From Xylographa opegraphella (taxonomy: Eukaryota): a stretch of 64,000 nucleotides of DNA. Location of the stretch: contig JALDZX010000050.1 of NCBI GenBank assembly GCA_022813865.1, positions 1-64,000 on the forward strand, in the 5' to 3' direction. Shown piece by piece: positions 1 through 64,000 of the stretch; positions within the stretch are counted from its first letter, which is position 1; every line of letters begins with the position of its first letter. The notes under the pieces are model-generated. The model did not search any database and was not told the DNA's origin. It saw nothing but the letters and a program-made list of their open reading frames with translations. Made by a program: the position numbers and the translations under genes.

Positions 1-980
1 GGGTAGGGTTTCGGCGCGGGGGTGTGCATTGGCATCGGGCCGTGCATTAACCCGGGAAAACTCCCTAGCTCAGCCGAGTCAACAAAGTCGTTTCCAACGC
101 GAACTGTGGGCTGAAAAGCTGTAATTGCAGCCTGTATCAGTCTTTCTGCTATTCGCCAAAACCGAATTCCGACTGGCTGAGCAGTGTTACAAACCGACCG
201 TGCCTTCAATGCTACACACCTACAGTTGATCCCGCAGGATCCTGCGCGTATGGAGATGTACTAGCTACAAGGATCGAGTGATGCAGGTCTGCTTCTGTGT
301 CAGCCTTGGTTACGCGCCCACTCATTGGGGGCTGGACAAATATGAAGATCCTGATCGTCCTACTTGATCTTGATGTTCAGCCGCAATAAGGCGCTCCTTT
401 CTGGCCCGCCTCATGCACTTGTAACTCAGATCTTTCCGAGAAAAGTGTAACTGTTCCGCTCGGCTCTCAGCTCGTGGGGAAATATGGCACGTATACGCGT
501 TTTGATGAACTCTACTTGTTGCTATGATATTATGCCCCGAAAGCGTTTGTTGTATCCTGTCCAGTACAACTCTTGTTGCCAAGTAATTGTACCCAGTGCG
601 TTGCAGTATGAAGTGATTCTGGATCAAGACTCTGTTTAACTAGGAATATTGAATAGTTGAGAATGACGAAGACGCTCAGTCGGAAATACCGAGCTTCTGA
701 TCGTCTAATAAAGCCCGGAAGATCATCTACACGAGGTTATCAACAACAGCGAACCGAAGCAGAATCGAGAAATGACGCCGGTGGAGAAGAGACCAGAAGC
801 TGGGAGCTCCAGTAACGAACCGAACTTCAACCGGTTGGTGGGAAGACCTTTCGTAGGATCAGAACGAATAGGAAAGCACGGTCATACAGTGGAAAACATT
901 TATCACTTCGATATCAAATGCAAGAACACCATTTACACCCCAACCAAGAAAACATGCCCAACACAACGAAACCCCCCCGG

Positions 981-1277
981 TTACTCCCCTCTACCTTCCA
1001 CCCGCCCTTCAAACCGTCCCCCTCCACCTCCCACCAACCTACCACCATCCCACTCCTCAGTTGCCACCTGCCCACCACCCTCATTCCCATTCATCCTCCG
1101 CTTCCCACGCTCCATGCGTCTCCTCGCATTAGCACACTGCGGGCATTCGCTATTAATAATAGTCTCGAAACTGTACGTCATGTAGCAGTCCCTGGTGCCG
1201 ATGAATTCGCATTCGGTCACGTCAGTACGCTTGACTTTCGCACAGCAGCCGTAGATGATCTGGTGGGCGTTGCACAT
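981..1277 (-). CDS. Small Cys-rich hypothetical protein (98 aa)
   Basis: ATG at 1277 opens MCNAHQIIYGCC...ECPQCANARRR, with an N-terminal MC-x-Y-GC pattern and a later CxxC, followed by a G/E/R-rich tail. No known family recognised. Confidence 0.4.
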   Translation of the reverse strand: MCNAHQIIYGCCAKVKRTDVTECEFIGTRDCYMTYSFETIINSECPQCANARRRMERGKRRMNGNEGGGQVATEEWDGGRLVGGGGGRFEGRVEGRGE

Positions 1278-1773
1278 CTCGTGGGCCGTGGGATGTTGTG
1301 GTGATGGTTTTGCGAGCTTTGCAGACGAAGTGGAGGGCGGAGGACGGTGTGGGATGGAGTACTTGGTGTGGGATGATTGGCGTGGGATCTGAAAGAAGTA
1401 GACCCAAGGAAGATCCGAAGCCTGGCAAAGGAGTCTAGGACCGGGAAGACCCGAGACTGGTCGAGAAGAACGGCGGATGTGACAGACGGAGTGTTTGTGC
1501 GCGGATAAAGACGTAGACAATGCTTGCTTGCTTGCTGAAGCCGTCAAAGGATGTCAACAATGCTATTGCAGGTGTACAGATAAAAAAAGATGACGGATTG
1601 TGGATAGGATGGTATAGAACAGTCCAGTATGCAAGTCGTTTCTAATCCATAAAGCATATACACCGCCGCCACAATGGTGGAATGCCCACGTCCACCCTGG
1701 TAGTACCTCATAGCCAACACAAAAACGCCGCGCTCAATCGCTAGCCGCATATATACGAAAAAAACCGAGGATA

Positions 1774-4700
1774 TCATCTCAGATCAGCAGGCGTCAAAGC
1801 CTGCACCACACTCGTCCCCTCGCTGAACCTGGTCCTAAATATCCGATTGGCGTTCTGAAACATGCCATCTTTCAAGCTAACCACTATGAACTGAGAACCT
1901 TTGAACCTGGTCTTGATGAGGCGACCGATGTTCTGAGTATGGGATAGGTCCAGAGCGGCATCCACCTCGTCTAGAATATACATGGGAGCTGGTTTGAACT
2001 GGAGGAGGGCCATGATGAGGGACAGGGCAATGAGTGATCTTGAATGCGGAGATTAGCATGCAAATAACCGTGAATAAGGGTTTCTCGGCATACCTTTGAC
2101 CACCACTGAGTTCGTTCAAGCTCTGCTTCCACACCTTCCCTAAGCTGACCTTCACCTCCAGTCCGTCAGAGATCTGTTTGCCTTCTGGAGGGTCTAGCTT
2201 AGCAAAGCTGCCCGGCAGAAGCTCCGCGAAGATCTGGCCAAAGTCACCGTTGACTTTGGTCCACGTTTTCCGCAAGGCTTCCTTCTTGTACTCATCGAGA
2301 GTGCTGATCGTCTCTTCAATCTTCCGCTTATCCCGGATAACAGTCTTCATCATATTTTTCAGAGCGACCTCCTTCTTTTCCACACTGTCAATCATGTTCA
2401 TGACTTTGGGGTTGATCTTCTTCTTCATCCCCTGGAACCGTTCGGTGAGGTTGCGAAGCGACGCTTTACTTTCTGCGATATTCTGGCCTTTGAAGTCATA
2501 CGGAGTGTTATTTCGACCGAAGCTTTCCTTCTCATCCGCAATCCAATCGTGCTCCTTCTCTAACTGTGAAAGAAACTGGTGAGCGACCTGCTGTTCCTTA
2601 TGGAACTTTTCAATCTGATGTCCCAGCTTTTGTTGTTCGAGGCCTTCCTCGGTGATACGGGAGGCTTTCGATTTTGAAGTTTGTTCTAAAGCTCTTAACT
2701 CCTCATCGAAGCCTGTCAATTTAGCTCTTTCGTCGTCGAGATGTGCTTGTGCAATGTCGTGGGCATCCTATACATAACGTCAAAACGGGAGAGCTCTACA
2801 GGATCATATGGCTCACTTTGATTGTAGTTTGCTCTTTTTCTAGGCTTTGAATCTCCTCATTCTGTTCTTTCACGGTAGCTTCCACTTCGGATAACTGTTC
2901 TTGCGCAGCTCCTAGATCCCCCCCTGACTGTTCCGCCTCCAGCCGTGCTTCTTGGAGGTCTTTCTGCAATGTTTTCACAGCCACCGAATCCTTGATCTGA
3001 CTCTTCTTGATGCGATCTAGGGATGATTGTAACTCTGCTAACTTGCTATCTTTGTTGTTGTTGAAGTCGTTTATGTCTTTTTCGATACGCTTGATGTCTT
3101 TCGTGGCCTCCGCATACCGCAGCTTGGCATCCGCAATATCTTTCCTCAATTGATCGATATTGACTTTCATTTCTTCGACTGCTTGAATTATCTGAAAATG
3201 GTCAGTTATGCTTTTCAGTGAAATGGAAATACCTACCGAAGAAGAGGAATTTCCTCCGATTTGCTCCTCAGTGAGCTTGATCTCATGGCTTTTTAGGTCT
3301 AGCTCTTGTTTGATATCTCGCACCGAATCTATCTTCTTCTTTTCTTTGGCCTTGAGTGATTGCAATTCTTGCAGAGAGGCCTCCTGCACAGCTAGCTCTT
3401 TGTTCAAAGCATTCAATTTCTGCAAGGTCACCAAAACTCCGCTTGAATTAGGTGAGCTCCCGCCGGACAGTGTCCCTGACGGATCATACACATCTCCTTC
3501 CAGTGTAACACTCTTCATCCGCACCGCCGGATCGAAGGTCACCCTCTTGGCCGTCTCTGCGTCTTCACATACCAAAGTGGATCCAAAGACATATTCCATT
3601 GCAGCCGAGACTTCGTCCTCGTATCCTATCAGAGACAATGCAAGGTCCACTTTTCCAGGTGCCAACCTCTGTGCGGCGCCGATCTTCTCTGCTGATGCAC
3701 GAAATGCGGAGATCTTGTTCAGAGGAATAATTGTAACACGCTTTTTCAGCTTACCGTTTTGGAGTAGCTCAGTGCCAGTTTCTGCAGTATCTACAACAAC
3801 ATTGTATAGTCGTCCGCCCGCACAAATTTCCAGTGCTGTTCCAGCTTGCGTCTTTTCTGCATCCAATGTGAATAATTGTGCGACCAGTCCCTTGACACGA
3901 GATCTGTCAAAGCCGGGAGAAGGATCATTGTAGCTGAAGTCGATGTTGGCGACTTTTCGCTTCAGAGCATCAGCCTGCTCCTTAAGAGCTCGCACTTGTC
4001 GTTGCAATGAAGCCTCGCGCTGATTCATCTCATCCTCCCTACCAGGTTCGAAACCGAGCTTGGCAAGCTCAGTCTCGAGCTTTTTGGCCTGTGCTCGTAA
4101 TGACTCAAGGTCACGAAGGAGCCCGGAATTTTGATCTTTAGCCTTCTTAGCACGCGGTTCGTCTTCCTTGATGCGCTTTTCAAGATGGGAAATCTTGAGT
4201 TTAGCCTGCTCTTGCTCTGTTGTTGCAGCACTTGCTCTATTTCTTGCATCTTGTAATTGACCTTGATAGCCATTCTCCTGGCCTTCTCTCGACGCTACAC
4301 CAGTTTGAAGGGTCTGCAGCAATTCTTCCTTTTGCTCGACTTCTGCTAACTGCTTGTCATACTGCGCTCTTGCTGTGTCATATTGTGCTTGTACTTTTTC
4401 ATAGAGCTTACTCTTCTCTTTCATCTGAACCTCTAACTCTCCAACAGACTTCTGTATTGTCTTCTTTCTGTCTTGCTCTTCAACCAGACTGGACCTTTTC
4501 AAATCCATCACTGTTGCCAATCTAACCATCTCGTGGGATTGCGCCTTGACCTCATCTTCAAGTGCTTGAAATTTCCCGCCTTTGCGAAGTTCTTTCTCCC
4601 TAACAGCCTTTACCCTCCTGATGTCTTCTTCAAGATGTGCGATCTCATTCTTCAGCCTCTTCGCGCCGTTTTCGATATCCTTCGCTCGCTGTTTCTTGGC

Positions 4701-5528
4701 CTCCAAGTCACCAGCAGATTGTTTCAGCTTTTCCTTGCTCTTCACGTAATCGTGCGCAACCACCAGTCGCGTCAGTCGCTCCAGATCGCTTTGGGTCTGT
4801 TGAAAGTCCAGAAACGCTCTTTTCTCCATTCGCAATTTCTCCAACTTCGGCTCTATTTCCTCTTTTAATAGTTCCGTAATCTCCTGCACCTTCATTTCTT
4901 TTTTTGCCATTGTCTTAAATGCTTTGTCCCTACGATCCTCAAACATCCGTGTCCCGGCCGCTTCCTCAATCATTGCTAGTATTTCGACAGGCTTCATGTT
5001 TAAGACCTTCGTGATACGACCTTGCATTATGAGGAAATTCGGATTGTTGATGTTGAGCTGAACTGACTGGAAGAGGTTTTGTACTGTCTGTTGCTGTGCT
5101 CGGTGGCCATTGATAAGGTATTTGCTCGTCCCCCCTAGCACTATTTGCCTCGTAACAGAGATTTGGGCGTATTCTTCGAACCCGATTGGGGATTTGGCTT
5201 TGTCACGGTTGTCGAAGACAATAGTCACGCTGGCTTTCGTCACGCCTGCTTGCCCACGCTTGTAGATAAGGTCCTACAATGACCAGTCAGCACGGTAGGC
5301 TTAATACTCAACGTAAGGGAAAGTGTACGCCATGCATACCTGTAAGTTCGCCGCCCTCACAGTGCTCATGTTGGTAATTCCCAGTACGAAACATATTGAA
5401 TCCAGGATGTTGGACTTGCCGCTACCGTTCAGACCTGTGATGGAATTGAAGCTCTCATCCCAGCCACTGATCACAGTGCGCATGGCATAGGACTTGAACC
5501 CGTCAATCACAACTTCCACTACCCTCAT
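1774..5528 (-). CDS. SMC2: Condensin subunit SMC2, 5 exons (introns 5274-5339, 3192-3236, 2768-2816, 2039-2093)
   Basis: Walker [10 protein letters not shown], coiled coils, hinge, LSGGQRSL signature and Walker [12 protein letters not shown]. The GT..AG introns join the ORF-track fragments in frame. Confidence 0.97.
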
Positions 5529-6158
5529 GTTTGGTGATGGAGACGCTGTTGTCGCAAACAGTGTGGAGCAACGCGACGGTGATGTTTACTTTGCTCGGGA
5601 ACGCTTGCAAGGGTCTTGAGAGTGGCGAGCGTGAACCTTCAAGTTTCCTAGCGCATTAGACACTATACTTTTGTACTGGAATACTGGGACAGAAAAGATC
5701 CAATGGAGGCCAATGATCAATTATCCGTATACGATAGTATCAAAGCAACAAGCCAGATCTAGCGCACACAACAGCAGCCGTCTTTCCAAATTCTGTGTCA
5801 TGCCTTTGTCTCGTCTACCTAATCCAGACTAGGTAGATACCTCATGCTATCCGTGACAACGATTACCTTGATGGTTTCACCTACAGCATCGGAGCGGCAC
5901 AATTTTAGTATCACTCTATACATCATTGCCATTTCCAATTCATCCTCACTTGTTTCCTCTCCAAAATCCTCAATAATGTCGATTGGCATCGTCCTCCCCT
6001 GGCACGATTAGGGTGTTTGTTTGAGCCTCCCAAAATTGCTTTTAATTGCGGGGTGAAATAATACAAGACACTTGGAAACAAGTAGGGCCTTCGGCACAAA
6101 CGTAAAGAGCCTCACCAGGTGCGACATACATATGACCGGGTTCTTCATGACACTAGTT

Positions 6159-6945
6159 TTATGAAACAGTGTCATTGAACTCTTTGGCACCCTTAAAGTC
6201 GGAGTCAACCATAAAGATTTTATTGGTTTCCAACTTTTTTTGTATCACGCCCACTATAGCAGGCCAAACATCTTGACTCTGCGGGCCGATCCGCTCGGCG
6301 AGCAGAGCCAACACAACTGACTTGGAGTCTGAATTTATGCACATGCAAGCTGCGGATTCCGCGAGATACCGCCGTAGGGGAGAGCTCTTGGGTGTGTGTT
6401 CAAACCCTTCCACGATCAACTGAGGGTGGACACAGCTTAGGGTATTGACGTGGAACAGAACGATACGGTCGATAATATGGTTCCTTAGTGAAGTTATGCA
6501 CCATTTGTCGGCCATATAGTAAAGACGGTGATATGGTGTTTCTGCTGCAAGAAAGCCGAAGCCTTTCATGCTCTCGATACAGCCATCTTCTCGGTCAAGA
6601 TTCCCCGGTATTTCCGGAAGGGAAGATCGATACAACCAATGGCAGAATAGCTCGACGGCTACTGGATCATCCATTTCTTCATTCAGATTGACGTAGTCGG
6701 CCTTTGACTCAACAAAAGGCCCTTCCAGAAGCTTCGAAAAGTACGGTACGGTGTCGCAAAGCAGTTTCTTGTGAACAACATAATGTTTCCGTTCCGGCCC
6801 AACGAATAAACTAATTGTTTCGGTACCCAAGACTCTAGATAACCCAATGTAAGAACAGCTGAGAGATATACCGGGTCAAGGAAACTGCTACCCACCCACC
6901 AAGCAGTTCTGAGTCTGCATTCAGTTCCCGGGGAGTCTCCGGCAT
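6159..6945 (-). CDS. BTB/POZ domain protein, probable intron 6835-6895
   Basis: ETISLFVGPERKHYVVHKKLLC..PYFSKLLEGPFVES..LFCHWLY..LYYMADKW is the fungal BTB pattern. ATG 6945 with GTGGGT donor and TAG acceptor (phase 2). Exon 1 is less certain than exon 2. Confidence 0.85.
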
Positions 6946-7806
6946 AGTGGAAGAATGGCTGATAGGTGTTGGCCCGTGACGTCTAGACAAGTTCCCGTCA
7001 GCTGAGGATCGGGACAGCTAGTTATCGAGTTCTAGAAATGACTTACCAGGGTACAATGTTGGCAGAACGTACACAAGAAGCCAGGCGGATGCTGAAATGC
7101 CCTTGTAGGACTCGTAAATACAGTACTTCACCGATCTGAGTTGGGTAGGCAAGTAATTTATGGACGACCTGTCAACACTGGGACTGGAGAGATCTGCGAT
7201 TGTTGTAAAAGCACCGATCCTCAGACGGAGAAAGTAGGCAAAAGAGAGGCTTGATGCGTCGCATATCAAAAAATTTTGTCAAAGAGCAAGAGTCTTGCCG
7301 TCATTCATAACACAGACAACTCCCGTGGCCAAACAGTGTGGTGTCAATGATGCAGACCAGCCTGCTCTGCGACGAATGAACCGAACCTTCTCACCCCATT
7401 CATCCCCAAGCGAAGCAAACTTGATTCGAATGCATTCCAAACTTCCACCGCGGTTTGCATCGTAAGGCGGAGGTCAGACACGCAGCTACATTACTAAGGG
7501 AAGTGTATTCAGCTTGAAGGCCGATGTGCAGCAGAACAAAGAAACGTCCATCGAAAAGTTTCGAATTTCATTAGGAAACAGAATTAGCGTGCTTCAAAAC
7601 ACGGTCAAGTGTAGAAGTCGTGCTAACTGACCGGAGGATCATTATTCATTGAACGGTATGCTACCAAGGAAATCTGATGACACCACTGTCGCTGCGTTGC
7701 ATCGCTACAACCTCCACGACCTCTGCAAGCTCCGGTTTCGCAATAGCTATTTGCAATCAACCCATATGCTGCAAATGCCGTTCCTCCGCAAACCATCCTC
7801 GTCTGG

Positions 7807-8559
7807 TCAGCACTTGGCGACATCGTGGTAGTCACTATCAGGCTTCTGGTCGGGATCGTCCTGGGATTTAATCACAAGCAGGAGCAGGATATTACGAAAT
7901 ATAACCCGCGCTACCTCTGGCTTAGCTTGGCCAAATACCTCATTCTTTTAAAAACCTTTTCCCTTGGAGCCTCCGACACTGAACGCACCAGTCTCCGTTA
8001 GGTATCGACGCAGTGGAGAATCTTCTGATGTGTTGGTGAAACCATTCACTATTAGATAGGGATGAATCAAGGTACAAGATTTCCTATGGAAATGTCGAAT
8101 CGTGTCGAGAGTGTCATTTCTCAGAAGGGGCGCACACTATTTCTCCGCGATGTAGTAAAGCTCATGGTATGCCATCAACGTAGCAAGAACGCCATTGATC
8201 TCAATGCTCTCCCAAGATGCTAGGTTTTTGTCCTCCATGGGAACAGCCGGAACTACACCTGTGTAAAGCCAATGGATGAACAGCTCGAACGCGGCCGGAC
8301 TTTCGTGGTCATCTGTCAAATGGACCGCTCCCGATTGCGCCTCATGAAACACTCCCTCAAACGTCTTCGAGAAAAATGGGACGGCATTGCAAACAAGGTC
8401 CTTGTGTATGGTGTATTGTTTTCGGATGGGGCCAACAAATATGCTCACGGTCTCTGTACCCAAGTTGCTGTGACTGTCATATTAGCTTGTGAGCTGCATG
8501 TGAACATGATGAATTGCATGCCGAGCAAGCTCTTTGCTTCGAGCTTCATTGGGAGACAT
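7807..8559 (-). pseudogene. BTB/POZ paralog with in-frame stops at 8137-8139 (TAG) and 7948-7950 (TAA); probable GC-AG intron 8468-8521
   Basis: Aligns by eye with the 6159-6945 gene on both sides of the TAG (LYYIAEK*CAPLLRNDTLD..HPYLIVNGFTNTSEDSPLRRYL vs LYYMADKWCITSLRNHIID..HPQLIVEGFEHTPKSSPLRRYL). Confidence 0.8.
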
Positions 8560-8934
8560 TGCGCCTTCGTCGATTTAGTTGTCCTGATGATGCTGATAAG
8601 GGAACTTTGAAGTCTGTGCTTCTTGGTACTGGACTCTAGATTGATATCGCGACGAGGATGAGGACGAAATGATATTAGCTCCCTGTAGTGAAAGCACCGC
8701 CGAGGTTCGAAGGTCCGAGTGAAAGCGTGCAGGACTTCTCTATCAGCTTTAACATGGAGACCATTGAGCAAACTCGATGACGAGCAGCGACCTAGTTATC
8801 GATTCTTCCTGTGAATGCTGCTCCTATCCCCAAATCCGCATAGGAGGAATGGCCAATACATCCACGACCTCAATCCACATCAGCGCACGTGAAAGTCCGC
8901 GCTACGTACCATATCATTTTCCCATCCGGGGGTA

Positions 8935-11529
8935 TCAGATTTCTCTGCACCACCTCGCCATCACCGAGCCCATCTCCAACCGACTCGCCCCAATCTCCTC
9001 CAAGCCCACATCCACTTTCCACAATCTCCCCGACCGACCCACCTCCGCCATCGCAGCACCTCCACCGGCCCCAAACACCGGCACCAGGAGGTCCAAAAGC
9101 TCCAATCTCTCCCAAGCACCCATTGCCACATCTCGGCCCCAGACCCGCGCGCTTCCGCCGATGGCGGCTGCGCCAGACGCGCTGCTCAGCATCTTCGCCC
9201 TGCTTGCGAGGCTGGTGTACTCGTCGTAAGCCATATTGAAATTGCAAGTGTCAGTGTCGAGGATGATGTCAAGTCTCGCTGCTGCGATGAGCAGAGCGAG
9301 CTCGAGTTCAGAAAGACCGGGGAGGATATGGAGCTTCGAATCGGGAGCGGGGAGTATGTTTGAGGTGAACTCAGCCGCCGTGGGTATGTTGTGAGGTGTC
9401 ATAGAAACAATGGGCAACAGGCAGGCAGACATGAACTCTGGGATAGATTTGGTATGGGCGTATATGCGACCGAGCACATGATTGATGGTCGGATCATCCG
9501 TCAGGAGGGACGTTATGTATTTACTCCATGCGGAATGCACCTCTGGAAACGATGGGCTTGTCCTTAGCTCTTTTTCTTCTGGTGTCTCCATCAGGCCAGA
9601 GTCCATTTCGAAATCATCCCACAACAGTGCAGATTTGCATATATCTTGAAAAGCATTGAAAGATTTGGACAATGAGAGATAAACGTAACGATGGCTAAAT
9701 CGGCTCTTGACCCTTTTCTCAAGGCTTTCAGCCACTAAGACTTTCGTAGTCAAGCCTAATACAGCAATGGGGGCCTTGCGAGACTGCGCAATGTCAAAGA
9801 GATTATATAGCAGGGTCTGCCGTGGATGGGAGGTGAAAAGATCAAATTCGTCGATGATGAAAATTACTGATTTTGAAGTCTGGCCTTCCTCTGTAGTTGC
9901 ACCAGAGTGCTCGGTAGGATGGGATAGCAAGGCCAGGAGGGAAGTAAGTGTATCAGCATAATTGTTCTTGGCAGCCATCGTCTCATCGTCAACTTGCATC
10001 TGCTCACCGAGCTGCCGCCAAATTTCCTTAAGTGCCAACTTGTCATCTGTGTGGATGAAGCCGTTGAGTCTGACAACGTAAAAATCCTCCTGATGGCGGG
10101 TATCGGAAGATTGTGCCTGCAATATAGCACTTTCGACAAGTGCCGTCTTCCCGCTGCCTCGGGGGCCAATAACCATCATGGAGTTCCCTTCCCCTGCATT
10201 GATCGTTTGCTGTAAGAGCTGGTACACCTTCTGAAATTGATCTTCAAGCCCTACGAGTGGAAGACGCCGCTGTCCCGTAAGGCCGTCTAGAATACGTCTT
10301 TGGAGAAGCACGAATAACTGCTCCATATGGTCATTGTTCAGCACTGAAGTTAAGTGCTTGAGATGGTGTTCCGTCTTCTGGCCTTCTCCTGGGTTATGTT
10401 GAGGCTCTATTAAAGAAGCTGGGATCGTTCTGGCGCTCGCGCGAACCCTGGGGACCTTTGACGATATTGGCCGCTGGATTGCGGGCGTTGCCTTGCCAGA
10501 TAAAGCAAGTTCGTCTCTTCTGTATGGAGGCGGCCTCCTCAAGTCTGCTGTGTTAGGTAAATCTTTGAAGTGCATCTGTGTCTCTGTTTCTGGTGGATGT
10601 GAAGGAGAGGAGGCGGTCTTTGGAGGTCTCCCACGTCTACGACCTGGTGATTTGGTAGGAGTGGATGCAGCTTTCTTCGCCATCTGTATCTCTAGAAGTT
10701 GCCGTGTAGGCTTTCTTTGCCTTCCACTGGATCGGATCGGTGCTTCCGGTACTTCCACATCTAGGGATCTGTGTTCGTTATCTTCCATTACTACTATAGT
10801 ATCATACAGTTCGCTGTCCAGGTTCGAACCGAGTTCCTCACTCAAAGTTGTAAGTGTCTGATGTTCCTCTTCTGTGGTAACATTCCTGCTTTGCAATCTT
10901 CGTGGAGATGTATGATCATCTTGTGAAGACTCCGTAACCGTGATATTCAAGCTCTTAGTTCCGAGAGGTATTTCATTAAACGTAGCGCTATTTTGATCCG
11001 CATTTATAGGTCGATCTGTCCTATCTGGCGATATGCTAGCGCGTGCATCCATATGCATAACGGGTTTGTCCATCTTGGCTCGTGTCCGCCTTCTGTTTTT
11101 GTTTGGTGTTTCCTGCACTGTCTCGATCTCCTTTTCCCCAGCAATTGTCGGCTGGCTCCTGAGCTCATTGACCAGTGACGTTCGTCTCTTACGTATTTTA
11201 GACCCTCCCTGTGAAGCCATATCATCGCTCAGCTCTTCCTGAGTAGTCATCGACTGATAAGCCGAGTCCGCAAAAGCAACAACATCTCGTTCCTGAAACT
11301 CTGTCGAGCATTCCTCGGTTTCACCCAGGTCAGCAATCGACGATGTACCGTGTGAAGGAGTCTTCCTTTTCTTTGAGGAGCCATAAGTTATGAGGGGACG
11401 TGGAGATTTCCACGGTAGAGTTTGTGGATAAACAGCATTCCTGACCTTCTGCAGGAAACCAATTGGGCCAGATGCTTGTGGCGTCTCGTCTGTGGAGAGC
11501 TTCCGCCGCTTGGAAGACCTTGTAGACAT
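8935..11529 (-). CDS. ORC4: Origin recognition complex subunit 4 with long low-complexity N-terminal extension (864 aa)
   Basis: AAA+ Walker A GPRGSGKT, IFIIDEFDLF, RQTLLYNLFD, LEKRVKSRFSHR and C-terminal winged helix (NFNMAYDEY). AT-hook RRGRPPK in the extension. Confidence 0.95.
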   Translation of the reverse strand: MSTRSSKRRKLSTDETPQASGPIGFLQKVRNAVYPQTLPWKSPRPLITYGSSKKRKTPSHGTSSIADLGETEECSTEFQERDVVAFADSAYQSMTTQEELSDDMASQGGSKIRKRRTSLVNELRSQPTIAGEKEIETVQETPNKNRRRTRAKMDKPVMHMDARASISPDRTDRPINADQNSATFNEIPLGTKSLNITVTESSQDDHTSPRRLQSRNVTTEEEHQTLTTLSEELGSNLDSELYDTIVVMEDNEHRSLDVEVPEAPIRSSGRQRKPTRQLLEIQMAKKAASTPTKSPGRRRGRPPKTASSPSHPPETETQMHFKDLPNTADLRRPPPYRRDELALSGKATPAIQRPISSKVPRVRASARTIPASLIEPQHNPGEGQKTEHHLKHLTSVLNNDHMEQLFVLLQRRILDGLTGQRRLPLVGLEDQFQKVYQLLQQTINAGEGNSMMVIGPRGSGKTALVESAILQAQSSDTRHQEDFYVVRLNGFIHTDDKLALKEIWRQLGEQMQVDDETMAAKNNYADTLTSLLALLSHPTEHSGATTEEGQTSKSVIFIIDEFDLFTSHPRQTLLYNLFDIAQSRKAPIAVLGLTTKVLVAESLEKRVKSRFSHRYVYLSLSKSFNAFQDICKSALLWDDFEMDSGLMETPEEKELRTSPSFPEVHSAWSKYITSLLTDDPTINHVLGRIYAHTKSIPEFMSACLLPIVSMTPHNIPTAAEFTSNILPAPDSKLHILPGLSELELALLIAAARLDIILDTDTCNFNMAYDEYTSLASRAKMLSSASGAAAIGGSARVWGRDVAMGAWERLELLDLLVPVFGAGGGAAMAEVGRSGRLWKVDVGLEEIGASRLEMGSVMARWCREI

Positions 11530-12158
11530 AGCAGCTAAATGTAACTGTCTGGCTGTTGTAGAGGCATCTTCAATGGAGCATCAAATACTCGAATCATACG
11601 CAATTGCACTCAGATATCACGGTCCCGTCCGTCCTTGATCCGGCTGGATTATCGCGAACTCCCAATAAGGCTAGCATGATTCACGCGTAGTGCGGTACCA
11701 CTCTGCAATGTGCTTTATCGGCATTAAGTTACTCCGTATCCACTTAGTCCCATGTGGATCTCAACTCCTGCGGTCGTGATTTCTCTATGTGAATTGTTGC
11801 CGACATTCCCTAATCTAATAAGTATTCTTCTAGAGTGGTTCTGTTTGTCATTTCTTCGCAAACATATAAACGTATACTCCGCTTCATCTATGCTGTTAGG
11901 GTAGCCTGAAGGTAACACAGTCACTGTGAGATTCAAACAACAGAAAGAGGTTGAGAATAGCTGAATCTCATATTGAAAGTTCCTATTGTAATGTTACACT
12001 AGCTAAGGACAGCTATTCTCTCTTCGATCTACGCTCAAGCATGTTAAAGCTCTGTCAGGAGTTCCATTGACACCATCGTTCCAAATAGCCACAGAGGGAT
12101 TTCCTACCAGGAAATACCTATCCTCCCATATCATTTTTGGCTTTGGCGAGGATCAAAT

Positions 12159-12655
12159 TTAGGAGTGAAAGTGTTTATGAGCGATTTTGTTCTCCGCGAA
12201 GTGCTTCTCGCTCGGATTCCCTCCAGTATTTTTGTTGTCCGTCGTCTTCCGTGCCTTTTTGGCCGCTTCCTCGCGATTTTTGGCATCGTTGTATGAAGTT
12301 GGTCTTTTTCTCATGGATGCTTTCAATGCGTCGGCTGAGTATTCATCCTTATCTGTCCGAACCACAATGTCCCGCCTACTAAGAGAGGAAAGATATTCGT
12401 CTATCAGCGCCCGACGGTAATTTTGCATCGCTTTTCCATCCCAAATATCGCGCTTATAGCCGGCATAGTAGGGTCGGTCGTCAATGTCGCGCTCGTAAAG
12501 GTCGCCATAGGGTTCCGCGTCACGGACGTAAAGGTTGTTCTGCTCCAGGTCGAGATCACGGGCGTAGAGATCCTCGCTGTCATAGCCGGAGCCATAGGCA
12601 GTGACCACTGTGGCGATAGAGAGACCAGTCACGGCCAGGGTTTGAAAAGTTGCAT
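12159..12655 (-). pseudogene. Secreted repeat-propeptide protein (LYxRD repeats) with a 1-nt frameshift just after the ATG; pseudogene or assembly error
   Basis: ATG 12655 reads MQLFKPWP*. One extra base gives the signal-like MQLF(K/Q)TLAVTGLSIATVVTA, followed by LYARD, LYVRD, LYERD, YKRD and LSRRD units and a basic C-terminal peptide. Confidence 0.7.
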
Positions 12656-15600
12656 GATGCAAGGGCAACTGCTATTGAAATGATGATTGGTTGAGAAGGT
12701 TTCTGTTTGAAGAATATGGCAGGTGTATGTTGCTGGAGTCGAGTTTCGGTTATGATTGTTGCTAATTTAATGATTGATGTATTCAATCTGATTGTGAAGG
12801 ATTTCTGCTGTTCGAATGTATTTGATGGGAGACTTCTGTGTTCTTATGCTTGGATTTTCCCAAGCCTGGACCGTTGAGCAAACACTCGAGCTGCCGCTTC
12901 GACATTGAGCTTTCCCTTCCTGCTCAATGGTTTGTTGGTAAGCATTCTTCAACACAGCACTGCGGCGCCGCCTTTGAAAATCTTGCACAGGTGCAGATTC
13001 ACAAATCATGTAGAATGTAGAACTTTGTATTCCGCCGTCGGGGCATTCAAAAGCTCCACCATGACCAGCCTCGTTCAAACATCCAGGTAAGCTTGCAGGC
13101 AAAGCAACACAGCTGTTCTACAGTTTGAAACATGCAATATATCAAGCACCTTGGGTTCAACCAGTGGCTATCGAGAGGCTGAATTTGGAGCAACTTGAAG
13201 AACCACGATACTGCCAACCCATTATTGAGGCTAACCTTAATCGTAGGCACACAGCCATGACGCTAAGCTCAATTATGTATTGCTTTGCGCATTCCGAAAC
13301 TCGCTACGGAGTATATAGTACCACTTGATCTTCCGGCAATGCCATGATACTGTAGTGAAAGAAGTTGGTGAGCTAAAAGCTTTGAAACTTTTTGTCGTGG
13401 CGTTTCCGTATTCAGAGCCTTGGCATAGGAACAATTGAACCAGGAATGCTCAAGATGCTTCAGTGAGTGTGGTTACCATCGGACAGTTGGTACATAGAAT
13501 TGGCAGAGCGAATAGTCTTGAGCGGCCTTTCGAGGTTTGCCTCGTCGAAGCACCTTTGGTACTACCTCCTGGTAATTTGGTCACTCACGAAGATGGAGGG
13601 CACATTACTGCAGCATACCTCAAGTATGCAAAGATAGAGTAATATATCGCTAGTGATGCAAGGGGGAGAATAGCATTGAAGGGAGCATTCCACAGCGTTG
13701 TGGTATACCTTCGCCGTGGTTCATATTCGATACTTCATGCACAACGAGTCCCAGTCCGAAGATTGTCACCTTCGAATGGTCCCGTCGCAGTTCCCCCGTA
13801 GCGCTCCGAGCCATGTGTGCGCACTCATCAGCCTTCACCTACCCGTATACCAGACTGACGCCGCCTCCCACGTATCTACTTTCAGCAACCGGGTTTGAAG
13901 AACTGCAACCAGGATCGAGAACTTGATTATGCACAAAAGCAACAAGCAACATGCAAGGCGCGAACACGACAGGCATGAGAGATGCCCGGAAAGCTCGTAC
14001 AAAATACCACCTTGCCCTTTTGCCGACGTCTGCTGGCAATGAAGCCCTACAGAAATCCGAAACGATAGGTACGGAAGCGAAGCGAGCAAGAAGTCAAGGG
14101 CAAAGAGGAGCAGAACGCTCCATTCACACGTGCCAAACGACAACCGCAAGCTGAGAAAATTTCAAGACGCATGTGTGATGCAACATTGCTCCACCGCACG
14201 GGAACGGAGTAGGTCAACGAGCGGTGCGCCTCTACGCCACCGACAGAAAACCCAGGCAATGCATGGATGTGAGAAATGAGAAGCAGGTATATGTGCAGAC
14301 AGCTCCGACGCAACACTGGCATGCTCCCTGATGGGACTCGTCCGATCAGCTCGATGCACGATGCAACGATGGTAAAGCAAGAGAAAGATGCAGTTTGTTG
14401 CTTTTCCGGTGGCATCTCGAGATTGTTTGTTCGCGGACGGGTGATCGACGAGCTGAACGCCTCGGCATCGAATACGTAACTTACGCAGTACAGTACCCTG
14501 TATCTTATCTGGGATCCTACCATGGTCCATTGGAGAACACGCAGCGCCAAGGCTCATGCTGGTCAGCTCTGTCAGCAAATGGAGCCCCACTTCGAGCAGG
14601 ATTTGGGCAGCGTGCACAATTTGCATAACTACCCGCTTCGTCAGGGACGGCCTGGTAACCACTCTGAGAACGGATGAAGCGTTCCGAGTTCGTTCGCAAG
14701 CAGTTTATACTCGGAAACAGTGGACGGACTCCCAGCTCCACGCCTCTCTCTCGATTACGCCGACTTCATCGCCAGAAACGAGGGTTTAGACAAGTCACCC
14801 TCTTTTCCTGTGAGCAGGGCAGTTGAGCTGTGAGCAGTCAGCAGTAGGGCTCCTCGGCGTCTTATTTCGCGGCGGACCGAGCGACGTTTAGTGGCAACGC
14901 TAAGAGCTTCTATTTTCGTCGTTGGTGTTCGGAGTGTGTGGAGAGGCCCGTATTTCAGGGTCGTCATTATTACGGACTGAGGGTCCAACTCGCTGTTGGC
15001 CCCCGCGAGCTGCGTGGCCAGGCACGACCATCATGCGATGGCAGCCGCCCCTATTCCACGCAGTTGTTCTCAACGGCCCCACAGAGAGCAGCCACGGTTG
15101 AAAGGCGACTTTTCCCCCTGGGCCAAACGGTCGCCGCTCGACTCCTGAGGTACTCCGTATCTTTCCCCTGACCGTTTGCGACGCGTGCGGCAGCCATGAT
15201 ACATGAGCAAGACATGGACTAAACAAACGGAAAGAACGAACACCTTTTATAGTACATGGCACTGGCTCGAATAATGCAGAACATGGGGCGAGATGCTTCC
15301 GTATCAGCCCAGCCGATAGTAACAAAGAACACGTCTCGTAGGGTCCAAAGGTAGTGCTTCGTACCCCGCCAGAAGCGTTTCTTGGCGTTGTTCAGCTGGG
15401 TCAGCTTTAGCAGCCCACTACTGGAGCACAGCCCTACCTTATTTGGGTCAGAGCTTCAACGACTTCCAATTTGTCTCTTTAACCGAACCGCTGCGGCTCA
15501 GTGTCCCGCTAGGCTCGAACCGGCCACCGGCCCCTATCGTGTCCCCTATCCTCTACGCCCGGCCGGTCCAGGACCGTGAACCTCCCGGGCTTCCGTCGCA

Positions 15601-16709
15601 AACTTACCTTATGCTTTAAGATTCGGTGGCCTCGTATTTGTTGCACCACCATCTTTGGATGGGTGGACCATACTGGTGGCGTGAGGATAGTCGCTGGATT
15701 ATCAATTCCCTCTCGACCTATGGTATGAAGCACTGTGGCCAGCTCATCCGCCGTCAATGCAGGAAGCCATGGCACACGTGTGAGCATCAACATCGTCCGA
15801 AACTGACAGAAGCGAATATGGACGACGCGTGGGGAAGAGCACGACAGGACCTCGTTCGAGCGTGGATTGCATCAACACGAGCGTTGTAGGCATGAACTAT
15901 GAGAGTCAGTTTTCCTGCTGCTGGGATGTGGCCAGGACCGCAACGGCCAAACCGTATCTTGCTTCATCGATGCATCACGCGAAACACCACCTCTCCTCAG
16001 TCTGAAGCGGCACGATAGCTGAGCCGAAGCTTGCTTACCATGCCCTCCTGCCTTGACCAGTCGCTGCCATTTGGCGCAACAGCTGCGGGAGATGCGGAGG
16101 AGGACGTGTAGATTGTAGATTTTGTTTTCACGCCGGAAATGCCGCTACGCTCGCACCCTTCCCAGTCCTGGGCTTCACACCAGCGTCAAGGTTCCATTGA
16201 CGGCCGATCGCCCGCCATCATATTATTTAATTGCTTCTTCAACCTCCTTTTCCCNCCCCCCCCGCTCTTCTCCCTAGTCGACTGAGAAACTTGCCGGCGC
16301 AACCGCAACACTACCCCTAAACATCTCCCTTGTCGCTAGCAGGCGCCCTAAACCCCCATGTCGAGGCTGACTGTGCAAATGAAGCGTAGTCCGCAGCCAC
16401 CACCCGTCCATCTTGCTCCTCTCTCCAAAATCACCCTAGCTTTCCCAAGCACTCCCCTTCAAACCTCTCAAGCAGTAGTTGTATTTTTCGGTCCTTTGTT
16501 TCCTTCCTCAGCCTCCACGCTCGTTCAACACCTCGTCGCTCGTTTGGGGTCTTTGTCTTCTCACCCGCTGCTAGTGATCTGAGAGGTCGCTCGAACCTTC
16601 AGATTCCCAGTGCAGCTTCCCTTAAACCGGCTTCATCGATCGCGGTGCCCTACCTCGACTTCTTGGGTAGATCTCAAGATACGAGCCTGCGGTGCAGGCT
16701 TCAGGTACG

Positions 16710-19700
16710 ATGCGAGGTTTCGTGCCAGCCTTGGTGGTGGCTCTTGCAGCTTCGACGTCCGCTCTTCGATATGACCCGGCCGAAGTCGAATACAACTTGA
16801 ACACCAACCAGCAGGCGACGGATCCTGTCGACTACTGGGGACAGTGGCCTGGATCTCATACATACCATCCTTCGCCACCAAACTGGCGGTTCCCCTTCTA
16901 CACGCTGTTCCTGGATAGATACGTGAATGGAAATCCGTCTAATGGTATGTGTTTGCTTCCGTGTCCTCATGTGTACTGCCAGGCTAACCTTGACCCAGAT
17001 AATGCCAACCTGACAGCTTTCGAACATGATCTCATGCAAACACAACTACGACATGGTGGCGATATCCAAGGCCTTCTCGATTCATTGGATTACATACAAG
17101 GAATGGGGGTGAAGGCGATATACCTTGCTGGATCCCCCATGGTCAATCTCCCATGGGAGTCGGATGGTCAGCGGGATCGAACGTCCTATCCTACGTCTTG
17201 GGCTAACGCGACCGTGTCATAGGCTATTCTCCTATCGACTTCACCCTCCTCGACCGCCACTTCGGTACCCTTGCCGACTGGCAGGCGGTCATCGCTGAGA
17301 TCCATGCACGGGACATGTACGTTTTGATGGACAATACCATGTCGACCATGTCCGATCTCATCGGATTCGAGGGTTACCTTAATGCCAGTACTCCTTTCCT
17401 TACCTCGGAGCACACGGTGCAATATAAAACCGCTCGACAATACCTTGATTTCTCGTTCGGGAACGATTACAACGAAACTTGCGAATACCCACGATTTTAC
17501 AATGAGACTGGGTACCCGGTGGGTGACGATGTCACCAGTCAGCTGGTCGGTTGTTTCAATTCAGAGTTTGATCAATATGGAGATATCGAGGCTTTCGGTG
17601 TCTTTCCAGATTGGCAGAGAGAATTGGCGAAATTCGCCTCTGTGCAGGATCGTTTGAGGGAGTGGGTACCTTCGGTCCGGGCGAAGATTCAGCGTCATTC
17701 ATGTATCATGATTGCTCAGCTCGATATCGACGGTTTCCGTTTCGATAAAGCCACCCAGGTCACCGTTGATGCTCAGGGCGCTTTCGGAGACTATATTCGA
17801 AGCTGTGCCGCTCAGTTTGGCAAACACAACTTCTTCATGCCCGGTGAAATCACTGGTGGTAACACATTCGGCTCCATTTATCTCGGACGTGGTCGCTTGG
17901 CCGATCCAGCAATGCAGCCGGAAAACCTGACCACCGCTGTGAGGTTGACCAATACCTCCTCTGATAAGTATTTCATTCGAGATCTTGGGCAAAATGCACT
18001 CGATGCTGCGGCTTTCCACTATACCATCTACCGCTCCTTGACAAGATTCCTAGGAATGGACGGCAATCTAGAGTCTGGTTATGACGCACCATTGAACTGG
18101 GTAGACGGATGGAACGACATGTTGACCACGAATGATCTTATAAATGCGAATACAGGGGTTTTTGACCCGAGACACATGTACGGTGTCACCAACCAGGATG
18201 TCTTCAGATGGCCAGCCATCGTGAACGGCACCGACAAGATGTTGCTCGGCTTGTATATCACAACAATCCACATGCCTGGTATACCGCTTCTTCTATGGGG
18301 TGAAGAGCAAGCCTTCTATATCCTCGACAATACTGCAGACAACTACATATTTGGTCGACAGGCTATGTCCACATCAACCGCTTGGCAGACTCATGGGTGC
18401 TACATTCTTGGCTCATCATCTTTCTATAATTGGAACACTTCATATGTTGAGTCGGCTCTGAATGGATGTCACGACGATTCCGTCAGTCTCGATCATCGTG
18501 ATCCGTCGGCTCCAGTGAGGAACATCATTAAGAGCATGTACCAGATGCGGGAGAATTTTCCAGTTCTCAACGACGGGTTCTTCCTGCAACAACTGTCGAA
18601 TATGACTACCGACATTTATCTCCCGGGTAGTAACAATACGCCGACTGAGACCGGCATGTGGAGCACTGTTCGCAGCCAATTCGAAGGCGTTCAGGATCTA
18701 GCCGGCAAAGGACAGGGAGATCAATCTGTCTGGCTTGTTTACCAGAACGGTAATGCAACCACAAATTACGAATTTGACTGTAACAATAATGACTCCGGTC
18801 GGTCTACTACTGCTTTAATAGCTCCTTTTGATGCGGGAACCAAGGTCAAGAATCTTTTCTATCCGTATGATGAAGTCACCTTACAAGGAGGCGTCCACAA
18901 GCTAGGTATCAACGGATCGCTGAATGCTAACGGCTGTTTGAGCAACTTGACCATGAAAGCCTGGGAGTTCAAGGCGTACGTTCCAAGTGATAAGTGGGTG
19001 GGACCAGGGCCCATGATTACCAAATTCGTTCCAGGTCATGATGCTCGAGTCCTATCAACCTCGGATCCCGGGCAACAGCAGTCACTACCAGTCGAGTTAC
19101 ACTTCTCGCAAGAGATGGATTGCAACGGTATCACTAACGCCATCACATTCAATTCGACAACGGAAGATGGTAGCACTCCGAAAATTGATCCCGGTAGCAT
19201 TTCTTGCGCCAACGCTACCGACCCTGATGTTGTCCCTCTCACCGGGGCGCTTCCAACCGTGTGGGCGTGGAAGGCAACTCTCAACGGAGTGGCTGATGGT
19301 GTTCATCGTCTTACAATCACTAAAGCTCCCACCCCAGGTAATTCTAGCAACACCGGCTCAACAGACAATTTCTTGTTCCGTATCGGACAACCTGATAACC
19401 CCATGATATTCCCTGCCACAGCGAACTACACAAAGGCTCTCCTTCATCAGGACAGCAACGGTTTATATGTAACTCAGAAAGCTGCGGGCGCTGACTTGTA
19501 CCGATACTCCCTGAACTGGGGCTCGAGCTTTTCTGACTGGACGCCATACAAAGGCGGTAACGCTACTCTTGAACCGCAGGCGTGGTCTGGAACTTCATCT
19601 CAGGCGTGGACCGGGACGCATGTCACTATGCAATACTGGAGTCGAATGACTGGTAGCAGCGATCATCAACAGGAAGCCGACCTAGATGACACGATTCCAC

Positions 19701-22700
19701 AGAGACGATTTCCCCATCTTTTTTGGCAAGGCCCGTACAATCAATATGGCTTCGACGCAGGATTACCCAACGAACTCCAGCAGGATCCTATCACAGCACT
19801 CTGGAAGATCAACTTCATGTCCGAATGGCCTGCCATTGCTCAGGTCAATATCTGGGGAATGAATCCCGACGGACAGCCGGACCAAACGGGTGTGCTTGGT
19901 GATATTGATGCAGACAGTGTCCTTGATCGACTGCCACCATCCTCGCTCTCGGCAGTTGCCGTCAACTTCACTGCTCCTCCTCCGGTCCCGTACTTAGCTT
20001 GGCAGTTTGTGCTTAACGATGGCACATTCAGATATCAATTGCTCCCCATCGGTAACATGTATATGCAAATGGCTCTGTATTTCCTCTTCTGGCTTGTACC
20101 TGTTACCACGGGAGCGTTCGGAATCTGGGTGTTCATGAAATCTTTCTACAAGGTCAAGTTTAACCAAACGGGTATCAGTGCTGAGAGAAATTTCATCCCG
20201 TTGGCGCTTCGACGGAGATTCCGGAACCGACACGCTGAAGATGGAGAAGCGCTCAATCCTCTGATGAAACTCAAAAACAAATCTGGGATGATGCAATCCA
20301 AGACAGCACTTGCAGCTGGATTAGGCGGTCATCGTCGTATGGTTCTAATTGCAACAATGGAATACGATATCGAAGATTGGGCAATTAAGATCAAAATCGG
20401 AGGGTTAGGTGTAATGGCCCAGCTCATGGGAAAAAATCTTGGCCATCAAGATCTAATCTGGATTGTTCCTTGCGTGGGGGGTGTGGACTATCCCGAAGAT
20501 CAGCGGGCAGAACCTATGGTGGTAACCATTCTAGGAAACCCCTATGAGGTTCAAGTCCAATACCATACACTTCGAAACATAACTTATGTTCTCCTGGATG
20601 CCCCTGTTTTCAGGCAGCAAACCAAAACCGAGCCTTATCCGCCTCGAATGGACGATCTTGATTCAGCAATTTACTATTCTGCATGGAACCAGTGTATTGC
20701 CCTTGCTATCAAACGTTTCCATCCAGATTTGTACCATATCAACGACTACCATGGTGCGGTCGCCCCAATTCATCTATTGCCAGAAACAATACCCTGCTGC
20801 TTATCCTTGCACAACGCTGAATTTCAAGGTCTGTGGCCCATGAGAACGCCTAAGGAACGAGATGAGGTCTGCCAGGTATACAATCTTCCAGTTGACACTG
20901 CTGCGAAGTATGTACAGTTTGGTGAAGTCTTCAATCTTTTACACGCGGGTGCGTCTTACCTTCGTGTTCATCAGCAAGGGTTTGGCGCTGTGGGTGTCTC
21001 CAAGAAGTATGGAAAGCGTTCATACGCGAGATATCCGATCTTCTGGGGTCTCAAGAAAGTTGGCAACCTCCCGAACCCCGATCCGTCAGATACTGGCGAA
21101 TGGGACAAGCAATTGCCCAAGGAAGAAGACATCAAGATTGACCCCGAATTTGAGGGCAAACGTGTTGAGCTGAAGCGCCAGGCGCAGGAATGGGCAGGTC
21201 TCGACCAGAATCCCAAAGCTGAGCTGCTCGTATTCGTTGGCCGGTGGTCAAATCAGAAAGGCATTGATTTGATCGCCGATGTATTCCCCGCGGTTTTGGA
21301 AGAACATCCCGATGTACAACTGATCTGTGTCGGTCCAGTCATCGATCTGTACGGAAAGTTTGCTGCACTCAAGCTTGATAAAATGATGAAGATCTATCCT
21401 GGACGTGTTTTCTCCAAGCCAGAATTTACTGCCCTTCCCCCATACATCTTTAGTGGAGCCGAATTCGCTCTGATTCCTTCCCGTGACGAACCATTTGGGC
21501 TGGTCGCCGTGGAGTTTGGTAGGAAAGGCGCTCTTGGTATCGGTGCTCGGGTTGGTGGTCTGGGCCAGATGCCAGGATGGTGGTATACCGTGGAATCTAC
21601 GACCACTACTCATTTGCTCCATCAATTTAAGATGGCCATTGAAAGTGCTTTGGCCTCGAAACAAGAAACACGAGCCATGATGCGGGCTCGATCTGCCAAA
21701 CAGAGGTTCCCCGTTGCCCAATGGGTTGAGGATCTCGAAATCCTGCAGACATCGGCCATCAAAATACATTCAAAAGAAGCAGCAAAAGCTCATCACAGCA
21801 TGGTTCAGCATACAAGTGCCGGACTTTCTGGCTTTAACTCGAATGCAGGCTCGGGCTTCAGCTCACCAAATGGGATGATGACGCCGACTCTCCCTCGTTC
21901 TCGCTCAACTAGCCACGCCGACCTGCCATCTTTAGGAGCTCCACCCCCACTAGGCTTACATGGAAGGAACTCCAGCTACGGAAACCTCAACAGACTCAGC
22001 GCCTGGACAAAGGGAAGACCTGACAGCTATGCTGGTAGCAGAGCGGGAAGTCCTTCTCGGGAAAGGGAACAATCCACATTACCTAAAGGTGGAGTGACAA
22101 GGACACTATCACTTGGTATGAAGTCGGGTCCGGGCCATGTGACACAAGCTAGAGGTAGAAACCGGATGCGAAAAGGCATGGGAAGATCGAGCAGTCATCA
22201 GTCAGAGGCCGAACGTGATCAAATGGGTCAGGCAATCACAGACGTGGAGGAAGAAAGCGATAATGATATCATCGACATGTATGGAGCTGATGAGGAATAT
22301 ACTATGACTAGAGAACAGGCGGAAGCGATGCAACGAAGGGACCGACAAATAGAGGCAATGCCCACTCCAGCATTGCCGCAACTCAACGAAGACTTTCTGT
22401 CCCCACGTCAGGTCTCATTTGGAGGCGATCGACCGGCTCGTGATCTTATCAGACCGCCTGGTCCTCCATCTGAACCGTCTTCGGCGCCAGGCACGCCAGG
22501 TCAATTTCCGGGAGCATTCCTTGGTGCCGGAGCTGATGAAGCTTTACTACCGCCAATGGCTGCATTTGCCAAGTCTGCCAACCGCATGAGTAACTCGTCC
22601 ATGTTGAGTTTGGACTCTGTGGTTGGTGAGAAGAAGGACTTTAAGCTTCAGAAGGTTGACCCATTCTTTACGGACAGTACTGGCGAATATTTCAAAGCCT

Positions 22701-24434
22701 TCGAGGAAAAGCTAGCTACCCTTGATGGAAAGAATTCCGAAGGTCAAATGTGCATCGAAGACTACCTGGTCAAGAGCGAGAAGAAGTGGTTTGATCGATT
22801 CCGGAATGCTCGCCTGGGCCGTGCTCCCGTTGCAAGTCGTCCCCATAGTCCAGCTCCTTCGATGTTTCAAAAAGGAGGACACAGCCCAGAAGGATCAATT
22901 TTCAACGAGCCACTCGGAGATAACAGTAGCCAGGGAAGTACAGGAAAAGAGGGTGGTGATCAGTTCTTACTCGGAGAAGATTATCACCCACCTACTGGCT
23001 TGAAGAAGTGGATGCAGATGCGCATCGGGGACTGGCCACTATACTCTCTATTCCTTGCCTTCGGTCAAATCATTGCTGCGAACTCTTACCAAATAACGTT
23101 ATTGACGGGGACAGTTGGCCAGACAGCAGAGAAGCTTTACGTGGTCGCCTCAATATACCTGGTTACATCGATGGTGTGGTGGTTATGCTTTCGCTACTTC
23201 AAATCCGTTTACGTTCTCTCCGTGCCCTTCTTTTTCTATGGGTTGGCAGTGAGTGCAGCTCTGAGATACGTTGCGTTGAACGATGCTAACTTGTCACAGT
23301 TCTTCTTCATCGGAGTCACCTACTTCGTCCCGTCTGTAGTCGGAAGGGGATGGATGCAAAACATTGCGACCGCAATGTACGCTGTTGCTTCATCCAGTGG
23401 CTCGATTTTCTTCGCTCTAAACTTTGGTGATGAAGGTGAATACCCCTCGAAATCTTTTACAAATATTATGTGCTAATGCTGTTCCAGGTGGTGCCCCTGT
23501 CAAAGCTTGGGTTTACAGAGCTTGCGTAATTCAAGGAACACAACAAGCTTACGTTGTTGGTTTATGGTATTGGGGTTCAATCTTGACGAAAGAAACAGCC
23601 TCAGGTTACGCGAGCAACTACGTTCCTGGATCTACCAGCACTGTTACCAACTCCTACACCATGACTGCCATAACTGTCCCCATTGCCGTAGTACTTTGGC
23701 TCTCTGGTTTGATACTGTTCTTCGGCCTACCCGACTTCTACCGACAGGCACCCGGAGCGGTTCCCTCATTCTACTCATCGCTTGGCCGCCGCAAAATCAT
23801 TCTTTGGTTCTTTGTGGCAGTTCTTATTCAGAACTACTGGCTTTCTGCTCCATATGGACGTAATTGGGGATATCTCTGGTCCAGCAACCGTGCCGAACCT
23901 TGGCAGATTGTCCTTCTGTGCGTGCTCTTTTTCGGTGTTGTCTGGGCAGCATTCCTTTGGGTCTTCGGAATCCTCAGTAAGGATCATTCTTGGATTCTTC
24001 CAGTCTTTGCCATAGGCCTGGGTGCCCCCCGATGGTGTCAAATGCTCTGGGGTACATCCAACATCGGCCAGTATGTCCCATGGGCTGGCGGTCCTCTGGC
24101 ATCGGCACTGGTAGGACGTAGTCTATGGCTATGGCTTGGTGTCTTGGACGCTTTACAGGGAGTCGGCTTCGGAATGATCCTTCTCCAGACCTTGACCAGA
24201 ATACATATTGCGTTCACGCTTATTGCCGCTCAAGTTCTTGGCTCCATTGCGACAATGATAGCGCGAGCAACTGCACCAAACGCCATCGGCCCAGGAGATG
24301 TCTTCCCCGACTTCAGCGGCGGCATCGGAGACGGACTGAGTAAAGCTTGGTTCTGGGTCGCCCTCATCATGCAACTCTTCATCTGTATCGGATTCTTCAC
24401 CTTCTTCCGCAAAGAGCAGCTCAGCAAACCCTGA
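16710..24434 (+). CDS. ags1: Cell wall alpha-1,3-glucan synthase, 5 exons (introns 16945-16998, 17167-17222, 23249-23299, 23436-23487)
   Basis: Signal peptide, GH13 amylase-like extracellular domain (DGFRFDKA), TM helix, GT5 glycogen-synthase-like domain (KIKIGGLGVM, PSRDEPFGLVAVE) and a multi-TM C-terminus ending FFRKEQLSKP. All introns have GCTAAY branch sites. Confidence 0.97.
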
Positions 24435-25221
24435 TCGTAAACCGGCTCGGCGCGGGGAGAACCGGCATGGATATGTACACTACTGTGGTTGTTTAATTTC
24501 GTACTCTTTCGGCTCTGCCCCCAACAGGCGGGGGCGATCTTCCTGCATATCACGAACCAAGATGCAGCTTGGGCATCATCTGAGGCGTCGGGAGCATTTG
24601 GAACAAAATAGAGCGTCTTCATGACGCACAGCGGATTTGATTTGGCATGCTACCATTTTTGGTCTCTCCAGCTTTTTCTCTCTCTCTCTTTCTCTGTCCT
24701 TTTCTCTCCCTTTGTGGATAGGACCGCGCGGGTCATCGTCACATACTATTCGGCTGGGCAGTACTGTTATTGTGTAATGGATAATGACGAGTTTCTTGGC
24801 CACTTGCCGTGCCGATCCATGTGATTGCTCTTGTCGTGCTTGTTGGGTCGCTGAGTGCCCTTCTCGTAGTTCCCTTCCCGGCCTTTATCGCCTGTAGCTG
24901 CTTACGGTATTTCTCCCGCCTGCCCTCTCATACCTCCCACGCCACGCATGTCCCTCCCGTCGGCAATCACCGCTCCGCTCCGATCAGACCCTCATGCCTG
25001 CCCGGCTCTTCGGAAACACGCCCGTCGAGAGAACACCCTCACCCGCCTCACCAATCTCTGCCCAGCCCGTCTCCGCTCCCATAGTCGGTCCTCATCATAT
25101 CATCTCCGGTATCTTCACCCAGCTCCAACCCCGCCCCGCCCCGTCGTGGTTCGTGTTTGGATGGGGTGGGATGGCATGGGATCGTAGGCCTACCGCCCTG
25201 AAAGAGGGAGGACGCGGCGCG

Positions 25222-25290
25222 GGTGCTGGTGCTGGGTGCTGGTGCTGGGTGCTGGGTGCTGGGTGCTGGGTGCTGGGTGCTGAGTGCTGA
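25222..25290. repeat. (GGTGCTG)n-type 6-7 bp microsatellite
   Basis: About ten direct copies of GGTGCT/GGGTGCT, read directly. Confidence 0.9.
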
Positions 25291-25753
25291 GATCCCTCCA
25301 GCTATGGATCTAGTTCTTGAGGGAATGGTGGGGTGGGTGAGCGGCTGCTTCACTTGGCCTAGGGAGTTGGTGGGTCGGATGGGTCGAGAGAGAGGGAGAC
25401 GGGGTTACAGGTTAGGGGGGTTAAGGTCTGATGATGCGTGATCTGGTGGTTGAGAGGGTGGGAAATGGATTATGAGTCGATTGGATAGGCTTGCGGGAGG
25501 GGAATTGGTGGTAGTTCGAGTGGAGATATGTGTCGGTGTGGAGGACGGGAGGCCAGCGTGGGCGAGGTTGAGCTTGAGGGCAGGGTGCAGGAGTCAGGAA
25601 GATGGCGTGTCGTGCGTAGGTTGGGTGGATGATGTGCTTGGAGGGAGAATGGGTGGCTACGGAGCGGGGGGAATGGGGTGTATGGAGGTCGTTTGATGGT
25701 CTCGAGTGATAGCGAGCTGGGCCGCACGATGAGGATTCTATGTGAGCTATTTT

Positions 25754-26260
25754 GTGATGATATTTATTATATTGCTGTTCTGAGGCAGACGTTATGCCAA
25801 TTGCCCCAGTCCAAATGTTATAGATAATCCAGACTGAGGCGTTGGTCCTGAGCCGTCTGGAGATATAGGACCGATTCCCCTTATTCTTGCTGGGCCAGTC
25901 GGCTGAAGCACCATATGATAGCAAATGATGATGTTCGATTGCTGTTCTGAGGAAGCCGTTACGCCAGTTTCCCAGTTTCTATGCTATGAGTAAGTGACGC
26001 TGTGACGTTAGCCTCGAGCTGTCTGAAGATATAGGACGGAGTTCTTCGTACTTGCAAGGTCAGTCGGCTGAAAGCACCGTTTGATAACAAATGATGATAT
26101 TGGATTGCTGTTCTGAGGAAGACGTTACGCCCGTTTCCCCAGTGCCTGTTTTATGAAATGATCCAGACTGGGGCGTTGGTCTTGAGCCGTCTGAAGATAG
26201 ACGATGGAGATTATCGTACTTGCTAGGTCAGTCGGCTGAAGTACCGTATTAGTATGCAAA
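25754..26260. repeat. Three diverged tandem copies of a ~166-171 bp unit
   Basis: Units start near 25754, 25925 and 26091 and share RTGATGAT, ATTGCTGTTCTGAGG and CAGTCGGCTGAA blocks. Confidence 0.9.
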
Positions 26261-26278
26261 CATAGCTGTCATTGAATG

Positions 26279-26353
26279 ATCCTTTGAATAGCAAGCCAAG
26301 GACGTCGAGTATTCATCATCCTTTGAATAGCAAGCCAAGGACGTCGAGTATTT
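26279..26353. repeat. Exact ~35 bp direct duplication
   Basis: ATCCTTTGAATAGCAAGCCAAGGACGTCGAGTATT occurs twice with a ~39 bp period. Confidence 0.9.
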
Positions 26354-26699
26354 AGCAGTAACATAAATAACGGACCGGCTTACCAGCAGGCTGGAAGTAT
26401 TTGCAATTTTCTATATGGTTATAAACGTCCATGAGATGTGAGAGTCCCAGACATCGGCCGGATCACGTTTAAGGATAACAACACGCGTAGCGAAGACGTT
26501 GAAACTGTTTCCGTATCTAGCACCCTCCGAGTGAGTGGTTGACACTGCTTTTTCTTAGCCTTTGGGTTTTTCGTTGGTTGGACGTGATCCGGCCGATGTG
26601 AATAACGTTGCCTGCCCTGCAATCAATCCGTTCCGGGTCCTTGCTCCCCAGGTGATGATTCTGGTCTCCGTGTATTCCCATCTCCACACACGAGCACAT

Positions 26700-26848
26700 T
26701 TCTTTTCCATCTACTTCTCCTAGTTCCTTTTTATCCACATCACCTAGCTTTCTTATCATCCTCATATCTGAGTTTCCCTTTCATATTCATCTCCTAGTTT
26801 CGCTTTCATATTCATATCCTAGTTTTCCTTTTATCTTCATCTCCTAGA
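26700..26848. repeat. Pyrimidine-rich ~25 bp minisatellite, about 6 degenerate copies
   Basis: Units resembling AGTTTCCCTTTCATATTCATCTCCT, just upstream of the 26914 gene. Confidence 0.75.
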
Positions 26849-26913
26849 TATCATCGATACGATCGTGCAGCCTCGCCGCACATCAATACAGTACCCGCCC
26901 TGGTTCCGTCGAC

Positions 26914-28147
26914 ATGGCTCCCAGAGTAACTCCGTGGGAATACCGCCCGGCGTACTTGGCCGCCACGAGTACCGAGCCAGTATTCCGTGACCAGATGCGT
27001 TATGGTAAATCCCCCCTGTGTAGGGCTGCTTGATGTACAGTATTGATACATCCGGTAGATGTGCCTAGACAATTCCCTATCACAGATCCTACCGACAGAA
27101 CAGCTTACCATCCTGGCCAGCAAGACTGGAGCATAGATAATCCACCAGATATCCTATACCAAATCTACCCAGATAACGAATGGTATCGATTTATGCATGC
27201 CAAGCTGCCTGGCCCCAAGGTTGATGGAGAAGGACGGGTCGTACTGGAGTCGTGGCCCCCGGATCCAACAAACCCACGAGTACTGCTTAACTTTTCTATT
27301 TTGGTAAAACCCGGTTCTTATTCTGAATATGCAACATAGTGACGTCCTTCATATATAGCCTGACCAGATCGGAACCAAAGAGCACAGCCTCTTCGTTGAA
27401 GTTTGGAGGCGTTTAGATCCACGAGTTCGTCTTATTGATATAACAATGCGAATGGTAGGTCTCAAATCCAAATCCAACAGTAGTATTCCCAATATTTCAT
27501 CAGTCTCTGACGAGTATTAGAACTATAATCGACCAACGGGAAATGCCCTCAACTCCGCACTTCAACGACTAAGGCTTTCTTATCGCGTCCTATCTTGGCA
27601 TCAGTTGTGGCGTAATATCCCCGTAAGCAGAAACCGTGATAAGGTAATCGCGGCGCTCCCGATGTGTGCAATAGTGGAAAGCTCCTCTCGTGGTCATACG
27701 CCTGGGCTCATCATTCCATGGATGGGAGAAGATGGTGGTAGAATTGCCCGACCGTATGTCATGGTAAGGTCTTTCTTCCGTTTGTGTCCATACGGAATTT
27801 AATTCGAGTAGCCGCACAGAAGGTCCGGCGTCAGTAGTTATACCATGCGTGATACGATGCAGCGTATTGAAGCAGCACCGGACTCCCAGCAAGCGATGCA
27901 TCAGTACCATATTCATCCGCAATCTGGAGCCCTATTCCAGTATGATGAGCTTGCCGTCCCGTCTGAGAACAGGAATTATGGTAACGCAGAGACAATGACA
28001 AGACCCAACGAATATACTCAAATGGCTCAACCAACTTCTGACGGGCGTGATGACGACCACACCATTCAAGGGATACAACGAAATGAGTACTTGAACGGCG
28101 TTGGTGACCACAGAAACGTGGAAGCGACCACCAACCATAATGAGTAG
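26914..28147 (+). CDS. Hypothetical fungal protein, 5 exons (introns 27005-27058, 27304-27358, 27455-27520, 27764-27811)
   Basis: Four 48-66 nt GT..AG introns join ATG 26914 and three ORF-track fragments into one frame, containing EVWRRLDPRVRLIDITMRM and SSRGHTPGLIIPWMGEDGGRI. The frame stays open past TAG 28145 to TGA 28345. Confidence 0.75.
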
Positions 28148-30019
28148 GGCGAGATAGGCTTGCAAAGCACGCAAGAGACCGATAACGACGAAGAGCCGTC
28201 AAATCCATGGAGCTTCCCAAGTCATCTAGCTTGGACTGGCCACGAAAACCATTCACCCTTGTACTGTATTCAATATTGTTTTCCCACAGATCAGAACTCC
28301 CTTCCACCTCCTTTGCATGGCCTTTCCGAGGAAGATGCAATCTGAGAAGCCTTGAACTGTTGTAGGCGAGTCATGACCGCAGCGTGACTCTTTGTATTTC
28401 GATCCTTTGTCAACTCTGGGTATGCAGGGAGGAGAGTGCGAACTGTCTTGGAAATGTGGACCAACACGAAGTACAGAGCGAAGCACCGACGGTTGGGTGG
28501 GACACTGGTGGGAAATCCTGCACTGTATTCTTGCTGCGAAGTCATCTGTAATATACTTTTAGGCAGAGAGATGATGAAAATACAAGTTGATGTTCAAGTA
28601 CTGTTGCTCGTCAGCCAAGATTGATTGTTAGCAATATGCCACCTGTCTCTCTCGTTCTGCGTGTCATGATCTGCCTCACGTTGGAGGTCACTATATTTAT
28701 TATATTATTCAGTCATCTCATCTCATATATAAAGACTCTCTTTCGAGAAAACAAGCGTTCAAATGATTATATGAAGCAAGGAGAGGGAGGACCTTCGGCG
28801 GTCTTCAGCAACGTGTGTACACAGGTCAGCATGCCTAAGTCCGACTCATACACGAAGATATATACATCTCTGACTTGATGAAAGGTTTAATGCATCTCTG
28901 AAGACAGAGCTGTTAATATGCATGTTGAATTTCGTGTGTGGTTTCTTCGTTTCTCTGTGTGTGTGTGGTGTGTGATGGGTTAAGTGTGTGACTAGGGGTG
29001 AGGACTTTTTACCCTTAAAAGGAGGACTCAGACCACAAAAGAGCAATCAAGCCGCCCAATATTCACAAAGAAATACTGCGGCCATCGGCATGACTGCCCT
29101 CACGGTGCTCGACCCACGTACTTAGCTCTTTCCGGAAGTCATCCACGGCGTAGAGATCCAATTAACTTCAACCGCTGCGTAAGACTGAGCCTTAGTCCTA
29201 CGGCAAGCACGTCTCTGGTTCCAAGTGTCTTCAACATCGCCGCTGCAAGCAAACCCCCAGCATCCTCTCCGTTACATACTCTTACATCTGTCGGCTGCGG
29301 CGTCAGCTTTCGCTTTCGGCGTCTAGGATATCAGTCTCTGCCCAGGAATCTCTCAGGGCCGTTCACGAGTGCCCTCCTAGCATCGATATATCTTAGAGTA
29401 TCGTTACTACCTCCCTGATGACGATCTGCGTCCTCTTTCACAGTGCCTGGACCATGGATCACCACTTTAGCCATGTTACTCAGTGGTTCCTTATCCGCAA
29501 GTGCGATTATCGCCGCACATGACCGTTAGTGGCCATGGCAGTTCGTACTGACACAGGTCTTACAGTTAGGTGTGTGATATATACTGCCATATACTCCTAC
29601 TTTGACCATCGCCGCAGAGTGGTTTGATGGCCGAAGACACATGGCCGTGGGTGTGATTCTAGTTGAAGAGGACCGGGTGGAGTAATATGGGTACCCCTCC
29701 TACGGGATTTGACATCGAGCATCGGCTTCGGAATTACGAGCTTCATTTTGATCTCTACGTCTGGACCGGTCCTGACTTAAGAGCCTTCGGCCATTCTACA
29801 GCCTGGAAACAAAGCTCCAGGACCACGCCACTGCACATTGACCTCTCTCACGCCAATTAAACAACCGGGCAGAGTTGTGCATTCGTTAGTCACACCTCTG
29901 GAGCTATCCTACAAGTCGCAGTCTACAAGACATCTGTGTGCTTATGATCCTCAGACACAGCGCCGCTCAGTTACAGGGAAAATAAGCAGGGAGCTTCACG
30001 GCATCCAGCACCTCGTGTA

Positions 30020-30417
30020 AACTACGCAGGAAAGATCGGATTGGGCTGGGGTAGAGACAATACGACGCCCCTAAGTGCTGTCACGATGGCTGACTTCATG
30101 GCTCCCATCGAGTGCTCCACCTGGAGTTGAGGCACCTCAAAGCCTGTTCATCACGAACTACGCTGGAAAGGTTGAACTGGCTGGAACAGAGACGCTCCTA
30201 AGCGCTGTTACGATGACTGACTCCGTGGCTCCCTTGAGTGCTCCACTTGGAGTTGAGGGAAGTGGAAGCCTGTTCGTCACGAACTAAGCTGGAAAGATCA
30301 GACCGGGCTAGGGCAGAGACAATACGACGCCCCTAAGCGCTGTCATAATGCTGACTCTGTGGCTCCCTTCGACTGCTCCACCCGGAGTCGAGACACGCCA
30401 AAGCCTGTTCATCATGT
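30020..30417. repeat. Three diverged tandem copies of a ~126-136 bp unit
   Basis: Units start at 30020, 30156 and 30282 (AACTAMGCWGGAAAG...CCTAAGYGCTGT...TGCTCCACYYGGAGT...AAGCCTGTTCRTCA). Confidence 0.9.
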
Positions 30418-30943
30418 ACACATGCCTCTACAGCGTGATCGCGAGCGCCTACAATTACTTGTTTCCCACGATGGTGATCGCCCAATCTGGGGTCTGGGAT
30501 TTCACGAATATTTATGGCTTGCTGTACATGCTCTGAGGGATGGGCACTCTAGGGGGACCCGGTGGCGGGAGAACGCAGGCAGTCGGTAACGGCAGTGGGG
30601 AAGGATATAAGCTTTGGAGAGACAATTCTGATGGCTGAGCTCTTGCTTTTGGGAGCTACGGTGGCGGTTGGTTGGACGGTGGCAAAAAGGGGGCGCAGAT
30701 AGAATGGAACTGGAAACAATCAGGTGAACGACGAGGAAGGGCAGGGACGGAAGGCATGGAAGTCGGGTAACCTTGGTTTCTGGACTCGAAGAGCAAAGCC
30801 AATTTCGTGATTTCTGGCTAAGATCGGCGAACTAAGCTTTCAAGGAAAAATTCAACTCTAATCTAAGTGGAAGAAAGCAAAGAAAGTACAAGAAACCACA
30901 AGAGATCTTCTATCAGGATGGTGAAGCGATTGGTTCCTATCTT

Positions 30944-31093
30944 GTGGACAGGCAAAGCAGGCCCGAGTGGACAGGCAAAGCAAGGGCTCGAGTGGACAGG
31001 CAAAGCAGGCTCGAGTGGACAGGCAAAGCAAGGGCTCGAGTGGACAGGCAAAGCAGGCTCGAGTGGACAAGCAAAGCAGGCTCGAGTGGACAG
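30944..31093. repeat. Minisatellite of 23/25 bp units (GTGGACAGGCAAAGCA[AG]GGCTCGA), 6 units plus a partial
   Basis: Unit lengths run 23, 25, 23, 25, 23, 23, with no spacers. Confidence 0.95.
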
Positions 31094-33870
31094 TTCGTGA
31101 CGTTCCATATGATCAGCCCTTACGAGAAGGATCCCCCTATCTGCTAAGCACCATGGGAAATAGCAATATTTCAAAGTACCATTTACTATACTTCAAATTC
31201 ATCCATCGTGGTATCGTGTCTTGGCATATGAGGTTACCCAACGAGCTCAATTACTTGCTCCTACTTCCACAGTATCCAAATCAGATTGGCAACTACCAAA
31301 ATGTACCTGAGTAGTCTAATTGGTCATGTATTCATCATGGCACAGTTCATACAGAGTCAATATCGATACTACCACTGACAGCGAATGCCAAGGTTACTAT
31401 TGTGCATTGAGACTTGCCAATTGAAAGGCTCTATTAAGTACATTTACTCAATCGTGTAGTGTCCTGTGCCATAAGCTTCAAATCAATGCCAGACATATGA
31501 TTCGGGTTATTATGAACAGAAACCAATGATGGGAAGATAAACAATTCGTAAAGCAGCCAAGTGTTCTTGATATCCGGATCAAATATCTGCCGTCTGAATC
31601 ACGTATCCATTGCAAGCACTAAATAACGCGGAAGATACAGCAAGGAAAGAGCATTCTCCAATATCGATAGCCAGTTGCTGTCAGTCAGGGGTGTGATGCT
31701 TGGCGGCCGTGCTGACTTGTACGCAGACTTGTTCTCGCGTGAAGCATGGATGAAAACTTCTCACTGTAATGATCATCACGCTATCATCTCTTTTGTTGCT
31801 CTCAGAGGTTCGTTCTCAGTATCAGAAATCAACTCCGAAGAGCTGCACTTCTATTAGGTATTCCACTAGGATTCCGCAGTAATCGTGTGGGATTGACCCA
31901 TAAGCCCGATAACATGGGATCGAAATCATGCTCAAACGAGCTCGATGCTCGAAAATCAACTACACAATACTGGAAAGCCATGCTCATGACCAACCAACAA
32001 AGTCACAGATCTCCCGTCGCCTATGAGGAACCGTATGTCGAATAATCAACACAAATCGATTTGTTGAGCAGACTTCCTCGAGTTGTGCTCGCCATGCCCA
32101 ATCAATGACGATTCGCTGCAACCGGTGTCTCCACATCTGCCTACGTACAACAACATGGAGATTGGACTGAGGCTGTGATGTTCATTCAAGCTGCCGTCAT
32201 ACTTAAGTGCTGTTTCGTCTGCGATTGCGTTGTCACAGGCATTTGCCTAAAAGAGCTCCAATGCCGTCGGAATGTCGTCCGCAACAAGTACTAGCGATCG
32301 GTGTTCACCGCTTTTCTCTTATCTCTGATTATTCTTGACTCCCGTAAGCTCGACTAGATCTCGAAATCTGCTGCGTCGACGCTGAGTCAAAAGGTTAAAT
32401 CCTTAGCTGTCCTATGGCTTGCGCACTGTCTTTGCCTCCTGTTATCTCGTGGAGAAATGAAGAGAATTGTCAGTCAAGGCGCGCCCAGTTGAAGCTACAA
32501 ACGATTATCATATGGAAATCCATAGCTAAGAAAGCTTGCCTAGGCGGATGTCTAGACACGTCATTCTGCGTCGTCTACCTTACTTGGCTGCCAATGTTCT
32601 CGCGGTGTTCCGCAAGCGTGGGGTGACGGCAGATTTAGCTTCGTCCTGCCCTTCCGCCGCACTAATCCGGAGTACTGGAGGAGAAGTGAGGTGGTCTCAT
32701 GCATCCTTCGGATACGGGGTCGCTTCCCCGGATTCCTGCAAGCTGCGCGATAGTGGAGCTCCAGGCGCATATCGGAAAACGTGGTAGGTGGACGTGGCGT
32801 TGGACTGTGCGCGAGCGCAGCTGACGGCCATCGTTCACTAAGCCAGGCAGACCCAGATTGCACTTTGCCATAATGGCGCGAGGGGCAGGTATTGGTCGGG
32901 ATGGCGGAGATAGGAGCGCAACTGCGACTGCTTGGCTGATCTGGCCATCCAGATGCTGTTGCCTGATGCTTTTGATTCAGGCGACTCGCGTTATCAAGGC
33001 AAGGCGTCGGCTCGTGTGGTCTGCATGTGCATGTGCAAGCGGCAACGACACTGGGCAGAATCGTCGCACCCGAGTAATCCTATCTTGACTTCCTTCCCCG
33101 TTAGTTACATATCACTCGCCGTGTCACGTCTCCAGCTGCTGACTGCTGATTCTATGTGTCAGGCCAGGCAACATGATATCATATAGCCGCCTATTATCCA
33201 AGAGTGAATGCTTACAGGGCTGGTGACATAACGGCACTGCATACAAGCCCTTTCAGGCGACTCGATTATCAAAATGTCAAGTTCACACTACGGGGAGAAG
33301 CAAAGCGGTCCGATGGTGAGTCCGGCTTCGTGTTTGGCTGCTGAGGCCTCTTCTCAGCTGACGCCGTAGTCGACCGATTGAATACCGAATTATTTCAACT
33401 TCCCCCAAATCCCCAGTGCGTAAGTTGTCCGGCCCGAGGTCCTGCTCCCCACCCAACCGCCAGATCTGCTATCTATTTACCCCGGATCTGACTTTTCGCA
33501 GCAGGCATGAATTGCGGGGCAAGGGCGTTCAGAAAGTGCGGGGATAAATGACAGGCGCAGGGACGAGGTTCTAGACCTCCTGTCGATCTATCTACCCTAT
33601 CGCACATCCCCATGTTTACCCCATGAGCGTCGTGGACTGGATACCGCAAGGAGATCTTACAAGCGAGAGGGTTCTTGGGAGCGCTTGACTTATCTTGCGT
33701 TTCTGTATATGCGTTGACGAGAATGCTACCGTGACTCTCTGATCACATCCCTTTCTCTGGGCAAGCCATCGCCCGTCTGAGCATTACCTAATGGGATGAC
33801 CGGTTCGGTCGGGGTTGTGGCTACGTTTGGGAGTGAGGTTATCTCGGGCGGGCTCTGCTAACGGCTCGGC

Positions 33871-33938
33871 CGTTGGTACTGCGAGGGCTTGCTCTTCTCT
33901 GTCTCTCGGAGTTGGTACTGCGAGGGCTTGCTCTTCTC
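33871..33938. repeat. 28 bp direct duplication, 39 bp period
   Basis: GTTGGTACTGCGAGGGCTTGCTCTTCTC occurs twice. Confidence 0.85.
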
Positions 33939-34252
33939 CGTCTCTTGCAGCTGGAGTAGGTTGCGGACGGGTTCGTTCTGGAGTGCTTGCCGGGGATATG
34001 TTTGGAAGCTACGAGGGCTACGGGTAGACGTGGGAGTTCGAATGTACTCGAGTTCAGTATACTGTATTTTAGTATATAGTAGTCTAGTATAATGTATTTC
34101 CATTCACTCTACCGTACACTATGGTTCAGCATAATATATTTCCGCACACTGTGCTGTAGTCCAGTTGTAGTCCAGCATAATGTAGTCCAGCACCCTCTCG
34201 TCCAGCACCCTCCAAATCCACCCCTCCCCACCATCATCCAAACACCACATTC

Positions 34253-34253
<1 letters not shown>

Positions 34254-34314
<61 letters not shown>

Positions 34315-34373
34315 NNNNNNNNNNNNNNNNNNNNNNNNNNNNNNNNNNNNNNNNNNNNNNNNNNCCCCCCCCC
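34254..34373. repeat. Poly-C tract spanning an assembly gap (N at 34315-34363)
   Basis: Read directly; the true length is unknown. Confidence 0.9.
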
Positions 34374-35164
34374 GACCATCATCCAAAGACCACCTACCCT
34401 TATCCCCCATCAGCAGCCACCAGACGGCAAACTGCGAAAGAGCGAAGCGGTGCTCGTTACACGCTCCGTTGATTTTCGCTACATTCGTTACTTCTCGTTG
34501 CATTACATCTCCTTGTACATTTCGCTACGTCGGGGCGCTGGTAGACCGGGGGGGTTGGTTGGTGGGATAGGTAAGGGATAGTTAAGGCATGGTTATAGAT
34601 GATTTTTTTAGGAGCTAGGAAGGGGGGGGGGTAGGGTAAGGTGGATTGTCAGTATTTGAGAAGTTAAAGGGTCGGATGGAAGGCTGGTTGACGGGTCTGG
34701 GCGTTGGAGGGATGGATGGGAGGGATGGATGTGATGGGCTTTGAGGGAGGGGGCGTTCAGGGTTGTGGGTTCTTGGAGGTTACCTAGGGTGGTGGGTATA
34801 GAAGATGTTATCTGGATGATAGTATCCAGGGGACGAGGAAGGCGCGTGCGGCGTGGCTTTGCCGGGCAGGTAGATGTGCATAGGTAGTCTGGTGGACGGT
34901 TCACTCTGTCAAGTACCCATAAATGAATGTGTATCAACGAAACAGAAAGAACACGGTTACCAACAACGAATACCTAAATCCTCTCACCCTCAATCAGCAG
35001 CGCCATCGAGCTTTCCTCCCTCGCTCGATGCATACTCCCCGGCACCACAGGACCCTTGCTCTCAAATACGCACATCCCTACTATACCCTCTCGGGCCCAG
35101 ACCCGAAGCGGGGCCCCCCCAATCTGTCAGCGATGCGGTGCACTGCCGCCGAGAAAGAACGGGT

Positions 35165-36747
35165 CGCACGTGCGGTCAGCGTTGCGCCTTCCGGGAGCGC
35201 GGCATGTTTGTCGATGAATCGTTATTACAGCTGCTCCGCATGTAGGACTTTTTAAAGCGAGGGGGCCTCACTGTTTGATACGACTGGCCCAGTGGATGGG
35301 GAGCCCGGATGAGCGGTGGCCGAAGGCTAAGAGCGGGAAGAAGAGGCGCGCGTGCGCAGGGAGTGGAGAGGGACGGTGGGTGTGGCTGGGTAAGGTAGGT
35401 AGGTACGTGAAATACATCAGACCTGTCCACCACTGATAGATCGTTCGGAGTCAGCAATATAGGTAGATCAACCTGTACCCTTTCTCCTTTATTGAGACGA
35501 GTCAGATATCCACCTGAGTGAATATGACGTCTCGTCTTTCCCCCCGGGTGGAGACGTGTCCCATTCTCCGCCGTACCGTGAATCCGTTGATTAACGATAC
35601 GAAGCCTGCCCCCGCCGGTACGCGGGTCGAGGTTGCCGAGCGGCCGGGGCATGTCAAGGTACCTTTACCGTACTCCGTCGTCTCCGATGCATGATTGGGT
35701 TGGTCCCGCCTCCCTAACCCACGTGCTGCGCCGGCGCGCGAGACCCACACACTACCGTTTGACAAGCGAAGTGAAGTGAGCGAAAGTAAGCTGCGTCATG
35801 CGGCTGAGAAGGAAAAAGGGAGAGAGGAAAAGAGGGAAGAAGAAGAAGGAAGAAGATTTGATTTCTCAGCTCCGAGAACGCCCGAAACGGGGAGGATCTT
35901 GGCATGTGACTCCTCAATTCCGCTGCTCAGCCCCACCTGAAGAAAGCCCACGTGCTGGGATGGAATCTCCTTTTTCTCCCACCCATGCGATGGCGACTTT
36001 TTGTGCCGTTGTTCTCGTGAGGTGGGTTGGAACGGGGAACGGGGGATGCTTGCTTGATCACGGAGATTTGCCTTCTCTGCTCTTGGTGACAACGACTAGA
36101 GCAGTGGGGAAGTTCGCCGTCCATGCCGCTGTCGGTGTCGGTCGAAGATTGAAGAAAGACTTGGCGAAAACGGTTAGGCTGGGCGAGTGCGAAGCAATAC
36201 TACGGGCTTGGCGACGATGAGTTTCACCCTCTGCTACAAGCTTCAGCTCCAGCTCCAGCGTTCCCCACGATTCCGAAGCGACGGGCCGGAGGGAGGCGGG
36301 GGGGGCAAGAAAGAGATGATCGGCGGGTGCCTGCTTCCAGCGGCTTGTCTTCGGGGTCCCCCTTTCGCATCAACATCCGACGGCGGAGCTTTATGCACGC
36401 TTCTCAGGAGGTTCGGGTGGGTGGGGGAGAGAGGTTACCTAGATCTACCTTACCTTACCTCACAGACGAAAGGGGTGGTAACATGCAGCGACCAGCGACG
36501 TTACTTGTCGCCTGCCGCGCAACAAGCTGGAGCCGGGGTTGAGCGAGTACATGAGGGATACATCACACATTCATATGTACATCATGCATCACAGTGGAGT
36601 GGAGTCGAGAGGGGAGGGGAGGGGAGGGGAGGAGAGGCGCGGGACCTGTCTCACCCAACGTGTCCTTCACGTGTAGACCACCTTACTCTAATCCCACCAT
36701 TTCCCTTTCCCTCGGCCGACGCGAGCTCAGCTCAGGCACCCACGTGC
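35165..36747. promoter_or_regulatory. Cluster of five CACGTG E-boxes, three of them CCCACGTGC
   Basis: CGCACGTGCG 35165; CCCACGTGC 35718, 35947 and 36739; TCACGTGT 36667. Function is inferred. Confidence 0.55.
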
Positions 36748-37223
36748 AAGACTGGAGCGACAGATCGTGATCATCTCGGCGCGCACCATGCCCGATCGCG
36801 TGCGGAGGGCAGATGGGGAGAAATTGAATGAATGAAATGGTGGAAGTCATGATGTAACACGCGCTTTCGTCTGTCGTCGGGCTAGTGTGGCGTGGGGAAG
36901 CGGAGGAGCTTCATTATTGGGGTGATGATGGTGATAATGGATGGGGAATGGGGGAAGAGATAGGATAAGCGGCATGCTGTTTTGTTGCTTCGTCCTCTTC
37001 TTCTTTTCTGTCTTCTGTTCTGCCTGTTGACTGCGAACTGCTGATTTACTCACCTTACTTGAGTCACTCACACAAGGTACCTTAGTCTGCTCTGGCCACG
37101 GAGTCCCTCCAACCCAGCCCACACTACTCACTCACCCTCACACCCGACCCTTCCAATCCTTCCCCCATCCTTCCGCCCACGTTTCAGACCGCCTCCCTCC
37201 CCCTTCCATCTCCCCCTCCATCT

Positions 37224-37224
<1 letters not shown>

Positions 37225-37319
<95 letters not shown>
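37225..37319. repeat. Poly-C tract of about 95 nt
   Basis: Read directly. Confidence 0.9.
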
Positions 37320-37321
<2 letters not shown>

Positions 37322-40146
37322 GCTACCACCGCCCGCTACCACCCCACCGCCACTCGCGTATCCCCTTCCCTCTCTCCCCCCTTCAGGCACGTATAGTGAA
37401 GGGTGGAGGGGAACGAAACCCCTGCAGTCTCCCTCCCCCAGCAGCGCTATAACAAGGGCTGTACTGCCGCACGGGGAGACGAAAGCCGCCCTCCCGGCCG
37501 GAAAGGGGAAGTCCTCATCCTCCCCCACAACCTCGTCCCTGGCGACGGATCACGATTCGCCCGCCCGCCATAGCAGGCGAATGTGGCTTTTTTTGAACCG
37601 CGACCGAGGTGGCGATACCTTGGGTACGCGGTCGGGAAAACCCCCCCACGCTTTTGGGAGCCCGATCGGCTCGCGGTGCGGAGAGTGGTAGTGCTGGTTG
37701 TGGGTGGTGGATGGGTTGGGGGGTTTGGTGTGGGTGATGGGGCGGGTGTGAGGGATTGGGATGGGGGAGGGTGCGGTCTGCTACGAGGGTGGGAAGTATC
37801 TGATGAGGGAATTTGTGTGGTCTGCTACGAGGGTGGGAATTATTAATTATGTGATACTGCGAGGATGCGTCCATCCTTCCCCCATGCTGCGGTGAAGCAC
37901 GGGGTCAGGGCAAGCCGCAGCGAGGCCCCCCCATCTGGTTCCCGCGCTCCGACGATGATCCTTGGCCCAGCTTTTCTCGAGAGCCGGGGGTTGGTGAGTA
38001 TTAGGGGGCATGGAATCCCACCGTTCTGGGGATGCGCCACCCTGCAGGACGCCTCATGATACGCCCCGACAGTGGGGGAGAATTGGAAAGGACGAGGAGA
38101 AAAGATACGGTATAGGGGCAAACCCCACACCAGCGCCGCAGCCTGCATGGCCCCGTTCCCTCTTTTGCCTCCTATAGCGTAGGTACCTCCCTCCTCTGCA
38201 GCTCGTCATAATCATTATTTCTGACGGATATGGTCCGAAATGATTCGTCGCCTATTATTCTGCTACCTCTCTCTCTCTCTCTCTCTTCCACCCCCCCCCC
38301 CCAGTCCTACTCTACCCACATCGGCATTTTGCCCTGCCAGGGTCGGACGCCGGAAGTGTTGCCTATCTATCGGGTTCTGCGTGCCAGCGAATTCCGACCC
38401 GAAACCCCCATGCCCGGCACGCCCCATGGGGGTGAGTGCTCTAAACGCATTTCATCATTGGAAGACCTTTTCTCACTCTCTCACACATGTTCAGCCGCGA
38501 CACGGATGGGACCGCCCACTCGTCCATCCGGGAGGGGATGTCGGTGTGGAGTGGACCAGGCGACAGCCTGCCACCACACGCACACACACGCGGTCTGGGG
38601 CCAGAAGGAATCTCAGAGTTGCAGTGGCTGTAGTGAGATTCTGGGGGGAGATTCGCGATAAATAGTAGATCCTTCTCGTCGTCGCCGTCGTCGTCGTCGT
38701 CGTCAGCCCTCCTCCTTCTCCTGCTCACTGCATATCGGCCCACTCGCGGTGGCACATCTAAAAGCAGCCTCGTTACCCTGCTTCCGGATTGCCCTTCTGC
38801 GCTTCACCGGTCTCCCCGTCCTCTCTCCCCCACCCCCTTGCCTTACCCCAGATTCCCGGGGTTCGTCCAGTCCAGCCCATAGGCTCGTCTGCCAGAGGTT
38901 GACTACGAAAAGTACGACTGCCTGCTGCGAACCGACTCCATCACTCTCGGCACAAGGACAGAAGCACCACCCTGTTGGGGGGATAGATAGCAGCTGGCAG
39001 TTCCGTTTTCACATGATAGCAAGCCTCACTTCGGCTTTCCGACCGCGACGCCGCCCAAAGCTGGCTGAGCGAGGAGAGATTATTTGCCCCCGACGTGCCC
39101 TGCCGACTCCGCATTCCAAACCGTGCTTCAAAGGAGAAAAGGGAAGGGGGACACGAGCTCCTTTCCTCCTCCTCGCTCTCTTCGTCCTTCCCTCTCCGAC
39201 AAAAACATTCAGCCACTCCGCAGGTGCGCCTTCAGCACGGGACAGTGACTAACTTCGTCCTGAGATAGATCGATCGCGTTCGAGGGAGAAGTCAGATTCG
39301 GGTTGGCTTTTGTTAGCTCTCGAGCCAGTCATCGTCCCCCATCCCACCGCTGGCCCGCTAGTTAGTTTACTTTTGATACTGGGGCTTACCTTACCCTTTT
39401 ACCCCAGCCTGGGGGGCTTGTCGCGTTTGCGGAGCGTGGAGAGTGGAGAGGAAAGACGAGAGAGAGGGCGAGTAGTGAGAGCGAGAGAGCGAGAGTGAGA
39501 GCGATAAGGCACAGCGTCGGGCCAACCAGCACCGAGCCTGGCCCGCTGCTATTATCATCCACCATCCGCCATCCAACCATCCAACATTTTCCTTCTTTTT
39601 CCTCCGTGTCCCCCCACACCGGCCAATTCGATAGCGGACTCAGGTACGGGTAAAGGCCGCGCTGCACGCTGGCCGATCGCATATATAGGTCAAGGCATTG
39701 TACCAGGTTCGTCATCACTCCCCCCCCCCTACCTCCCCTTCTCCGGCCCTGTTGCTTTTCTCGATTGACTGTGCTTTCGTGGGACGGGGGAGAGCTGCTA
39801 AAAACCCAGCCGACTAACTTCTTCTTTTCCCTTATCAAGCCCTCGTCGCCCGCACGAAGCGTCGAAAATCAACCCCAGATTTAGCCACCCCTTCCCCGGC
39901 AAAAAGTCGGTATCCACGCTTTTTCCTTGTACCGAGAACGAGAACCACTTCTTCGAAAAAACATACATTTTTGCACCCAACGAGGCAACAACCCTTGCTC
40001 GCACTTTCCCACTCTTCTCGCAACGTCTGACGGAGGTATTTCCTGAATCCACGGAGCAGCCTCCTCCATCGGCCTAGACTGCCACGCCGGCTGCCCCAAG
40101 GGCCCAGACCGCCATCCTTCCTCCTCCCCGCCATCACATCACATCA

Positions 40147-40178
<32 letters not shown>
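40147..40178. repeat. (CTA)n microsatellite in the presumed creA leader
   Basis: About ten direct copies. Confidence 0.9.
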
Positions 40179-40985
40179 TCTCTCACTACTACCACGAGGA
40201 CTAAACTGCCAACACCATTACGACGGTGACTACGGTACGAAAGATACATCCACTTATCAACCAATCCCCGCCCTCTCCAACATCCCGCCCCACACGGGCG
40301 AAACGTATCAGCTGAAGTTCTGCCCGTTTTACCCTATCGCCCCTCTGGACCAAAAGTCCACCAACGAACCGTGATCGTTTAGCCCGTGCTCTACAAGTCA
40401 CCGATACAAAGAGCAACATCACTCCTCACCCCACTTTCATCAGTCCAGGAAAGCTTGTTGTCGCACCATCCCACTGCGACAGATGCTCGCCGGAGATCCG
40501 AGACGAAGTACCGCCTCCGCTGAATCTTACGGGATCCACCACCATCCTCGACGGTCCCTCGAATTAGAAAGCAGATTTCGAATAGACATCTCCACAAAAA
40601 AGGCCTCTTCCCACCATTCTCGTCTGCCGAGCGCTATCGCTGTTGCCGGTCCCGACCTGGTCGCGACGTTATCCCTGAATCGCAATCGGTTCCGGAAGAT
40701 CTTCGTCACACTGCGCAAGGCTCTTGCTCGCCCAAATTTTGCTCTCTGGCCGCGACCCATGTCGCTCGCGACGTTGTGACGGCATTCGCTAGCTCCGACA
40801 CTGCATCAAGCACGATTCCCATCATCATTTGGCACTTTCCCCAGATTTCCAACCTTTGTCCTTTTCAGACGTGTGAGTACTCTGCAACGGTGGTGGGCCA
40901 TCGTGGAGCTTCCTTCCATCCATCATCGCATACCATTTCGAAACAAGAGGCGTGGGATCACGATCTCGCGGCACGCAGCTATCAC

Positions 40986-42473
40986 ATGCAACGCGCATCG
41001 TCAGCGTTTGGCCTCTCGAGCCTGCTGAACCCCGACTCGCCGTCGCCGGAAGGGGATCACGAGAACCGTGCCGAGGAATCGAGCATCGACGGCGGCATGG
41101 CGGCGGTCGGCACTCTCGCACCTCCTCCGCTGATCGGGGGCATGCACGCCGGGCCCGACGACTCCCGCCAAGATCTTCCACGACCGTACAAGTGCCCTCT
41201 GTGTGACAAGGCCTTTCACCGCCTGGAGCATCAGACGCGACACATCCGCACCCACACGGGCGAGAAGCCTCATGGGTGCCTGTTTCCGGGCTGCACGAAG
41301 AGGTTCAGCCGATCCGACGAGCTCACTCGACACTCGAGGATCCACAACAACCCGAACTCGAGGCGGAGCAACAAGGGCGGGCACAATACGGCGGCGGTGG
41401 CCAATTACGCGCACGAGCAGGCCGCGAGCATCTCGATGCTGCCGCCCCCGCGCAAGTCGTCGTCCCAATCGGCGCCGACCTCCACCATCAGCTCTCCGAA
41501 CGTCTCGCCCCCGCACTCCTACTCCGCCTACTCGACGTCTCAGCTACCGACGTCGAACCTGAGTCCGTACCACCACCGGAATAGCAACGGCGGGAGCCCC
41601 GGCTCGAACGCGTACCAGAATCCGCTGGACATCAACCTCCTAGCCGCCGCAGCTGACCAAGTCCAACGCGGCGACTCCTCGTACCCGTCCACCCACCTCC
41701 CCAGCGTCGTCCGCCACCACCACCACCACCACCACCACCACCAACACCCCCCGCAGCACCACCACCCCTACTACAACACGCCCCTGCCCTCGCTCCACTC
41801 GTACGCCTTCTCGAACTCGACCTCCAATGCCAACTCGCCCATCATGTCGCGCTCGCACTCGCGCGACTCGCACATCGAGGACGCGACGACGGAGGCGGCG
41901 GGGTCGCACAAGCCGCGCAAGCGGTCGCGGCCCACGTCGCCCGGCTCGACCGCGCCCTCGTCGCCCTCCTTCTCGCACGACGACTCCCTCTCGCCCACGC
42001 CCGACCACACCCCGCTCGCCACACCGGCCCACTCCCCGCGCCTGCGCCCCTACGCCCTCGCCCACACGTCCAACTCCTCCTCCTCGGCCAGCATCCACGG
42101 CGACATGCAGATGTCCATGTCCATGTCCATGCACCTGCCCGGCATCCGCCACCTCTCGCTCGCGCACGCGCCCGCCCTCGCGCCCATGGAACCTGCCGCC
42201 GAGGGGCCGTCGCCGTTTGGGTCGCTGGGTGTTGGTAGTGGCAATGGAGGTGGGGGCGGTAGTGGGCATGGGACGCCGTATGGCAGTTTTGGGCGCGAGG
42301 GACCCGGTCGTATTAGTGAGATTATGTCGCGCGCCGATGGCACGCAGCGGAAGTTGCCGGTGCCGCAGGTGCCGAAGGTGGCGGTGCAGGATTTGTTGGG
42401 TGGGGGCGGGTTTGCGAGTGGGGGGAGTAGTAAGGAGGGGAGTGTTAATGGGGGGGAGGAGGGGAGGTTTTGA
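40986..42473 (+). CDS. creA: Carbon catabolite repressor CreA/Cre1 (Mig1 family, two C2H2 fingers), intronless
   Basis: [16 protein letters not shown] start, [73 protein letters not shown] and the C-terminal [17 protein letters not shown]. Confidence 0.97.
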
Positions 42474-44362
42474 GAGTCGTCGTCGTCCCGACAAACGCTA
42501 TCAGCGATTCTTTGGTCGCGCACCTCGGATGTTCACTGCGATGTTGTTTTATCACCACTCCTCACTAATTTCATCCTCTCGCCCTTGCACGGGGGGTGGT
42601 TTTTTCTTTTTTTCTTCTTCTTTCTTCTACGCTTTGGCCTCTAGCGCTTCTTTTTTTTTTTTTCTCTTCTTCTTCTCTTTTTCTTTTAGCAGCCGTTACA
42701 TTATCTATAGACTGGGAGGCCGGCTTCACACACGGATCGGATCCGGATGGGTTCGGATGGGATGGGATGGGATACCTTAGACGGGGGAGGAGGGATGGGG
42801 GTTGCGGGATATGATCTTGTTTTGTTTTGTTTTGTTTGGTATTGTCTTGCCTTGTCTCTAGCGGGGATGGATTCTTCTCGAGTGAGGGTTTTGACCCGGT
42901 TCGAGCACTGCTCCTCTGGGCCCTCGAGGTGGAGGTGAAGGTGGAGTGTGAGCTGTGAAGAGCGAGGGTAGTTAAGAGACGCACGACGAAAGGCAGAAAG
43001 GGTGCCGGGGATGGGGAAGTTCATCTAACTCTACTCCCACCACTTTTCTCCGTGCCGGTTCTTTGCTCGGGGCCCCATTGTTCGTGCTCGTGAATTGGTG
43101 CTTGTGATCCTGTTTGTTTGTGTGAGGTTTTGCCGCTTTGGGGTGACTTGTGATACTATATTACCCCCTCTCTCTAACCTGGTTAATTCATTGCTAGAGC
43201 CCATGTTTATCCGTGATCTATCAGGAGGTCGATGGGGTGCTGGGGTGCTGGGGTGTTGCTTTAGCACGTAGCTCACACCGCCTTGATAATTTCTTTATGA
43301 GGTATTATGGTCAATCTCGCCTCATGTTTTTACGGTTTTGTATGTGTACGTTTGGGAGGCTGATGAGGGTGTATAGTTTGATGTTGATATTGATTGTTGA
43401 TTATGATTATAAAGCCCACTATACACAAGCCCTTTCCCTACCCGATATTCCAACATCTCATCTATATCCAACGTATCAATAAGGGATCTTTATCCCACCC
43501 TCACGCTTCACGGTATTTATATATGGATATACATACATAATCGCTACTCGCCAGGGCCTTTGGCGCCTGGTTGTATTCCACGAGAGAGAGAGAGAGAGAG
43601 ATACAGTACAGATTATTCTATACCCGATACCCAACCCCTAATACAAACCCCTGCCCTATTTGGCCACTGGTCCCTCAAACCCCCCCCTCTCGCCTCCATC
43701 CGCCCTCAGCAGGCGCTCGATATTCAGACGGAGGTTTATCGAATCGTCGTGGGATGCCAAGAGTGCAAGCTGCACGCGCCGAGACGAAAGGCACATGGCA
43801 GCAAGCCCGCTAAATGTTAGAGGGCTGAGCCGCAGCCTGCAGGGGGCGGTTATCTTAAGGTAAGGTATTGGGGGACCGTGACCCGCTTCTGGACATCCCA
43901 TCACGAAATACAAGTCGCCCACAGGCCCGCAGGTTATAGCGTCCCAATTACAGGAATGAGCCCGTTCAGTGACTGTATCGACGCAGAGGACGACCGAGGG
44001 GCCGAGATACTTGCAACGTGCTGCAGAATTGGTACGAAAGCTGAGCTATTTCACGACACCTGATATCCGGGTCTTTTCTCGACCGGCTACGCCAGCTATG
44101 CTGTCGACTGACGGAGACGTCTGGAGTGCGATGCAGTGCCGGCGTGGAGTATAACAGCATGGATGGCTGAGGCTCGGCTTTTGGTAGCTGCAGGTGCGAT
44201 AGGTATGGCTGTTCGGTGTTTTAATGATTCCTGTTCTGTGCCATGTATCTCTCTCTATTTTATCTCAAACCACTTCCCTATCTTCCTCTGCCGTTTTCCA
44301 TGTAAATACTGGCTTCTCCCATCCACCATCAAGCATACCGTTCGGATGGCCCTCATCCCGCG

Positions 44363-45355
44363 ACGAACGCCTTCCTCCCGCTTTCACTGCTACCCACTCT
44401 CCTCCCGCTCTGCGCCGCCCAATCCGGCAAAACACCACCCACCTACTGGGGAAACCCCTTATGCGCAGGCAAGCCCGGCATCTTTGCAGAGAACACCGTT
44501 TACCAGCTAAACAAAGACGTGAAGCTGCAATGGGTGACCAACCAGACCCTCTACTCCATTTACCTCTTCCACTAGCAATCCGCCTTCGACACAGCCCTCG
44601 GCTCGCCGAGCTACAGTGAGTGCTGACACAGATGCCCCTTCATCAAGAACGGCTCTGACCGTCCCTCCGCAGGCAAGCAGGAAACGGATCTCGAGCAGGG
44701 CGGCGTTACCTGGAGGGCGAGTAGGGAGTCAAGCGTCTTCATGTTCAGCTTGGCTCCCTCTGGCGCTCTTGGGCAAATAGGCTATCGTGTCCCATTATTT
44801 CAATTATTTCCAGCAGTGTCGTCCCCAGCACTACCTCTTCCGCTTTCGGCTCGATCGGCACCATCGCCACCTCCTCCATATCCGTCCCAACCACCACCCT
44901 ACCCCCATCCAGCGCCACCACAAACCTCCCACTCCACCTCCATCTCCACCAGCCTCCTCGCCCTCCTCTCTCCCCTCATCCACCATCACGTAACCACAAC
45001 CACAATCACCACACCCCACACCCCACACCCCACCCCACCTCCACCATCGCCCACACACTCAATCCCATATACCACCCCACCACCTCCGTCGACCTCTTCA
45101 ACAATCCAAGCCGCCAAGACAAGTACGGCGACCTGCCGAGCGAGGAGACGCTTGTGGAGCTGGGCCCCGGGGGAGCGGGGATCGAGGGGGTTGGTAGAGC
45201 CGGGTGTTACGGAACCGGTGGGGTGTGAGCGGGTTGGAGATTCTTCATGGGGGTGTTTTGAGGGTTGGGGGGCGGTAGAGCGAGCCAGTCGTGTAGGCGG
45301 TGCTGTATATGTGGTCCCCGGTGGTACGGGGCTTAGTGGTGGGATGGGAAGATAG
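44363..45355 (+). pseudogene. Disabled secreted or cell-surface Ser/Thr-rich protein (Mid2-like architecture), intron 44616-44672
   Basis: ACG 44363 precedes the signal-like NAFLPLSLLPTLLPLCAA. It continues NTVYQLNKDVKLQWVTN, then TAG 44573 and a clean GTGAGT..CTGAC..CAG intron. SHYFN and the S/T-rich tract each lie in a different shifted frame. The 3' end is approximate. Confidence 0.65.
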
Positions 45356-46076
45356 ATCATGGTTAGAGATTAGGAATGCCTATTTTCTTACCTCGCTTGC
45401 GAAAGCATTACATCCTGTTAGCTCGTAGATTTCCCATGTATACAGTTCGTCTCGTCCTCATGTACAGGCACTACGCGTCAAAGAAGCCCTACGTGAATAA
45501 CACGTGCACACACACAGACACCGTAAGGCAAAGTGCTACACAAGCCGATCAGTCAGTAAGCACACAAGCAAATCATACCCACGATCCATCATCCAGATCT
45601 TCACGTCATCAAAGCACTTAACACGAGCAAACACACACACACACACACATACTCAGCGCAGACGAAGCGAGCCGAGTTCAATATCGTATTATATCTTGAT
45701 CCGTGCACAAGGCACGCTAACAACGACGACCAGCTACGGCGAAGGGGGGGCCTGTATCCCACAGGCGCCCAAGGCGCCTCAGGGACATAAAAATGGCTGA
45801 AAGAAAAAGCCGCAGCCAGCCGCCGAAAAGCCCTACGCAGCCGCCTCGGCCATCAGGGCAGGGGCGAGGGGGGCGGAGCGCAAAACATAAAAATACACAA
45901 TTGCAACAAAAGGAGAAGGAAAAACAAAGAGTACCGCATCGGCGCATTTGGCCCCTCTATCCCCCCTTGTCCATGCTTGCTGCTGGTTAACAAAAGTAAA
46001 AAAGAAGCAAGAAAAAAAAAACAAACAAATCCGCAAGTCGTCATCGTCGTTATCGTACACAGAAGTCCCGTTGCCG

Positions 46077-49000
46077 TCAGCCCACGTGCTTGACGATGCG
46101 GAGGTCCTTGAAGTCCTCTTCCATGCTCATGATGCCCATGGCGTAATGGACCCTCGTGCCGGAGTGCGCGTACACCATCTGCCGGTCGAGCTCCTCGCCA
46201 CTCGGCGCCGGGTTGCCAGACATACGATGGTCGTGCGAATTCTTGTCCCGCTTGGCGACCACAGGCGTGTATGGAGGCCCGCGGCCCGCGTCGCCGCCCA
46301 GCTTCCAGCACTGTTCGATCCCAGCGGCGATTAGCGCGCTGGACTGCTGTCCCGTCATCTGCGCCACGGCCACGAGCCGGGAGATGATGATGCTGCGCTG
46401 GACGGGATCGGTGTATTGCACGCCGGCGAAGAAGACGCTCAGTGTGGACTCCATGAGGGCAGCGCCGAGAGCAGGGTTCATGGGCTGGTCGGGAGGTGGG
46501 AACCGGAGACTGCAGAAGATGCGCCCGATTTGGTTGGCCCATTGGGCCGTCAGAGGCGCCGCCACACCGGCCGCCATCATCGCTGCAGGAGGCATGGACG
46601 GGTGTGCACGAGCTGCAATGATACGTCCCGTGTAGAACAAGGCCCAGATGCACGAGATCGACCACGTTCGATAGTGCAACGACATTCCGAACGGCGTCTC
46701 AAAAGGAGGTGCCAAGCTGCAAGGCAGTGCCTGCCAATCCGGTCCTAGGCATTTTTCGAACACATCCAAAGCCTCCTGAATCTCGCGCCACTCCCTCATG
46801 GCCGCGATCGCGGCCCCTTCGAGTTCGATATCATCGTCGTTGTTGTGGGGAATGTAGATCTGGTCCCGAGGAGCTTGGGTAAATCTATCCGGCGTCTGAG
46901 GTGGAGGAATATGGGGTATCATCCCATACATTGGAGGTTGCGAAGGAGGCGGAACTGCCGGGCGAGTGGGGCTACTGTGCGATGATGGCTCCCCGGGTCG
47001 CTGCACCGGAATTGGTGAGTTTGGAACCATGCCAGGGGACGGACGCCATTGCCCTCCGTTAGCTTCCATCGCTTTTCGCTTCCTTAATTGATCTCTACTG
47101 GCAAAGTCGGCGATACGACCCATCAGCAATACCACATGGTCCATTGTACCGTAGATGGCTTCGAGTTCGCCAATAGGGCCTCGTGGAGGGCAGTCCAACC
47201 ATCGATCGTAGGGCAATCTAAAAGACATTAGCAGACGAAACAGTGCATACTGCCAATGAACTCACAAAAGCCGATTGCCACTGATGACACTTTGGTAGAC
47301 ATCTTGTTTGGCAAACCACCAGAAGAGATCGCTGAGTGTCCTGTGATTCTCGATATCCTTCTCTGTGATCGGAGGGGTTTGGCACTCGACACTGTCATCC
47401 GTATCGCGGCAATACTCCTCGTAACAATACCTTCGCCCTGACAGCTTACGAATAATGCTCTCGTCAACGGAATCTTCAGGTGACGACTGCTCAAAACTTC
47501 GAATGTACTCGCTGTCTGTTGGGTTACCAGCTGGAGGCTCCCAATTCACAACTCTTTCATATATTTGCAACATAGCAACTTTTCTCTTGATATATTTGGT
47601 CATGCTCTTAAAATCAATTTCCACAAAGAGTTGTCGAGCACCGGCAAGATGTCTGTTCCATTTGGTGTGCTCTGCCGACGTGGCTTCATAATGTCCGAGG
47701 ATCAAGGTGGCTGCGATAGTGGCAATGTCTGCCCGTCTAGAGGGAATGGAAAGCGCCTTGGTCAATCTCCTCAATGCGAAATGATAGTGTCGTAAGGAAG
47801 CCGTTGGAGGGGTTCTCTGAAGTGAAGAGATATGTAAGCTGGCCAACGCCAACATTGCATGCAAAAGGGCCTGATTAGAAAGGGCTTTCATTGGAAGGGT
47901 ATACGTCCACAGTGATTGCAGTGAAGGTGGAACAGGGATGCCCATGAACATGACTTCGGGATTCGTAGGATGTCGTTCAAAAATCGAGAGACTGGGTCCT
48001 GTGGCAGTGATGAAATGACAGAATACTCGCGCGGTGTTTGAATCCATAAGTGGGGAAGTCGTGAACGTCGGCAGATATGAAGCGAGGACGTCCGGACCAT
48101 TCAAGAAAGCTGAGTATGAACGCAACACACGATCATCCTGACTGGCTGCAAGGGCCAACAAGAGTGCCACATCGTTCTGGGGTGTAGAGGCCATACGGTT
48201 GATGAGTGCCACCTCCTCGTCATCCGTTTCAACATCGAAAAGATCGTCATCAGGATCAGTACTGGTATTGGAATACTGCATCGGCTGCGTCGGCTGCGTC
48301 GGTTGCTGTCCAGGTTCTTCCCGTACCGGGCTCTTTGTGTGAAAGCTAGGAGTACTCGGTGTTTGAGTGTATTGTGCTGTTGTGGAGAGAGAATCAGCAT
48401 TATTTTATCAACTTTGTGTCGGATGAATACACGATTACGTAGAGAGGCGGGTCAAAAGGCTTGCTGAACTTACCATAGTGGCTGGGTATATGGGTCTGGG
48501 CACCATTATTGACACTCCAATTATAATTTCCGAAGTCGGAAACGCTCTGATCAATGGGAACATAGTTCTGTGTCTGCTGCGATGCCAGCTTCTGGAAAGT
48601 GGGCTGTGCTGGTTGATCAAAAGAACTCCCAGCTTCATATTCGTTATATACTCTAGCATCTCGGTTGTCTTGGGAGTTTGGTGTCTGAGAATAGTGACTC
48701 TGGGTGACCGCCGAAGTTGGAGTCTGAAGTGGAGCGCATCTCCCATCTCCAAATCCGTTATATTCTCTAGCATCCCGGTTCTCTTGAGGCTCTTGAATTT
48801 GAGGATAGAGACCTTGGGTGGCCGCCGAAGTTGGAGTCTGAAGTGCGGTGGGAACCGGTGGCAGTTGGAAGTCGTTCGATATACCAGCCGAATGGAATCC
48901 AGCAGGAGTTGATGGCAGCTGGAAGTCGTTCGATATACCAGCCGAATGGAATCTAGCGGGAGTTGGTGGCAGCTGAAAATCGTCCAATATACCGGTTGTG

Positions 49001-49840
49001 TTGCGAGAGCGTTCCCACTCAGGTGCAGGTGGCATGTTCCGGGACTCGGGATGATCGCTGCCGTGGACTGCATTCCGGGTTGTTGAGTGGTTGGTTGGCA
49101 AGAAGATGGCTGCCGAGTTGTTTGGAGTACCGATGGTCTCTGTAGCTTGCGCACCCCTCGACGAGGTGCCCTGGTGGTTGAACTGTCGCTCATACATCGG
49201 GCGCATTCTCGGCGGCAAGTCTTGCGATGGCTCGATCGGCGTGGGCAGACCATCCCGTGTTGAGGTCTGCGTCCCGGCCGACCACGGTGAGAGGGATGCA
49301 TTATTGGCAAGGTAGTCCTCGTGGGCATGCTCGTGAGGCAATGGTCTGGGAGCAATGACAGGCAACTGACCCTGAGCTCCCGGTGTCGACGATGGACGAG
49401 CATAATGGCCAGCAGCTCCATTCGGGCTCGAGAAGCTCTGATAATGCGCGCCGTGGCCTTTGATATTCACCCCTGGCCTGAACGCGCCGAGCGGATCCTT
49501 GAAGGTTAGTCGTGGAGCATAGCCTTCGCAGCTACGTTTGGACTTGATACAGTTTGCGCAAGTCGGTCGTTCCTCTCCACACTTGATGCGTCGCTTGCGA
49601 CATGCTATGGACAGTTAGCTGTGGAACATAATCTCAGCTCTGGTTCTACAACTTACTAAGACAGCCGGTCTTTGTCCTCTTTCGGGCCTTCAGATTGTTT
49701 TGCAGCTTGATGGCTTCCGCGTTACTGTTCTGCGCGGTGAATGGTCCCTCATTCGAAGCCAGTCGAGTGCCATCTGGCGCGTCCTCCGAGATTGGAGGGG
49801 AATCGTGGATCAAAGTATCCTCCTCGATTCCAGCCTCCAT
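46077..49840 (-). CDS. Zn(II)2Cys6 transcription factor with Fungal_trans_2-like C-terminal domain, 4 exons (introns 49605-49656, 48377-48473, 47218-47265)
   Basis: The spliced sequence gives [51 protein letters not shown] and WNRHLAGARQL lie in the C-terminal domain. Confidence 0.92.
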
Positions 49841-52800
49841 GACGAGCGAGGACTACTGGAGTACAGTGCAGACTTGAATTAGGTAGTACTAGAGTTCACG
49901 GAGATGTCTTCCTTCGAATTGTTTCCAACGAATGTATGCAGGTAGCCTGAAAGAAAACGAAGCGGTGGAACAATATTTATCGATACTAGCATTAAAACCC
50001 ATCGTCCAACGCGTCCTACTACGACCTGAGGGAGAGGGCAACGCGATCAACACTCTTTGCGGTAGTTCACCGCTTGGTGGGCCGGAACGTTCCACCCAGG
50101 CGTTTGGACGTTGCGCCGCGAGGATGGAAAGTGCCGGCGGCGGGGGTCCGATAGCAGGTGTGGCGGGCAGCGGGCAGCAGGGAGACCAAAGGGCAGGCGA
50201 GTGCGCAGAGGAAATGCAGAAGACGTTCTTACATAGCAGCAGGCGATGGCTTGGATGCTTCAGCAACGGTGGTGGTGGTCGGGGGTGGTGAAGACGTTGA
50301 AATCGGCGTAATTCACATGTTCCGTTCCTGAGGAGTGCTGGGAGTCTGGACAAAGCACGGAACAGTGGTCGACGGCGGGCGGGAGGCAGCAGGCGCCACA
50401 AGTGTGCAGTCTAGCTGTAAGCCGTTTCTTTTTCCAACCAGTTGCGTGGGTCGATTCAATGCTTGAACGGGCATGAGGTTTATGAAAGCGTCCGCTCTGC
50501 GTTCAGCAAGCTGGAGTGGAGAGCCTTGCCAATGGCAATGGCAACAGCGATGCGACGTCGAAGAAGGACGGCTTGCCGCTATTTACTCCGTACCACGGCC
50601 ACGATTGTCGTCTGGGTGTGGGGTGGTGTGGATCTTCGTCTCCACCAGCAGTCTACAGTTAATTGACCAGCGCCGACGCCGTTGATCACCCGCGGAACGT
50701 GTGCTCTTGCTCCCTATGAGGACGACGACAGATCTTGCCAAGTTGGAGACGCCGCAGCAGATCGGCCTGCACCCTGCATCCGGCCCCAATCCTTCCCCAT
50801 GATTGCTTGTCTTTCTGAAGCGCCATTCCGACGAATAACGGTCGGAAAACAAGCTCCGGACGTCGCCTCGGCATAAGATTGCCGTCCTTCAGATGGTGGT
50901 GTTTCACCTTTCGTCGTCCGGCGATCATCAGGGGGCTGCAATGGGCGTATCCCCTCCTCGTCTCCGTGCGTACATAGTAGATCGTTGCTGTGGCTGGACA
51001 TGTTCATGACAGCTGGATGCCACATTCGAGCCCGTCTCCAGCGGACGAACCGTAAAATGTTGCTGGTGGGATTCGGCGTTCCAAGCGGCCCCATCGCACA
51101 CGGCAGCAGGTGTAGCGTATTCCTCTACGCGGCCCAATGAGGTCGCCGGCCTTATTTGTGACCGCCTCCGAGGCTTCAAGCTCTGCGCCGGCACCGAACT
51201 TCCCAAACCAGAGAACTCCTGATATTCGACCGCTTCACCTCCGTCCACCGTCCTCGGCCTCTGTTGTTTCATGCCATCGCGTCTGCTACGTAGTACACAC
51301 GGGTGACTGCATGTCTTCATGGTGTGGGGGGAGAATTGCCTGCACTTCGCCACGTCGGACAATTGAACAGCTTCAGCCTCGAATCATGCACCAGCTTCCA
51401 TCTTGACGTCCACGACGGCCACATAGAAGTCAATGTGACCGGTACCTATCACCTGGCATGTCTGCAATCAGAGCCTCTTATACCGAGATGAGTCGCCGAA
51501 TCCTGGCGGAGATGGACGACAAGGGGGGAACAAGAGCCGGATGGACTTCGGCCTTCCGGCTACACCACAGCGGTGGCGATCTCGTCGTCCCGGCCTCGAG
51601 ACTCCCATATGCAGTCATGCGGCGAATAAATCCGTCATGCATCACTCGCTGCCGTGCATGACACCACATCAGCCCTCTGGATTTGTCCACTGCCATGGCC
51701 AGGGTATTGCCATCCCGAGGTGGCCGACTGGCTGCGCTTCCGTCTGTTTCACATGTGACGATATAAGAAATCACCTCTGCCAATGCACGATGCTATACGT
51801 GGTCTAGGAAGCTGTATCCATATCAGACAAGGATTTTGAACGAGCTGGGTTGTTGTACTTGCAACTACTCCTTCATCTTTGCTTCCTCCCTACTCTGGCA
51901 TCATAATCTAGTCTAAAAAATAAGAGTATAGAGCTTCTATGTACAATAGAAGTGCCATCATTTATATTCCATGAGCCTGGCTAACATGGCAGAGGCAAGT
52001 CAGGGCAACGGACCACACCTGTTACAAGTAGTACTCATTGTCATTCTTATATTCGGGCGTGGATGGCGTAGGTCGTATTGTACCAGCTATATATGTTGCC
52101 ATGCTGATCGGGCTCGTCTTGAAACGATATTGGAGAGTTGATGTACTGTTCTCATGAACTAACGTTCAGGTTATGACAATAGATCATATGCGCTGCGTAC
52201 CCAAAGACTAGACTTCTGTACTGTCCAACCGTCTTTTCCAATAGGAAAAACCGCGTCGCATAATACCTACAGTCAGCGTCCATGGCGCCTCGATGCTGAT
52301 ACTGAGGGCCTGACAATTCCAAACTTCCATACTTGCATTAGCTGTGTGATAAAGCATGAAAGTCTCTTCTCCCTATACGATTACGATAACACCTGGGAAT
52401 CCTGAGGACGCGCCACAGCTGCCGCAAACATTACCTGAGTGGCCACGGAGTAATTTGTGCCCGACTATCATGTCTGGAGACGTTCAACAAGAATATTCAC
52501 TCTCAAAAACACAATGACATGTGGCCGGTATCCGTGTAGGCTCCATCTACAAGGATCTATAGTGACTTTCCCCGAAGACAACGAAACACGCCGAGAACGA
52601 TTCTAGTGTGCAAATATGATGAATGACAGCGCTTTTCCCGTCCTCTTGGCTCGGATGTCCTCCCGAAGAGATTTCAGAGTAAGACCAATATCAGTAAGAG
52701 CTCAGATATGCCACATACAGAGCTGCCGAGTGAAAATCGAGGCTGATTCGCTCTTGGGCTTGCCTTGAGAGCCGCTTGGGATGTTCCGCACGCCACCAGT

Positions 52801-53353
52801 CAGTCGGCGGAGTGATATTTCTTTCACAGCAGGGGAAGTTCATCGCTTGTAGCAGACAGTCATGTGGAGGTAACAGCCTATGCTTTGCCGGCCGGCTTGA
52901 TTTATCTACTTCATGATTATGCTCTACTGTTCGGTTCAACTCTATATCCAGCTGCACAGTGTCGATCATCTCTGGAAATCCGAGTTGAGGGACTACTGAA
53001 ATTGAAACCTGCTTCTGAAGAGCGTCCAGCATTCATATTGAAGTGATTCCCTAGGCGCTCGTGGTACCATGGGTGAATATTGGAAATCGTACCACATGAG
53101 CATCCTTTGGGCCACAGTGATGCTGGGAAGTATGAGCGCAGTACTTTCTGCATGTGGCTATAAGTATGAGCTTTTCTACATCTCTGTTCTCGCATATGCT
53201 TTCAGTGTCTTCCACTAAATTAAATATCTCCACCAATTTTGACGTCCATGATACCACACTGCTATCACCGTCGTATTATTGTCTCAATACATCATTTATA
53301 TAAATTTACATCTCACGCAACAGAGCTTTCTAGGATCATAAAAGACGATCATC

Positions 53354-54394
53354 ATGCAGCATCCTAACATATCAATTCAAGATCCCAATCAACCCAAACA
53401 ATTCAAGCAGTGGAGGGAAACACTTCCTTTTCCGAATGTCTACTATAGCTTGCACTTTGAGAAATTGATGAGATATGAAGGTCAATGTATGTCTTTCCCT
53501 CCCGTGCAGCCGTGCTATGCTGCACGCCTACCTGCATGCCTCAACTGTTATAGCGGTAATCAACCCAGGCCCCATGCAGCGCCAATGTGCTATCTGGGAC
53601 TTTTCGAGCAGGAGGGTACTAAGAATACCCTCAACTGGGTTGCCAGCTTTCCCGGCACCGATGGTGACTTCCAGCAAAGATTTACGCGTGAGCTCAATCG
53701 CGGACATTTCAGCGCAATTGGTGAAGATGCTGCCGGGGACTATGACAGAAAACGATTCTTCAATGGTCTACCTGTTGCACATTGTACTTGTGAAAAGTGC
53801 ATCGCTTGGTTCGACGATTATACCCTCGTGTACAGTGTGCACGACCAAAAACTGATGATTGTGGGATCTGATGTGCCAGTCGGTCAGTTCGTCCAGGACT
53901 CTTGATTTGCTCCCACGAGTTCCACTCACATGCTCGCACTATACTCCGAATCCTGACATTTTGATACTGCAGACACCCAAAATCTGAAATACACTAAATG
54001 CCGAATGAAAGATACGAGACTTGGTGACGACGTCGAGTTAGTCTGGAAAAGATCGGTTGTTAATCCTGCCCATCCACTTGGAAGAAGGACAGAAGCGCCG
54101 GGTCGTACATACATTGAGGGTCCGGACTTTGAGGCGGTGGGCGAATATGTTGCATGGGTTTGGCGGGAGAAAAGGGTCGACTGCATCTATGTTGAGCAAC
54201 ATTACCCATGTTTTGATTGTGATAATACTGCCATAGTCGAGGGCAAGAAAGATTGGAGAGATGATAAGCGAGTGTTTCTCTGCTGCGGCTTGGCACTGTT
54301 GGCTGCGATGGTGGAGCTCTGCATGTCAGTTGGGTCGCGATTTCATTTTTTGATGTCTGCGTGCGTGCGTGCGTGCGTGTGTGCGTGCTGGTGA
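53354..54394 (+). CDS. Hypothetical protein with two tandem copies of an unrecognised domain (intron 53883-53972; probable in-frame intron 53487-53579)
   Basis: TATATAAA near 53297. A GTCAGT..CCTGAC..TGCAG intron joins the 53354 and 54005 ORFs in frame. Internal repeat F-x-A-(I/V)-GE-x-(A/V)A..KR..CxxC. Confidence 0.7.
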
Positions 54395-54816
54395 GGTTAT
54401 TATCGAGTCTTAGAGTGTAAGGCTACTGCTGGTGAAGTCCTCGATTTGGGTGTGGCGGATTTTCCTTTCGGAATTACTTGATTCCCTGTATGCATGTTGC
54501 AATATTGTTTGATTAGAATGTATCAATTCCAGAAGCCACATTCCCTATAGAGCTTCACGGCTGAGTTCACACATCTGGCAGTGTCGTGAAGAGCAAGCTC
54601 CCCGCATTCTGTAGCTATAAAGATGGAATTCCCCTCGAAGTTTCTTTGTAGCTTACAGCCACATATTTTCTTTGTACGTTCAGCTACTTTTCGAACACTG
54701 ATCATATCAACTCCACATCTTCCATCGTCTTAATACCACCTGCTACACTGAAGTCTCCAACTATATCCAAGTCTATCCATTCATACCCACCCTTACATCA
54801 ACCGTCCTCAACCATC

Positions 54817-55334
54817 ATGTCTTCAGCCTCGACACCGAAAGAGTCCCTCAACTACCAACTTATCTACAACGAACACACAAAGAAATTGGAAATGAACCCA
54901 ACATCAAACGGTCAGTCTCTCCACACACCCGCATTCATCATCACCCCTAACCTCAAGAGCTCCCTTCCCCCATCCTATAATCTTGCCCTAACAATGCTTC
55001 AAACACTGCGTCAGCGCAGCTCGAATACACCTCAGCCTGTATCGGCGGACCAGATCTTTCCGGCACCATCGGCATCTGGTGGAGCAAAACCGTGCCAGAG
55101 GCCGACTGCCCAAACGCAGCCGAGGTGGTGAAGAAGCACCTCGTCCAATGCAGTGAGCACCTCGATTTCTCCAGTTTCGCACAGCTTGGCGCACAGGTCG
55201 CACTGGATATTCAATGCAGGAGGCTCGGTTCTGTTTACGTGAAGGCGTGTGGTTGCGATGCATGTAATCAGAATGCGAGGGAGACTGGATTGTTGCTCCC
55301 TACGGGGCGTTCGTGGGCCGATCGGCCTCGTTAG
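54817..55334 (+). CDS. Hypothetical single-domain paralog (intron 54911-55014)
   Basis: TATAAA near 54616. A GTCAGT..CCTAAC..TCAG intron gives NYQLIYNEHTKKLEMNPTSN/AQLEYTSAC..FAQLGAQVALDIQCRRLGSVYVKACGCDAC. Confidence 0.7.
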
Positions 55335-56441
55335 GTTGGGGCGTTCGTTGCGCTGCGGACGATTGTTGGCGTCGAGTTGGGAGCTGGGAGTTCATTGAGC
55401 GTGCGTGCGTACGAGTGAGCTTCGTTACTTTTGTGCTTGGGCCTTGCTTTGAAGTGCTTTTGAGGGTTGAGGGATTGAGCCATGGTTCGGTGGGATTTGT
55501 TGGTTTGCGTGTGTATCTTGATACACTATTTTTCTTGAAGACTTGTAGTCATAGGTGAAACTCACTGGGATTTGGGCTTGCAATTACTTCACAGATCTGG
55601 ATTTCTGGGTCTCTGTAGAGGGAAGAGTTTTGGATGAAGGTTCTGTGAGGTTGGATGCTTGGCATATGACGCTCGCTTAGGGTAGATTCTGAGGTAAGGT
55701 AGTCCTAGATATTTAACTAGATCTCGGTTTAGGGTCAATCTCAGACCCTATGAATAGATTATGTCTGACCTCAATAAGTTGGTTGGTTGATCTGGTTTTC
55801 ATCTATTTGTCGTGCTACACCGTTCCTTGACAACTGGTCAACTTACCCGAATCACGCTGTGAGGTGACCTCGAAGACCGCTTCACAGTCGTTGGGGCTTA
55901 GTGCGCCACGCCTGAGGGACTGAGGCAATTTCACCGCTCTGATTCTTCGAATCTCTACCAATCGAGGAGTCTTAATAAAGGTCCCGCGTGGTTAATGAGT
56001 TTTCAATCTTTCATGCCTCTGTCGTGTTACACTGCCTTCCTGATGATTTGTATTCATATCGAAAGTCGTGGTGTGCGGTGGCCTTCACAAATACCACGCA
56101 GAACTTTGGGAGACGGTTTTCTGAGATTCATTGGATATCACGTATCTATGATGTTACACTGTTCTTCCGTTAGCTTATGTTCATTGTCGGATCTCATTGT
56201 GAGGCAGGCTTTACAGTTACTGTCAAGAGCTGTTGATGCCGTGAAGCGCACCAGACTTGTCGTGCTGTGGGTATAAAGATGGGCTCTTCCCCAGCTGTGT
56301 CTCTGCAGCTTCAACTACCTTCCATACTCATATCAAGCTGTCCTACTAATTACGACCTATCTCACTTCTACAGAAGAATTGGTCTACTGCTACCACACCT
56401 ATCTATCATACCTGCTCGTACACATCTTCAGTCCATCCATC

Positions 56442-56872
56442 ATGTCCTTGGCAGCCCCGAGCAACGTAGAATCAGTCGATTATATTCTTTGCTATAATCC
56501 AATCACGCGTTTGCTCTGGTGGGACGATGGAACAGCAGAAAGTGAGCTGTTCCTGGATTCGCACGACCCCCGATAGTCACTGGCTCGCAAATGTGCCGAT
56601 ATGTAACCCGTACTAACCAATGATGCACAGAGCTCGCTGCGTACGAACAAGATAGATCATGGGTCAAAATCAAAGTCGATTCCAGTTCCTGCGATTCACT
56701 AAAGCTTGAGTGGAAAGTGTATGGGCCACTTAATGGGTATAGACAAAGCGAAGCTTGGCTTCACAAGGAGACGTTCGAACGCGCGGGAAAGGTAATTGCA
56801 GAGGATAGTGCCTTGGGAAAAATCAAGGAGGTCTGGGTGCTGCTCAACCCTTGGGGGCCACCTCAGCGCTAG
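56442..56872 (+). CDS. Hypothetical single-domain paralog lacking the terminal CxxC (intron 56542-56630)
   Basis: TATAAA near 56272. A GTGAGC..ACTAAC..CAG intron gives DYILCYNPITRLLWWDDGTAE/KLAAY..LKLEWK..TFERAGKVIAEDSALGKIKEVWV. Confidence 0.65.
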
Positions 56873-58217
56873 AAATAGCACGAAGAGTCCCCGTAACAGG
56901 GCCACTCGTACCCTTTTTCTACCGACAGGATCAGATCTCAGGTTGTGTACTTGCGGGTGGGGGATCAGGCCTTCCTTATGGTCCTTCCTGCTGAGATTGG
57001 CTTGCGGAGATTTTGGGAAGCCCTGATGGTAGAGCGTTGTGTACGATATCTGAGCCTGTATTCTATTATGCGTGCATGCTGGCTTGTGGTTTTCCTGTAC
57101 CAAACTCTACGAGCTGGGTACGAGGTTGGGTCACGATTGTATTTGATTATTGATATTCATGTATGCAAGCTGTTTCACTTTGCAGGGGAACTATCACTAT
57201 GAGCACAAGGGAGCCAGAAGGGAGGGCGGCACATTTGGTAGTCGAATCTAAGCATTGATCCACTATGCTACTACTTTGGTGAAGTAAGAGTAGTCTAACC
57301 TATGATCTTGGCTCTATATAGGGTTGTCTTTCCTGAGATCTTCTGGTAGATAGAACAATCTTTTTGCTCCGCTGATGACGGACTCGTACCATTTTCCTGC
57401 TAGCGATCCTTGCACGACTTCCTGGCACTCTATCTTGACATGACTTTTCTACTACAGAACCCTGCTACTATAATGCCTCTTCACGAGCTCTTGCCACACT
57501 CATCCCCAAGACAGCCCCACACAATCCCTCGTCGTTCTTGACCCCAACCAGTCCACCAGCCGTGACACCCATCAACTCTCCGTCCATACCCGAGTCCAGT
57601 ATCAACTTCGTGATATTAGCGCCGTCATGGGAGTCAAACTGATCACTTAGGCTACAGCATCGGCTGATCTGTGCATGAAATTGCTCAGTGAAAATAAAGA
57701 TACAGAGTTGGGAGGATGAAGGGGTGCTTCTTAGACGATAATCTCTATGCTATGTGAAATTGTGTTCTTGTGTCGATTGCCAGAAATACAGAATCCGGGC
57801 GGCTGAATGTTTGATAATCCGTCAATAGTAGTTCCGTGGATGGGTTAGTATCTGTGTGCGTGCGAGCTCGATGGATGTCTTCGCTTATGGCTTGGTATGC
57901 GAGCTTGTGATAGAGACTCTGGGCTTGGGTACCACTTGGTAATAGCTGATTGGTTTTCTGTATTCATGATGCTTTGGGCATTATTCTTGATAGTTGTTAG
58001 TATCACCAAGAACCATTCCATTTGCTGAGACGATTAATGACCATTATAATGCATACGCTTTAGACGGCACTATATTCATTGGCTAAGGATATCCTAGGAA
58101 GCCTACCCAGCAAAAGCGATTCATCACGGCATGCTTCATAGATCCTCCTATATATAACGCCCACAAGCCTCGCGTGTAGAGTTCTGACAATGGTAACACG
58201 AGCTGTTTCCCTAGCGA

Positions 58218-59406
58218 TCAATTTCCAGGACCCGGATCTCTGACTTCGTAAACCTATGCCAGCTCCTCAGTTAGCTTAATTATCGCACAGGCCGAATTTA
58301 GCATTCGCGTTGACATAGAAACAGTTTTCTACGCACCAGCTCTCTCCAGCCTCCACCTCCAAACATCGCCTTGCTCTCGCCCCGGTCTTCAAACCCAAAC
58401 TTCCCCATATACCAACCCACCAGCTCCGGATGCGCCAGCAGCGCTATCCGATCCGCTATACCGCTCGACTCCATCCGCTGCATGTACGCCTTCAGCAGCG
58501 TCTTGCCGAGCCCGAGATTTTGATGTGTAGGCAGGATGCAAACAGAGTGTATGGCAATAGTGCGGCCAAGAGGTCTGTGACCTGAAACTTCAGTGTCATG
58601 TGTATCAGGAGGCGGAGCAGTGGGTAGGTGGTCTGGATGCGAAGGGAGGCTTTGGGGGATCTCCATGCTGGCGTCCGTAACGGCCGGGGCGTCCGTGAGT
58701 GTGCCTATGACGTGGCCAAGAAGGACTGCCCGGTGAGAAGGCGTGCTACTATCTGGAGGGCGGGCCGCGTCAAAAGCAGCTTGCGTTGCTGGTGTGGGAA
58801 GAGTGGTGGTAGATGAGAAGAGGCCAAGAGAAAGGGTTGGGCAAGTGGTGAGGCGGTAGATGAACTTGTAGAATCAGTATGGATCAGGTTGTTCAACTGG
58901 CGGAAAGCAGGGGGATTTGCTGCCATCAAAGTACATTTACAGAACAAAACAGACATATGAACGAGGCATTTCCCGCCACAAGCAAGAAATAGAAGTGGAA
59001 TCATTCATACTATGCGAACAAACGATAAGATTACGCATGAAGGAAAACCGGCGCTGTGACAGTACAGCCTTCCTTGCAGCTGTTGAGTAAGTGAAACACA
59101 CACCTTTTCTCTGGAAGCTCGCTCGTGCTCTGGAAACGTGGCGGCCTCCAATGCTACACAAGCCTCCAAGTCGGATAACGACAATAGCTGAACATACGGA
59201 TGTAGTTTGATCTTCTCATCGCTACGCCTCAACGTATTCGACAGCTGCTGCTCTCTGTCGTCAGACTCATCTCGGACAATGGTGAACGCATTGCTAGGAA
59301 GCTGCTCTTCGTCCTGGGAGTTGATTGGTCGAGGGGTCTTGGCCTCCGGGCTCTCTGTCAAAGTAAGCTCCTGAGACTGGCGGTTGGGGAAAAGGTCTCG
59401 AGGCAT
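58218..59406 (-). CDS. GNAT-family acetyltransferase similar to polyamine N-acetyltransferase Paa1, 3 exons (introns 58865-59103, 58254-58336)
   Basis: LEAATFPEHERASREK/FIYRLTTCPTLSLGLF, GHRPLGRTIAIHSVCILPTHQNLGLG (acetyl-CoA motif) and FGGGGWREL. Confidence 0.88.
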
Positions 59407-60064
59407 CGCATTTGAGATGAATAATATTGCAGGTGTAAGGATATATAGATCATCCTGGAAAAGGGACTGTGGGTGGCTGAATCAGCATTCGAGGCGGACT
59501 GTTGAATTGATATAGCGCCGGCCGAAAGTGGCGTCATCCACGGAATGGATCAAATGTGTTCTTGCCAGCAGTAATGGATCGGTTTCGTCCACTGGGCCGG
59601 CTCGAGGTCTGGACTGGTGTGGTTGCTAGTTTTATAACGAGGTGTCGACTCGACATGCATTGCGCTGGGAGCCTACAGCTCGGTGTAGGCTGCATAAGTC
59701 ACTCTGCTAGCAACGTCATTTACTAATCACACTCTCTCGAGGCGGACAAGTTCACTGTTCGCCGCTCGTTATTTCGTACATAGCTATTGATGATTTCAAC
59801 TCAGTTGCCAAATATCGATACTTCAATCGCTTCTTCACCAACACTGCAGCCATCATCGGCATCTATTCGTGTAGGATAAGCCACGCACCACCGTCTGGAT
59901 CCGAAAGCTGAATTTCAGTATCCGTATTACTCGACCATAGTACTCTGTCGAGCTTTGAAGTTTGCAGGCTCATTCAGCGATACTCCTACGACAGAGACAA
60001 TCATTCTCGTCCCAGCTTACATTCCCCCCGGGATCACCATTCCCTTGACAGCCAGTTTCTCATT

Positions 60065-61377
60065 ATGTTTGTAACCCCGACCTTTCTCCGAGCGGATGAC
60101 TGACAAGATCCGCTTACAGGCGCGTCACCATACAAGTTCCACAAGGTCAAGAATCTGACCAAGACTTTTTCAATCTCGATGTAAGCCCCGACATGGCCTT
60201 AGCGGACCTCAAAGCCGCGATCACAGTCGACACCAACATCCCAGCAAACTTGCAAGTCCTCTTCTACAATACCCTTCCTCTTCCCGATTCCTCGAAGACT
60301 TTGAGAGAACTAGGCATTAGCGAAGGAGATTTCATCGTCATGCAAGTCCGAAGGATACAACCCGCTGGAGCGGGGCGGCAACGAGCCGCGCCATCAAGGG
60401 TACGAGACGACGCTGAGATCCTGCGGCTGCAGGCATTGGGCGATCCCCAAGTCATGGGACAGCTGAGGCAACACCGACCCGATCTTGCGGAGGCCGTAAG
60501 GAGCCCAGAGCAGTTCCGCGATGTGTGGGACAGGTTAAAAAGACAACAAGAAGCGGTTGAGGAAGAGAAGGAGAAGATGGTGGCAAAGCTGAACGCCGAT
60601 CCATTTGATGTGGAAGCACAGGCGAAGATTGAAGAAATGATAAGGGAGACCGCTGTAGCGGCAAACCTTACGGAAGCTATGGATCATACACCGGAAGCAT
60701 TCGGTCGGGTGCACATGCTATACATACCAGTGGAGGTCAACAACCGGAAAGTGAAAGCCTTCGTCGACTCCGGCGCCCAAGCAACAATCATGTCACCCGA
60801 TTGTGCCAGGGAATGCGGTATAATGCGTCTTCTCGACAAGCGCTTCGCGGGCATCGCTCGTGGAGTCGGAACCGCCAAGATCCTCGGCCGCGTCCACGCT
60901 GCGCAGATCAAAATCAGCAGCCTCTACCTCTCGTGCAGTTTCACCGTCATGGAGGGCAAGGACGTCGATCTGCTCCTCGGGCTGGACATGCTGAAACGCC
61001 ACCAGGCCTGTATCGACCTCCGGAAGAACGCGCTGGTGATCATGAACGAGGAAGTGCCTTTCCTTGGCGAAGCTGATATCCCCAAGGGTGAGATCCTCTT
61101 CGGAGACGAGCCGACGATCAAAGGCCCCGGAGGCATGCAAGTAGGTGGGCGGTCGGGCGCCATCATGCCGCCCGACACGGAGTTGGGGGTTGCTCAAGGT
61201 AAAGCCGCCGAGGGATCATCGTCCAAAGCCCCAGCTGCGCAACAGTCGACGAGCGCCTATCCGGCCGCTGACGTCGCGCAGCTGATGGATCTGGGTTTCT
61301 CGCAGGCAGAGGTCCTCGAAGCCCTGCAGATAGCGGGGGGTAACGTTGAAGTGGCGGCGGGCATTCTGTACCAGTAA
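60065..61377 (+). CDS. DDI1: DNA damage-inducible protein 1 (UBL, retroviral-type aspartyl protease, UBA); intron 60067-60119
   Basis: VHMLYIPVEVNNRKVKAFVDSGAQATIMS catalytic motif, LLLGLDMLKRHQACIDL and a C-terminal UBA (LMDLGFSQAE). The start position is inferred. Confidence 0.95.
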
Positions 61378-61934
61378 CCGTGTCGTGGTGGTTCTTGTTC
61401 GGGAGGTTTGCGCTACGGCATCTTTCTTGAAGTTGGGAAACCTCACTCGACGATGGAGGCCAGGCTGAATAGAACGATGGACTTCTTGTCGGCGAAGCTG
61501 AACCCTGTTTTTAACGTCACTTTTAAAAGGTGCCACAGGCACATCATGAGCAGCGGAGGTTGGTAATTTCGTGCTGCCAAATGCTTGGGAAATCATTCTT
61601 TACACGCTTTATACATCTGTAGAATTTGGATATGATATGTAATATAGGATGGCTGGATAGGCTACATCCTAGTGGGTTGCCATTTACGAAAAGAGCAGCA
61701 TCGTCGGGGGTACTTCAATTTGAACATGCATTACTTTTATTAGGAAAACTATCTCGAACCCGATCCGAATATACCAACGTCGCTATGTTGATCCTCGATC
61801 ATACGACAGCACGCTATGAAGTTATGTTGCTCTTCCCTCCCATTCTGGATGCCTTGCCATCACTGATTCATCAATTAAAATCAGTCATCAAGAATCGAGC
61901 CTCAGAAAATTATCGCTGGTACATTCAACATTGC

Positions 61935-63788
61935 TCAGGCGTGGATCTGCTGTTGGACCTTCGGATATACGGCGATCATCCGCTGGTAGAGATCAGGGTG
62001 GTCAAGCATGAGTATTTGAGGGTCCCACTGTTTCAAGATCAGTGATAGTCACCGCGGTGATTTGTCTTTCAAGACTTACCGCTGCAGCCACAAAGAAAGT
62101 ATCGACACCGCTTCCGACAGGTGTTGTGAAGATCTGGCAGATTTGCAGGCCGATGAGAAAGGCGAAAGCCATGACTACAGCTGTGTATGAACCGCCGGAG
62201 TTGTATGCCTAACCGCGGTCAGCTTGCTGGTGTTGCTACATCCTAGATATGGATATAACCTACGGGTTTTGTGAATTCCAGGTACAGATATGCTAACAAC
62301 GCAGTGGCATATCCTACAAAGGTGGCACCCATAGTTAATACAGGGCCGATCAAACAATCGTTGACTAAGGCATCAATGCCACGATCTTTCATCATGGTCC
62401 AGGTATCTTTAGCGGCGGGAAAATAGGCTTTGCCATACACTACAGCAGGGTTAGTGCATCGCTATCGGCCAGAGATGACTTGACACTTACAGGCAATAAA
62501 AGAAAAGGCGTAGCGATTGATAAATTGCACAGCCCAGTCCAGTATCCCGATTATGCATCCAAGACAGCAGAATACCATCGCTCCAACCATGTTACCCTGC
62601 GCCCCTTCTTGTTGCTGGGCAATACTGCAGGCCTGGCGAAGCATGTTGATCAATGCCACCACAAGACTTCCTTCAGCAATACTGCCAAAACTGTAGGTAA
62701 TGGCTCGCCTAAAAGCGCCCCTTGTAGCACCACTCGGCATACCACCTGGTTTGCCACTACAGAAGTACCAAGATCCATATACACCGGCCACGGTGGTGTG
62801 GATTGTGTTCTTTATCCATTCAGAAATCCAATAGCCGGCAAACGTAATGAAGACAATGATGCCAATTACTTTGGCATAAGAACAACTACCGCTAGATGAA
62901 CAAGCTGGGTTTGATCCAGAGCTTCCTGCAGGCTGGTATTGCACGTATACTGCCACAAGAGTGACAGAGAACCAGGCTCCAAAGGCAAATGCAACAAGGC
63001 CACCAATGGCACTGACGGTGAAGACATGCCCGTACGTTTTGGCGATGTCCATTGTGGTTTGAAGCATCAAGACGCTAAATGGAATACGAGGGATCCAACT
63101 AATCTGGAAATTGAAGAATCAACACAGGAAGCTCGGCAAGAACAAGAACGAGCAGACTTACGAAGCATATTATACTGAATACTGCGAACAAGAGGAAGAC
63201 GATACCACCAGCGTATTGCTTTCGATAAAGATAATAGATCCCAGTTGCTACTCCGAAGGCAATATTCAGGATTCCAGTGATCCAAATGAATTGCTTGGTG
63301 AATGCTCGCGCCATTGTAAAGTATCCCCACGAAAACACAAACGCCACGACGAGGATGAAGGCAAACAGGACCATGGTGTTCGTGTTCAGGGAGAAGTCGT
63401 TTGAACCATCGTAGATGCCGCCTCCACTGAAGCCCTTGTGTGTGGAATAGCCATGGAGTGATAGACCTGAGACAACAGTAAAGCCCAAGAATGTCAGGAT
63501 AAGCTACGCACAGTTGGTAAGTCTTGGGATTTGTATGGGGACGTCCATATTATGTACCAGTATTCCAAAGACGATATCATTATACTTTGGTTTCTGAACC
63601 TTGAACGCGCTATCGAATGTCTGCTTGTTGTCCAAGTTGCCTTGCGCGCCATATTTCCGGCCATTATCCTGAGCGTAATTTGGTGGAGGCTGCGCATAGC
63701 CGGCTTGGTTTTGTTGATAACCACCTTGCGACTCCATCGAATACTGCTGATTGTAGTAGCCATTCGCGGCACCACCATTGGTAGCCAT
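61935..63788 (-). CDS. PNS1: Choline transporter-like (CTL) protein Pns1, 6 exons (introns 63504-63557, 63104-63161, 62440-62490, 62209-62263, 62028-62079)
   Basis: KPKYND, WIPRIPFS, TYSFGSI.EGSL, NRYAFSFIALYGKAYFPAAKDTW and GIDALVNDCL. All five introns are canonical and keep the frame. Confidence 0.94.
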
Positions 63789-64000
63789 TGTTCAGATGCA
63801 GCACTTGGCACTCAAAATTCGGTAGTTTCTACAATGGAGCTCTCTGCACTGCAGAGTGCCTCCAAAGGATGCTGGTTGAGCACGACGGGTGGATTATCGT
63901 GCTGAATAGATATATTGTGCGGAATAGTCTTTTCCTGTCTAGATCAATGGCATTGATGGAATGAACACGGAAGAAAGAGAATGTGATGAAACGAAATGGG

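Follow-up and report, generated by a model that had tools for sequence, protein, structure and literature searches.

A tandem array of small, putatively zinc-binding domain genes detected so far only in the lichen-fungus genus Xylographa

The 64,000-nucleotide stretch of contig JALDZX010000050.1 of Xylographa opegraphella that was analysed here (the window) carries three co-oriented genes encoding copies of one small domain, which are flanked on one side by a minus-strand Zn2Cys6 transcription-factor gene and on the other by a GNAT gene, beyond which comes DDI1 (Table 1). Xylographa (Lecanoromycetes, Xylographaceae) is treated in PMC9098629 and PMC6234878 as a genus of wood-dwelling lichen fungi. 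The spliced products consist of 285 aa (gene 1), 137 aa (gene 2) and 113 aa (gene 3) and are acidic (pI 4.8-6.3). An earlier sequence-only reading of this region had proposed an unrecognised tandem family of intracellular proteins with four modules; the first part of that description stands, and the count does not, since there are five modules when one pseudogene is included. We are highly confident of the anatomy and evolution of the array as described below.

Table 1. Coordinates of the genes, introns, promoter motifs and relics of the array in the window
Feature	Position	Strand	Remarks
Possible sixth, more decayed relic	52454..52768	+	Upstream of gene 1; borderline scores
TATA box of gene 1	53299..53304	+	TATAAA motif
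Gene 1 exon 1	53354..53486	+	Opens module 1; carries His34 (codon 53453) in the N-terminal hairpin
Intron 1	53487..53579	+	93 nt, phase 1, in frame; best splice form against P0010; 31-residue gap
Gene 1 exon 2	53580..53882	+	Remainder of module 1 (Cys113/115/118); module 2 hairpin (His132)
Intron 2	53883..53972	+	90 nt, phase 1
Gene 1 exon 3	53973..54394	+	Remainder of module 2 (His222, Cys225, Cys228), then tail
Probable stop-loss tail of gene 1	54269..54394	+	CGA at the stop column of the X. vitiligo orthologue
TATA box of gene 2	54616..54621	+	TATAAA motif
Gene 2 exon 1	54817..54910	+	Carries His20
Intron 3	54911..55014	+	104 nt, phase 1
Gene 2 exon 2	55015..55334	+	Carries Cys110/112/115
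TATA box of gene 3	56272..56277	+	Ten bases identical to the TATA box of gene 2
Gene 3 exon 1	56442..56541	+	Ile in the His column
Intron 4	56542..56630	+	89 nt, phase 1, TACTAAC branch site
Gene 3 exon 2	56631..56872	+	Stops short of the Cys cluster
Fifth module, pseudogene, gene-2 type	57439..57828	+	In-frame stops at 57640, 57676 and 57739; 6-residue gap

All four introns have GT-AG ends and phase 1, and introns 2, 3 and 4 contain CTRAY branch sites. Gene models of homologues in other species (themselves predictions, not transcripts) served as independent references for scoring the splice forms, and each of the four junctions named in the earlier reading received the top score among the alternative GT-AG pairs tried. 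Intron 1 (borders GTATGT..GCAG, without CTRAY) scored 347 in the proposed form, 338 with a donor 6 nt upstream and 308 when retained, and BLAST against the X. vitiligo protein P0010 left a gap of 31 residues (93 nt) at this place; because the intron is in frame and free of stops, its retention is possible and its splicing is predicted. The intron lengths are as had been read, while the "typical" length of about 50 nt to which they had been compared comes from three examples only in the window (54, 51 and 66 nt). A TATAAA motif was found 55, 201 and 170 nt ahead of the ATGs of genes 1, 2 and 3, in keeping with the TATA-like box claimed for each gene, and these three make up one third of the nine TATAAA on the plus strand of the window. 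The claimed absence of an obvious signal peptide also held, the best 10-residue Kyte-Doolittle mean at the N-termini being at most 0.88 (a hydropathy heuristic only).

The homology of the four modules was unevenly supported from the window alone, where the pair of module 2 and module 3 (gene 2) reached z 8.3 and the remaining five of six pairs gave z of -0.2 to 2.8; it was established once orthologues were added. When each module, orthologues included, was scored by an HMM built without its own subfamily, all 11 modules outscored all 1000 of their own shuffles, the weakest being window module 1 (7.9 bits vs 3.9), and a profile-profile comparison of the module 2 and gene-2 subfamilies gave a probability of 98.6 (E 9e-16). 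Identity between paralogues is low (14-28%). In the tree, modules cluster by array position and not by species (group support 66-100; 47-77% within subfamilies), so the duplications are older than these species, all four lineages having arisen before the compared Xylographa species separated; window gene 3 and module 1 sit on long branches.

An HMM search with a four-exon profile against 1.84 billion representatives returned nine matches at E <=0.001. Six are full-length family members, i.e., four from X. pallens, X. soralifera (two adjacent loci) and X. trunciseda and two ENA proteins, and three were discarded as repeat-driven. A seventh member, the two-module X. vitiligo protein P0010, was found as a cluster member, and this orthologue bears out the view of gene 1 as a domain dimer. 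The closest known relatives are thus Xylographa proteins annotated only as hypothetical (MCJ1314729.1, MCJ1434587.1, MCJ1380152.1, MCJ1380153.1 and MCJ1398769.1), which share with the window array the family and the locus beside DDI1, and in MCJ1314729.1 also the two-module build of gene 1, and differ from the window modules in being 31-46% identical to them. As had been supposed, no characterised family was matched: Pfam gave nothing at the curated cut-off or at E <0.001 for the seven window pieces, the six true homologues or P0010, none of the seven window pieces matched NCBIfam or PADLOC, and the best PHROGs hit (E 0.096) was no family match. The TRASH-type Cys domain PF24273 resembles the CxxC-containing stretch of module 2 at E 0.0035, but with 17.9 bits against a cut-off of 27 over 27 residues only, and the orthologues were not matched. 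Searches by accession and of the genus literature found no paper on these hypothetical proteins or on the family. The array thus holds a real domain family, apparently undescribed, in an ordinary kind of arrangement, genus-restricted tandem arrays being common in fungi.

In each of the four named species that have a member, family accessions lie 2-4 numbers from DDI1 and the contigs are equal in size, and the ENA pair shows a contig size matching that of an ENA DDI1; accession order and contig size together show that synteny of the array with DDI1 is conserved. In three other Xylographa species and in Lambiella, DDI1 was found and a family member was not. The window DDI1 shares 82-87% identity with its counterparts in Xylographa species and 69% with that of Lambiella insularis. 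The X. soralifera DDI1 model P0137 (548 aa) has an N-terminal extension of ~150 residues, probably a gene-model artefact, and a translation upstream of the window's GNAT gene (59376-59515, minus strand) resembles part of it.

Downstream of gene 3 and beyond the coordinates of the earlier reading, the fifth module retains the four blocks in order and in a single frame, with TATATA ahead of it at 57315. Its chain score of 54.2 compares with 56.5 for intact gene 3, which belonged to the training set, and with 33.5 for the best background on both strands, and it supplied the top three non-array tiles among 3642 scanned with the all-module HMM. Its nearest match is X. trunciseda P0003 (z 5.4); this protein, two accessions away from DDI1, may be the intact orthologue of the relic at the corresponding position. 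The stretch upstream of gene 1 at 52454 was the second or third distinct locus with three of four profiles, but the all-module profile did not place it among its 14 best tiles, which makes it suggestive only as a sixth relic. Gene 1, in a feature that the earlier reading had also missed, reads CGA where P0010 stops and continues for ~40 codons into a (GCGT)n repeat, likely through a lost stop or a sequence error; for this reason the hydrophobic tail is not to be taken for a membrane anchor. Co-oriented paralogues, a shared intron and a pseudogenised copy are the features of a birth-and-death tandem family, and since one intron position is common to the modules, the gene models show duplication of whole exon-intron units. 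Long branches, the probable stop loss and the dead copy give the array of the window species the look of decay.

The invariant or near-invariant columns of the domain are mostly hydrophobic (W58 in all 11 modules); no polar residue is invariant, and besides the Cys/His cluster the few conserved polar positions are Y17, D100 (Val in window module 2) and K/R105. The cluster comprises four putative ligands: the turn of the first hairpin carries a His, and the last strand is followed by C/H-x(1-2)-C-x2-C. Three of the four intact window modules (module 1, module 2 and gene 2) have the full set. In the His column, eight of the 11 rows have H, one has C and window gene 3 has I, while one short model lacks the column. 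By hand reading, the X. soralifera gene-3 orthologue combines Cys in the His column with a C-x3-H-x2-C knuckle; window gene 3 has lost all four ligands together, which extends the loss of His and CxxC already noted for one gene. A structural site with four ligands would be expected to show His/Cys interchange and to lose its ligands jointly. The earlier suggestion of possible zinc binding through CxxC and His is therefore strengthened, the ligand positions now numbering four instead of three, and the domain probably contains a structural zinc.

Secondary-structure elements were predicted in the same order for two subfamilies. The predicted order is an N-terminal beta-hairpin, a further strand and a long two-stranded hairpin, whose tip would vary in length and sequence, and then two short helices, a strand and the Cys knuckle. 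The model of module 1 is not confident (pLDDT 26-73 by block). Among the solved structures compared with the family model, none gave a clear match; the IscB/IsrB N-terminal domain and the pneumococcal PhtA/PhtD histidine-triad Zn domain share a small hairpin-helix-strand motif with the modules at chance-level scores, but not their long central hairpin and ligand set. On this evidence, there is about an even chance that the candidate fold is new, and the domain offers a small, probably soluble target for it. For few genus-restricted arrays can it be shown that a single family of folded domains has syntenic orthologues and a confidently predicted model that matches no structure.

The family evolves fast. 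All eight orthologue pairs are only 31-46% identical, DDI1 of the same species pairs being 87-92% identical, and their Kimura distances are 7.5-14.3 times those of DDI1, the yardstick being this single conserved neighbour and not a genome-wide background. At distances of 0.9-1.5 substitutions per site, at least five genomes still retain the reading frames, the intron and the core residues. Two near-identical genomes show 4 differences in the 92 residues of module 2 against 3 in the 394 of DDI1 (Fisher p 0.027; one pair), and the changes already separating them include radical ones; at 96% identity, this one near-conspecific comparison, with one genome per species, does not show divergent haplotypes. 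Because DDI1 is a conserved yardstick without a genome-wide background, the rate data show speed, not positive selection, and relaxed constraint would give the same picture. Extrapolated to Lambiella, the nearest relative outside the genus by DDI1, the expected orthologue identity is 14-19%, and absence outside the genus is therefore no evidence of recent origin; nor, at the measured rate, is the low paralogue identity evidence of great age. The description of the family as old is thus not supported, orthologues within the genus having already diverged so far, and most of the divergence may be rate rather than age. The family offers a clear case in which "orphan" status can arise from rate alone.

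We propose that this Xylographa-only (so far detected) array encodes a small acidic cytoplasmic domain in which one structural zinc, held by the hairpin-turn His and the C/H-x(1-2)-C-x2-C knuckle, would staple the N- and C-termini. The stable core would bear fast-changing surfaces, which suggests a non-catalytic binding scaffold; the lack of both an invariant polar residue and a secretion signal would fit such a scaffold as well, and so would the TATA promoters, the fusion of two domains in one gene and the gene turnover. The TATA promoters suggest regulated expression, and copies would have been gained, fused and lost by birth and death. The most likely role of the scaffold would be to recognise or attack something foreign that enters the cytoplasm or feeds on the hypha, candidate targets being a grazer, a microbe, a virus or a non-self nucleus. 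A conflict role of this kind is tentative, with chances clearly short of even, and the full proposal of a new His/Cys3-zinc-stapled fold serving the genus as a fast-diversifying intracellular recognition or defence scaffold, with variable tip, domain fusion and turnover, is doubtful. According to PMC6238071 and PMC4704728, other fungi are protected from fungivores by cytoplasmic proteins that have no endogenous ligand; these proteins (fruiting-body lectins, tamavidins, CCTX2) resemble the array in being cytoplasmic, free of signal peptides and present as paralogous copies with repeated domains. Unlike the lectins and tamavidins, the array matched no lectin or biotin-binding profile or fold and has a putative Zn site, so that the likeness would be one of analogy, not membership. 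Adjacent divergent genes govern allorecognition according to PMC10890737, where Podospora het-B likewise consists of adjacent, rapidly diverging genes for intracellular proteins; the array differs from such loci in that no HET or NLR domain was found in it or in six flanking ORFs scanned (the Zn2Cys6 factor, GNAT and DDI1 among them), and in the one close comparison without divergent haplotypes.

The same domain and array could instead have an endogenous, dispensable role, e.g., as a developmental or stress-induced adaptor that drifts quickly under weak purifying selection and is decaying here. We rate this as probable as a conflict role, which is likewise short of even. TATA boxes are compatible with regulated genes whatever their role, and the decay seen in this species (the relic, the stop loss, the ligand loss and the long window branches) favours a dispensable over a conflict role. 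Neurospora lineage-specific genes, according to PMC10684091, also cluster as paralogues, and few are essential. Frames and core residues retained across species at such distances, and the excess change, radical in part, between close genomes, favour a conflict over a dispensable role. If selection and function were to point to conflict, the array would give a molecular lead on how lichen fungi meet grazers, microbes and non-self; if not, it would be an ordinary dispensable family.

Three further explanations concern the domain itself. It could belong to a known nucleic-acid-binding or mobile-element fold from which it has diverged strongly, the kinship being masked by rate and a large insertion; we regard this as unlikely. 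That the proteins handle metal, as a Zn/Cu buffer or chaperone with the Cys/His cluster as functional site, is suggested by the cluster in three of four intact window modules, by two further conserved Cys in the gene-2 subfamily and by the acidic pI; it is nevertheless quite improbable, since the domain is large and folded and has a single site in ~120 residues, no metallothionein or chaperone profile matched, and gene 3 keeps the fold residues with every ligand lost. A small metalloenzyme family, to which Y17, D100 and K/R105 beside the cluster might point, is very unlikely: a site with four ligands suggests a structural one that is closed, window module 2 has Val in place of D100, none of the polar residues is invariant, and gene 3 is without any ligand.

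Elsewhere in the window, a 170-aa ORF on the minus strand (12159-12671) with a hydrophobic start and repeated LYxRD-like motifs gave no Pfam match at E 0.01; it resembles a secreted repeat propeptide protein. Another minus-strand ORF (6159-6875) has a weak BTB/POZ match (E 0.0017) below the cut-off. From their translations, we take the large ordinary genes at 16671-24434 and 40524-42473 (plus strand) to encode an alpha-1,3-glucan synthase and a CreA-type C2H2 factor, and those at 1877-5273 and 8935-11580 (minus strand) presumably encode SMC2 and ORC4.
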